64,000 bases of DNA from Glycera tridactyla (Eukaryota). This document shows positions 1 through 64,000 of the stretch, one piece after another. The stretch lies in assembly GCA_965644265.1 (NCBI GenBank), contig OZ286462.1:51212001-51276000 (forward strand). Reading direction: 5' to 3'. The notes beneath the pieces are model-generated. The model saw only the letters and a list, made by a program, of their open reading frames with translations. It was not told the DNA's origin and made no database searches. Position 1 is the first letter of the stretch; each line of letters starts with the position of its first letter. Both the position numbers and the translations under genes were made by a program.

Positions 1-73
1 GACTTAGTCAGTTGTAGTCATTTTCGTGTGTTCTTCATCAATTCGACATGGTCTCCTATGAGAAATAACAGTA

Positions 74-251
74 CAGTCTAACCTGTCCTAGGCAGCCACT
101 GTACTAAGCAGCCACCTGCCCTAAGCAGCCACTTTTGAATTTCCCATCGGGGGTTTTTGCACGATAATCAACCTGCTCTAAGCAGCCACCTGCCCTAAGC
201 AGCCACTTTTTGCCTTCCCCGAAGGGTGGCTGCTTAGAACAGGTTTTACTG
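74..251. mobile_element. Tc1/mariner(pogo)-type MITE, GCAGCCAC subfamily
   Basis: TA at 72-73 and 252-253. The left end CAGTCTAACCTGTCCTAGGCAGCCAC matches the reverse complement of the right end (CAGTAAAACCTGTTCTAAGCAGCCAC). The motif TAAGCAGCCAC is iterated internally. No ORF. Confidence 0.9.
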
Positions 252-979
252 TATATCAAATTTCCACTTATGTTCAGCAATCAATTTTTGGAGGAAGTGT
301 GATATTGCCAGGAAGTGAACATAAAAAGACTTATGAGGCAAACCTTGTGATGTGAACCAATTGCGGCTATGCCTCCTGACGCGGGACTGTGATATCTTCC
401 CTATATGGCATGATGAAATTAGCATGTGCAGGTTCGTAAATTTCATTATCATGTTCATACCATAAACAATGGAATGAGAAGCGTTCAAAGAATGGTCAGT
501 TGACATAGTTGATTCAGCCACGTCATTTCTCTGCCAACAGAGGATGAATTCATCTTGTGGAATATATCATTCAGTATCTGTGCCTTAAGAAAATGGACTA
601 TTATTGTGCCTGAACTCATGGAATGGTGAACAGCGATCGAGCTGTCGAATCGATCAGCTTACCGTCAAGTGACAGTTTATTGATCATCGGTGCATTTGTG
701 TTAGGTCATGTGATGCAGGTCGGTAGTGTGGCACCTGGCCTCCAGGTGGCAGTTATTACGTCAGAAAAAGACAAATGAGGTGCTAATTGACACCAAGACG
801 AGATGCATGCCAAACACCCCGCCGGCACGTTACCGTCGATTGATACCGCAGTCACAGCCGATTGAATCATTTGTCACGATGCTGGCTCGTGTGAACTTCC
901 AGCTCCCTCTTGACTGATCAAAGCAATCCATATGTTATCCTCTTCATGCTTGGATCCATTGCAATCACTCGCTAATACT

Positions 980-2460
980 GTCTTTTCTTTGGAGATTTAT
1001 AGGGTCCAAGTCTGTCAAGTCTCAAAATATTAAGGGCAATATTATGTCCCTGTTGTAGAAGACCCCCTCATCTGTGCATTCAAATCACAGTTGATATCCC
1101 CATGTGCCCCTAGTCCCCCATTTAGTAACCTAAAAACCTGCCTTATGCACATTTTGAGAGTCACGTACACCGTTCACTGAATCAGAGAGCCAACCACTAA
1201 AATTTTGGAGTAGCAACTACTCTCTGGCCAATTCTTTAGCATTCTATGGATGATGCCACTCTGCAAAATCAAGATTTTCCTCATCATTCCATTGCAAATA
1301 CTGGCAGTGCTACTCTTTTTTAAATTGGCACTGCTACTATTTTTGTTCTTCAGTGTTTGGCATCTTTGCAGGATATGCTTTTAGCTCCCCTATAGATATT
1401 CTCCATGTATGAGCTGCTCACCAAAACTAGTGTATTTCATATTGGTGAAGAGTGGAATTAGTTCAGGGTTCAGGGAATGATAAAGTAGTTCATTGGCCTG
1501 CAGATCAAGATGGAAATTGATGATACTCAGCTGGAAATAGCCGAGGTTAGGGAGGATTGATGAGCTGTATTTTAATGGTATGTCTTTGAGCGAATCTTGA
1601 CAAAAATACTTTGCTACTGATTGAAAGATATTTGGAGGTCTGGAAGTTCATTTTTTTGTATCCATCCACTTATGGTGTGCATTAGTCGAGAATCCCACCC
1701 ACCATTTCATCCACATCAAATGTTCCATTTATGTCTGATTTTCTATTCAGAATTTTATTGCCCATTTCAAGATATATATAGCATTATGTAACATAATTCT
1801 GATGGAATTGGAAATTGATTGCATAAACTTGAGGGCCTGCCAATCCACCCTGGGAGAATCTGAGGTTCAGTACCAGCGCTCATGTGAAACCATTTCATGT
1901 TAAAAATTTGTTATACTAGTTCAGAGTTCCAGATACATTACATTCAGAGACCACCTGAAATTTCTCCAAAAATGGTTTCTCCAATGAGATGGTCACATGT
2001 TGAAGATATATTTGACATAGATGAATAGGAAAGCTGTCCTGTGAAAGCAATCTCGCTCTGAGGTGGTCCCTCATTTGGGTATTTTTGTTGAATGTTCCCC
2101 AACTACCCCTGTACCAAAATCATTTTTAGAAGGCATGACATCAGTGTTGAAGTACTGAAATCTAGGCTTGCCGTCACTGATCTTTGTGAAATGTGAATAT
2201 ATTAGAGATGACATATAGATGTGAGAAGTTATCTGATATAAGTTATGCCAGCTCTGAGGAAGGATACATGCCCAGAATGAGCCTGGACTTGCAAGGTAAT
2301 TTGGTGTTAACAGCCACTATCTCATCTAATTTTGGGGGGCATGTAGCTCTTTCATCAAATCTAAGGTACAAGATTGTTAATGTTTATTGTTTGGAGATTT
2401 GAAAGGTAAAAAAAAATGAAATGTTAAGGTTTTAGGTCCATTTTCTGCACTTGAGTAGGC
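980..2460 (-). mobile_element. possible heavily decayed LINE ORF2 3' region
   Basis: Minus-strand translation of 1441-1560 (SILPNLGYFQLSIINFHLDLQANELLYHSLNPELIPLF) loosely resembles the L..LGW....R....L.MYK.LN...P..L..LF tract at the C-terminus of L2/CR1-group ORF2. Many stops; boundaries approximate. Confidence 0.25.
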
Positions 2461-4763
2461 TAAATCAGACCACCTGCCAAGGAGGAGCGAAGATCATCTC
2501 CTGTAAGACCAAAAGGAAAAAAGTATATGCTATCTCTGGTAAGTTTTCGGGGTCTCTTGGAGCAAAGTGCTAATCAATATGGCAGCTTACTGGTGGTCAT
2601 GATGACAGGTCACATGACTGATCACATGGCTGATCACATGACATGACGTGTTGACACATCATTAGATGCATCACACATGATCGATCACCAGACTCCCATC
2701 AAATATCGTACCCGCTGTGTCGGCCAACCACTGATAGTTTTTATATCTTGATGATCGACGTGTGAGCTATATCTAGTTATCTTCTCTGATGCCTGCAGCC
2801 TGCGGTAGATTTGAAATATCAGAACTGACAAACGGTGGCCTCCGGTTATTCATGGATATTGACTCAAGCAGCCAATGCTCATGAAAACCGGGATTACATC
2901 TGACACTTCAACATCTGTGATTGGAGTCTGCCATTCTGAATCAACCCTAGAGTTCTTCGCCGAGCGTGTGTGTACTTCCTTCCACCGATCTCGGATCATG
3001 CTTCCAATCTTGTCCAGATGCCATTGGTGATGTCCTGTGCTCATCACATACAAATAATTGAAACTTGAACCACTGTTTCACTAATTGGGAGACAGAAATG
3101 AAGGTAATACTCAGCTATCAGAATGGACACTGAGGAGAAGCACTACTATTTTGAATGTAGACTAGGATGATCACTGACAGTGAAGATATTTGAAGTGAGA
3201 AGCTTTCAGTTACCCTCCAGCATTTTTCTTCAGCTCTAATGGCAAAAGCGTTGATACTGAGTCACATGATCAGCTAATATCCTATCTTGCAGCATTTATC
3301 CAAAACATATCAATCCGAATATTCGTGTTATTCCTCAAGTCACTCACTTATGTATATCTGAAAATTTGTGTCATTTCTTGATTTACTAACTGAAGTTGTC
3401 GCTGTTAGCTTGTCAGCAAAGATCAGTTGGAACTGTTGTTAATTCATTCAGTCAGGTGGACAGGCCATGCTTCCTCTCGTTGAATTATTCAGTCAGGATG
3501 ACAGGATGTCATGAATTCCACAGTTGAACATAGCAACGAGATATCTATGTGAAAATCCATTAGCATATACACCAGTTTCAGGTGATTTAAGTTTGGATTC
3601 ACCATATGCTTTCTAAATGAATTTTTGGATACCACTATGGTAGCTTTGATGCTGAAATTGTGCCACAGTTTTGTTCTGGGTTACTTTGGGTGGCCTCATA
3701 CAAAACTGATTCATTCAATTGTTTTGCTAGAATTTCATCTGAGCAAATCATTTTATTTTCAGAATTTATCCAATGGTCAAACTGATGATGTTTTGTAAAG
3801 TTTATGTGGTTGTGTAAAAGCTTACATCTTTCCTCGAATATTGTAGAAAAAAAGGCAAATCTCTTCTTGGTTACTCAGCCTGCAACTATCATTATCACCG
3901 TGGACACATGCGGAGTTACTGTGATTTGAAATCCTGTGGGTTGAAACGTGCCGTTAAACCTCAAAAAAAAAAATACTGTGATTTGAATCATTCATTGAGA
4001 GTCCCTAATTTGCAGAAACATATCTGATATGATTCAGCTATGTAATATAGCATGGGAAGAATTGTGGATATAGGGTAATAGTGCATGCAAGTCATGTTCC
4101 ACTTGATTCAATGAGTGTGACTGAGTGTCAAATCGAGGGAAGCCATGAGACGTGAGAACTCCTGCCATGGTTCATAATCGCCCACCTGCTGACTACGTCC
4201 CTTGATTATCATCAACATTTCCATGCAACACAAGGCCTCAAACAAATGTGGATAGCACATAATTCAATTGCGAATCATTCACTTGAATTTGGATCTATGT
4301 TTGCCCTGGAAGTGGGCAGCTTTATGCAATTCAAAGGCCTCAAACTCTTTTGAATGGCACAGAATTTGATTTTTAATTACCCAATTTGATTTGCCTCTCT
4401 GTTTGCCCTGCAATTGGGACAAATCTCGAGCTCGTGTACCATTGCAAGCATACATTGGTAGAAATCATTCATTGTGTAGACTGAGATATCAGAGGCTGAT
4501 CCTGTGTGTGGGAGTCTATTCTTGAAAGCACATAAAAGAACCCATGCTGTCCTTTGCAAAGAGTAGGGCATTGCTCCCAGCAGCAGTACCCCCTATTTCC
4601 TTCAGCATTTCCAGTCGCACTGAATCCATATGAATCCCTGCATGAGAGTGAGCAGTATTTGCGGTCAACCACAGCAAGAAACTAGAAATCAGGATATCTT
4701 TTGCCGATTGATGCATCTTCTCAAATTCTCCCCTATTGATTATTGAGGATAGAAAGATAGATA

Positions 4764-4937
4764 CAGTCAAACCTGCTCTAAAGACCACCTCTCTATAGAG
4801 ACCACCTCTCTATAAAGACCACCTGAGCTGTGACCGTGGTATTTTCACCAATAAATGACCTATCTATAAAGACCACCTTTCTATAAAGACCACTTTTTGA
4901 TGTGACCAAAGGCGGTCTTTATAGGCAGGTTCGACTG
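4764..4937. mobile_element. Tc1/mariner-type MITE, AAAGACCACC subfamily
   Basis: TA flanks (4762-63, 4938-39). Termini CAGTCAAACCTGCTCTAAAGACC and GGTCTTTATAGGCAGGTTCGACTG are inverted repeats, with iterated TATAAAGACCACCT inside. Same family as 28311, 31346, 37261 and 52160. Confidence 0.92.
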
Positions 4938-5814
4938 TAGTTGATGGACGGCCCTTCATTGAGTATGAAATACTAGCAATTTGCCAGGCTGTTCATTTTC
5001 TGGCAGAGATAGCAGTATGTAGATATATCAACTTGATAGCTATCATTTGTGTGTATCATATATAATACCTCCATATCAGCATACTTTTGAAATAGAAAAC
5101 AACAATCGAGTTCATGTGCACTTAACTTTCATCTGCCCTCTCATATTTTGACAAGATCAAATATGACTTATGGTGCACCAGATTTGAAGGTCAAATATAC
5201 CCCAAATTCGGAGGTCTCCATACATTCTGGGTGGTTGCATGTCACTAGATTCCATCTCGTAATGCAGTATCAGGTGTATATTCTCTTCAGATGGACCCTG
5301 TGCTCACTGATTGGTCATCAAAACATCTTGGGTGAAGGATATTGACTGTGCTTGATTGCTTGGGGGAGCGCCACTGACCCCTGACCAGGGATACTGCAAC
5401 AGATATCCAGGGTGGTATAGTAGAATGCCTGGCATTGAGGACACATGCTCTCGCATGGGCCAATATTGATGTTGTCACTATGGAGACCTCATCTATATTT
5501 TTCTGTCTCAGTGTCGAGACACTATCTGTGTGTGATGAGACAGCCTGTGTCAAATCTGGCCACTGAATGTCCCCCGCTGTACAAGTGGCCATTGTGAATT
5601 ATAGATAGCAGCGGATAAAGCTATGGGAATGTAAGCAGCGATGACAGAGACCCCAATGTTATCTGGATGCCACCTCTGCTTGCCTGAATAGAAACAAATG
5701 TGATTGGAAATTCAAGTGACCTCCATGTAGAGCAATACGATTTGGCTATCCCTCCGAATCTGAAAGAAGGCCTCAGTCTGGTTTGATATCGAATTTTTGT
5801 TCCTCTTCTAAGTA

Positions 5815-5996
5815 CAGTAAAACCTGTCTATAGTGAAAAGTCACGGGCCAGATCTTTCTTTTCACTGTAGAAAGGATTTCACTATATACAGGTCAATTAT
5901 AGTGAGAAAAAAAAAATGTTAAAAACACCAGATTTTTCTTTTCACTGTAGACAGGATTTCACTGTGGACAGGATTTCACTAAAGCAGGTTTTACTG
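5815..5996. mobile_element. Tc1/mariner-type MITE, GGATTTCACT subfamily
   Basis: TA flanks. Termini CAGTAAAACCTG and CAGGTTTTACTG, with internal iterated AGGATTTCACT and TTTCTTTTCACTGTAG. Confidence 0.88.
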
Positions 5997-6298
5997 TATA
6001 TTCTGAAATAAAGAATTAGTAAATAAAGATGACTATTACCACTACTATAGTAAAATGGAAAAGTATAGTAAATACTAACATCAAGACAATCTTGTAGCTG
6101 GAGCCATATTCACAGATAGTAATTTATAGTATTTGGTTGCATAGCTCAGTGCATAAGACAGCTTGCTCCTTCTAAGGCTAGGCAGTTGGTGCCATGCTAG
6201 TGATTCAGATTCAAAATCAAAAGAAATCAGATAATTTTCTCAGAATGTGATTTCTGTATTCCGGTTATGCATCATGAAACATAGTGCATTCTGAACTA

Positions 6299-6475
6299 CA
6301 GTGAAACCTGCGACGAGAGACTGCCCTAAATGTCACCAAAAAGCGGTCTCTCAAAAGAGGTGGTCTCTCATCGGAGGTATATTCGACTATATCAAATAAT
6401 GGAGCTGCCCTGGGAAAGCGGTCTCTCGTCGGAGGTGGTCTCTCCTCAGGGGGTCTCTCGTCACAGGTTTCACTG
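6299..6475. mobile_element. Tc1/mariner-type MITE, GAGAGACC subfamily
   Basis: TA flanks. CAGTGAAACCTGCGACGAGAGAC versus the reverse-complemented right end CAGTGAAACCTGTGACGAGAGAC. GGTCTCTC is iterated inside and CpGs are retained (young copy). Confidence 0.92.
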
Positions 6476-7930
6476 TATATGTCTTCACATTCTGATATAT
6501 AACAGCAAATCCTCCAATGAGACCCCTGATGAGAGACCACATCCAACTGAAGATTGCTGTTTAATGGCAGCTTATTCAACATAGATAAACCTCGGGTGAG
6601 AGACTGCTTTTGGGTGACATTTATGGTGATCTTCAATTGCCAGTTGTACTGTATCATCACTCTGTGGTGAGTAGCAAGCTAAGTTGAATTTTCAATAACA
6701 TTATATTGAACGTTATATTATGAGATCAGTCCTATATAACCTAATCCATATCCAAAAAGATGTAAATTCAATGATCCAATCAGTCATTGGTAACAGATCA
6801 AGCTTGAATGCATTGTTTTCTGCGTGGTATTCAGTGGAAAGATTTGTTGTTGTGAAGGTGATGTTGAAGGATTTGTTCTGACTTGAATATGGGTCTCGGA
6901 CTTCATGGTGGCAAGCAGTGTCGTATCCGTACCTCTTTATGCAGCCCACATATTACATTTCAGTATCTATAAACATCAGCCAAGTAAGTTGGTTGTCTTG
7001 GAAAAGTTTAATCTATGTACTTAGGCAACATAAATATTTGACATTCTAAACCAGCTTGGCCGCTATAAATCACTCTAGTAGAAGGCCACAAGTGAATTCA
7101 GGATATCACTGACATTATCTTTAGATGTTGGTGCGAGAAAGGCGATGAATCTTGAATGGGTGGTGTAATCGAAGGCGCGTTTAACGGTAAGTTATTTATG
7201 AACTGCTCGCACGCTGAGCAGGTAATATTAGCTGGTGACAATTAATTATTGGCAAAGTCTGCGGTATGAGTTTGGGATCTCACGGCTGAATAATCCATAT
7301 GGACTACATCCGCACAATGTCAGTGGCACCTCGGAATACCATGCCTCATGCAGAAATTGTCCATAATGGAAGCTCTGTCAGCAGTTAATGGCATAGCCAT
7401 GTTGGATAATTGAAATCAATTTCGCTTTAAATTAAAACCAAACAAGGCGATAGTATCCAGAGAGATGTATTCAAAAGCAGGACAATAATATCTCAGAAAT
7501 ATATATGTATATATATATTCATTTAAGGGTGTGGAGATTTCACAAAGATCAAGCAACTATATAGTTATGCTTACATAGATATTTTCCCCAGTTGGAAGAT
7601 ACAGTTTTGCTTATCAGACACTGATTTCCCAGTTGAGTAAGGTTTGACACCCTTCAGAACTTGATCACAGAATATCGCCTAGAATATCCCTAGCAACAAA
7701 ATGTACTGTGAACTGGTGTGACTTCACGATTATGAATTTTTGCTTTTATCCCACAGCCTATTTGGTGATATTTGTGTACTTGAATGTCATCATCAAATCT
7801 CATTACGCATGAGACAGGGCCCTATCTTTCTTATACTCTTAATGTCCCCATCTCTTTCTGTCCCTACCTCCCTCTCTTTTCCCTTCATTCTCTTGTCTGC
7901 TCTCTCATGCTGACTCTCCTCTCCCCCCAC

Positions 7931-8843
7931 NNNNNNNNNNNNNNNNNNNNNNNNNNNNNNNNNNNNNNNNNNNNNNNNNNNNNNNNNNNNNNNNNNNNNN
8001 NNNNNNNNNNNNNNNNNNNNNNNNNNNNNNNNNNNNNNNNNNNNNNNNNNNNNNNNNNNNNNNNNNNNNNNNNNNNNNNNNNNNNNNNNNNNNNNNNNNN
8101 NNNNNNNNNNNNNNNNNNNNNNNNNNNNNNNNNNNNNNNNNNNNNNNNNNNNNNNNNNNNNNNNNNNNNNNNNNNNNNNNNNNNNNNNNNNNNNNNNNNN
8201 NNNNNNNNNNNNNNNNNNNNNNNNNNNNNNNNNNNNNNNNNNNNNNNNNNNNNNNNNNNNNNNNNNNNNNNNNNNNNNNNNNNNNNNNNNNNNNNNNNNN
8301 NNNNNNNNNNNNNNNNNNNNNNNNNNNNNNNNNNNNNNNNNNNNNNNNNNNNNNNNNNNNNNNNNNNNNNNNNNNNNNNNNNNNNNNNNNNNNNNNNNNN
8401 NNNNNNNNNNNNNNNNNNNNNNNNNNNNNNNNNNNNNNNNNNNNNNNNNNNNNNNNNNNNNNNNNNNNNNNNNNNNNNNNNNNNNNNNNNNNNNNNNNNN
8501 NNNNNNNNNNNNNNNNNNNNNNNNNNNNNNNNNNNNNNNNNNNNNNNNNNNNNNNNNNNNNNNNNNNNNNNNNNNNNNNNNNNNNNNNNNNNNNNNNNNN
8601 NNNNNNNNNNNNNNNNNNNNNNNNNNNNNNNNNNNNNNNNNNNNNNNNNNNNNNNNNNNNNNNNNNNNNNNNNNNNNNNNNNNNNNNNNNNNNNNNNNNN
8701 NNNNNNNNNNNNNNNNNNNNNNNNNNNNNNNNNNNNNNNNNNNNNNNNNNNNNNNNNNNNNNNNNNNNNNNNNNNNNNNNNNNNNNNNNNNNNNNNNNNN
8801 NNNNNNNNNNNNNNNNNNNNNNNNNNNNNNNNNNNNNNNNNNN
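7931..8843. other. assembly gap (913 N)
   Basis: Run of N, preceded by CT-rich low-complexity sequence. Confidence 1.
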
Positions 8844-9878
8844 GCTCCAACTCAAAATATTTGCTTCAGGAAAAAATGGTCATTGTTATTTCCATGAACA
8901 ACAACACTGCAAACTTTACTGCAAGTTTTATTAGTATACATAGGCATTGCACTTATGCAGTAAAGAGTTCTAACACGAGACATCAGAGTACATGCGATGC
9001 TATTTGTAGTAGATATCACTATGGCACATATTTCAAGGATTTTGTCACCAGTGTTGTCCTCATTGTAGGAATTTATTTCTAACATTACGTTCTTATTGTA
9101 GAGTTTTGTGTGCAGATTTTTTGCCAGCTTTGAGTTTATTTTTAGAATGTGTATGCCGTGCTGTGTGTGTGTTGTGCAATGTTTGAGTAGTGTCTGCAGA
9201 GTGCATTCCTGGTGTGGTGTGGTGTGTCGTACATGTACATATTAGTAGAAACCTGCATGGGGACTCTTTAACATCAGGCGAGACCATGGATTCATATCAC
9301 TCTGTCTTACTTCGAGTCTCAATACATTTTACAATGCCATTCTCATGGCATTCTCAAGTCTCTCCATGCAAGTTTCACTCTATTGCTTACTCATTCATAT
9401 CTTCTAATAAGATGTTTTTTCAGCAGGACTAACATATGGTCATATTTTTGGTTTGCTTCAAGGATCATACACTAATCCTGTTTGGCTTCTGATTCGGAGG
9501 TCATTTATATGAGAAACTGGGCACATTATGTGCTATCTTAGTACAGCTCATATTCCTGTGTTATGAAAGAATCCTGGATATGCACAACAAATTCTGTCTT
9601 CACTTTGTACCATCCATATCTTTATTTCATAAATGATCCCTGCATATGAGCTACAGATATGGCCTCCCCTTAGTACAATGGGTACCTACTTGCAGCTTCC
9701 TGCAGTGATTTTGTACCAATTGCTCAAATGTGCATCGGGATGGGAATCATTGGTATGAATGAAATTGAAGATGCTAGCATTCATTCATTCATCACTCATC
9801 ATCGGCTCCTAGTTAAGGTTCACATCTCGTGTTGGCATCATGTTTCATTATATCCTCTGTAACGTGATTTATCCACAG

Positions 9879-9923
9879 GAGCTTTGGCTACTAGAACTTC
9901 GGCTGTATCCGGTTCGACAAACT
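9879..9923 (+). CDS. weak candidate 45-nt exon (product unknown)
   Basis: Acceptor ATTTATCCACAG and donor ACT|GTGAGT, length divisible by 3, open in two frames (ELWLLELRLYPVRQT or ALATRTSAVSGSTN), in a CpG-retaining patch. No family recognised. Confidence 0.2.
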
Positions 9924-10249
9924 GTGAGTTCCAGTCTCGAATTTATCGATCCTTCCAATTCAGTACTCACCCAAACATGTATCGGGCTTCTCCAGATGAT
10001 GTAACTTCCTACCGCTCCCAGCCAAAACCTCACCGCAATCACTACCGTATTCATTATTCAATTGCGATCAACGTCAACTTATCAGGGCCAATAACCCACT
10101 ATTTTGGATGAGATCATAACAATCATCATAAGAGATTTAAAGAATATATGATAATGATATTTGAACTTTTACCCATATGGCATAGCAGTACGTTTCGGAA
10201 TAGGCAGTAAAAGCAAGAGTACAATCACTTCATTTGAGAGTTTGCTCAA

Positions 10250-10800
10250 AACCCAGATTTTCGCATCAGCATATTGAAGACATTTATGAATTTATTTGGT
10301 GGCCTTGTCCAAAAGACTTGGCCTTTAGATCAAATTCCAGGCATGTTGATAGTTTCTTGGATCATTAGGTTTATCTCTGGTGAATGATAGTTGACAAGGA
10401 ATGGCATCCCATGGCTGTGGTCCATACTTATGATGCATATGTATTCATGATCATTATTGCTCATGGCTACTGATGGTCCTCCAGTAACTATGGATACCAT
10501 GGCCATCCTCAGTGATGCTGTACTTCATCTCTTGCTAAATTCATAAGAAAGTCTACCAGCATCAACATTTTATATTTCCTATAAGAGGTCAGTAATTTGT
10601 AGCATTTTAAAGATCAGGGTCCTAGCTCACAAAAGAAATGAGACGGTTTCCAAGCATGTGATTTGCCATGCCAATTTTGGACAGGTAAAAACTGGATTTA
10701 TTCCGATGTGAATTGATTTGGAAGTGTTGCTGACTTGGATAACAATATATGAGATGATGGTCAAGGTTACTGAAGGAAAATACCTTTCATAGTTCTGGGT
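10250..10800 (-). mobile_element. decayed CR1/L2-type LINE RT fragment
   Basis: Minus strand near 10590-10630 (CTAGGACCCTGATCTTTAAAATGCTACAAATTACTGACCTC) resembles, with a frameshift, the LGPLLF..Y.NDL motif before YADD. Boundaries approximate. Confidence 0.3.
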
Positions 10801-11468
10801 TTTTGTGCATGCAAAGAATTAAGTCAGTAGTTATTTTTGCCATTGTTTTGACAGTTTGATGTTTAGTTAAGTCAGCCTTCAGGGCCTGTTTTTCCAATGA
10901 AATATATAATATCAGATGGTCAATTCCATCAGTTTATCAGACACTTCAAATTGGAAAAAGTGCACATTATTTCGTTGCATTTTTGCAACAACCCTTGCAA
11001 CAAGTAAGGTAGCCTTGCTTTTGAATATACAGGGTTTGCTGTGCAAGGAATCCCCTAAAGTTGGTGGAATTTGTTCCTGATATTTGAGTGATGTTCCCTA
11101 GGAATTGGCTAGAACCATTTTTAAGCCTATGGGTTTCAGTGGAATTTTCAATGATTTTCTCCCCCAGAAATCAGTCCATATATTCATATATGATGTCTAT
11201 TGGACTTTCCTGTGACAGTGTATCTCGAAGATGTGCATGAGTTTTCACTCGAACGTTCCAGCACTCTATGCTACAAGTCTGCACAGAACCATTGTGTACT
11301 TTTGCTTGACACTGCTCCTGTTCCTGCTCCTCCGATGTTGTATACTCCAACTGATGGGAACTAATCAGATTTCTTCTCCAAATTCCATGTTACAATATCT
11401 ATTGAAGTAATTTGCTTTTGAAATTGTATTAAACCTACCATGGCTTGATGCACCAAACCACTTCTAAT

Positions 11469-11653
11469 NNNNNNNNNNNNNNNNNNNNNNNNNNNNNNNN
11501 NNNNNNNNNNNNNNNNNNNNNNNNNNNNNNNNNNNNNNNNNNNNNNNNNNNNNNNNNNNNNNNNNNNNNNNNNNNNNNNNNNNNNNNNNNNNNNNNNNNN
11601 NNNNNNNNNNNNNNNNNNNNNNNNNNNNNNNNNNNNNNNNNNNNNNNNNNNNN
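11469..11653. other. assembly gap (185 N)
   Basis: Run of N. Confidence 1.
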
Positions 11654-11884
11654 GAGTGATTATATCCCGAAAATGCATGAAAGACAGTAAGCAGTAAACT
11701 CCTGATGTATTCTATCTTCAATATCATCGATGACAGAGATAGGTGATGATTGTATATGATATTCAGACATAAATACAGGAGGAATTCTTGAAGGGTTGTA
11801 ATAGAGAATAAATCTTTATCATTCTACACTAAGCCTGAAATTGACCATGGATGACATCAGCAACAGAAGCTTCACCTGTAACAT

Positions 11885-11929
<45 letters not shown>

Positions 11930-11930
11930 C
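11885..11930. repeat. (CAG)n microsatellite
   Basis: About 15 CAG units with two TAG interruptions. Confidence 0.95.
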
Positions 11931-13281
11931 TGAACACCATTTTAGCCACAACATAATATCGTCAGTTGCCCTTGAGTAGGACCCACTAAATCAGAAATTT
12001 TGTCAAGATTTCGTCAGGATCCAGTCAGTGATATATCACTGGTGACCTTATATGTATATGTTCAAAAAGCCCTACATTTCAAAGTTACTGTAAATACTGA
12101 AAAGAAGCTCATGATTCCTCTCCGAATCTTTTGGAAATCTTTATCTCTTCATCTTCTTGTAAACTACTAGTTTATTCATTTTTAAAAGATGGGTCTCATT
12201 TCAAAGCCTAGGTATCTCTGGTACAGACACGAGATGACTCCTGATGTCATCTCTTCTAGAGGCACTGTACTTAAGAGCAGCTAGTGGTGTTTTATATCAT
12301 GAGGAAACACCATATCAATTCTACTCTCTCTGCTTCATTGGATGACCTACTGCTCGCATTTATCTTTTTCCCACTTTGTGTCTAAATGACATATGTCTTA
12401 GGGACAATCCATATTGGCTTGAGTCTGCAACTAAGGGAAGTGTTATAAGAAAGTATCAGGCTTTGCATTGGCGAAAATTTTTCGGAGCCAGCTGGCCCCT
12501 AATGTGATACGGTGGTAGCCGTTGACAAATGGTATCAGACAGTCAATACACTGTCAATCACAACCTCACATAATTTCAGGGGCCATTGGCTACTAAATCA
12601 AAAACATTGTAGGCAGAGGGTAACTTTGGTAGCCAATGTCATAGTTGCTGCAGGGAAGGGATCTTTAGGAGCCTCTGGAAGTGTTAATACCTGCAGGGGA
12701 CATAGGTAGATGTCCGCAGGATAGGACGTAGGTAGATGTCCAGCAGGATAACAGGGAAGAGGAGGTACATATTGATCATAGCGATGCTGCTTCCATTATT
12801 GACACACTAGTAGTGCTATTGATCCCACTGGCCATGTTCTCCTGAATATTTGACTGACTGGCCCGACTGACTGGTCAGCCACACCTGCTGGCCTGCCATC
12901 ATGTATAATTCAGATGGTAGATCATATCTATCAGTTGGAATTAGCCATGTTTGCCTATGTCCATATCTGCAAATACTGAGAAACATGGATTTTCCCAAAT
13001 CTGTGGCCCTTCGGATACACAGATACTATTGACTAGTTTGCATTTGCACAGCTTTCATCATGCTTTAAAAAGTTACCGACCATATTTGAACTGACACCTT
13101 TGAAAATGCAGAAATCTCGGTTATCTTTGGATATGTGGCAGGGACCTAGTTTAGAGAGATTGACTTTTTCACCCAGCACCTAGGTCAATCATCTTTTGAA
13201 GTCCCACATGCTATTTGTCAGCATTTGATTTTGGAGAATGTGCATTGCAGTGATTTTGACTTAGTCCATTGGCCTACTGAA

Positions 13282-13440
13282 ACTCAATGCCAAACTCACC
13301 ATTCTGAAAGACAACCTTCGCTCGGAAAATGATAACTCAATGCCTAACTCTCCATTCTGGAAGACAACCTTCGCTCAGAAAATGATAACTCAATGCCAAA
13401 CTCTCCATTCTGGAAGACAACCTTCCCTTGGAAATTATAA
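13282..13440. repeat. 53-bp tandem repeat, 3 copies
   Basis: Units start at 13282, 13335 and 13388; consensus ACTCAATGCCAAACTCTCCATTCTGGAAGACAACCTTCGCTCRGAAAATGATA. Confidence 0.92.
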
Positions 13441-15299
13441 GATTCAACTCATATTTTTTTCATATATTTTGTGTAGGGCTGTATGATGGCATTATGGGTT
13501 CCTGACTTTTCTCATAGAAATCAGCCATTCAACTGCTGTTCTGGCATTTTCTGCTACTGCAATTGGCCTCTATCTCCTAGTAGTATTCACTACAATTTGC
13601 ATCAGCGGCTCTCATTTCCCAAAGGGTTTGCCACCATTCTGATTTTATCTTGCCGAGCTGTGCAATTGATGCTTTCTTGCCTCCTCTGGGATGTTCACTG
13701 CTTCATGATTTCATGACGGCTTGCCATGCAATTTGACCAGCTTTTATACTGGTACATGGAGAAATTTTGTGCTGCTCTTTCTAAGATGGTATAACAACAT
13801 TCAGGACTGTCAATGCTTTCTGTCAAGTCAGTATCATATACAGGATTGTTATTACTACTTCAATGAAATAATAATAGTGAGTGCAAAACTATCATGTATG
13901 CGAGTAAAGCTAGATGAATGTGAACAATCATTAACATCTCCAGAAATAATGGTAAATGAAGGAGTCATTCCACCAAGGTGTTCCCAATTTTGATGGTTGT
14001 ATATCACATCTTGAAAAGCCTTTTTGCAAACTTTGTGGATGTATAATATCATCAGTTTTAACATATGAGGATAAGTGCCAAGTTCATAATAACATGTTTG
14101 GACACAAATTGTGATCAGCATGAAGTTCTCATTGCAAGATTCATGGAAATATGACACATTCAGCAGTATCTGGCTACATTTGTCCAGGATATTTAAATGT
14201 CAGTGTATATTCATGTGGTGAGGGGTTGACTATTCTAGGTGTATGACTTAATTAAGAGACCGTAGTTGAATTTTGCATGTTAGGTATTTACGTTCGAATA
14301 TGCGGAATTGGTGACCAGATATTCATGTTTTGATGTTGCCATTATCCATTTATACCTATCAATCATACTCACTGATATATTCATCAATTGGTGGTTACTA
14401 CATGTGGAATAGTACTTCAAAGTGACAAGGAATAATATTTCATGTTGTGGCTCCTTCTTGACTCTGAAATTTGAGGAAAAAAGAATCACCTACATTTCAT
14501 ATCTGTCCATGTTTCTGATCCCTTCCATGATTAATACTCATTCTCCAGTAAGTTCATCAGTTGTACATTCTGTGTAAATTTAATCTAAAGTGTATGTAAC
14601 TTGTGAAAATTGCAATATATCACCAGTAACAAAAGAGTTCATTAGATGTTTTGGAGGATATTCGCACTACCAAATTATGCAAGTGAATAAGTGTATACTG
14701 AGGTCAGAAATAATGTGATTATATTTAGGGGACTGCTTTGATAAAATCATAGATAAGTATTGTGTGCCTTAAATAAGATGTACCTATATGTTATTGAGTG
14801 TTGTTACATGCATGGTGTGAGGACATTGTTCTGTTCCATTCTGAGTTTTGTCGGTGGCAGGCTTGACTTCATTTTCATCAGTGTTACTGTCAATATTATC
14901 AGCTTCAGCAATGCTTGGAAGGAGGAGGAAATGACAAATTCTATTGAACCCTTATGGGCACTGTTCTTGTATGTGTGCCTCTGCATAGTTTTCTCCTATA
15001 AGTCTATGTGTCAGCATCTGTTTAGTTCTTCACAGGAGGTGGAGAACAGTGACAAAATCATATACCTGCACGGATGCAATGCAGCAGTGCTGGTGAGCCA
15101 TGATATGTCAGCTCTTCATGGTTTCAGTTGAGCAATATCAATTATCAAACTATAGAAGAAACATTACCAGCATAACAGAACCACCCACTGTAATATTCAT
15201 GGGTTATTTATGTGCTAAATCAGGTTGCAGTGGTTGAGTAGGCTGCAGCCTGATTGTTCATCTCCTTTCAATATGTCTCGATTTCATATGTACGACACC

Positions 15300-16260
15300 A
15301 TTGACATAAAAAGGATATCATTAATTGGACATAAAAAAAGGTCACGTAACATTCGATACAGAATACGAGGAATATAGTGGTTTATTAAAACTGAGGCTGC
15401 TTCTGTTGAAAAAATCTGCTCTTGCTTCCAATAATGTTGCTTTTGCCATTATAATTGCTGACTCATGAAGATGTGGCTTTGCAATATATCATATTGCACA
15501 TTGACTGCCTAACCGTTGTACTTTTTGATGCAAAGTGAGTGAGGGAAGTATTCTTTCTTTATGGCGGAGCATCTGTGTCTATACAGCCATGTATCATAAT
15601 TTTATTGCCTTACTCCATTACCAGTTTACCACATGAAGATTGCTATCTGGTTTATATGCACCATTATCATTAGGAGTGTCAGCCTTTTTCATCATTGAAT
15701 CTCCCCTCCGATCACATTCAGTCAAGTGCCATCTTATGTCATACCTTGCATACGCATCCTTGCTATGATCAACCAAATGCTTGTCCTCGTTTCAAGTACT
15801 GTACCTTGCTCGTAATGAAGCATTGCTATCAGGCTTGAGTGTCAGCCTCAAGCAAGTCACATAATTAGATATTCCATATTCAAGTTCAACATGTTCATGT
15901 TGAATAGTCAGAGGTGTGTCTGAACTGTTAGCTACTTCCAGTTGATAATCTTTCAGTTTTCTCATCACCTTGTGTTCAGGGTTTGTGAGAGTGATGTCTG
16001 CAGGGGAGAGGATGTCTAACTTTCATTGAAGAGGAACACAGGGCATACATCATCCTCTGGGTTGATACATGGCATTGAATGTCAAAAAGACAATCGATCC
16101 CTGAGTCAAGTAGAAGACTCTCTGATTGATGGGTTGGTGCTCAATCCAATATCTCAACTCACCGGATTCTGTATGCCATGTGCTCAATATCTAGGAGAGT
16201 GGGATGTTATTCCTCAGCGAGCATCACTTTTGCTGACTCAGAATGCATAAAAGGTAGCTC
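15300..16260 (-). mobile_element. decayed LINE reverse-transcriptase relic (copy A)
   Basis: Minus strand reads DDVCPVFL then DITLTNPEHKVMR, matching the V.PIFK...RPISLT...K.ME motifs at the RT N-terminus. DNA homology to 28030-28115 is visible directly. Boundaries approximate. Confidence 0.5.
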
Positions 16261-17539
16261 GAAAATTTCTCATGGGAAGTAGGATTTGGATCCTACACAC
16301 CACTACCTACATCCCATAATGCACTCAACACTATGTTTGGCATATTTTTGTAACTGACGAGCTGAATGCTGACACTTTTGTGTGGAGACACTACTTTCTA
16401 ACACAGCTCTAAACTCAAAGCAACAGTGATGTCCATGAAATGAAGCTAAATTTTGGGAAAGATGGTTACATTTTCGGAAACTGCTATTACATTATTATCA
16501 AAAGTGTCTGTTTTGAAACTCTCAACAATATTTTAACAATTTACAAGTCAAAATTTTTCACCTAAATTCAGGATTTCCGAATTTTTTGGAAAAATTGGAA
16601 GCACTCAAGTATATGTATTTGAGCCATAGAATATTCATCTGATGTATTGTATCATGAGCTGCCGGGGTTGCGGCATCTTTAGGTTGAGTACATATCTCCT
16701 GTTGCTTATGATGTAATGCTAACGCATTTCCTAATGTGCATGATTGCCGTACAAGTAATTTCAGAACTGGAGTTCCTCCATTGTGTATATTGACAAAAGG
16801 GCTATGCAAACTGCCTGCCGCCTACACCTGAGTCTATTCCCAAGTGGAATCATGGTGAAGGTTAGAAGGATATTTAGAGATGGTAACCTGATGATTATGC
16901 AAATAAGTAGAGAATGTGCCTAAGGAGAAAAAAGTTCATAAATCTACAAAAAAAATCAGAGATAATGGCATGGATCACAGCATCCTTTGAGAAAATCCTT
17001 GAAAGTTTTTTTCATTATACTTTATCCTGCAATAGGAGGTCCCCCAACAAGAGATTACCTCTGATGGGAGATCACTCTTCTAAGGGCAATCTTCCAATCC
17101 GCCATAGTCAAATATACCAATATACCTCTGACAAAATCTTATGGAAAGAAGCTTTTCATTTGCATTTCGGACTGTCTCACTTCAAAGGTCTCCCTATATC
17201 CACATTTCACCATAGTTAGATTGGTGCTAATGGTTGTCCATGGCTTTCAGGGTTGCAAATTTGAATGCCTAGTTATCCATTGAGAGAGAACTGGTCCGAA
17301 ATTTAGATAATTTAACTTGATAGGGCATCTGATATCTAATTTCAACTACACTCCAATAGAGATGACATTGTTCTTGGTTCCCGGATTGCATGTAACATCA
17401 CATGACCAAGACTCCTAAGCGGAGTCGAAACATTGTAAAAATCATTTCAACAATCGTTTCAAAGTGAGGAAATTTTGTATTCTTCATATCTTCCTATACA
17501 TTTTATGCATACCTTCGAGATAAATGCCCTTCGATAATA

Positions 17540-17642
17540 CAGTCAAACCTGTCCTAAGTAGTCATCCTTCAGGAATTTCAAAAGTGGCTGCTCAGGGTAG
17601 GTGGCTGCCTAGAACAGTGGCTGCTTAGGGCAGGTTGGACTG
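17540..17642. mobile_element. short (103 bp) MITE, GCAGCCAC subfamily
   Basis: TA flanks. Termini CAGTCAAACCTGTCCTAAG and CTTAGGGCAGGTTGGACTG, three internal GTGGCTGC. Internally deleted relative of 74-251. Confidence 0.88.
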
Positions 17643-17699
17643 TACCACTCTACAGGAGATTCCCTGGTACAGGTACCCAATACAACCATAGCTTGCTGG

Positions 17700-18800
17700 T
17701 GCAGAGCATCATTTTGTCATCAACAATTTCTGTACTTGTCATCTACTTTTCTTGTTTGATGGAGATATAATACTGCTAGGCACCATTGGTAGGTAGATGA
17801 AAGTGGACAAAAACGCAGCCAGACAATGGACAGAAACACATCCAGCACCGTGCTATTGATCAATTCTTGTCCAAGAATAAACCATGATAAGGCTTGCAAG
17901 GTGTGATGTGATATTGAAATGAGATGAGGACAGCCAAACCAGCATGCACCTGCCTGTATGACGCAGAAAGCATATCCCCCATCACTCGTTGTTCACACCT
18001 GTATGAGGGAGCATACATTGTTTGGGAGGGCGTAACAGGTTGCTGCTTGTAGACTGAGCATGCTGTGCAGCATCATGTATTTACTGCGGGACTGCTTTCA
18101 TTTACTGCAGGTTAATTGTGTTTGAGTCAGCAACCTTGTGAATGCACATACAGTCAATATTTGTTTGGTATCATTCACCTTTCACCTCATCAGCATGTGT
18201 TATCAACATGGATGCAAGCCTTCCATTTAATTCACAAAAATGTGAGCATGTCATAACATATTTTTCAGTTGACCATACAATTGCTGAGGGGCCACAGTTT
18301 TCTACTTAAAATGGTGGCTCAAAGCAAAGTGTCTGATCCCCCATCTTTCATAACATTTACTCTGATCAAGGGAGTAGCCTTAGGAAGAGCCCTCCAAGGG
18401 CGGGAAGGTCACACTTTTACAAATCAAGATTGAAAGTGTCATTAACAGGCATATTTGGTGATCTGCAATCCTTGCAAGCTTAATATCAGTTTGTGTCTCT
18501 CTATGTGTCCATCAAAAACTCACCATGACCATGAGCTTTTGTGAAATTTTCTGAATTATTTTCAGTCCTGAAAGACCCATGGCTTGGGATGTGGAGCATG
18601 TGAATCAAGTTTGAGATGTTTTGATGGTCTTGATAAAGTGAGAACACAGGCTACTAGAGTAAGATCACTCCATTGAAGATGGAGTTGTTGAATATTGGTC
18701 TTTTATTAACTAGTCAGTGATGAATCTTCTGAACTAGCACTGCATTCACTCTATCAGGTGGAATGTTCCGGGGCCCATATTTCTTATGATCTGGTCATGA
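17700..18800 (-). mobile_element. decayed CR1/L2-type LINE RT relic
   Basis: One minus-strand frame gives YGPRNIP (18779 downward) and then PIFNNSIFNGV (18698 downward), equivalent to KA.GPDNIP...IFN.SL..G..P. A QGS.LG-like DNA tract lies near 18370-18395. Stops and frameshifts throughout. Confidence 0.55.
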
Positions 18801-21202
18801 TGTCATGTTATCGTGTCTCGCTTTACGCTCTTGCAATTTTCCATCCATGATACATGTCAGTGGTTATGATGTAGTGTTGTTATAGCAGTTTAGATCAATG
18901 AAGATGTGAAATAAAATTGACCCAGGATCAGTTGCATAAAATGGTATTGCGTGAGACAGCTGCTGCCTGCAGTGTGGATTGGTGTAGTATTGGTATCAAA
19001 ATGGAATGGATCCACAGCACATCAGGTACCGACCCCTCACCAACAGCTGTGCATTACTGAATATGCCTACTTCATGATCTATCACTTGAGTATCGTTTTT
19101 GGATGATTTGCAGCTAGTGATCAACATTTTGTTACTTCTCCAATTTGGCAATGACCTATGTCTTGTTTGAAAATCAATGTATTAACTGAGTAAAAGGAAA
19201 ATTGGATTTCAGTTATCACCTTGATGAGCAAGAAGAACTAATTCATCTCAATTTAAGATAGGATTTGTTATCATTTTTTTGCCTTGGAACATGCTATGAA
19301 CACATCTCAAGCTTTTACTTAGGTTCCACTAGTTCGCAATAATTTATTGCAGAATGCTTTTGTCTTCACTCTGTCCATATTTATTTTGAAAGCATTTCTC
19401 TCCAGCATCTTTTTACTTGACAGGCAGTAAGATGCATTTTGTTCATGCACACCAGTGAGAAGAACACATATACTAAGTCCATTTGATGAAATCCTGGAAT
19501 TTGAAATTCATTAAGGGATGATGGTCCTAGTGTCACTAATGTTATTATCATTTTCATTACTTAAAATTTGAGCAATTATACCCATAATTATCGAGGCATA
19601 CAATTCTCAAGATCATATAGTACTTTATAGACAGTGTAATATCCTATACTGAGAGTGCATTGAAAGTGATATCAATTTTGAGAAGTTGGTATTTCTGGAA
19701 TTCTCAAGTAAAAGCAACTGCAATTGATGATAGATATGTTCAGCATATTAGCAATGAGATACGTTTCATACTGGGACTCGTGATTTCTAGTGAGTGTGAC
19801 AACTTCAATTATTGCTGTTTTACGACTTGCAATATTGCTGCGCGACAATAATGTAATCATGACCAAATATATTAATCATGTTTTAAATGAGCACACTATC
19901 AGTGCACATAACAATGTGAACTGCAGCAATCTGCGTTTCATCATTTGGTCGTACCTCTCCCATGAATTCCTGGCTCTGATAAACTCCGACTACCAGAATC
20001 ATGGTTTTTTTCTCGGAAAAATGAACTCCACTTGAGGAACTGTCAGCTACTTCTGCTCGACAACCTCATAGGATCCCCATCATCTTGTTTTGAGGGTTTG
20101 TGTAAGCAACGCCATCATTAACCAGAAAAATGAGACTCATATACATGTAATCCTCTGAGATAATACATCATTGAACCTCAACCAAACCAAAATCTCACCC
20201 GCAATATGGTTCGAGGTTGAGACCGCCATCAGCACATTTCACCTGTGCTTATTTGATATTCGACCTATCAATATTTTCATTTCTCATTTTGAAATGGTCT
20301 CATTTATAAAACGGCACATATACAATAGTAAAGCATGAATGTATGAAACTTGAGTGTCTTTTCAGTTTCAAAAACATGTACATGTATGTATTATGAGGAG
20401 GTAACTTTTCATTGTCGGCCAATAAATACAATATACTGTGCATCTACTGGAGCTTTGGGGAATTTTCACTACAAGTGAGAGAAGATTGGATGATTGCTGA
20501 AAATATAATTCATACATAGTTTTATTCTAACCTTGACCTTGTTTATTCATGAAGAGAAAATTAAGTTGGCAGTGGTAGAAGCATGATTGCACTTTATGAT
20601 CCATCAGAGTCACATGATGAGATGGGACAATCACAAGGCAGTAGGTCTTTCTAGGTCATCGATGGCAGAATTAGATTTGTTGGCTGTCCCCCTTCTGGAA
20701 TAATTGCTGCTAATCATCTATGCTGTGTTGCATTCTTCATTAAAATTCCATCAATTAGGCTACTTCCTGTGTGTGTTTGATGAATTAAGCTCCCTCAAAT
20801 ATTGTCACAAAAATCCATGTACAGTGCCCTTCTGTGACCCCAGGCCCCAACATGGAGAAGATCAGCTGTAGCAAGTTGTTCTAGCTTTTTCACCATGTTG
20901 CTATCATGGTGGGAATAAAATTCTTTGCAGAGGATTTTCAATGCTATATGTCACACAGGACCCGCATTTTGTCTGTACACACTCAGAGAGTCCACCTCTT
21001 GACTTCTATATATTGATGGCTGTAGATATGTTACTAATGAAAATGGTAATTTCAGTTTATCACATGCTATGACTTTGTATCTAATATATGCCCCCTCTCT
21101 TTCTCCTGCTATGAAAGGTATTTTTCAGTACAGCACATGCTCAGAGGAGGTTCGACTATATTCTAACACAGATACTCATAGAGAAAGAGTAAGATCAATT
21201 TG

Positions 21203-21440
21203 GAGAGAGAGGGAGAGGGAGAGAGAGAACATGTGGTGCTTTGTTGACTTATAAAAAATGCATAAACCCATGCATAAAGAGAGAGAGAGAGGGTGAGGGG
21301 GAGAGAGGGGGAGGGGAATGAGAGAGATAGAGAGAGGGAAGGGGAGTGAATGAGTGAATGAATGGATGAATGTGTGAGATAGAGAGAGAGTGAGAGAGAA
21401 AAGTAGGGGGAGTGAGTGAGAAAGAGAGAGTGGTTGAGAG
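21203..21440. repeat. (GA)n / polypurine low-complexity tract
   Basis: GAGAGA runs with G-runs and GAAT/GAGT units. Confidence 0.9.
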
Positions 21441-21780
21441 AATGTGTGGAGTATTGTTAGCTTGTCCTAGATGATAGATTTGCTGATAGGAGGCAGATTA
21501 TAGTCGGCAGGGGAGAGTGTTGAGTCTCCTGGGGGTGAACGGCATTCATGTATAGTTGAAAGTAAGATGAATAAAACTCAAATATCCTGATATACTGATA
21601 ACTGCACTTTTTATTCACCTCACCCTATGCTTATCTGATCTCCGTATAAAGTTTTACAACTTATTTATCTCCATAACTCAGTCATCTCACAGTGCATTGA
21701 CCATTTTGTTGTACCGACCCTGGAATAGTGTTGAGTTTAACCACTTGTGGGAAACATATTGTTTGTGCACTGTTGTACAT

Positions 21781-21847
21781 AATAATAATGGAAATTATAA
21801 TGATATTGATAATGATAATGATAATAATGATGATATTGATGATGATA

Positions 21848-21893
<46 letters not shown>

Positions 21894-22140
21894 TAATAAT
21901 AATAATATCACTGATTTATATAGCACCAATATCCATAGCATGTTCAAAGGCGCATGTGCATTATAGCCAGTTTTGGGGAAACTTTTACAATCCGATCCCC
22001 ATTCCACGACACCGTGGGGAGCGGATGTATTCACGCGATATGCAGGCGGCCGGACAAGGCTCACCCGTGGCAATGATCAGGCTCGAACCCGGCAACGTTG
22101 ACATTGAAGTCGAGCACCTTACACGATCGGCCATCGCGGC
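21781..22140 (-). mobile_element. tRNA-derived SINE with L2-like 3' end and (TTA)n tail
   Basis: The minus-strand head GCCGCGATGGCCGATCGTGTAAGG...GGGTTCGAGCC has A box (22122-22133) and B box (22081-22089) at tRNA spacing. The 3' end GCGCCTTTGAACATGC...GGTGCTATATAAAT resembles L2-type LINE/SINE tails. It is followed by about 125 bp of (TTA/TCA)n (21781-21906). CpG-rich, so young. No TSD seen. Confidence 0.8.
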
Positions 22141-22425
22141 ATCTCGATTACGGAATCGTTGGAACTTCTAGTCTTTCAGCGCGAGTAATAAATTATGTTA
22201 ATGAGGTGAAACCGGAAACGGAAATACTAGTGGCGCCATTTACTACACAACGCGACTATGGTGGACAGAATGGGAACTAAACATCGCCAGCGGTCCGGAT
22301 ATCGTTTGCTCCACAAACCCTATGTTTTTCTCGATAAATACAACCTACAGTGCATACATATGATGAATAAAGAAACGTTTCTCACTAATCGACATGAAAT
22401 ACTGAAAAATGAGTCAAAAACAACG

Positions 22426-22507
22426 AAAAATCAGTGGCAGCAGAAGGATTCGAACCCGGGAGGGGCTATACAAGAGGCGAGCACGCTACCGACTGAGCCA
22501 CCGGGGC
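22426..22507 (-). ncRNA. tRNA-like Pol III unit (A box, B box, T5 terminator); not a canonical tRNA
   Basis: Minus strand GCCCCGGTGGCTCAGTCGGTAGCGTGCTCGCCTCTTGTATAGCCCCTCCCGGGTTCGAATCCTTCTGCTGCCACTGATTTTT. A box TGGCTCAGTCGG (22489-22500), B box GGTTCGAATCC (22446-22456) 44 nt downstream, TTTTT at 22426-22430. Acceptor, anticodon and T stems do not pair canonically. Confidence 0.6.
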
Positions 22508-22791
22508 AGCGAGAATTCGGCGATTTTTTGTCTTGACTATATACATGCTTCTGACCTGAGAAACGAAGTCGCCGATAATCGTGATGTTTCGCTGACAAAT
22601 GGAACGATTCAAACGTTTCAAAGCCATAAATGATCGTGTTAACCTGCGAAAGTTGTCGAGAGATGCGTAAAGCTAGCCGCCATCATTGAAATCTGCGGCG
22701 CGCATGCTCGAAAATAATTCCGTATCCGGTCGAACTAGGTGTCGAAAACCGAGCGGACATTGACCTGAAGGAAGACGACGAAAGACGAACG

Positions 22792-22799
22792 TGACGTCA
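22792..22799. promoter_or_regulatory. full CRE palindrome (TGACGTCA) just upstream of the transposase ATG
   Basis: Exact TGACGTCA ending 38 nt before the ATG, in a CpG-rich leader. ATG context is TTCAAAATGT. Confidence 0.4.
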
Positions 22800-22837
22800 T
22801 CGCGTCTTATCGTATCCGCACATCGTCTGCATTCAAA

Positions 22838-24016
22838 ATGTCGGCGGCAGAGGCGAGTTTTAGTCTGTTCAGCGATGACAGTGACTTCGAGAGCCCTGTA
22901 GCTACCAAAAAGAAAAGAATACTGTGTGAGAGTAACAAAGAGATAGAAGACAAGGAGAATGTGGGAGGAAAATCAACAAAGAGCATCGGTATCCAGGCAG
23001 GGCCATCAAGAGGAAGTTACAAGAGAGGAGAACTGAAGACAAATGGTCACATCACATACAGGCAGCTGATTCTCAACATAACTTCATCGAAGGACAGCAC
23101 CATCAGCTTCTTTATGGACGAGGACTGTATTCCAAAGTCACGTAAATGCCACGTATGCAGTGAGAAGATGACATTGACGGCAGTATCAGATAAAAGGACC
23201 AGTGACACCTACATGTGGCGCTGTAGGAGCAGACGAAGTGACCTCAAACATGACGTATGGCTGTCCATAAGGCACGGAACTTGGTTCGGACAATCGAATT
23301 TGACACTTGAAGAGATCCTGGAGCTCACTTACCTTTGGACACTTGGAACTTCGCAAACACAAATGGCAAAACAGATCGAGGGACTGTCATCAAAAACCAC
23401 TGTCGACTGGAGCAGTTTTTGCCGTGAGATGGTCGAGGAGTCCATGTTACAGGAGACAGAGAGCGGCAAGCAGATTGGAGGGAAGGACGTAATCGTGGAG
23501 ATCGATGAGAGCAAGTTCTCCAAGAGAAAGTATCATCGAGGACGGAGTATGAAAGGAGGATGGGTGTTCGGAGGACGAGAAAGGGAGGACAAGTCAGCAA
23601 TGTTCGTCGTCGCAGTTCCAGACAGGACAGAGAAGACATTGGTCGGCATTCTGAAGAAGTATGTGGCACCAGGGACTCTGATTATATCAGACTGCTGGAA
23701 AGGATACATCAATCTCGAAAGTGAAGGATATCAGCATCTGACAGTGAATCATTCGAAGTGCTTTAAAGATCCAGATACTGGAGCACACACCAATTCAATC
23801 GAGGGGATGTGGCAGAAAATGAAGTACGGAGAGCACATGCCACAGTACAGGAATGTATCCGAAGAACATCTAGCTGGCTACCTTGCGAGCTTTATGTGGC
23901 GCGAAAAGAACACCACCAAGGATCTTTTCATGCAGTTTCTCCGTGATGCAGCCTTGGTGTACAGGGGGGAGTGTGCGTCTACCAAGTGCGCTCACTGCCA
24001 CATCTCCGCAGAATAA
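22838..24016 (+). CDS. Merlin / IS1595-family (ISXO2-like) DDE transposase, intact, 392 aa
   Basis: Catalytic motifs VEIDESKF, ISDCWKGY and HTNSIEGMW, plus GWVFGG and HLTVNHSKCFKDPDTG. N-terminal Zn-ribbon-like CHVC...WRC, a KKKR NLS-like patch and a central HTH-like region. Single exon, no stops. Confidence 0.95.
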   Translation: MSAAEASFSLFSDDSDFESPVATKKKRILCESNKEIEDKENVGGKSTKSIGIQAGPSRGSYKRGELKTNGHITYRQLILNITSSKDSTISFFMDEDCIPKSRKCHVCSEKMTLTAVSDKRTSDTYMWRCRSRRSDLKHDVWLSIRHGTWFGQSNLTLEEILELTYLWTLGTSQTQMAKQIEGLSSKTTVDWSSFCREMVEESMLQETESGKQIGGKDVIVEIDESKFSKRKYHRGRSMKGGWVFGGREREDKSAMFVVAVPDRTEKTLVGILKKYVAPGTLIISDCWKGYINLESEGYQHLTVNHSKCFKDPDTGAHTNSIEGMWQKMKYGEHMPQYRNVSEEHLAGYLASFMWREKNTTKDLFMQFLRDAALVYRGECASTKCAHCHISAE

Positions 24017-24336
24017 TCAGTGTTCATATGGCCTCACCCCGACTGTACATATGTTGTGTTGGACGTTGCCGACGTTTTTGTATTATAACATTGACATTGC
24101 TATATCACGGATGAGACTATGTACAACCGGAAAAGACAAGCAAACATGCCTGGATATGACAACAAACCAATACCGGCTATGACAAACAACATGTTTATTC
24201 AAAGAAAGTCACAAGGTAAGTCAATTTCATCATTAATATTGTAAGTAATTTTCCTCCCCCCTGATCTCCAACTTCACGACTTAAAACAACCATCATCCTA
24301 TCCTTTTCAACAACTGTTTACCAATTTATCGATTTT

Positions 24337-24481
24337 TGTTTCTTGTTTTACTTTCGGAGATCAGTCCAACCTGAGAACTAAATTGTATTCAACATCCCAT
24401 CATAATTGACCAATAGATAGCCATTTACAGCAAGATTCCGGTTTATGTTTCTTGTTTTACTTTCGGTGTTCAGTCCAACCT
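24337..24481. repeat. 36-bp direct repeat pair downstream of the transposase
   Basis: TGTTTCTTGTTTTACTTTCGGWGWTCAGTCCAACCT at 24337-24372 and 24446-24481, 2 mismatches. Confidence 0.9.
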
Positions 24482-25590
24482 ATTGCTTAGTCTTTTTTGT
24501 AATTTTATTTCGAGATCACTTCCGGTCAAAATGGCCACGCACCTGTCGAACGAAAAACCGTCAACAACCTTCAGAAAATCACGGAAAACACACTTATAGA
24601 GAGAAGGATCGACTTGTAACACGGTAATCGTTTCATTGAAATAGTATTCTTCACGATATGAGGAAGTTTGTCAAACGCGTTCGTCTGTCGATATATTTCG
24701 AGAGTGGGATCGAATTGTAAAGTTCAGCCCAGTTTTGTGTGAGCTATAATTTTTGTTGATCTGATATAATGTGCAAGTAATGTCCTTATGAGTGAATATT
24801 TCGAATGATTATGCATATGGACATATATATATATATATAGCAAAGAATGATCTCAATCCCATATACAGTTAAGTCTGCAAGGAAAGTCCAAGACTACATA
24901 TCACTCATGAAAATATGTGTCTCTCATATATCTGAAGATAGATCTGTCAAAAGATATTTTACTGCATTCAGGTCTTGACATCTGACAGTATTCATGGCTT
25001 TTAGTGAGATAAAATTCAATTTGGATGTATTTAGGAGTCTTGAAAGAGTGGTACTCGATGGTCCGATTGTAATGATGGCTTCATAAGTTGGGAGAAATAG
25101 TGTGGAAGATATACATTTTCTCAGGTAATCATTGGCTAAATGATTTTCAACCAAAATTATCGGGCATGGTATAAACTTTTCGAAAGGTTTTTGGGTGTAT
25201 TTAATCAGATGATTTTGAGCATAGTTTCAATTTCCCGAGCTATACATTGGAATGGGGAATCTGATGCATAGAAAGAGAGAATCTGATGCATAATAGAAGC
25301 TATTGGTCAGGAAGTGTGTACCCCTCCTCCCCTTCCCCAACCCCAGCCTCATTCCCCCACGCATGCATGCATGCAGGAATATCAGAGTGAAACATACACC
25401 ATTGCTATGAATTATGCAGAGAGAGCATGCAATCTCTCAATTTATTGCTAGTTTGATATGAATCAAGCTGTCAGGCTCGATGAAGGCCCAGCAGCTCAGA
25501 GTGTGGTTCAAGCTTCACATGTGCGCTGCACCTTATGCAATGGCTGATGCCTGCCGTGTTAACAATGCCTGGTGGTGCTGCTGTCCTCGT

Positions 25591-26094
25591 GGCCTCATAG
25601 TTGATACTGGTTGTGGCCTCATAGTTGATACTGGTAGTGGCCTCATAGTTGATACTGGTCATGGCCTCATAGTTGATACTGGTCTTGGCCTCATAGTTGA
25701 TACTGGTCGTGGCCTCATAGTTGATACTGGTTGTGGCCTCATAGTTGATACTGGTCGTGGCCTCATAGTTGATACTGGTCATGGCCTCATAGTTGATACT
25801 GGTCATGGCCTCATAATTGATACTGGTCATGGCTTCATAGTTGATACTGGTCATGGCCTCATAGTTGATACTAGTCTTGGCCTCATAGTTGATACTGGTC
25901 ATGGCCTCATAGTTGATACTGGTCATGGCCCCACAGGTGATACTGGTCATTGCCTCATAGTTGATACTGGTCATGGCCTCATAGTTGATACTGGTCATGG
26001 CCTCATAGTTGATACTGGTCATGGCCTCATAGTTGATACTGGTCATGGCCTCATAGTTGATACTGGTCATGGCCCCACAGGTGATGCTGGTCGG
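25591..26094. repeat. 24-bp minisatellite, about 21 units
   Basis: Unit GGCCTCATAGTTGATACTGGT plus a variable triplet (CAT, CGT, TGT, CTT, AGT). Two variant units GGCCCCACAGGTGAT.. (units 15 and 21). Confidence 0.97.
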
Positions 26095-27949
26095 CTGTGT
26101 AGAGGATAACTCGGTCATAACCCTTGCTTAGCAGCTATACTTGCTAGGATATATCAAAATTCACACTAAAGTATGTCAAGTTTGATTGTGTCGAATATAT
26201 TTTTCGCCCTAGCATCGCTTATTTGGATCAAATTGAAATGAGACTCACTGACAGAATATGTCTACATCTCTGGCAACTATAAATCTATTCTTCGTAAAGT
26301 TCATTTGTATATTTCACCATAGAATGCCAAATATGTTGATTTCATGCTGCTTTCACGGTGAGAGCAGTGGCCATAATTACATTGTTTCACATAGGAAAGA
26401 CCAGATGACAATGCCAGTGGATCCAGCATATAAATGCAATGAAATAATGGCGTATCCCGTTGAAAAGCATACAGAATACCCGAAACAAGTTTTGATAATC
26501 GTCAGGAGACCTGTACGATCCATTTCTGCCATTGAAAGTCAAATTAGACAAAAATTTACGAATTTAGCATCTCAAACGTACCTGCCACATTTGGATCTGA
26601 AAGAGTTTATCTATATAGCGAGCAAGACCTCATATCCAAGCGTACTTTTGGCTGATGGTTTCTAGAAAAAGCAAGGTGTTCCTTGATAGGTACAAATCAG
26701 CCAAATCTACTACCCACTGTGGGCACAAATTGTGTGATATATATTGGTTCAAAGAGGAAATGATGAGATTTTGTGCAAGGAAGATACAAAATTGATGGTG
26801 AATAATTCATAGTTGAAAGAAGCTCTCCTGTGGTCTTATACAAGTCTCATACCTACGAATGATAGCATACATGCCATAATAAATAGGCTATCAAGCACTG
26901 AGCAAAAGATATGCTATATAACAACAGAGATATGCTTGTTGAGAGACTTATGGTCAAAGCAGTGATTCTCATCAAAGATTCAATAGGTGTCACAATGCGA
27001 CTACATGTCTGACCACTTTTGCAAATGGGGTGAAGATTCTCACTCTATAGCTTGTATTGTGTTTGTCCACCGGAAAAGCCTCGATTTGAGGTAATTGTAA
27101 TGCGACGAATAAAAATGAAGAATCATCAATCAATTAATTCAAATTGAAGAATTATGTGATGTGATGCCTTGTTCTGATGAAGAGCTGAAGAATGTACCAA
27201 ATTGCTAGTCATATCTTGCAAATTGCAAGTCATATCTCAACACTTCCCTTGAGAGACATACATATGGGGATTTTAAGTAAGTTGCTCATCACAGGTCTCA
27301 CTGTATCATGAACAAGGACAGTGCTTTTGTATTATATAGACAGGCACTATGTTCTGTGGAACTATGCACCCTTTCTATGTTTTATTCTGCTGCAGTATGA
27401 GACACAGCTCTATATTCTCTATTGCAGTGTCATAGCAAAATAAACAATAAAGATGTGTGAATATTATGTATTTTGCATGGCAACAAGATAATGTAAAATA
27501 TTTGAATAGTTAACAGTTCGCACTTTAATTTTCAAATGATATATTACCGATGAGATGTAATCCGTGAAAAAGAACACATGCATTTGCTGAGTGTGATATT
27601 GCCATGATATTGATGGATTACAAATAAGTAAGATCGTAAAATAACAAATTGATGGGATATTGTTGCCATGGTGACATAGAAACATGATGGATATTTTGGT
27701 GTCCTATGTATAATTGCATTGCTTTGAATTAAAAAATCAGTGTATAGCCATCCATCACATAGTTTATGGGTACATTTTAATGTAGCTCACTAATCATTTT
27801 AAAAGATGAGCTCATTTATCTTGTCTTGTTGCTAAGTAACAATATGAATAGATAATGAATGGTAAAATCATATATGGCGCGCATGTGGATTCTACTTTTT
27901 ACAAGCTACAAAGAAGGATGTAACAGCTCAATGAAGACAGCTGGATATA

Positions 27950-28260
27950 GCTCTCGGTTCGACATGTTTCTGTCATATAGGCAGAGATGTGTCTGTACTG
28001 TCAGATGCCTCCAATTGATGGCCTCCAAGGTTCTCCATCGTCTTGTGTTCAGGGTTTGTGTGAGTGATTATTACAGAGGACATAAGTGACTAGGAATACG
28101 GGGTATACATAATCTTCTATATATTGTTGAATCTCGAACAAACCAACCCACCTCGATCCGCTACTTGTAAGTGCAACCTCAAAACTTTGAGCATGCATAA
28201 AACACTTCTCTGTATGCTGATATCAAAAAGTTTACCATTCATGCCATGACAAGTTTTTTC
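27950..28260 (-). mobile_element. decayed LINE RT relic (copy B, same family as 15300-16260)
   Basis: Shares CTTGTGTTCAGGGTTTGTGWGAGTGAT and GGAAYACRGGGYATACAT with 15969-16050. Minus strand reads DYVYPVFL then ITHTNPEHKTME. Confidence 0.5.
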
Positions 28261-28310
28261 ATCATACATAGCTGAAAGATTATAATAAATTATGTACACT
28301 GTGGTATATA

Positions 28311-28479
28311 CAGTCAAACCTGCTCAAGAGACCACCTCTATATAAAGGCCATGTACCCACCTTGAGCTGTGACTGTCGTAGTATTTTCAACAGTAAATGA
28401 CCTCTCTATTGGGGCCACCTGCCTACAAAAGCCACTTGCTGATGTGACCCAAGGTGGCCTTTATAGACAGGTTGGACTG
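28311..28479. mobile_element. MITE, AAAGACCACC subfamily
   Basis: TA flanks. Termini CAGTCAAACCTGCTC and ACAGGTTGGACTG; the interior (GAGCTGTGAC, AAATGACCTCTCTAT, GATGTGACC) aligns with 4764-4937. Confidence 0.9.
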
Positions 28480-28652
28480 TATTCAATCTATGATCTTATG
28501 GTGACATTATAATACTCATGAATCACCACCTGTATGGTCATACCTATATGGGTAGACTTTCTGTACTGTTCAGCACAATCAACTGTCCTGGTTCGAGGTC
28601 ACCTCACCTAACCTAAGTTATGATACATCACGGTGAATGATGAGTCAGCACA

Positions 28653-28654
<2 letters not shown>

Positions 28655-28685
<31 letters not shown>
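28655..28685. repeat. (TA)n microsatellite
   Basis: About 15 TA units. Confidence 0.95.
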
Positions 28686-28688
<3 letters not shown>

Positions 28689-29093
28689 TGTTCGGCTAAT
28701 GAGCACAGCATTGTTGTGCATATATATATACTCTGTTTTTTAATCATTTTGTTATGACACCAAAGCATGTGATATGATCATGAAGGCCATATGTATGTAA
28801 GCTCTAGTAATTATTCCTATTCTATCACATTAAGTGCTGGTGTATTTCACTTTGTAGTACAGTCTTTAAATTTAGCCACTCTCGCTAATCTCGGGGAGAG
28901 TGAATTAGATTTTGTGGGTGTGAAAAGAACAAAGTCGTTCTCCCAATGTAGGAGTTCAAATTGTCCTGTTGATGAGAAAGTGGATTCAGTGAAAAACATG
29001 AGATGGTGGGACTTGAATTTATTTCTGGGTGAGTGATCCTTCAAATCTGCTCTCCCAATGGTAGGAGTTAACCAGAACATGAGAACAAGTTGC

Positions 29094-29238
29094 ACCACAA
29101 ACCCACACACATGCACATACACAAACCCACACACATACACAAACCCACACACATGCATACACACACATACACAAACACACTCTTAACACACAAATACGCA
29201 CACATGCACATGTGCACAAACATGCTCACACACACACA
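29094..29238. repeat. (CA)-rich low-complexity tract
   Basis: Imperfect CACACA / CAAACCCACAC repeats. Confidence 0.9.
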
Positions 29239-31345
29239 TTATGCTTGGTTTCTCAAAAATAGGATATTGGCAATTTTGAGGATTAGGCAATGTGATCATC
29301 ATCATCTTGAAGGATTCGCTGGCTAATGATCAGTTGGGAGCAAAAAATAATAGATAAATATAGGTTATTTGAGATATCGAATTGATCATCGGCCGAGTTA
29401 TGATGTGAAACCCAGCCGGAAATAGTGCAGCTTTGAAATATGAGGGCAACACATGAGCTGTGAGTGCTATCACTAACAGAATATTAAGTACTTGACGCCC
29501 TCACCTATCAAGTTTGTTTTTTGCATTGATTTCCTCTCAGGACGACCTGCTAATGCAATATCAATCAATAGCATTATATTATCACCTAGTGAAGTATTGC
29601 CTACATTCACTTTCCCAGGCATCATTGTAATCAATTTTTTTTATAATTTCACACAATTCAATATATGATTATCTCTGGTCCAAAATAGCATTCCTATATG
29701 GATCATACAGAAGAACTGGTACCTTTTCAGGTGCAATCTTTATCAGGCATCTCTGTGGATATCAACAGTCACATCAACCATGTATGTAATCACCAGCTAG
29801 TGTGCTGGTCCCTAGGCGGGTGGTAACCCAAGGGATAATCACACATGTCTGATAATGTGTCCGGCAGTAAACACACCCTAACTTACATTGACTACATGTG
29901 ATTTCATTCTAAAATTTCTGTAAAATGGGCGGGAAATAGGTATATCTGATCATAAATACAGAATGCCCCTTGTACTGGACACAGGCCATACCTCACCTGG
30001 GCAGGCTACGTGGCAGGTACACTGTGCCTGTACCCGGCACTCGGGGAATTCTATATAAGTATCCACAAACTTGAAAGTACGGAAATACTCATGATGAAAA
30101 CATATCGAATCAATCATTGGATGCTCAGAGTTAATGAAAATGATCTCTGGCTTGTAGGTAACTCTGCTGTGACCTGGCATGGCACTGATGATGTGGCACT
30201 GGAAACAAGACAGTGGAAGCCAGTCAAGCTACACCACAGATGCAAACTTGGGCAATCATTGGAAAATCTAATTGAATGATACAATGATATCATCTCAAAA
30301 ATTTTCCCATTTGCCTGATTGGAATGTGGTGAGGAAAAAACTAGCCATGTCAATACTCAAATCAAATTTCATCTTGAATAATCAGTCTAGCTGAATGAAA
30401 CTATTGAAGAAATGTATCTAGATATTTGAGCATGTGATTTATTTTCGAAAATGAAAATGAAAATACTGTTATCAGGCGAAGACAGCATGATACATTCAAA
30501 TGATACAATAAACAATCGAGATCACTTGTAGTCCGACTCAAAAATCTATTTCTACCACTGCTACCATTGTTTTATCAAGGGTCAATCGAGTGTATTCGTC
30601 TTTGTCTGAAGGAACACAGGTCAAGTTTCACTGTTTTTTCGCCATGCTATCCCACCAATTGGAGGTGTTGAAGAAGCCTCCCCTGTCAAGTTTCACTGAT
30701 TACCTTCATTCAGCAGGTCACATTTGACTGAATATTTCTGGTCCATATTGGATTAGATCTAGGGCATTAAATCTTTCAAAGGTTCATGAATTTATCACAA
30801 GTTGTATCGCAGCCTTGAAGAATTCCTCTCATTCTAGGGAATTTCACACTGAGGGGAAACAAATTTAACCCAGATGACCTTCATCGAACATAAAAGCAGG
30901 CTGCAGGTAGGGATATAAAGGTGGCATGTGACGGCGTCCCACAGGGGTGTCCAATATAGAGAGAAAAACTTGTGAAAGTTCCGTCTCTGTGTATCATGAT
31001 TATATATGGCTACTAATTATCCGTTGATGACAGCGTACCTCCCAAGTGTTGACTCAAAATATTTGTTATTCATCGTTAATGCTGCATGTCATTTGGTGTA
31101 CAGTGAGACATGCGACAAGCAAGCCAGTGACCAGCAGTCACCTTCAACTAGCAAGCATTTTTTCCGAGATCAGTTTTCAGTCATTCCTTAGTCTGAGCCT
31201 CTCTTGTTGCTGATATAAATGTAGGTCATACTAATTATCATAAAAACCCTCGCCAAAACAAGAAATCATACTGATAATGATTAAATCATTTTTCGCGGAT
31301 TGATGGATTGGTTGAACTGGTGGTTGGTTGATTTCCTTCAGTATA

Positions 31346-31506
31346 CAGTCAAACCTCCCTATAAAGACCGCCTTCAGTCACACACAAAAATGGCCTTTAT
31401 AGAGAGGTCATTTATTGTTGAGAATACTACCACGGTCGCAGCTCAGGGTGGTCTTTATAGGGAGGTCGTCTCTATAGAGAGGTGGTCTTTAGAGGAGGTT
31501 CGACTG
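31346..31506. mobile_element. MITE, AAAGACCACC subfamily (opposite orientation to 4764)
   Basis: TA flanks. Termini CAGTCAAACCTCC and GGAGGTTCGACTG; its reverse complement aligns end to end with 4764-4937. Confidence 0.92.
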
Positions 31507-32495
31507 TATATCACACCCATCCATTGCGGTCCTATTAATATCTACATTCATACCTTGTGAGATATATTCACATATCTCTTAAGTTTACTGTGGAATGTTA
31601 ATGGCCAGTTGATGGATTATTTGAATGTATGCCACATCTATTGTATCCCACCATTGAGATATAGCTCTTGTGTAAAACTGTGCTGCTGGATATGCCGCTC
31701 AGTGTGAATACCTGACTGCCTGGAATTCAGATTTTATTTGCTGGATGATAGCTTCACCTGGGTTCTTCAGTGCATTTGGTCCAAAGTGTTCTCGTGGTGT
31801 GAAAGAAATGTTAATTGTGGAGTAACCTAATTGGCAATTTTATGTAGTGAGATAATATTAGGTCTAGTTCTCACGGGTCGTAGCAAATCTGAGTAACGCA
31901 AACAAGCAGGTTTGATCACCGATTGCCTTCCACTCGGCCTCGCCTTCAAAAGAAGTGCTAGCCTCTACTGCACCACTTCTAATCCTAGCTTTGCCTTGCT
32001 AGCCTGTGAAGTCAAATATTTGATAACAAATAAACGCTAGTTGTTGACAACTTGACAGTGAAGGCGGAACTGGAGTCGAGAACATGCTCTTGGTTGTGTT
32101 TATCGAAGTGATTAGAGTCAGTATGCGGACAGCTATGTCGCTGCCAATTGTGGACACAGCCATGTATTTGAACTTGGATCACAACTAATTTTGTTCTTCA
32201 GGTTCCTGTTTCAAATAGATAAAATGTTGACTGGCTACACACCATCAAATTTGTTTCGGATCCACGGAAATAAGTTGGTATATCATTCTGGATATTAGTC
32301 CTCCTAACCAAGTGCTGCCTTCAGACTCGATATATACCAAGGCTGACTCAATCAAGGAGAGGGTGTAGAGGATGTGACACTCAACTAAGTTTCAAGAAAA
32401 AATAGAATGTCCATCTTCCCCTATTTTCTTCAAAATGAGAAATCTTTGGGTGTCCATTTTTCAGAATTTGGTGGCCAGGAGACACCTGGGCACCC

Positions 32496-32643
32496 NNNNN
32501 NNNNNNNNNNNNNNNNNNNNNNNNNNNNNNNNNNNNNNNNNNNNNNNNNNNNNNNNNNNNNNNNNNNNNNNNNNNNNNNNNNNNNNNNNNNNNNNNNNNN
32601 NNNNNNNNNNNNNNNNNNNNNNNNNNNNNNNNNNNNNNNNNNN
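32496..32643. other. assembly gap (148 N)
   Basis: Run of N. Confidence 1.
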
Positions 32644-33599
32644 ACTTTTAGTGTCTGTGAATTCCATAAATGTTCACGTTCTGTTGGGGACCCAGAAGGA
32701 GTAGGCCTGAATTATCCCACCCATACCCAGTGCATGGGCATCTTGATACAACACAAAAGGAGCTGACGTGACATCAAACCAGAACTAACCAACCAACCAC
32801 CCCAACATTTCAATCGTGTTATGTTGGTTGTACTCATTTGCTGTTCATGCCTCACAAATCTGTGTGCCTACAGAGCAGCTTAGTGTATAGCATGATGAAT
32901 TGTACTCCACCACCTTATCTGTCAAGTCTATCTGCTTTGCAGGGACAACACCGCCATTACATTTTTCATTCAGTAAATTTCTAGTTGTGTTTATTGCGTA
33001 TAAGCAAGTGTGATTTGATTGAAGATAAATGGTATGGTTATTACTAGGCTATGATGATTACTGTTGGAGTGTCAAGAGAAGATTAGGACATATATTCCGC
33101 ACTAATTGCCAGCTGATGTTGAGCAACACGCTATAATTCTACTCCATCATGACACCATAATTCCGCTTCATCATGACAGCTTCGCCGCAGTTTGTCCGTC
33201 CAGTTACAGCTATTGTTACGGCAGTACAGCTCTGTCATTGCTATTGCTGCTTGGATTTGCCTTTGGTGACACGCATTCATTGTCCAATGGCATGAGAGCT
33301 GCACTGTTGCTGCTGAATATGACAGGTCCGCAGTCGCTGATTGTCTCAATCAGGATTAGTGGAGAATCTCATGCTTTGTGGTCAATTATGACCAATCCTG
33401 TCAATGAATCAGTAACAAAAGATAGATGCATCTGATCCAGGATGATGTAGGGATTTATATAACCCTTTCTGTCACCCATTTCTTGGTTTGCTTTTTTTCG
33501 ATTCATGCTTTATGTTGTGTCAAGTAGCATTCTCTGGCTGAGGTAATTCATACATGTGCAAGTTTGTGCAAATATAGAAGTAGGCCAAAACAAAATTAC

Positions 33600-34432
33600 A
33601 TCTGTTGTCATTGCAGATTTTGATGAAGTATGTCTGTGAGATTCATTTGTATGTGCCTCCGATCTTTCATGAGAGAGCAAATTATTTATCTGCTCAATTT
33701 ACGATTGACAGATTTGATCAGAATACTTTCCTCCATATTCAGTATTGTTTCATCCCAATTCTTCTCTAAATAGGTCTTTTATTTTGGAAATACTGAAAGG
33801 AGGCACATTGCAAAAACGGTCCATGCAGGGCGTATATAGCCCCCTCTGGGTCTCTCTTCGTGCAGTTTCCATGAATATGTCGTGATTGAAGTGTGTCACA
33901 GCTCATGCAACAAAGGGATCCACTGAATATCTTCTGTGAATTTTTATGAAGCCCAGTGAATCTCTCGTATACTTGTTTTGTTGGAGTACCACTATTATGA
34001 AGGTTATCACTTCCTCTCTCTTGTACAGGCTATAGGCTCCATTCCATGAAAAGGTACTCATGACCTCAGAATCTGCATATCTGCATATGGTTTCTCAGAA
34101 TGTGTGTCAAAATGTGAGGCCATTTTAATTTTGATCAGCCCAAATGACTGTCCTGCCTGTCTCCGTTCATTAAACCAATTTCGAGCTTTCATTAGAGTAA
34201 GTAAAAACACACACTGGAAGACTGGATTTCCACCCTTTGATAGATTGAATTGCTGAAACGGTTTACATGATATATACTCATGTGTCAATAGTTCTGGAAG
34301 CACTTTCATCCTATAGTAAGGGGACTTCCTCAGGCAGTTCCTTAGTTGACAAAAAGTATATCGAGACCATACTTGTAGAGAAGATTCTCGGTACTCACGG
34401 CAAACTGATTTTGGACTAGCTTTCAAGGTCAA
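33600..34432 (-). pseudogene. decayed pogo/Tigger-like (CENP-B-HTH + DDE_1) transposase
   Basis: Minus strand KGGNPVF...MKARNWFNERRQAGQSFGLIKIKMASHF resembles the HTH_Tnp_Tc5/CENP-B helix (W..E.R..G.......I..KA). In order downstream, with frameshifts, come TFSWNGAYSLYKR (like F.ASNGWL.RFK.R) and NVPPFSISKIK (33781-33809; like KLPP.IIFKGK). Confidence 0.45.
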
Positions 34433-35219
34433 GCGTCCTGACCCCCTCCTCAGCTCTGTGGCAACTGCGATGTTGAGCTCCTGGTATATGACTGGGAGGG
34501 CTTATTTTGAGACTAGTTTCAGTGAAGGTTGATAATTATCCCTGCTGAAACTGTCTCCCCTGAAGTATCATGATGACGTTGCGAGTTTGATCATGAAGGA
34601 ATCTATATGTTTCTTTCTATGGGTTGATGTAGCTGTGTTGCCCTTGGAATAATCAATTGCATTCACCTGTTGTTTGGTGTCCTGTGAATATGCAATGAAT
34701 TGGCTCTTAGGAAACAGATATGGTTCTTGGGAGTATTTATGACCGGCTGCACCAATTCACCCAGGGTTCCCAGATGTAGACATGAAAGTATTCAGAGTAT
34801 TGTGAGTCATATAACGCTGCTTTGTTGGTCTCAGGTGGTGGAAATCCACATCGGTACTGTAGATACTTCCGATTTCCCTACCCGTTATCAGCTGTCAACC
34901 AGAACACCCCATGCTGACCAGAAATTGATGGACCAATATGGCTCTTTCAATGTCAGGAATGTCACAAGGCAAAGTTGCAATTACTCCCATTCAATCTCCA
35001 CAGGAATTCTCCAGACAGGCTATCCAAATAGTTGAGTCCTCTCAGCAGGTGATCTTATATTGTATGATACTGGTGATTTTCACAGCAGGTAATTTGATCC
35101 TGATGTGTTGTGCCAGGTAGACTCGACAATGATGAGTTAGAAGAAGGTACGGTATAGCATTACTTTTACGTTTGGGCTTGAGTGTATTTTTATCATTTTT
35201 GCATTGTTTGTGTTTGCAG

Positions 35220-35396
35220 AAGGGCAGCTATTATAAAGATAGTGACGCAACTACGAGTTGTGATGAGGAGAGTTATGTAGACAATAGACGCGGACTCTAT
35301 AGTGGATCTGTACGCCGATTCCCGCAGCCAGAGCCCAGCGACGGAAATAACTATAGTGCCGCTCGATATCCGGCCCTCACCAAAGCTGAATTAGAG
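35220..35396 (+). CDS. candidate internal coding exon (59 codons, phase 0-0) of an unidentified host gene
   Basis: Acceptor TTTTGCATTGTTTGTGTTTGCAG and donor GAG|GTCAGT. 177 nt open: KGSYYKDSDATTSCDEESYVDNRRGLYSGSVRRFPQPEPSDGNNYSAARYPALTKAELE. CpG-retaining, unlike its flanks. No family recognised. Confidence 0.5.
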
Positions 35397-36138
35397 GTCA
35401 GTCCATATGTCACTTACCACACTCATTTGTTTAAATGCACAGGTTTGCCTCTAATAATGATGGATGATAATATTGACGAGAATTCTCAATTGGCGTGGAA
35501 ATTGCGATGATTATGCAGAAATTTTAATATAATATTGCTGCAGTCTCAAAACAGATTGTGATCATATAGCGGATGGTGACACTTCAAATCCAATTAAATC
35601 AAGGACATGTGCATTCAGAGAATGTTTTTGGCCCCCATGATGATTATCAAACTTTTGTTGCCAGCTCTCACAGTGAATCTCACCAGATTGAATGCTTCTT
35701 TTTTTAGACCATTGGCTATCATCATCTTCAAAATTCCCCTTGATGATCTCTCTCGATGTGTTGAATTGTGCTGATGCAATACTTCCACAAATTCATTTTG
35801 TTAGAAATATCAGATCCCTCCATGAACGATTTTGTTTGGCTTCTATTCTGTCAGTCCCAAGGTCTATCTTTTTTTTTATGGATACTTCATTTAAACTACC
35901 ATAACCCACTCTATATTATTTTGTTTTTAACTTCAAACCATCATTTTGGATACTGATAGTTCACTTAGATACATTGGCGAGCGATTTTGGGAAATTGTGC
36001 AAATGAAGGTCGTATCGTTCAGTTATGCTTCTTATTCTTCATTTTGATTTTGACTGCCACAACTGGGTTCTTGATGAATTCAGTGATTGGGTCCCTTGTG
36101 GCACAAGATGTTTTGTTCAGGTGACACATACCCATGCG

Positions 36139-36184
36139 CACACACACATACACACACACACACACACACGTGTGTGTGTGTGTG
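36139..36184. repeat. (CA)n-(TG)n head-to-head microsatellite with 30-bp perfect palindrome
   Basis: 36155-36184 is CACACACACACACAC followed by GTGTGTGTGTGTGTG, self-complementary around the central CG. Confidence 0.95.
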
Positions 36185-36650
36185 CTCACACAAACATACA
36201 CTAGTGCAACCTAATTCACACCTACACACAGATCCTCACACTGCACATGCATCAAAACACACAGAAAATAATCTCTTGACTAAATTTCAGGACCAGCAAT
36301 TCACAACAGAATGACTGGAATTCTAGAGGCATCAGTCATCCACAGCGTGGTAGAGCCTCACCCTAGTCTGGCTGACTCTAGCCAGCGATACTGCGAGCTA
36401 CTGGCACCTAGCGTGTCCATGTATCTTGTTCAGTCAACTTAACTTGGTCCCATAACCCCATTACTCACTGCACTTATTGTAAATGATCACCCAAAGACGG
36501 GGTCACTAACCAGAATCTTCAGGTCAAACTGGACTTGATTGGTCACTCATTGCATCAATGTAACCTGCTTATAAGTTGGAGGAATATTCATAGGCTATTC
36601 ATGTCTGTTTACATCAGATGGTTTATTAAATCATCACAAATATTGTAGTA

Positions 36651-36765
36651 CAGTAAGACCCATCTTGAAATACTGGCCCAAGCACGAGCGTTCTCTCAAT
36701 ACAGGTGGTCTCTCGAAAGGGGACAATCTCCCAAAACTGGCATCTCTCAAAACAGCTTTCATTGT
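36651..36765. mobile_element. degenerate CAGT-type MITE
   Basis: TA-CAGTAAGACC at the left, CAGCTTTCATTG-TA at the right, internal GGTGGTCTCTC. Confidence 0.5.
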
Positions 36766-37260
36766 AGTGAGACGTCAGTTGATACCTAGATGACAATTCT
36801 CATATTTTTTATGCAAATTACAATCCAAGTTTCACCATGTTGATAGTGGTGATCAAGCACCGAAGATGCAGCAGATGGTTTGAATTTCTGCCTTTTTTAT
36901 CGTAGGGAATTTATGATTTGATGGTGTGGTACACTCAGCCATCCCATATTTACCAAGCACAGAGTTTCCATAGGATATCCATAATATGTTGTGGACCTTG
37001 GAGGTTTTTCCCCTGGATATCCTACGCTTACTCAGTCATAATTCTCAACAAATACAACTACCATGGTCAGTACATGATTGTACATGCACCAAACTGCCAG
37101 AAAGACAGAATCAGGGTGGTAGCGGGGAAAATATATTAACAAATTGTACAGCAGAGTCATCAACAAAATCTCTCATGAATTTACATCCAGCTATTACCAT
37201 TATTATTTTTCTAACCTAAAACCCCTCATGCCCCACATCATCCTTCACACAAACAATATA

Positions 37261-37412
37261 CAGTCTAACTTGTCTATAAAGACCATGAATAGTGGCCTTT
37301 ATAGGCAGGTTGTCTTTATGGAGAGGTCATTTTATACTGTTGACAAAGTTTTTCTAGCTCACAGCTCAGACTGGCCTTTTTAGATAGGAGGTCTTTAGAG
37401 CAGGTCGGACTG
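37261..37412. mobile_element. MITE, AAAGACCACC subfamily (older copy)
   Basis: TA flanks. Termini CAGTCTAACTTGTCTATAAAGACC and GGTCTTTAGAGCAGGTCGGACTG; interior aligns with 31346 and 52160. Confidence 0.88.
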
Positions 37413-38638
37413 TAATACTAAGCAGACTTCTGAATCCCATATTTTACACCAAGTAGAGACTTCTGATTGTATAATGTTTTCAGAGAATTTTTGGCATATA
37501 TGTAATTGATAATTCATCTGTGGTTTTTTGGAGAAATGTGGGATGAATGCTGATGTAGGCATATGGTTGAAATGAGATATATTTCATGATGGCACAATTG
37601 AACCTGCCTCAAGCATGGCCTGTACTGAGCAATAATCTATCTTGAGCAATCGTGCTCTGCTTGTCCAGCCATTGTATTTCTACTTTGATTCACCTGCCCT
37701 CAGCGTGAACCTGTTCGAAACATGGAAGTATGTCTCCTCCCTTGACTCCATGCTTATTAGGACAGGTTTGACTGTAGCTTTCCAATGATGAACAACTGAG
37801 ATGGGAATATTCATGTATGGAAATGCATGACAAACAATTGTACCTGGATTTGAATGAAATCAGGATAATTAACATTGTCCTTAGATTTGACTAAAGTCTG
37901 ATCAAAAGTGGAAACAAAATGAAAGATTTGTTTGAATCAATTTTAAAAGCAGCATCTGCACAATGAATGTCCGCTCCAGATGTCAATCAGAGATTTGACA
38001 GATTTTACCTTTCTTCCGCAATCATATTACTATGAAGGCCACTTTTTAGACAACATGAGGTGCTTTTCATATACAGGTTTGAATGTTTCATGTACCCATT
38101 TCTGTATCAGAAGGATCTAGCAGTTGCAATTCACCCCATTGCCAGGTAGTCTGATCTGATAGTTTAGAGAATCTCACAAAGGAATGAGATTTTTCTCGGA
38201 TCTTCGATGGAATCACCTAAATAGACAAAGTTGGATTTCCATGGGATCGCAGTGATTCCTATGGCCATCCAGCCCTGTCAGCTTTGGTGATTTTGCTTCC
38301 AATTTTCCCATGTTTTCGCTGTATGATGTGATATAGAATGTGCATTTTTGTATTCTTCTTCGGCATGCAGGAATGAACATCCATTTTGTGAGGGGCTCTA
38401 GGTCACCAGCACACCAGCCATTTTTGCTCCACCTCTCTCTCTCCTGTTCCTTATTTTCCAGCTGTGCAGGCATTTTCTGGCATATCTGATGGAGTTTTTG
38501 GTTCATTTTTTCGCCCATCATTTTACGCTGTATGCATGATTAATTTTTTCTCCGAACCTTGTCACGACTTGACCCTCGTCCTTTTAAACTGATTGTCAAC
38601 AGCTCTGACCCATTCCCCCTCACTCTTCTGTTTCACAG

Positions 38639-38662
38639 CAAACCAAAAGTGGTAAAGAAGTG
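38639..38662 (+). CDS. candidate 24-nt micro-exon
   Basis: Long pyrimidine tract CCATTCCCCCTCACTCTTCTGTTTCACAG, an upstream CTGAC branch-like site and donor GTG|GTAAGC. Frame-preserving; phase 0 reads QTKSGKEV. Confidence 0.35.
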
Positions 38663-38999
38663 GTAAGCGACTGTGGACTACCTCATCTTTTCTTCATAGA
38701 TGTCAGAAACAGGCAAAGGAAACCCTGACACAATAAGATATGAAAACCAAATTCGTTCATAATTTTATGACAATACAGCTAGACCTTTTGGCTTTCAAGG
38801 TATACTTTGGGTAATCACATATTTCTTTTTAAAATGATGATCCATTGATGAGGCATTGATGAGGGTAAATATTGATTGGATATAAACAAAAACACCCTAA
38901 GCTATTGAAAATTTTACTAGATATTTGTTGATTCATTACCAAATCATTTCTAAATCATTTCCAATGAAACACCACAGTAGGAAACAGAATATATGTAAG

Positions 39000-39800
39000 G
39001 AAATATTCATCTAAATTAGATTACGACAGAAATCTAGCTGCTTCCAAAAATCAAACTATCCACTCAATTTAAAGTAGAGCATGAACATTAGATCATCACC
39101 TGTACATAGAATATTGTCATCAAGTCGTGTTCCAAAGATCCTCCATCCCAGTTTTGCATTATTTCTAGAGTCCCCATCATCTGAATATATGACTCCTGTC
39201 TTCCATGTTTTATCATCACAAGAGATTTAGATATTGATGACTTTATTTTTGTTATATTACCCGTTTGACTGAGACATTTTTCTGGAATAGAACATATTCA
39301 TCTGGCATATTTAGGAGAATCAAATTTGCATTAGCAAAGCAATGATAGATGGGCTGCATAATATGGAATATATCGCCCATTGATCTTCAGTTACATCTTC
39401 AATCCGAGCAGTTTTATAATAAGTGCCATTGGCACCTACATTATCGTGAGCATCATGAAATGACCCATAGACGTCAAAATGTATGATTGTACCTCTACGA
39501 TTCTTTTACTGTAAAATGTTGAACAAATTTCATGCAGGTAGTTCCACTAATGTTTTTGTGTCATTGGCATAGGTGCTTTTCAAAATGATTGGGATATCTA
39601 ATATTGAGCCAGGCCATCTCTGGATGTATTATGCAAAACAATAATTGTAACTTTCGCCAATTTAGTGCAATGCAATCCTACTCTAATCTGCCAAGATATG
39701 AAGTCAAATTTATCATTGATGACACCGATAAATTGGTAATTATCCTAATGAGATAGGAACTTCTTGGTACTCACAATATAGTATTGCAGATCTCATAGCT
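39000..39800 (-). mobile_element. possible decayed LINE RT relic
   Basis: Minus strand near 39090-39125 reads ILCTGDDLMF (compare LLFADDLVL). Otherwise very degraded; boundaries approximate. Confidence 0.25.
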
Positions 39801-42800
39801 TACGAAGCACATCCGTACTCCTGCCTCAGCGAGTGGCTACTGCACCGAGCTCGAGTCATTATCCTGTTACAATCTCCATGAACAGTAAGATCAACTTTAG
39901 GAGTATATCAACGATTCTATCAATTCTATCAATTTAATTTGGGGAATCTCAATGAAAAAAAAACAAAAAAACTTGGGGAATCTCTTCAAGTGTGAGATAT
40001 TCTGCTTGATTTATATTTATCTTCTCATCTTGATTATGACAAGCCACCCGTTGTTTCCTATGCCTGTATCTGACAGAACTTCAACTTGTCGGGGCCATTT
40101 TGCTAAGCCTTAAAGACAGCCTAAAATGTGGGTCTGAGTTTGTGAGATATCCAAGGTGACTATGGTCTCTCATCAGAGAACTAGGCAACTAGGGACATCT
40201 CTCAAATCTGAGGCAAACTTGAATCTTAGTGGAATGGGCCTCTGATCTCTGTTTGTTGCTGTCCGACCGTATATATACACATATATACGTCTTGTCTATT
40301 CTACGTTGGCTTGATATGAATCCCTCACAAAATGGATGTTAACCTTCTTCCCTTTTTTTCCACACTCCTTTCTTCCTAGTCGACCTTTTCCTTGTACACA
40401 TATTAGCCCTAATGGGTGCGCACTATTCATCGGCCAGCAGCATGCATCTACAGCAAGTATTGTGTTTTGTACATGATTTATGATTGTAAGTTAATGATTA
40501 GTCATTCATGATTCTCGAGCCTCCAGCTGGGATGCTTGGATGGCTTCTGAATTAAGATAAGATACAAGGAAAAACACACTAATGTATGGTATCTGAGGAA
40601 TACTTGATTTCTCAGTCTGTGATATATTTGAAGTTCAACATAGTCCTCCGCATCTTTGGCAACATCATGAATTAATGATAGATATTCCAAGCATGAAAAG
40701 TAATATCCAATGTCCATTTCAGGCCATCTCAGAGCTGGGAATATGATTTGACATTAAATCTTAGCAGGAGTTTAGGATAGTATTCTAAATCACATATTGA
40801 CACACTTCATGGTTTCTGATGAAAATTTATCCAACCATGGCATATTCTTTAATGATGCCTCATAGTTTTCTCAATAATTTTCATTCATTTGTTCAAATTG
40901 GACAAGAATAGATATGTAGAGATTTCATGTTCATAATATGATTGTGGCCTCTTGAAACCAGAACAACATACAGTTCCAGCTTCTTTTGAATAATATCTGT
41001 GTGGACCTGAATATACATGTATGCATTATATTTGGTTATGTTTAGAGACCTTGATTTTTTTCTTTAGCTAATAGAGGTAGTTATTGATTTATTAGCAGTG
41101 TAGTCCCCCACTGCATGGACAGCCTGATTCCTATTTCCAAATTATATTTGTGATATGCAGTAGTACAATTGTGCAGCTTTTATTAGTATCTCCACTTGGA
41201 TTATCCTCGTGAATATTGTCCCTTCCTGGTGGCAAAGCTGCAAGCCAACATCTCTGAGGAAACGAGAACTGAGGAATGCTAATGTTCAATCAGTCCCTGG
41301 TGCAGTGTATCTAATATATGGATCAGCCTAAAGTAACTTTCAATCACTTTAATTTTCAAAAAGGCATGCCTGGTGATGTATGACATTTCTCAAAAACTGT
41401 CTTAAATCATCCTGAGTAGATTTTCTTTGTACGCACCTGATTCCTGGCATCATTTAGCAGTGATAGTCATGATCTTTTTTCCATCACAGTCCAGATTTTT
41501 ATAGCAATGCTAGGGTATTCATTGATTGAGTACACCTACACCCATGTTGATAGTGATATTCCCTTTGGATATACATAGCAAATTAATGGGTAGGTCAGCG
41601 TCTTCATCACCTTGGAGAGAAGAATGCAACATGATGAAATACATTTCACAGTCCCGAGTATATCATCGATTTAAAAAAAAAAGAAAAAAAAGGATTTTCA
41701 AACAAACACTCAACTTCCCTTGAATAGGTAAATACTGATGATTGTTAATCATCAGTATAGTATCTTTTATGAACATAGATACATACATTTCCTTGTATCT
41801 CCCAAACCAATGTATCATTGGTGTGGATCTCACTGCTGGCTATGATCTCAGTGCAATGGTCCAATTTGTCTGGTAATTATCCCATATCTGTTTCTTATGT
41901 CATAAGTGGTAGGGTACCATCTTACCTATTCTGGTACCCAACTTACTCTGACTTAGCATTAATAGCAATCACATGATATGCATAGTTACCAGTCAAATAG
42001 GCCCAGTATAGTATCTCCGATTTGTGTGACCCTAACAGAAACTTGGGGCGTAGGCATGCCACCCGGTGTGTGTATTGTGCAAAGGCTGGACACTACAGAG
42101 GGCAATTCTGAGGTCATGCGCACCTCATCAGTGGGGGTGTTCATGACCTTGAAATCTCTACAAAAAATCCATGCATCTCTTGTGTTTCCCATCCTCTACT
42201 TTACTCGATCAACCCTTCTGTGTTGGATGTAAATATGAATTTCTCCCATTTATACAGTTGTGACATTTGAAGTACAAACATCAGTGACATTGTGAATTCA
42301 TGTTCCTGTTTCAGTGTTGTGGAGTATGTATGCACATATATTTCCAGATTTTGCACCTTATTTGTGATATAATTTGTATGTAATATTGATGAGACATCAT
42401 ATGCCTTTCTGGCTTACACATAGACGTTAAACCAGTATCAACCACCCAACCAACCAACACATCAATATTTAGCTTCAAACGAGGTGGAGAACAATCATGA
42501 AGAAATGATGATTTAGCCATCATTTTTTTGAGGGAACATCAACATTTACATGTCAGGTTCAGTGTCTTTTTTCTTCAAATATTTCTCTTCAGAAGTTTGT
42601 CCCATCTCCCTGTGTGAGCCTCTAATCATGTATGATATATCAAGAGGGTTGCCTCCACAAACGCATTGACAACCTGGGATATTTTCTCCTATATCAGCAT
42701 TGGTTGTGAGATAAAGTTCACAGCTGGATGAGTACCGATACTGATTTCTTCTCAGATACACCATGAAAAAGCTCCTTGATCTATAATTTGATGACTTTCA

Positions 42801-42899
42801 AAGCATCTCGCCAATTCTACACATAAACTCCTATTGTATTGAATCTCTGAAGAACATTTTTGTGGGTCATCTGAATGAGCAGTCATGATGGGAGATGAA

Positions 42900-43900
42900 G
42901 AATTGGGTCATGAACATGAATCAATTGATCTGTCACTAACCATATGAGATATCTATATATTGTGAAATTGCAGACAGATAATTCATATTTGATTGATCGT
43001 GAATTGGACTGAAGCATGAGAAAGCACTTAGCCTCAACCACTCATCCAATTTTGATATTCTGTCGTTAGTGTTTCTTATTATTGATGAGACAGTCTCTCT
43101 AGAAGATAAGCAGCCATCTATGATCGCGATCACTGTTTGACTGGAAGAAAAATGATGGATTCCATTGAACAATTGAAAATGAAGGACATATGCACTATGG
43201 GTTGTAATAAGACTATGGCCTAAGAGAAATTTCATCCACCCTCTTATTTGAGCTGTCCTCGTTTTATAATCATTTGCATGCATACTTCACAGAAATTGGA
43301 CTTTACCCAACAATTATGATGTATAAGTAGGATGCTTACAGGATGGTCATGGTCTGTTGCATCAACCATTCCATTGATCCTCTGTATCAATGGATGGAAT
43401 TGAATCAAGGGATGTCATTCTTTCGTGAAATGTCAATTTCCATCTGCATTGATATCCTAGCATCTTGTAAAATGAAGGTGGAGGGAAGCTGGGAACCTCT
43501 GGTTAAACAGCATGGGATGTTTCCATCCAAGACCTCTGCCAGACAAGCACACAATAATGGCTGTGCTATATATACCAGTGAAATCACCAGTTAGATTCTT
43601 TGAATGGCACCATTAGTGAATCATTCATTCACCACCCGGGAGAGGGTTAGCCCTTTTCCATGAAATGCCTTCAATATGGTCTATTCAGTAGGCAGAAAAT
43701 GCCTCTCCATTAATACATGCGCAATGCGGCAGGTTATGGGTCAATTTGGTCACTATTCTCATGATATAGCTGATCACGAAGACTCAGAGATATCATTTTT
43801 CCATGCTGTCTCATGCAAATTCTGGACAGAGTTCACTCAATATGGAAGGGAAATATCAGTAAACCATAATTTCTTCTAATGTGGAGGCATAAATATAGTG
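42900..43900 (-). mobile_element. decayed LINE RT relic
   Basis: Minus-strand fragments in the expected order: TILKAF (D..KAFD-like, about 43660), LTRGSQLPSTFIL (QGS.LSP.LF-like, about 43490) and NDRISKLDEW (post-YADD helix, about 43050). Confidence 0.35.
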
Positions 43901-44159
43901 ATTGCCAGAATGACCAACCAACTTTTGGGAGAGCAATTTTATATTCAAGTCAGTTGAATATGCCTCCAGTGAGACTGCTCCTGTTATGTGACAGTACTTT
44001 TGAGTTATCATGTCAGGTTGTTTGTCATTGCAGATATCATGATATCAGTGTGACATATCCCATAATTCTTTGCTCACGGCAACTAGGATCATGAGATTTA
44101 CATTGCAACCTGAGACGAGCAAGCGTGTGACAAGCAATTACTATGACAGAGGATATACC

Positions 44160-44426
44160 TTGAAAGATATACGATGTACTTGCATTTATCATGAGGAAAC
44201 AAATTTTTGACGGATTCAAAGTTCTTCGTTCTTTATGGTTCTGCTGTCCCTAAATGAGTATGATGCTATCTTGTAATTGCTTGTGGCTTTCATAACATAC
44301 TTTGAAAGATATACTTGCATCTATCTTGAGGAAACAAATTTTTGACGAATTCCAGGTCCTTGGTTCTTTATGGATCTATTGTACCTTGATAAATCTGATG
44401 CTATCTTGTAATTGGTTATGGCTTTC
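44160..44426. repeat. diverged tandem duplication of about 130 bp
   Basis: 44160-44291 and 44302-44426 both run TTGAAAGATATAC...GAGGAAACAAATTTTTGACG...GTTCTTTATGG...TGATGCTATCTTGTAATTG...TGGCTTTC. Confidence 0.88.
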
Positions 44427-45271
44427 GAGATGAGAGCCGAAGACATTAAGCGTGGCGGTATTGACGGGTATAATGTAGGCCACTCAGGTGTCATCATTCA
44501 TAACCTACAAATGCTATTTCCAATAGCACATATACCCCATTGATCGTATACCCACCATCCATCATAAGGTGGTGCTCAGAGCTAATTGAAAATTGATTGC
44601 CCAAACATCAATAAAAGAGCCATCAATAAGGTGTAAGATATCTTGTCGTTTGCACTGGGCAACCGGGATATATGCCGTCAATAAAGATGTATCGCTAAGG
44701 CCTATATGGCGTCATGATAAAATCATTAGTATATGTCTATGCCCATATCATGTACCATCTTTGGACCCTGTTTGATATTAATAATGGTATGGCATCGTGC
44801 GGTGTTTGCGTGGAGTTGATCGTAGATTGTGATGCGTCGCTACTTGATGGGCTGACGTATAGTGGAGATCAGAGCATCGAGTAATAAGGCAAACATATTT
44901 GAGCCCGCTTCAACTTACACCACTTTGATTAGCACATCCCATAGATACTATCTCACTCACTAGGTGCTGCCATTGTCTGGTTGCCATGGTTATTTTGATT
45001 AGATTTTTTCCCATATCCGGCTTAAATGGCTCACTTGAACCTCCCTCCAGTGGTCCTTCAATGGCCCTACAAATGGACAGCCGCATGTGGTGCACAAGTT
45101 CATTATTCAGCATTTCTATCAGCTCTCGAGTTTGAAAAGAGGCAAATCTGGTTGAAGTCAGAGGAAATGATGTATCTGTTTGGTATAAAAACCATATATT
45201 TGAAGCCAGGCCAGTACATGTTGTCCCCAGGCAATATGAGTGATGAATGTTCTCTTCTTGTTTTTAATATT

Positions 45272-45475
45272 TGAGAGAGAGAGAGAGAGATAGAGAGAGA
45301 GATAGAAAAGACAGACAGACTNNNNNNNNNNNNNNNNNNNNNNNNNNNNNNNNNNNNNNNNNNNNNNNNNNNNNNNNNNNNNNNNNNNNNNNNNNNNNNN
45401 NNNNNNNNNNNNNNNNNNNNNNNNNNNNNNNNNNNNNNNNNNNNNNNNNNNNNNNNNNNNNNNNNNNNNNNNNNN
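45272..45475. other. (GA)n/(GACA)n microsatellite running into assembly gap (N 45322-45475)
   Basis: Visible repeat followed by 154 N. Confidence 0.95.
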
Positions 45476-46605
45476 TGTTTGTGTGTGTGTCAGCATACCC
45501 ATTCTAGATATCTGGTATGATGAACTTCTGTCCGGGAATTGATTATGTCTGTAATATCACCAAGTTTAATCATAGGCAGTAATAGGTCAGTTGTATGATG
45601 TCTCCTGGAGAAGTTTAATTAAAATCTTGCATCAGTAAAGTTGGAATCTTCATACATGTACTTATCATCATGTCCAATCTTATGAAATTACACGTATGTT
45701 AGTAATCAAAGGAAAGAATGCTGGACATGCATTACATATTATGCATCAATGGGAATATAGAAGGATTAGAAAGTAACCTACATAGCAGTACTTTCTCTCA
45801 TTGAGTTTCAAAGAGAGTTATTCTAGAAAAAAAAAATCCAAAAGTGTCACCTTATCAAGGCTTTGGATAGGGCAGGTCTGAGAGATGGCTGTGTAAAATT
45901 GCTTCAATTATGTGAAAAACACATGTTGTAAAGATGCTCCAAAGTGTGCCATTTCAGATTTTGTATGGACGAAGATGAATGTTTTCTGGTCAATTTTTGT
46001 TCTTCTTACATCCTCATGTCTGGCTTATTGGCATTGAGATGGGCGTGTCCGGGTAGTTAGCACTGTGCAGTATGAGTCACATGCCAGGCCCCACCTAATA
46101 TCATCGCATCTTCCCAGTTATCATTTGTCTTCGATGTCGTCTCTGATATCGCTTGGATTGTCTTATCAGAGCGCAAACACGGCACGATCCCGCCCTTGAT
46201 GCATGCATGGATGAGCGGCAGTAGGGAACGTAGTCACGCGAGCTGCAAGGTGCATACAGTCACGGCGTTACATGCCTCGGCGTTATGGCTGCGCTCGTGC
46301 CCAGATCCCATTTCAGATAATGGCAGCCTCAAATCTGTAGCTGTCATTGAGTCATGAGATCATCTGATTTCCGCTAATTTATGTTGCTGCTGCTTTTGCC
46401 TCGTTGATCGCATTCACAGGTGTTGTGATATATTGGAATTCATGATGCTCGCTGATTTTAATCAGAGTATGGCATCAAGAGGATGAACTCACATTGGAGA
46501 AATTTGTGGTGAATTCAAATCATTAAATGATCTATCTCTGACTTCGACAACATTTCCAAACATAGAATGTGTACTACCTGCACATGCCAGCACCTCACTG
46601 AGCAA

Positions 46606-46883
46606 NNNNNNNNNNNNNNNNNNNNNNNNNNNNNNNNNNNNNNNNNNNNNNNNNNNNNNNNNNNNNNNNNNNNNNNNNNNNNNNNNNNNNNNNNNNNNNN
46701 NNNNNNNNNNNNNNNNNNNNNNNNNNNNNNNNNNNNNNNNNNNNNNNNNNNNNNNNNNNNNNNNNNNNNNNNNNNNNNNNNNNNNNNNNNNNNNNNNNNN
46801 NNNNNNNNNNNNNNNNNNNNNNNNNNNNNNNNNNNNNNNNNNNNNNNNNNNNNNNNNNNNNNNNNNNNNNNNNNNNNNNNNNN
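46606..46883. other. assembly gap (278 N)
   Basis: Run of N. Confidence 1.
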
Positions 46884-49181
46884 TACTTTCAGACTGGATG
46901 GCGATTGTATCGCCAAAGTTGCTAGTCTATCGGATGAGAGATGCAATTGAATGGGGCTTCAATTTGAATTCAGAGACCATACAAATAATGTTGATCCACT
47001 TCAGCTAGACCCGGAGAAGAATATTAGCCACCAGCTCATTGTATGGAATGAAATCTTTTGATTGACAATGGCAGGTGGTCAGCTCCATGGCTGTCAGTCA
47101 TCCCTTCCTCTGGCTTCTATAACAGTACACAACAATGGCAGGAAACAAAACATCATTGTTCAATAAGAAAGATGGAGATATCATCATTCTATATATCATT
47201 GTGAAGATATGAGCTTTCGCAAACCTTTTTTTAAATTCTTGTGAGATGATTAGAATGAAACTATGTTTCACAATACAAAATTGATATGTTTGAATTATAT
47301 TATCTTTTTTTTGTATATTCCAATAGTGCATTATGAAAATATAGTTTCATTCTTACCGCCCTCGATTTTTTTTCTGACCAGCAGATTATACATGTATAAG
47401 ATACAGTGGGTGTAGTCGTATGTACCTCCCCAAAGTATCATGACTTTGAGAATATGAAACACCGTCACCTGATGAGTCAGATGTAGGTGGGCATGGTTGA
47501 GGAGAAGGTGTGAATAGGTCTATGAATAAGGTAACATGTAAGGTTTCCCCCTAGCCCTGCCTCATTCCCTCTTTGCATGATCAAAGACTGACAGTGGCTC
47601 ATGGGAGAATACACCTTCCGCTCAAGCGAACCATGAGGTGATTTCCGATCAACAATGCCAGCTCGCATGTCGATTTTGCATCATTGAATGCATTTTCCCA
47701 TGGGAGGGCGTGGCCTAGCATGTTGCACGATTTCAGCATATGGCGCTTTCACTCCCCGGAGGTCTGGATGTTAAATATGCATGAAAGAGAGGGAAAGTTC
47801 AATGCAATCACATCCTCCAACACTAAATGCGCAACTGCCTTTTCCTGTTATTAATCTGCGTGCCATTCTTTATAATCATGCTTCATCGAGGCGGAAATCC
47901 CAAGGTGCCACTGATGTTTTTCTCTATCCTAACTTATTCATCAGTGCCTCTCTTATTGTTAGTCATGTAAATGCACTAATAGCATGTGAAATACCTACTA
48001 TTCTGCCTTCATTTGTATATCGATCTCCAGATTCAACAACATGACACAGACTATGGAGGATTGAACAGAGAAAGCATGTTTGTTAGAAAAACTACATGCA
48101 AGTTTTGTGAAGGGACAGAATGACAAAACATTATATTCATTGGTGACAGTAGCAAATTCAGAACGAAACAAAACATACAGTAACCAAGAAACTAGTCACA
48201 TGACTATTTGTGGCTACCACCAAGGTCTACAAATAGCAGTGGCAGACCAAAACGAATGAACAGTTTGAATATGTGATCGGGGTGAGTGGGCTTTCAAAAT
48301 GATCAGCTTGCCAGATATGGGATGTAATTTTGAATTTGTAAACCTATTGGAGAGGGTTAATTGGCATCAGTGATTGCTTGTCATGGGTTTTCATGAAGAA
48401 ATCACCAGCTGTTCACACATTTTTTTTTTTTGCTACAACAATGATTTACCACTGCTCCATCATATATATAAAACTGCTATAAAATTGTCAGCTTTTATGT
48501 CTCCAACCTCCTAACAGGTGGTCTATCCATTAGGAATTTTTAAATGCGGAGATCTGTACAGTTGATCATCAAACATAAGCAACTTCATGGATCTATATGA
48601 TATCCAGAAATATATATGTATAAAAATGGAAAAGCTTCACGATAGAATTTCCCATAAGATATACTGATCCTTGCTAGGGGACATTGAGGAAAATTGTCCT
48701 TCTATTTGTTTGATTTTCTTTGTTGCTGAGAGATGAGGAAAATCATGGTCTTCATTTTCTTTCACTGTCACCAGGCAGACTATATTGAATACACAGTTTT
48801 AACAGTTTCTATTGAATGCATATCGCAAGATTTCTTGGTGGATCAATGAATGCAGGAGACTGTTGAAAATGGTAACTTGATCCTGCAATTACTGCATATT
48901 GGGAGCTAGTGGGCTTCTCAGAATCAAGGATTGCTAATGGGGTGGTATGGAGGAGTATCATGCTTTATCTTACTACCTATAGGCAACATTGTAGCTCCTT
49001 GGTTAACACCAGTCAGAGTTGATGAGGGGCTACTGGTGTAAGACAGAGCAGAATGATCAGATGGAAGTCATTCCAAGGAGATTGTTTGGTTCCTTCAGGT
49101 TTGGAGTCACATCAGCACCATATGTGCTATATCGGGATGCCCATGCAGTAGGCATGTGTGGGATCATATAGCAAGACTGTT

Positions 49182-49270
49182 CAATACCAAATGAGGTGTG
49201 AATTTCACCGGATGTCATGAAGCCGAAGGCCGAGTGACATTCAAAGAGATTCACACCTCATTTGGTATTG
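49182..49270. repeat. 89-bp fold-back (25-bp inverted repeat), probable tiny MITE
   Basis: CAATACCAAATGAGGTGTGAATTTC (49182-49206) pairs with 49246-49270 with one T:G mismatch. The loop has a further ATGTCA/TGACAT stem and a GCCGAAGGC mini-hairpin. Confidence 0.85.
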
Positions 49271-50846
49271 CATTTTCACCTCACTGTCATATAGTTTTGC
49301 TTTTATCACATGGATTAGAGATGAAATCATCAAAAAGAAGTTCTCATACAGCTGTGAAGTATTACATGCAATACTCAACACCTGATACTTCACCAAAAAT
49401 GGCACATCCATGTGAGCATCCCCCTTCAGGATCCCCAAACGGAAGACAAAAATCCATAAAATTCACCGACACAAAATAAAACAATTCTCTCAGGATATGT
49501 GGAGAGGAGCTGAGTTGTGAAATAGTTGGGGAAACTATTGTCATTATAATGAGCATGGTGAGAAGTGTGATGAATGGCCTGGAGGTGTGAATCTTGCATA
49601 GTAAATGGCGGGAGGTTGATGAGCATTCATCACATGGCTTATACCGCTGCTTCAGCCACATTCATCTCTCAAGTCACCCATCGAGGTCGGCTTCACTAAC
49701 ACTCAAATACATACATATTTGGCACAGGTTCTTCTAGTTGCCATGGATATAATAACAAACCATGGTACCCTTTCTAAGTGTGAGAACAATTTGAATATCC
49801 AGGTTCGTTAGATGTTGTAGAAGCAAGCATTTTTCCTGTCTGTTGGATGAAACGTGCATTAGTTACTTGGTCATCAGCTTCAGAATTATCTTCATTATCA
49901 AAAGAAAGGTTAGAAGTTGAGACAGACCTAATGTGGAAATGGTTTACTCTTTTTCTTTGAGCCTGCTTTTGTTTCCAATTATTCTTGAGTACAAGCAGTT
50001 TCAGTGCTTGTTCAGTCACTTGAATGCCGAGTTTTAAGTAGGTGATACAAAATTGGCCAAGTGACTGAGCATATTCTCATGTCAGGTAAACTTGTTAATG
50101 ATATCAAATGGTACACCACTACATTCACAATTTACATTTACATTCACAGATGCCCAGGAAATTGTTGTAACAGTCTGACCTGGATGGTCAGGTGATGTCT
50201 ATTCTAACAAAGCCTTCTAACCATGATTATAGTGTCTACTCTTTTCACCTGAGAAAAGTGTTCAGACATACTATTTTATATCTGTGATAAGTAAACAAAT
50301 ATCGTTGCCATATTCCAATGGTTGATTGGCAAGCATCTGTTCAAGCAGCAATGGATCAGGGTTTTTTTTGCTATCCCATAGACTGGTATTATGCAAGTTA
50401 ACTCATGTTAAGTTCTCTTGAATGTACTGTGAAACCAGCAATGAGAAACCCCTGGGAAGAGACCACCTCTGATGGGAGACTGCTATTCCAGAGCATGATT
50501 TCACATATGCCCTTTAGAGTGTGATGAGTATCATAAAGCAAGCAGAGTTCAAGCTGTCACTTCCAAAGCTAACTCATCAGTTTACCATATGCCTAGTAGG
50601 TTATTTATGCCATGACACAAGGTGTGGAGACATTTTGCTATTAGGTTATAATTAACATCTTTCATTGGCTGTTGTCAACGCAAGCTGCACCATTAGTTTG
50701 TCTTGTAACCCAGCAAGCTGTTCCATCAATTTAGCATTACCCCTGTCGCACATGGCTCTTCTATCAATCCATCAACGCCCATTATGGCTCAGAGGGCTCA
50801 GCATTGTTTGCCTTCCTTGCACTTTCGAATATTATCATTATGACTG

Positions 50847-51019
50847 CAGTAAAAGCTGCAATGAGAGACCACTTTAAATATCACCAGGACACATTCTTAA
50901 AAGGGGTGGTCTCTCAAAGGTATATTTGACTATGTCAAATAGGAATGCTACCCTGAATAAAGCAGCCTTTTATCTGAGGTGGTCTATCACCAGGGGGCCA
51001 CCTGTCACAAGTTTCAATG
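50847..51019. mobile_element. old, CpG-decayed copy of the GAGAGACC MITE (6299-6475)
   Basis: Colinear with 6299-6475 (GAGAGACC...GGTGGTCTCTCA..GGTATATT.GACTAT.TCAAATA...CCCTG...GAGGTGGTCT...CAGGGGG...GTCACA.GTTTCA.TG); termini eroded. Confidence 0.75.
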
Positions 51020-52159
51020 AGTGCATTTGCTAGCATAGATTCATGGTAATTGATTGAGTGGTGAACATGAATATGTTTTGAAGTTTGCCAATATAACAAC
51101 ATGATGAAATATATGTGTGTGTGACCAACGGAGAGCTAGAATCATTCAAATCCCATGAAGCACTGAAGAATACATGTACATTTAGATATTAGGTAAGGCT
51201 ATCACATCAGCCATCTCAGGTTTTCCAGCCTCAACTCTTTGGGTTGTTTCTCTCATATTGTGGTGAAATATATTTTGAACAGCAATTTTGTTGTTGGTTC
51301 TCATAGGGTCAGTAAGAATAATATTTGTGGATTCACTTAGAAGAATAATATCTCCATGATATACTGTAGACCAAAAGGCACCATAGCTTTGTTTGATATT
51401 GAATATGAATTTTTAAGTGATATGTATAGAAACATTTTAATTAAGTTGCTATTAACTGTGGACCATTTATCCAACAATTAAATCCAGAGTGGATTGACAT
51501 AGTGCATTCTATCATGCAATATCACAGAGAGAGTTGTGTGTGGTCCAAATGGAGCTATCAGTCAACGTGTGACTGGCGACTGATGAGGATTTAGAATTTC
51601 CGTGTTTATATGAATGGCTCACATGCAACATGACATATTAACCCCCACAACCGTTATCTCAACCATAATTCAAGTGAAGTCGCTCAGATACAGCATTTAA
51701 CTCTACAGTAACGACCATGGTGATGACAGTGATGATGAACATATAATAGAATAATGATGTTGAAAATGAGGAAAAATAATGATAACATATGACGCAATGC
51801 CCACTGATATTTGAGCCCTTTATGGTCAAACAAATCCTTGATTGTGTTGTTACAGTTATGTTGTAACAATATTCTTGTCCTATAGTAGGAGGACGTAATC
51901 ATGGCCTATTTCCTACTTATAGCAAAACGTTCTTATGGAGTAAGTGCTAGTGTCATAATGATGAATGTAATGATCATAGTCATATGAGCTCAATGATGAT
52001 GATGCTGAAAACATGATGATATGAACAATACTGATGCCAGCGGCAGCAGCAGTGACAACTAAAATGGTGGTATTCTAGTATGACACTAGTTTAGTATCTC
52101 ACTCCTAATCACTTGTGTATTGTTCAATGAGATGCAATGAGGGAATAGCGTTACTGATA

Positions 52160-52319
52160 CAGTCGAACCTGTCTATAAAGACCGCCTTCGGTCGCATCAA
52201 AAAGCGGTCTTTATGGGCAGGTGGTCTTTATAGAGAGGTCATTTACTGTTGAAAATACTACCACGGTCGCAGCTCAGGTGGTCTTTATAGAGAGGTGGTC
52301 TTTAGAGCAGGTTCGACTG
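52160..52319. mobile_element. MITE, AAAGACCACC subfamily (young copy)
   Basis: TA flanks. Termini CAGTCGAACCTGTCTATAAAGACC and GGTCTTTAGAGCAGGTTCGACTG. CpGs retained; nearly colinear with 31346-31506. Confidence 0.94.
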
Positions 52320-53379
52320 TATTTTATATTAGTGGTAGTTTGTCCATCCAGGTGTAGGGTCTGCATAAGAGTCTACGAATTCAGAGAAATTCAGCATTTG
52401 CGCATGTATATATAGGTGAGTATCAAAGCCTGATGTCAAGATGGTTGCCATTCATCCCAGGAATATTCAATGCTTTGCCATCTATTCGATGTGAAATCCT
52501 ACCAGGGATATGTGCACGTTTTGTCATCACAGAAGCCAGTCTCTGATTGCACATCCAATCTTCATCTGATACAGGTTCAAGAGGCTGCTGATAGATGGCA
52601 GTATTATTCTGAGAAAGCATGGCTGATGCCTGCAGTCAAGAGTGATCTATCAACATATTGAAATTCTGAAAATCTCGTTCTCCGATGTGTCGATGATTGT
52701 GGAATTAGTCATGAAAAATGTGAATTCTGATTCAATCTCAAGATCATACAACTGAAACTCTTTTAAATGAACATTTACAAGTTATAGAAACATAAGGATG
52801 CTTCAGAGAATAGGTGGATTGGGAATAGAAAATTTGAGAGTTCAAATATTCATCTTAGCAAAATTGAATCATTGAGTGTTTCGGGTATTCCATGCAATTT
52901 ATACATAGAGTTTTTAGTCTCAGTTTAAGGGGGGGGGGGGGGGGGGCTAGGAACGGAGGTATGTGGCATTTAATGCCCTCAAAGTGGACTACTATGAATC
53001 AGCTTTCTGCCTTGTATATATTTTGTATGAGTAACTTCAGTTTGTCTGGCAGGGGCATTCATCGAGTCTGTAAATGTAGCGATTTTTCAGCACCATCCTT
53101 GAGTTGACTTTATTACCATCATTACTGAAGGTCAGTGAACGATAATTCTTGAAATGAGCTGATTGCAAGTTTCACTTTTTAATTTAGTACTTCATCCACA
53201 TGGGCTGGAGCAGGAAGCAGTTTTTGTATAAAGGGGTTAATTTTGAAATAGTGATGGATTACACATAAAAATGTCTTTGTTGTTTCCACTCTAAACATCT
53301 GAATGAATACCACGTAAAATATCAAGACACTGGCATGATTAGGACAGTCGGTTACATTGTGATATAACGAAATCGCGAA

Positions 53380-54140
53380 ATGTCGGCGCCGACAAAGTTG
53401 CATCAGGTTAGGATTGGCACAGTTTATCAGAAACTTAAACAAGTGAATTTGCATGTCTTTCTGTATGCAAGTCTTCTTATGCTGACTTATCTCAAAAAGG
53501 AGCAGAGCTTCCGGTGGTACAGCTTTGAGCTCCGTGAAAATCCCTCGACGATTGCAACAATACAATATTACGTCTGTTAGCATCTTAGTCGGCGAGCTTC
53601 ATTACTTTTCCTGTTCCGTGACTTCTTTTGGTTACGTAATACTAGTTGGAATTCTGAGCTCATTACAACTTACCAGGGAGTCGGCTTTGGAATATTACTT
53701 TAGTCACGCTATCATCTGAATCATGAGATCATTCCGAGCTTTTCGGAGTAAAAATTTGTTCAGACTTCGCAACTATAATTCCATCTCTAGCTCATCGCTA
53801 CCTTTACCTGCCATCAACTAATTATGCAGTATGTTTTCAATAATTAGTTTTCACACCTTGAAGACACTCAGAATCCGTTACAATTAAAATAATGATGGCA
53901 CAACCATGAGAATTGCCATCAGTATCGTTATATCTATTTTCGAGCGAACAACATGCAGACTCCATATTTCCAGCCACCTTTCCTACCGAAATTTTTAGAG
54001 AATTGGCCGATGTATTTGGGGTGTTCATGCAAATATATTCATTGCTGGTTGCTGTAGAATTATCAGTCATCCGAAGATTCAGTGGACACACTCTGGTGCC
54101 AAAGTTGGTCAAAACTGAAATCCCGAGGACTGATCTTTGA
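53380..54140 (+). pseudogene. possible decayed intronless rhodopsin-type GPCR
   Basis: Fragments across frameshifts appear in 7TM order: VRIGTVYQKLKQVNLHVFLYASLL (TM1-TM2-like), FSCSVTSFGYVILVGILSSLQLTRESALEYYFS (TM3 with ALERY-like end), IMRSFRAFGVKIC (TM4 start) and TMRIAISIVISIF (TM6-like). By-eye resemblance only. Confidence 0.3.
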
Positions 54141-55353
54141 AATACTGTAATGGGGCGATGCATGACGTTGGTTGGGACTCCATGGATACAGTTGGTCTTT
54201 TCACATAGCATGGATTTTTATTGGGCTGTGATGAGAGACTTCCTGACGAGAGACCACTCCAAAGTGAGACTGCTTTCTCATGGCAGTTTTTCTTATCACA
54301 GGTCCAACTATATTCAGTTATTCAAAGATGAATTAGGACCTTACATGATATTGACAACAGCCTAAGAAACTGTCAACATTCACAAGTAATTCCCATTTCT
54401 CAGTCAAGTTGTGAAGAAAGCTATGCTTGGCAGAGAATGTAACAAAATTTGACTGACTTGATGGTTGTACATTGACCTCCAATGAGAATGAACAACTGTA
54501 TTTCTTGAAACTTGATCCTGTTCTCTCTTTTCTTGCAACTCACTCATCCATGAATGTCGACAGGTTCATAAAGCAAGAGGTGAATATCCCTGGTCAACTG
54601 GCTTTCACTCATTCAGAAGTGTAGCAATGGTTTCATAATAAAGCACCCGGTGAGAAATATGAGCTGAAGAAAAATGGGAATATTTCTTCAGATCACTTCT
54701 GCTCCCCATAACAATCAGCCTGTTTTCATGCATATTTGAAAAGAACTGTCTGGCACATTATAGCTTCTTGAGCATGCTGATTTTTGTTACATTTTCCTGA
54801 ACCACAGACACACTTGTTAGATCTACATTTATGGTCATCACATGAGGAAATCAGAAACATGTGAAACCCTAGGGGAAATAAGTTTTCATTGTTATTAGTG
54901 ATGTTTGGGCAGCATATCCTGTTCAGTTGGATTGATTTGACTATGATGTTTTTTATTGTCACCATTATCCAACATTCATCAGATTTGAATGCAAAGTTTA
55001 TGTGAATATATATTCAATACATACCTGAGAAATAATTCAAAAAGGACACTTCAATTTGCTGAGAATAGTTGGGGTATAATCAAGCATTCTCCCATTAATG
55101 TATTCATTGACGCAAATAGACATAGGCAGTGGTTTGGTGGTTCATGCCCAACTTTAGGTGGGCCACTGACATGAAAAGAATACTGGCCGAATCTGACCAA
55201 CAAATTCTATTCATATTTGACATGAGACTATTTGGGAGGGCCGTCCATAAGGTGGGCTGGACCACAAACCTGCCAGATTTGGTGGTTCACTCAGGCCACC
55301 AAGCTGCCGAATCCCATTTGGAGCTCTGTACATAGCATTGATGGCAGAAATCT

Positions 55354-55519
55354 NNNNNNNNNNNNNNNNNNNNNNNNNNNNNNNNNNNNNNNNNNNNNNN
55401 NNNNNNNNNNNNNNNNNNNNNNNNNNNNNNNNNNNNNNNNNNNNNNNNNNNNNNNNNNNNNNNNNNNNNNNNNNNNNNNNNNNNNNNNNNNNNNNNNNNN
55501 NNNNNNNNNNNNNNNNNNN
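55354..55519. other. assembly gap (166 N)
   Basis: Run of N. Confidence 1.
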
Positions 55520-56257
55520 GGGCTTGAGGGGAGGGAGGATTTTGACAGTAACAAATGCAGTTTGGGGTATCATCTCCGCCATCGCAACCATCCATCATGG
55601 GGTTGTCATTCGAGTAACCAGCGGGCTCTGTTCTACCACTGAGCGATCTCTCGTAAGTTCGGGATTCACTATGCAAATGCAGGGCAAACCCAGAAGTTAT
55701 GGAGGATTGATGGTAGATGCGTATTAATCAAATGGGCCCTGGACACATCCAGTCAAGCCTTGTGGGTTTCGAAATGTCTGCTTCTCTCCAAACTGACAGG
55801 ATTGTTATTGAATGTCCCTTTCATCACTGCATTTGCCAAAATTGCAAGCCATATGTGTGAAGTAAAACCAGCACAATGTTGACTGCGAATCTGACATTCA
55901 AATGTTGAAAATACATAGAAATATACGTCACCGAAAACTGAATATGTCATTGTCAAAGATGAATGTTCTGTTGGGCAAAAATACCAAGATATCATTTAGT
56001 TGCCATTTTTCACCTTTTCTATTATCTTGATATATGGTTCGAAGGGATGTTAATTGAAAATAAACCATATGTTTGATATTGAAATGGATATCATGGTAGT
56101 CATGGGTGAAAATATCTGCCCATTTCGGTGATGGACACAATTTATTCACTCTTCATTATTCAAGGTTTTACGCTTGAATTTACAATGAATGGTACACACC
56201 CCACACATGCACACACAAACACAAGTGCGCATGTCAAATAGGGAAAAGCCTATATAG

Positions 56258-56318
56258 AGTGGTCTCCCATTAGAGGGTGGTCTCGCAAAACAGGGGTCTC
56301 CCAAGGCAGGTTTTACTG
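56258..56318. mobile_element. right-half MITE fragment (GGTCTC-type)
   Basis: Three GGTCTC units ending CAGGTTTTACTG-TA; no left end seen. Confidence 0.6.
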
Positions 56319-56792
56319 TATTCCATCAAGAATTCAACGGAGGAAAATCCAATATGGCTGACTTTAGGATGTGATTTTCTGCTGACCAGGCCCTCACAAG
56401 TGGAGATGACCCATGTCAGTCATCACTCAAATTCATGCAAGTCAGGGCCATAACTGAGTGCCAAGGTGATCAACACTGGTGACTGTGTAACATGTGAAAT
56501 GTAAATAAATTGACGGAATCCTGACAGGAAGTTGGCATTTTAGAGAGATTCATCCAGGTTACAGCGGCATACCTCAGTCATAGTTCACTAACAACACTGT
56601 GTTTGTTGGTTCAACTTAAAGTCTGATTCTTGGTTCAACACATCCTCTATTGTCATCTTTACATAGTGTATATGATAGTAGTCTTCACCCTTTGACACTG
56701 ACGTTCATTCTTGCTTCCCTTGCAGCTTCACATATTTCTGTCTTGTCAGTTCCAAAAATCCATGATTGATAGATTTTCTTTAAGCATCTGTT

Positions 56793-56813
56793 AAATCAAA
56801 TCAAACTTTATTT
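56793..56813 (-). mobile_element. L2/CR1-type 3' tail remnant
   Basis: Minus strand AAATAAAGTTTGATTTGATTT, i.e. AATAAA followed by a (TTTGA)n tail as seen in L2-group LINEs and SINEs. Confidence 0.45.
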
Positions 56814-56839
56814 ATACTCATAAAAATATTTTTTATTCA

Positions 56840-57318
56840 ATACGAAAGCCGTATACAAAAGCCGTATACAAGCGTTGGAGGAGAAAGTGGCTGAACAAGA
56901 TGCTATTATTCGAGAGTTGAAAACCCCGGAACAGATGCGATCAGCTGATCCACCCCAAAACATGGCAACACCTGAACAAACTGACAGTAAAGAAAACAAT
57001 TTGGTTTTCCGCGGCATCGCTGAAGGGTTAAACGATACACGAGTCATTACACGACTAGTCAATGAAGAACTTGATATACTAATGGCTCCATCTCAGATCG
57101 TTGCTACGACAAGAATGGGAAGAAACAACCCGGAAAATTGCAGGCCTTTGTTAGTGAAACTGGCCAGCAAGAATCTGCGAGACACCATTTATAACGAACG
57201 GATTGTGCTTCGACCAAAACTACCCTACGTTTTCATTCAAGAAGATCTTACACGTGAACAAGCTAGACTGGCCTACGCAGCTAGATTGAGGATGCGAAAA
57301 CGTATGATATATCAGCGA
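56840..57318 (+). mobile_element. non-LTR retrotransposon ORF1p fragment (coiled coil-RRM-CTD, L1/CR1/L2 'Transposase_22'-like), within ORF 56875-57393
   Basis: KENNLVFRGIAE, TRMGR, RPLLVKL and VFIQEDLTREQARL match the R.NNLIF.GIPE...RIG....RPILVKF...IFI.EDLT motifs of this ORF1 class. CpG-rich. Flanked by TTTTATTCA at 56831-56839 and 57319-57327. No ORF2 follows. Confidence 0.8.
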
Positions 57319-59241
57319 TTTTATTCAGGTCAGACACCATTGTCAGAAAATGGCAGAGTTTTAGCCAGACAATGCAGACATGTTTTGAAGTAGGTCAGAA
57401 AGGCTGCTGCGAGCAGTGGTATTCTTCCACCAGGCAGGCTGCTGATGCTGAAGGCTGGTAGGCTGGCCACATATTTTCAGTATCTAAGAATAACCATGAA
57501 TCCAGGCCAGCTTGCATAAGCTCGTTCTGCCTTGGTGTCGGCAGCCATCTTGGTTGCCATTATGTATGCTGGTGCAGGGCACGGAAGTGACCTGGTTTCA
57601 CTATTGACATCAGAGAATGTGACCTGGTTTCACAATCGACACCAGGGCAAGACTTATAAGGCCCTGGTTGCTAAGGAAGATGTGGTTACTAAGGGAAATC
57701 AGGTCACACTGTGTCAAAACCGGGTCACATAGGCCTCATTTCTAGGAATGAGCCTTTGCAGCTCCTTAGAAGGCTGGGCAAGCACTCGAGGTGAAGCATT
57801 CCATTCTATCTCAAGGATATATAACTGTGAGGGAAGGAATGAGAAGCAGAGATCTTCTGGGAGCCTACGAGGACGGTCGCTGCCGAGATAGGACGAACTT
57901 CAGCTTCTCAGTCCTTCCCACTGCATTCTTGTACCTGTTGGAAGAGGGAAGGAATAAAGGACTTCATTTAACCTGGACAACATCGTTGGTCATTCATGTT
58001 GGTGAGCCTGGGTGAACAAAAGTGAGCCTAGGTGAGCCAGCTCCAGCCTATGAAGAGTCGATCCTGTGAGCAATCCCCCGCTCTTATGTGTCTGAGATGT
58101 GTCTACTAGGTGCTACTAGGAGATCATAAGTACATTTACTAGCCCGGGTATCAACTGTCTGGGTGACTGCTCTACAATCCTTGCTCGTCATGAACACGCC
58201 TGTAAACCATCTTTGACATATGTGGTCGAGAACGAAGGTCTTTTCGAGCTGGTATTCGACTATGACTGTGCGATGTCCGTCTGCATGTGAGTCTGTGCAT
58301 TTCGACAAATTGGCGACGATTTTTCGCTGATTCACGGGAAGGCTGGGAAGCTGTGGCAGTCGATTAACCGCCAACGTGATTGAGAAATCGACGAGGACGT
58401 CATCTTGCGCTTGTGGGGAGCGCAGCAAAACCGTTGGGTCATCAGAAGGAGGGACGTTTTCGGCGAGAAAAAAAGATAGTCCATGGTGAATTCCGTACTG
58501 CCAGCGCGTGAAAAGTCATCAGGGAAGTGAAACCGTGTGAAGTAAGCGGCATCTACCGGCGAAAAAGTCATCTTTATTACCGGAGAGAGTGGTCTGGCCA
58601 AGCCCACGCAAGCTCATCAGGGGAATAGAGACCGTGAGGTGTAGCAAGTGAAACTGGTGGAGTAACAGTTGGCCTGCCAAACGAAGTGGACTTTGTACAG
58701 CCGAGGAATCAGACATGGATTGCATGGCTACTAACGTGAGTTGAAGAGTTTTTCTCGTAAAATTGCATTTTCGTACACGTCCCTACCACCTGATCTTCCT
58801 ATTTAGTCGGGATATATTCAGAAAAAGGATATTTATTTACTTGTGAGATGTGGTTGGATGTTTGATTGGCACCCAGACAATCCACATCCACCTTCATCTA
58901 ACAGTCTATATACTGAAATCGCCTATTCAATAGATTTTCACTCATTTGAAAGTTGCTAAGGCAAATTTCAGGTGGAATAAAGTCATTGAGAAGGGCAACA
59001 GTGCAAACTTTACCTAGTAGGGCCAAACACCTATTGTCAGTGGACAAAACACTGCAAATTGTCTAAAGAAGGGGAGAAATTCTGTTCATTTTTCGTGAAA
59101 GAGACTGTAAGAGGGAACTGTTAGCATACTAAACAGATTACTAACAGGTGTTTGTATCTGTAACTCCACCACCAACTGGCCAAGTTATCAGTGTGCAGCC
59201 TGGATAGATAGTAGCCCATAAAACATCTTCCCACTACCACC

Positions 59242-60312
59242 ATGTCATATCAGCAGCAGGCTGGTGGGCCTGGCCCAGATACACTTGCTGATGCACTTGG
59301 TAAATGTGACTTTGATAAAGGTGGTCCTGCTATGCAGGTACCCATGTTTGAACCAGGAAAAAGTGATGCTTTTGCTTGGTGGACTAAATTTGAGAACTAT
59401 TGTGATTATAGAAAAATGAAACCTGAAGTGGTTATGCCAATGGTACTTGGTGATTCAGCCATGATTTGGTGGGATTTTGTTGCTGAAAAAGATAAAAATC
59501 TAAAGCAAAAATTCCTCGCTGAATTTGGAGGCTTAGGAATTAAGCCATATGCTAAAATCAGTGAGTGGGAAAACCTCACTCAAGGGAATGAATCAACTGA
59601 CCAATTCATAAGGAAAGTGGTTGGTATGGGCAAAAGAGTATATGACAGGGCTACAATGGATGATTTCCATCCATCTGAAGAGAGCCAGATAATGACTAGA
59701 GTCATTAAAGGTGTCAGAGAGGGTGTGAGACGCATGATTCTCATGAGAGGTCCCACCAATCTCATGCAGCTGATGGAAGCTGCAAAAGACTCTAAGATGA
59801 TGGAAGGGTATGAAGAAGGTGTAATAGCAACCATCAATGCTAGAATGAATCGGCTGGATGCCAGACTTGATGGCAAAGTAGCTGCACCTGTCTTCCATCC
59901 TAAATCAACTCTTATTCACATAGGAGAGCCGGTCATGATGGCACAAAGCTCTGAGGATGATGATGATCACCATCATTATGATAATGATAATGATGATCAT
60001 GACGATAATGATGATGAGAGTAATGATGGTTATGATTGTAATGATGATGATGAGGAATCATATGTGATGGTTGGTATGATGAACCATATGTCACAAGTTA
60101 CCTGCTGGGATTGTGGCCTGGTGGGCCATTATTCTCCTCATTGTCCATTCAAAAACAGAGCTGTAGCAGGTCAAGTTGGTGGGTTGGCTAACACATTTTC
60201 GAATCAGAACCCCTTGGTAACAAACCAGACTGTTGCAGTTGTGTGTGTGTGGTGTGGAATTAATGGACATGCTCTGGCGGATTGCCCAAAACGTATATCT
60301 GCCAGAGAGTAA
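59242..60312 (+). CDS. Ty3/Gypsy-type Gag-like protein, 356 aa (capsid-like domain, acidic tract, two CCHC zinc knuckles), stand-alone
   Basis: LGDSAMIWWD (L.G.A..WW) and LTQGNESTDQFIRKV (MHR-like Q...ES...F...) are retrotransposon capsid motifs. CWDCGLVGHYSPHC and CVWCGINGHALADC are exact CX2CX4HX4C knuckles. Start context ACCACCATGT; no internal stops. Confidence 0.88.
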   Translation: MSYQQQAGGPGPDTLADALGKCDFDKGGPAMQVPMFEPGKSDAFAWWTKFENYCDYRKMKPEVVMPMVLGDSAMIWWDFVAEKDKNLKQKFLAEFGGLGIKPYAKISEWENLTQGNESTDQFIRKVVGMGKRVYDRATMDDFHPSEESQIMTRVIKGVREGVRRMILMRGPTNLMQLMEAAKDSKMMEGYEEGVIATINARMNRLDARLDGKVAAPVFHPKSTLIHIGEPVMMAQSSEDDDDHHHYDNDNDDHDDNDDESNDGYDCNDDDEESYVMVGMMNHMSQVTCWDCGLVGHYSPHCPFKNRAVAGQVGGLANTFSNQNPLVTNQTVAVVCVWCGINGHALADCPKRISARE

Positions 60313-60889
60313 CTTGTTCTGTGATCAACTCAGAGGTGTGAATGAACTGTGCCGAAAAATCACCTCACTGAGTCTTTTCAAGGTAATTGATGTAACACAG
60401 AACTCACTGCTAAACCTGCATTGAAATGAAAATGATATTAATATTTTACCGGTGCATGGTGATCATAATCATGATGATGATAATGATGATGACAATGTGG
60501 CCATACTCAAACTGTGCTGGTAACTTCTATCATGTAAAACAATCAGAGAAATCCTGTGAAAGTGCTGGTAAATTCACCAGTGCCTGTGTACACAATATAT
60601 ATCCCATGACTGAGTGTGTATAGCCTTGAGAGATTTTATTCTATCAAATATGTCAAGTTAAGGACATTGCTGACTGCATACTGGCAGTTAGCTGTGTGGT
60701 GGCAGGAAACTTACCTGTATTTCTTGTGCCCCGGCTCGACTATCTGCGATGGATGTAGCCATAAATCTCGAGCCAGGGACCGTTTCACTCGAGGTTGTAC
60801 CACTCACTGCTTCATTCATAGTTTGTGTACACAGAATCACATGATAGATGTCATGATATGAGCCTGTAACTATTTCACCAAGTACCTAC

Positions 60890-61490
60890 ATGTTTGTGAA
60901 ACTAGCAAATTCCATGAAAGAGGCGAATACTGAACCGCCCATCATGAAATTGGAACATATCATGTCAATCTGTAGATATCAAATAGTAGACTTGTCTGAC
61001 AGGAGGAAGGAGCTCTCAATGCTGCTCCCTCTCATTAAAAAGACAAATAAACTGATATTACAGTATCTACTCACCATTTTGATAAAGAAACTTTGCCATG
61101 ATAATATGCTAGGATTAGAATGTAGAGGAGAAGGTGTGTATGAACAGGAAGACCAGGGCGCATGATGGTCTAGCAAGATCATTATGCCAACCTACATAGG
61201 CTATTGATTGATCTATTAGAAGTTAATCATAGTATATTTGCGATATCTGCAGAAGCAGTTACACCAGGAGATGATGTTCGACATGAAATCGTACTTGATT
61301 TGAGAAGTAAGTTGTAAGAAGTCAGCCATATGGATTGAGTTTGAAATGAAACATGCATCAGGTGAAATAAAAATGATTGAAAATTGCTCTGAGGTGAATC
61401 ATAATGATTCTCCAGATGATGATATTGTCATGTTTGTGTTGACTCTAAGGCAGGGAGATGCTTGGGTCAAAGTCCATCAGCCAGCTACAT
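60890..61490 (+). pseudogene. possible decayed APE-type LINE endonuclease
   Basis: ANSM...KLEHIMSICRYQIVDLSD...RGEGV (ORF 60890-61165) and later SAIWIEF...QGD (61322-61490) loosely echo NARS..K..EL....DII.ISETW...RGGGV...LWVEI...GDFN. Weak. Confidence 0.25.
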
Positions 61491-62022
61491 AATGTTGATA
61501 AAAGACGAAAGTGGTCAAGTTGCTTACTCAAGGAGCATCTTGACAATCATCTCAGCTCAGCTGATAGGATGACAATATATCTATGAAATAGTCACAAACC
61601 AGAGAGCATTGCAGATGTTGAGTGAGTGAATAGTTTCCATTTTGGCCATGATGAGGGTACTTGTTAGTAAGTTTTAAGAATGGGTTCGGAATCTGCCAGT
61701 CGTGAAATTAAATTTAAGCAATTTGACTTCAGACATCTGGGTATTCACCTGTGAATAGGCTACAGGGGTGTATACTGAGTTGGAATAATTATCGCTGCTG
61801 AAGGGTCAGAATGATATCAGGCACATATCCCCAACTACAGAATGATTGCAGATCCGCCCAGGATAAATAAGTGAACCCATGTCTTGAAAACTAACGAGAA
61901 TGTTTGCATCCTGACTATTTCTATACAGAATTCGCTCAACTGGGCCAGTCATTGATGGCTGAGAGTGCTTTGTGGGAAATGAGAAAAATAAGTAGCGTAT
62001 TCTGTTTTTGTAAAATCACCTG

Positions 62023-63670
62023 GTGGCGTGATTTTTGTGTATTTGAAATAATTCCACAAGTTTCCCACTTAGCTTGAAACCCTGAAAATCCTGATAAGCG
62101 CTTCAACATGTGAGGTGGGTTAGAATGAGAGCAGGTTGTATTTTTAGCATCAAAGTACAATATAGGCTCCCTCCATGTTCTTCTGTCTTGGATCATGGCA
62201 GATCAGGTGACGGCTGATTCGAGGTCTGTGTAGAGATATAACGGAAGCCAAGATTTCAATCAAAGTGAATGTTTGTTCTCCAGAGGCTGGACTATGGTGG
62301 TATAGTCTCAAACTTTATATATGTGAAAGAACTGTAGCCAACAGGTTTGACGATAGCTGTCTGAGTTTATTTAATTTTATATTTTCTTTTATGTTAGCAT
62401 TGGTCCACCATGGGGATCACCAGGCCCTGCCATCTTAGGTCTTTAAACAAAGATATTTTTGTAAAAAGATGTGACTGTTCTTACCCTGTGAGGGTATAAT
62501 GAGGTGTTATTGTTATACTATTGATGTTTCTAGTGATCTTGAGCAGATTGGACAGACAGATATGATGAATGTTCTCTCCTGAGAAGTAATATGTTGGAAA
62601 GAATTGAGAGAGAGAACAATGGAGCCGAATTCCAGAATAAAATGGTATTCTTAAATCATGTGATGCAAAACATCAGGTTTGGCCAGTGCAAGCGCCATCT
62701 ATATCCTCGATTTGTCCACATAATAATAGATTATTCGCGGAAATGGCTCAATTTAGTCATTACCTTCAGGGCACACTCTGTAGAATGGCGAAAAAAAATA
62801 AAAACTGCAGAGGGTTGTGAAACAGTGGTAGTGTGATGGAGAGCTTGACTCCCGCCACAATCACTCTCGCTACGACCAACAACGCCAGTTTATTCGCTAT
62901 GTTTTCCAGGTATATACAGGTTTATGTCAAATTGACGCCTGATGTGAATATGATAGAGAAGAGTGAATTTTTAATGAATGTTTTGCTACTGTGTTTGAGG
63001 CTGAGACAGCTAGTGGAAATTTCTATGACTATGGAAGTTTGTGAAGATCATTGCAATGTCTGGTAGTGCAAGAGAGCCTAATCTTGCACAGGTTGTTCTA
63101 TAATATATCTATGAACCAAGGTTTAAGCTTATATATTAATGTGGTTCTTGAAGTTTAAGCTCCACCACCCTCATCATTGTTACCTAAGGCTCCAGAGAAT
63201 CCCATTGATGCAGCCAGTGTGGTGGCGTGATTTGATCTAGCTAAAAGTCCCTGTGGATCACCTAAGTTGGGATGTCTTGTTTGTGTATTCTCCCTAGGTG
63301 CCTAGGTGGGTGCAAGGTTAAGGGTACCCTATCATTCTGTTCAGTCAACAATAATAGACGAAATATGCAATGCTGTGCAATGACTGATGTCAGAACCAGA
63401 AGCCAGCCGACCTTTGCTTCTGATTCTGACCATCAACCCTCATTTCTGCATTCAAAATTCATGCTGTTTATGTGTGTTGGGCGTGATATTTTGAGTATAG
63501 TCTCTGTGTGATGTCAGAGTCAAATTGAGAAATAAGTTAAACGGGATCTTTGGTGGGACTACCACCACTGATCGTGGCCAAAATGTTCTCAGAAATGAGA
63601 GGTCACAAGTCTGTGGCTATATTCTCAATCTCTATAAATGTATCGCGATTGTGGCGTGATTGTGCGTGAT
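62023..63670. promoter_or_regulatory. cluster of SREBP-consensus sites (ATCACGCCAC on the minus strand)
   Basis: Exact GTGGCGTGAT at 62023-62032, 63222-63231 and 63651-63660, with variants at 63478-63487 and 63662-63670. The reverse complement fits the RTCACSCCAY SRE consensus. Confidence 0.35.
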
Positions 63671-63877
63671 CAGATTATACATGTGAAACCCCATATTTAA
63701 TCGCATGATACTCGCATTTATCGCATGGTAAGGTTGCTGTGTGTGTATAATCATGTATATATATATATATGAATCGTAAGCAGTTTTGGAGGGAAATATT
63801 TTGTGATTGATTGATATGTTGATACTTCATGATATCGATCGGTTATTAACTGGTATGTTCGTTTGCTTGAGTTTCAG

Positions 63878-64000
63878 AGACATGGCGCCAGGAGTGACCC
63901 TTGTGGGATGCCTCATATCTTCCATTTCTCTGAGCTCGGCAGATGGGCATATCAGTGGACCAGCATGGAGTATGCGACCGCTACCAATCAAGTCCTGCCA
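63878..64000 (+). CDS. candidate exon truncated by the window edge
   Basis: Acceptor TGTTCGTTTGCTTGAGTTTCAG at 63877. ATG at 63882 in good context (GACATGG) gives MAPGVTLVGCLISSISLSSADGHISG..., a signal-peptide-like start. The phase-0 frame RHGARSDPCGMPHIFHFSELGRWAYQW... is also open to the edge. Confidence 0.35.

What the first reader, a model, noticed from the sequence alone, without database searches (positions are those of the whole stretch)
59242..60312. Stand-alone, apparently old but intact Gag: candidate domesticated capsid gene (Arc/PNMA/PEG10-like) in an invertebrate
Seen: (i) 356 uninterrupted codons with capsid motifs and two perfect CCHC knuckles. (ii) Only 8 CpGs in 1071 bp and about 23 Met, consistent with long exposure to CpG-to-TpG decay, yet no stop arose, whereas neighbouring old TE relics are riddled with stops. 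(iii) An in-frame (GAT/AAT)n expansion (about 59953-60057) makes a D/H/N-rich linker without breaking frame. (iv) Start context ACCACCATG. (v) No protease, RT or integrase ORF, LTR pair or PBS that I could find nearby. Established: Ty3/Gypsy Gags have been repeatedly domesticated (Arc in tetrapods and flies, PNMA, PEG10/RTL), and some form RNA-carrying capsids. Inference: purifying selection on a host-co-opted Gag that may still assemble particles and bind RNA. An inserted acidic/His-rich spacer before the nucleocapsid would be an unusual feature.
Basis: partly seen in the sequence, partly recalled or inferred. Interest (0 to 1): 0.8.

Follow-up and report, generated by a model that had tools for sequence, protein, structure and literature searches.

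The report
Intact gag beside its decayed pol
This is the still-open capsid (gag) gene of an old Ty3/gypsy retrotransposon whose polymerase gene lies in ruins right beside it, so gag was probably kept by selection, but whether the host uses it cannot be decided from this window.

Summary
The ORF is real: 59242-60312 (+), 356 codons, two exact CCHC knuckles, 8 CpGs, 23 Met and an in-frame GAT/AAT repeat.

It is a Ty3/gypsy Gag. Its only relatives (24-37% identity) are gag ORFs that sit directly upstream of PR-RT-RH-IN pol genes. The predicted fold is a two-lobed capsid like dArc, PNMA2, Arc and Ty3.

It is not truly stand-alone. Colinear remnants of protease, reverse transcriptase and integrase follow the gag stop (60627-61782). 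They carry 8 stops in 185 aligned codons, several frame changes and about 2.3-2.6 kb of deletion. No LTR pair was found in the window.

Gag keeps family-invariant residues as well as intact elements do (67%), whereas the pol remnants keep 40%. An open gag by chance is therefore unlikely, and purifying selection after pol was lost is the best reading.

I could not tell whether that selection acts on a host-co-opted single-copy gene or on a gag-only non-autonomous family. The source genome is not in the searchable collections.

The nucleocapsid part has lost its basic character: the linker has net charge -22 and the knuckles have no Lys or Arg.

Verdict: a new member of a known kind, of moderate interest.

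The parts
59242..60312 (+). Intact gag ORF, 356 aa, TAA stop
   Evidence: HMMER hits to gag ORFs of complete Ty3/gypsy elements. Pfam Retrotrans_gag matches below threshold (20.8 bits against a cut-off of 24.1).
59329..59886 (+). Capsid core, residues about 30-215: two helical lobes followed by a long helix (residues 174-213)
   Evidence: AlphaFold2 with a 36-sequence alignment gives block-mean pLDDT of 84-97 here. Foldseek against PDB finds Arc CTD, the PNMA2 capsid, the dArc1/dArc2 capsids (target TM 0.64-0.67), Ty3 and MLV CA.
59950..60060 (+). Asp/Asn/His-rich disordered linker encoded by an imperfect (GAT/AAT)n repeat
   Evidence: TRF period 3 at 59952-60053 and period 33 at 59957-60058. 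Repeat family D1. pLDDT below 50. The 60 residues before knuckle 1 have net charge -22 with 0 Lys/Arg, against -3 to +14 in 22 relatives.
60103..60144 (+). CCHC zinc knuckle 1 (residues 288-301), with no Lys or Arg inside it
   Evidence: Weak zf-CCHC and HIV nucleocapsid hits.
60244..60285 (+). CCHC zinc knuckle 2 (residues 335-348), with no Lys or Arg inside it
60627..60779 (+). Protease-region remnant of pol: weak, 3 stops in 51 aligned codons, in a different frame from gag
   Evidence: tblastn and tblastx HSP at 60663-60749 to L002 and L003 pol. It lies 351 nt after the gag stop, against 367 nt in L003. Aligned.
61162..61510 (+). Remnant of the start of reverse transcriptase: the pre-RT motif and the first RT motifs, spread over three frames
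   Evidence: HSP at 61186-61296 (41% identity to L003 pol residues 373-409), followed by short colinear pieces at 61311-61340, 61364-61465 and 61435-61509. Shuffle control.
61534..61782 (+). Remnant of the end of the integrase core: 4 stops in 83 aligned codons. About 2.3 kb of RT, RNase H and integrase is missing before it
   Evidence: HSPs at 61555-61719 and 61639-61749 to the pol of L002, L003 and L004.
58850..59241 (+). CpG-poor 5' flank of gag (observed/expected 0.12) with the ACCACCATG start context. Probably an untranslated leader of the old element or of the present transcript
   Evidence: The in-frame stop lies 9 codons upstream of the ATG.

Best explanation
This is an old Ty3/gypsy (Metaviridae) insertion. 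Its pol has been destroyed: large deletions, and stops and frame changes in what is left. No LTR pair is detectable in the window. Its gag is still open and still looks like a working family member.

Most likely gag has been held open by purifying selection at this locus after pol was lost. That makes it a candidate co-opted Gag, arising independently of Arc, PNMA and RTL.

The protein has five parts:
- a short N-terminal arm;
- a two-lobed capsid domain;
- a long helix;
- a linker of about 37 residues, acidic and His-rich, encoded by a microsatellite;
- two CCHC knuckles stripped of basic residues.

Inferred mechanism: it self-associates through the capsid domain. It either forms capsid-like assemblies or co-assembles with, and interferes with, the Gag of related active elements. 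Its nucleic-acid binding is poor.

Shown here: identity, fold, the pol remnants, the contrast in conservation, and the charge anomaly.
Inferred only: selection at this locus, assembly, and function.
For: 1. Relatives are gag ORFs that lie 3-24 nt upstream of in-frame PR-RT-RH-IN pol genes.
2. The capsid fold is predicted with high confidence and matches the dArc1/2, PNMA2, Arc, Ty3 and MLV capsids.
3. Pol remnants follow gag colinearly. BLAST's own sum statistics chain them to the gag hits. None of 300 dinucleotide shuffles reaches the best score, and none gives more than one hit against a chain of 3 in the real sequence.
4. The remnants have 8 stops in 185 aligned codons and at least 2-3 frame changes within about 300 bp. 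At that stop rate, 356 gag codons would carry about 15 stops, so the chance of none is about 2e-7 (my arithmetic).
5. Gag keeps 28 of 42 positions that are invariant in four relatives (67%). Intact members score 65-81% when each is left out in turn. The pol remnants keep 23 of 58 (40%).
6. Gag and the pol remnant are both CpG-poor (0.18 and 0.32), which fits one insertion of one age.
7. No LTR pair was found between 50001-59241 and 60313-64000, and there is no second gag copy in the window.
Against: - Copy number, orthologues, dN/dS and expression are all untested.
- Only 3.7 kb of sequence lies downstream. The relatives' contigs also show no LTR pair within several kb, so a 3' LTR could lie beyond the window.
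- The stop-rate estimate rests on short, weak alignments.
- The relatives were chosen for similarity to this Gag, which flatters its conservation score.
- A scan of many windows will pick out rare chance survivors.
- The NC part looks relaxed, with its basic residues lost. That could mean incipient decay rather than a new function.
Confidence: 0.5

Rival explanations
1. Gag-only non-autonomous LTR retrotransposon, like the TR-GAG elements of plants. Selection acts on the family: gag is needed in cis, pol is borrowed from autonomous relatives, and the pol-derived spacer decays freely within the lineage. This copy would be a fairly recent insertion. A variant of this idea is that gene conversion from a younger copy refreshed only the gag part.
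For: - Gag is the only ORF, next to a decayed, deleted pol.
- CpG-poor elements that are still intact exist in this lineage: L002 has gag at 0.30 and pol at 0.34.
- A 3' LTR beyond 64000 cannot be excluded, because the relatives' contigs show no LTR pair within several kb either.
- TR-GAG elements are an established class (PMC13570524, PMC8704663).
Against: - No LTR pair was found with a sensitive word-7 blastn or with the repeat finder.
- There is no other copy or fragment of this gag in the 64 kb window.
- No protein above 37% identity exists among 1.84 billion representatives. This is weak evidence, because the source genome is not in the collection.
- An NC with few basic residues and a polyacidic linker is poorly suited to packaging the element's own RNA.
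Confidence: 0.25
2. Chance survivor. This is an ordinary dead Ty3/gypsy relic whose gag happens not to have been hit by a stop or frameshift yet. It has no function.
For: - The first stage scanned many windows and reports outliers.
- The NC region shows signs of relaxed constraint.
- A coding microsatellite has expanded inside the ORF.
Against: - Using the decay seen in the adjacent pol remnants, the expectation is about 15 stops, plus several frameshifts, in 356 codons.
- Conservation of the capsid core equals that of intact relatives.
- The fold is predicted with pLDDT above 90 for 147 residues.
Confidence: 0.12
3. Arc-like RNA-carrying capsid. The protein assembles particles that package and transfer RNA through its zinc knuckles.
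For: - The two-lobed capsid fold is closest to the dArc, PNMA2 and Arc structures.
- The Zn-ligand pattern is intact in both knuckles.
Against: - The linker before the knuckles has net charge -22 with no Lys or Arg, against -3 to +14 in 22 relatives.
- The knuckles themselves have no basic residue.
- The NC region has net +2.9 per 100 aa, where most relatives have 7-25.
- There is no sequence homology to Arc, PNMA or PEG10.
Confidence: 0.1

Closest known systems
Gag of Ty3/gypsy (Metaviridae) LTR retrotransposons. The nearest are unnamed elements on contigs JARPNV010001859.1 and JARPNV010003289.1 (GCA_029979705.1) and on two ENA metagenome scaffolds. The reference structure is the Ty3 capsid (PMC6525542).
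   Same: - CA plus CCHC knuckle architecture.
- Conserved capsid-core motifs.
- Gag ends where pol begins, and the PR, RT, IN order follows downstream.
   Different: - Only 24-37% identity to any of them.
- It lacks the 100-340 residue N-terminal extension that the closest relatives have.
- The basic linker is replaced by an acidic, His-rich one.
- Pol is destroyed and no LTRs were found.
- The stop is TAA, not the in-frame TGA read-through layout of the four relatives.
Co-opted Ty3/gypsy gag genes: Arc and dArc1/2, PNMA, SIRH/RTL including PEG10, and Drosophila Gagr (PMC11011659, PMC8321522, PMC7231272).
   Same: - An intact capsid-coding ORF left after loss of pol and the LTRs.
- The best structural matches are the Arc, dArc and PNMA2 capsids.
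   Different: - No sequence-level homology to any of them, so it would be an independent event.
- Recognisable pol debris is still attached.
- Fixation, orthology, selection and expression are all untested.
TR-GAG non-autonomous LTR retrotransposons (described in plants; PMC13570524, PMC8704663).
   Same: An element-derived unit whose only ORF is gag.
   Different: TR-GAG elements are defined by flanking LTRs and multiple copies. No LTR pair or second copy was seen here.
Gag-derived restriction factors: mouse Fv1, sheep enJS56A1 and yeast Ty1 p22/p18 (the last in PMC12530519; the others from general knowledge).
   Same: A capsid-competent Gag fragment that could co-assemble with, and poison, related elements. 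The loss of RNA-binding character fits such a role.
   Different: This is purely an analogy. No inhibition has been tested and there is no homology.

Membership tests
Ty3/gypsy (Metaviridae) Gag | Sequence homology to gag ORFs located directly upstream of a PR-RT-RH-IN pol | tested here: met
   Capsid-domain hits: P0002 at E 5e-32, P0003 at 1e-21 and P0007 at 4e-13. Their contigs carry pol with protease, RVT_1, RNase H and rve domains directly after gag.
Ty3/gypsy (Metaviridae) Gag | Two-lobed, all-helical retroviral-type capsid fold | tested here: met
   pLDDT is 84-97 over residues 30-215. Foldseek finds dArc2 6taq at target TM 0.67, dArc1 6tap at 0.64, PNMA2 8rb3 at 0.55, and also Ty3 6r24.
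Ty3/gypsy (Metaviridae) Gag | Curated Pfam model (Retrotrans_gag or Ty3_capsid) matched at the gathering score | tested here: inconclusive
   Retrotrans_gag scores 20.8 bits against a cut-off of 24.1 (E 4.7e-4). There is no Ty3_capsid hit. Most of the close relatives scanned are also below threshold.
Ty3/gypsy (Metaviridae) Gag | CCHC zinc knuckle(s) C-terminal to the capsid domain | tested here: met
   Two exact CX2CX4HX4C motifs.
Complete LTR retrotransposon | Intact pol, a flanking LTR pair, and PBS/PPT | tested here: not met
   Pol survives only as a degenerate remnant. No LTR pair was found. PBS and PPT were not tested, because no host tRNA set is available and there are no tRNA genes in the window.
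Co-opted (domesticated) gag gene | Intact gag ORF with pol and the LTRs lost | tested here: met
Co-opted (domesticated) gag gene | Single copy at a syntenic locus in related species, with dN/dS below 1 | not testable with these tools
   The source genome and its relatives are absent from the collections: exact look-ups fail, a metagenome scan is empty, and the best database identity is 37%.
Co-opted (domesticated) gag gene | Expressed as a host transcript | not testable with these tools
   No transcript data are available. The CpG-rich patch at 58300-58600 and the splice-like signals are only suggestive.
Arc / PNMA / PEG10-RTL families specifically | Sequence homology to those families | tested here: not met
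   phmmer against all PDB sequences, which include Arc, dArc, PNMA2, PEG10 and MOAP1, gives only generic zinc-knuckle hits. The similarity is at the fold level only.
TR-GAG-like non-autonomous LTR element | LTR pair around a gag-only internal region, in multiple copies | tested here: inconclusive
   No LTR pair and no second copy within the window. Only 3.7 kb downstream is visible, and the genome-wide copy number is unknown.

The most novel reading that the evidence does not exclude
This is an independently co-opted invertebrate Ty3/gypsy Gag. A microsatellite expansion replaced the basic RNA-binding linker with a polyacidic, His-rich tract, and the zinc knuckles were neutralised. The result would be a capsid-forming protein that no longer packages RNA. 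It might act as a dominant-negative restriction factor against related elements, or as a metal-binding or otherwise repurposed shell protein.
Probability: 0.25. Interest if true: 0.6.

Novelty: new member of a known kind. Interest (0 to 1): 0.42.

Why it matters
If selection at this locus is confirmed, this would be a gag co-option caught at an intermediate stage. The wreck of its own pol is still attached, and the nucleocapsid module is visibly being remodelled.

Documented gag co-options are few: 14 deep events across 2,011 eukaryotes (PMC8321522), and the phenomenon is little studied in invertebrates (PMC7231272). A case that shows which parts of Gag are kept (the capsid core) and which are let go or rebuilt (the basic linker and NC) would be useful for understanding how capsid genes are tamed.

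If it instead belongs to a gag-only non-autonomous family, it would extend the TR-GAG type, which the papers found here describe in plants, to animals. That would be of interest mainly to transposon specialists.

Tried and rejected
Searches that gave nothing:
- The word-index protein search with the whole Gag, and the profile version, which was swamped by zinc-knuckle candidates.
- Exact look-ups of Gag, two alternative-start versions and eight other window ORFs. None is in the collection, so absence of close relatives says little about copy number.
- A JGI metagenome scan.
- Pfam on ten downstream and eight upstream ORF pieces gave only weak, sub-threshold chance-level hits and nothing TE-related.
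- Rfam and tRNA scans of the window.
- LTR searches by repeat finder and by word-7 blastn, and LTR searches in the relatives' contigs.
- A paper search for the relatives' assembly accession.

Ideas tested and dropped:
- The upstream 172-aa ORF at 56875-57393 is not homologous to the upstream ORFs of the relatives. My impression that it resembles a LINE ORF1 found no support in Pfam or PDB.
- Met enrichment from ACG to ATG decay is not shown. At the 23 Met positions the relatives mostly have Leu, Phe, Ile, Lys or other residues, and Thr is the commonest residue at only one.
- dN/dS against the nearest relative was not attempted, because at 24-37% protein identity synonymous sites are saturated.

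Handling notes:
- No contig handled here was taken to be human.
- No N run was filled.

Full report
**1. The observation**

The ORF at 59242-60312 (+) translates without interruption to 356 residues.
- The frame is open for 365 codons stop to stop. The only longer open frame in the window is a transposase.
- With a stop density of 5.6% per codon over all six frames, such a frame has a chance of about 8e-10 at any given place.
- Codon position 1 is G-rich (0.39) and position 3 is T-rich (0.40), as in coding sequence.
- There are two exact CX2CX4HX4C knuckles, at residues 288-301 and 335-348.
- There are 8 CpGs (observed/expected 0.18, against 0.43 for the window) and 23 Met.
- Tandem Repeats Finder reports a period-3 array at 59952-60053 and a period-33 array at 59957-60058. 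This array encodes the Asp/Asn/His-rich stretch.
- The start context is ACCACCATG.

**2. What it is**

Curated models barely see it. Pfam Retrotrans_gag scores 20.8 bits, below the 24.1 cut-off, and the zinc-knuckle models are also below threshold. PDB sequences give only generic nucleocapsid-knuckle hits.

The word-index search found nothing.

A full HMMER pass over 1.84 billion representatives found only 70 proteins at E up to 1e-3.
- About half of them match the capsid part.
- The best is 37% identical: P0002 at E 5e-32. P0003, P0004, P0005, P0007 and P0008 follow.

The contigs of four of these relatives show what the family is.
- In each, the gag ORF is followed after 3-24 nt by a pol of 1262-1355 aa. 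L001's pol is cut off by the contig end.
- The pol domains are protease, RVT_1, RNase H and integrase, in the Ty3/gypsy order. For L001 only the protease part is on the contig.
- In all four, gag ends in TGA and pol continues in the same frame without another stop. This is a read-through layout.

AlphaFold2 with a 36-sequence alignment gives pLDDT of 84-97 over residues 30-215.
- The model has two helical lobes and a long helix at 174-213.
- The acidic stretch is disordered (pLDDT about 40).
- The two knuckles are moderately confident.

Foldseek against the PDB returns Arc CTD, the PNMA2 capsid, the dArc1 and dArc2 capsids (target TM 0.64-0.67 over about 170 columns), MOAP1, PEG10 CTD, MLV CA and the Ty3 capsid.

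It is therefore a genuine Metaviridae-type Gag, made of CA plus NC.

**3. It is not stand-alone**

tblastn of the relatives' pol proteins against the window gives weak hits. All lie on the + strand, just downstream of gag, in the order of pol.

| Region | Window coordinates | Notes |
|---|---|---|
| Protease region | 60663-60749 | Weakest of the three |
| Motif just before RT | 61186-61296 | 41% identity to L003 pol residues 373-409 |
| First RT motifs | 61311-61340, 61364-61465, 61435-61509 | Three short colinear pieces in three different frames |
| End of the integrase core | 61555-61749 | Hit by the pol of L002, L003 and L004 |

- tblastx chains these hits to the gag hits under a single sum-statistics E-value, 3e-16 for L002 and 5e-29 for L003.
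- The protease hit lies 351 nt after the gag stop, against 367 nt in L003. The gag-pol junction is therefore still in place.
- The integrase hit lies 1324 nt after the stop, against 3643 nt in L003. About 2.3 kb is missing between the RT and integrase pieces, and a further 250 nt or so is missing earlier.
- In 300 dinucleotide shuffles of 60313-64000, none reached the best real score, and none gave more than one hit of at least 24 bits. The real sequence gives a colinear chain of three.

No ORF piece downstream matches any Pfam family.

No LTR pair exists between 50001-59241 and 60313-64000. This absence has limited weight for two reasons. Only 3.7 kb downstream is visible. The relatives' contigs, including L004 with 4.4 kb upstream of gag and 2.1 kb downstream of pol, show no LTR pair either.

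**4. Gag against pol: the key contrast**

In the three aligned pol pieces (185 codons):
- There are 8 in-frame stops.
- The window keeps 23 of 58 positions that are identical in all three intact relatives, or 40%.
- The RT start changes frame at least two to three times within about 300 bp.

In gag:
- There are no stops or frameshifts in 1071 bp.
- It keeps 28 of 42 positions invariant in the four relatives' Gags, or 67%. Intact members score 65-81% when each is left out in turn.
- In the 36-sequence alignment it keeps 30 of 43 majority-conserved core positions, ranking 11th of 36.

If gag had decayed like the adjacent pol, about 15 stops would be expected, so the chance of none is about 2e-7 (my arithmetic). 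Even a four-fold lower rate gives about 0.02.

Both parts are CpG-poor, at 0.18 and 0.32, as expected for one insertion of one age.

Caveats:
- The pol alignments are short and weak.
- The relatives were selected for similarity to this Gag.
- A scan that reports outliers will find rare chance survivors.

I conclude that purifying selection on gag after pol was lost is the best reading, but it is not proven.

**5. Which kind of selection**

Two models fit.
- (a) Selection at this locus, meaning host co-option.
- (b) Selection within a gag-only non-autonomous family of the TR-GAG type (PMC13570524, PMC8704663), with this copy inserted recently.

Model (b) predicts near-identical LTRs and other copies. 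None is visible in the window, but the genome-wide count is out of reach.
- The exact sequences of Gag and of ten other window ORFs are not in the 15-billion-protein collection.
- The metagenome scan was empty.
- Even the window's young-looking transposase has no hit above 55% identity.

The lack of any Gag relative above 37% identity therefore says little about the source genome.

- CpG decay makes stops only from CGA.
- L002 has intact gag and pol with CpG observed/expected of 0.30-0.34, so CpG-poor elements that are still intact exist in this lineage.

I put (a) at about 0.5, (b) at about 0.25 and pure chance at about 0.12.

**6. How it would work**

The capsid core looks functional.

The nucleocapsid side does not look like a packaging module.
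- The 60 residues before the first knuckle have net charge -22 with no Lys or Arg, against -3 to +14 in 22 relatives.
- Neither knuckle contains a basic residue, whereas most relatives' knuckles contain one or more.
- From knuckle 1 to the C-terminus the net charge is +2.9 per 100 aa, against 7-25 in most relatives.

From established knowledge of retroviral NC, basic residues flanking and within the knuckles drive RNA binding and chaperoning. I therefore infer weak nucleic-acid binding.

The most likely activity is capsid-mediated self-assembly or co-assembly. That means either an empty or otherwise loaded shell, or interference with related elements in the manner of Fv1, enJS56A1 or Ty1 p22 (analogy only).

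Arc-like RNA carriage is possible but is disfavoured by the charge data.

**7. Comparison with the known, and novelty**

By sequence, fold and context it is a member of the Ty3/gypsy Gag superfamily, in a sparsely sampled lineage.

It is not a member of the Arc, PNMA or RTL families, because there is no sequence homology. It resembles them in kind. Co-opted metaviral capsid genes are well documented in mammals (PMC11011659), in flies (Gagr, PMC7231272) and across eukaryotes (14 deep events, PMC8321522).

Three features are unusual here:
- the pol wreck is still attached;
- there is no long N-terminal extension;
- an acidic, His-rich linker replaces the basic one.

Verdict: a new member of a known kind, and only a candidate until copy number, orthology and expression are checked.

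**8. Organism**

The organism was not identified.
- GC is 38.7% and CpG observed/expected is 0.43.
- The named relatives of the window's ISXO2-type transposase are all invertebrates: an octocoral, spiders, insects and an abalone.

'Invertebrate' is therefore plausible but unproven.

Nothing handled here was taken to be human. N runs were left untouched.

Noticed in passing
window 22838-24016 (+): An intact 392-aa ORF carries an ISXO2/IS1595-type DDE transposase domain (Pfam E 2e-22). It sits in the least CpG-depleted 4-kb block of the window (observed/expected 0.77), so it is probably a young DNA transposon. The best database identity is only 55%, and the named hits are all invertebrates.
   Followed up: partly
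window 58300-58600, with 58735 and 59139-59199: A CpG-rich patch (25 CpGs in 300 bp, observed/expected 1.34, GC 0.51) lies 650-950 bp upstream of the gag ATG. It is followed by a GTGAGT near 58735, then a TACTAAC and CAG sites near 59139-59199. This could be a promoter plus a leader intron for gag, or simply a younger insertion and chance motifs.
   Followed up: partly
window 60455-60500; also 51716-51771 and 21788-21855: A second GAT/AAT-type microsatellite lies 145 bp after the gag stop. In another frame it reads as a His/Asp/Asn run like the gag linker. Similar arrays occur elsewhere in the window, so the motif seems common in this genome. No similarity extends beyond the repeat.
   Followed up: partly
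window 56875-57393 (+): A 172-aa ORF with a TTG start lies in a block that is not CpG-depleted (observed/expected about 0.9-1.2). It has no Pfam or PDB match and is not homologous to the ORFs upstream of gag in the relatives. Its identity is unknown. It may be part of a younger element inserted upstream of the gag relic.
   Followed up: partly
window 25590-26092: A 24-bp minisatellite (21 copies, 94% matches) creates long spurious ORFs on both strands, at 25471-26118 (-) and 25480-26109 (+).
   Followed up: yes
L001-L004 (the relatives' contigs): All four related elements separate gag and pol by a single in-frame TGA, a read-through layout. Their Gags carry N-terminal extensions of 100-340 residues. 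L002 and L004 share a further homologous ORF several kb upstream of gag (E 6e-12). No LTR pair is seen within contigs of 8-12 kb. These elements may be unusually large.
   Followed up: partly
window 7931-8843, 11469-11653, 32496-32643, 45322-45475, 46606-46883, 55354-55519: There are six N runs (1844 N in all). ORFs listed across them, such as 7784-9082, are artefacts. They were left untouched.
   Followed up: no
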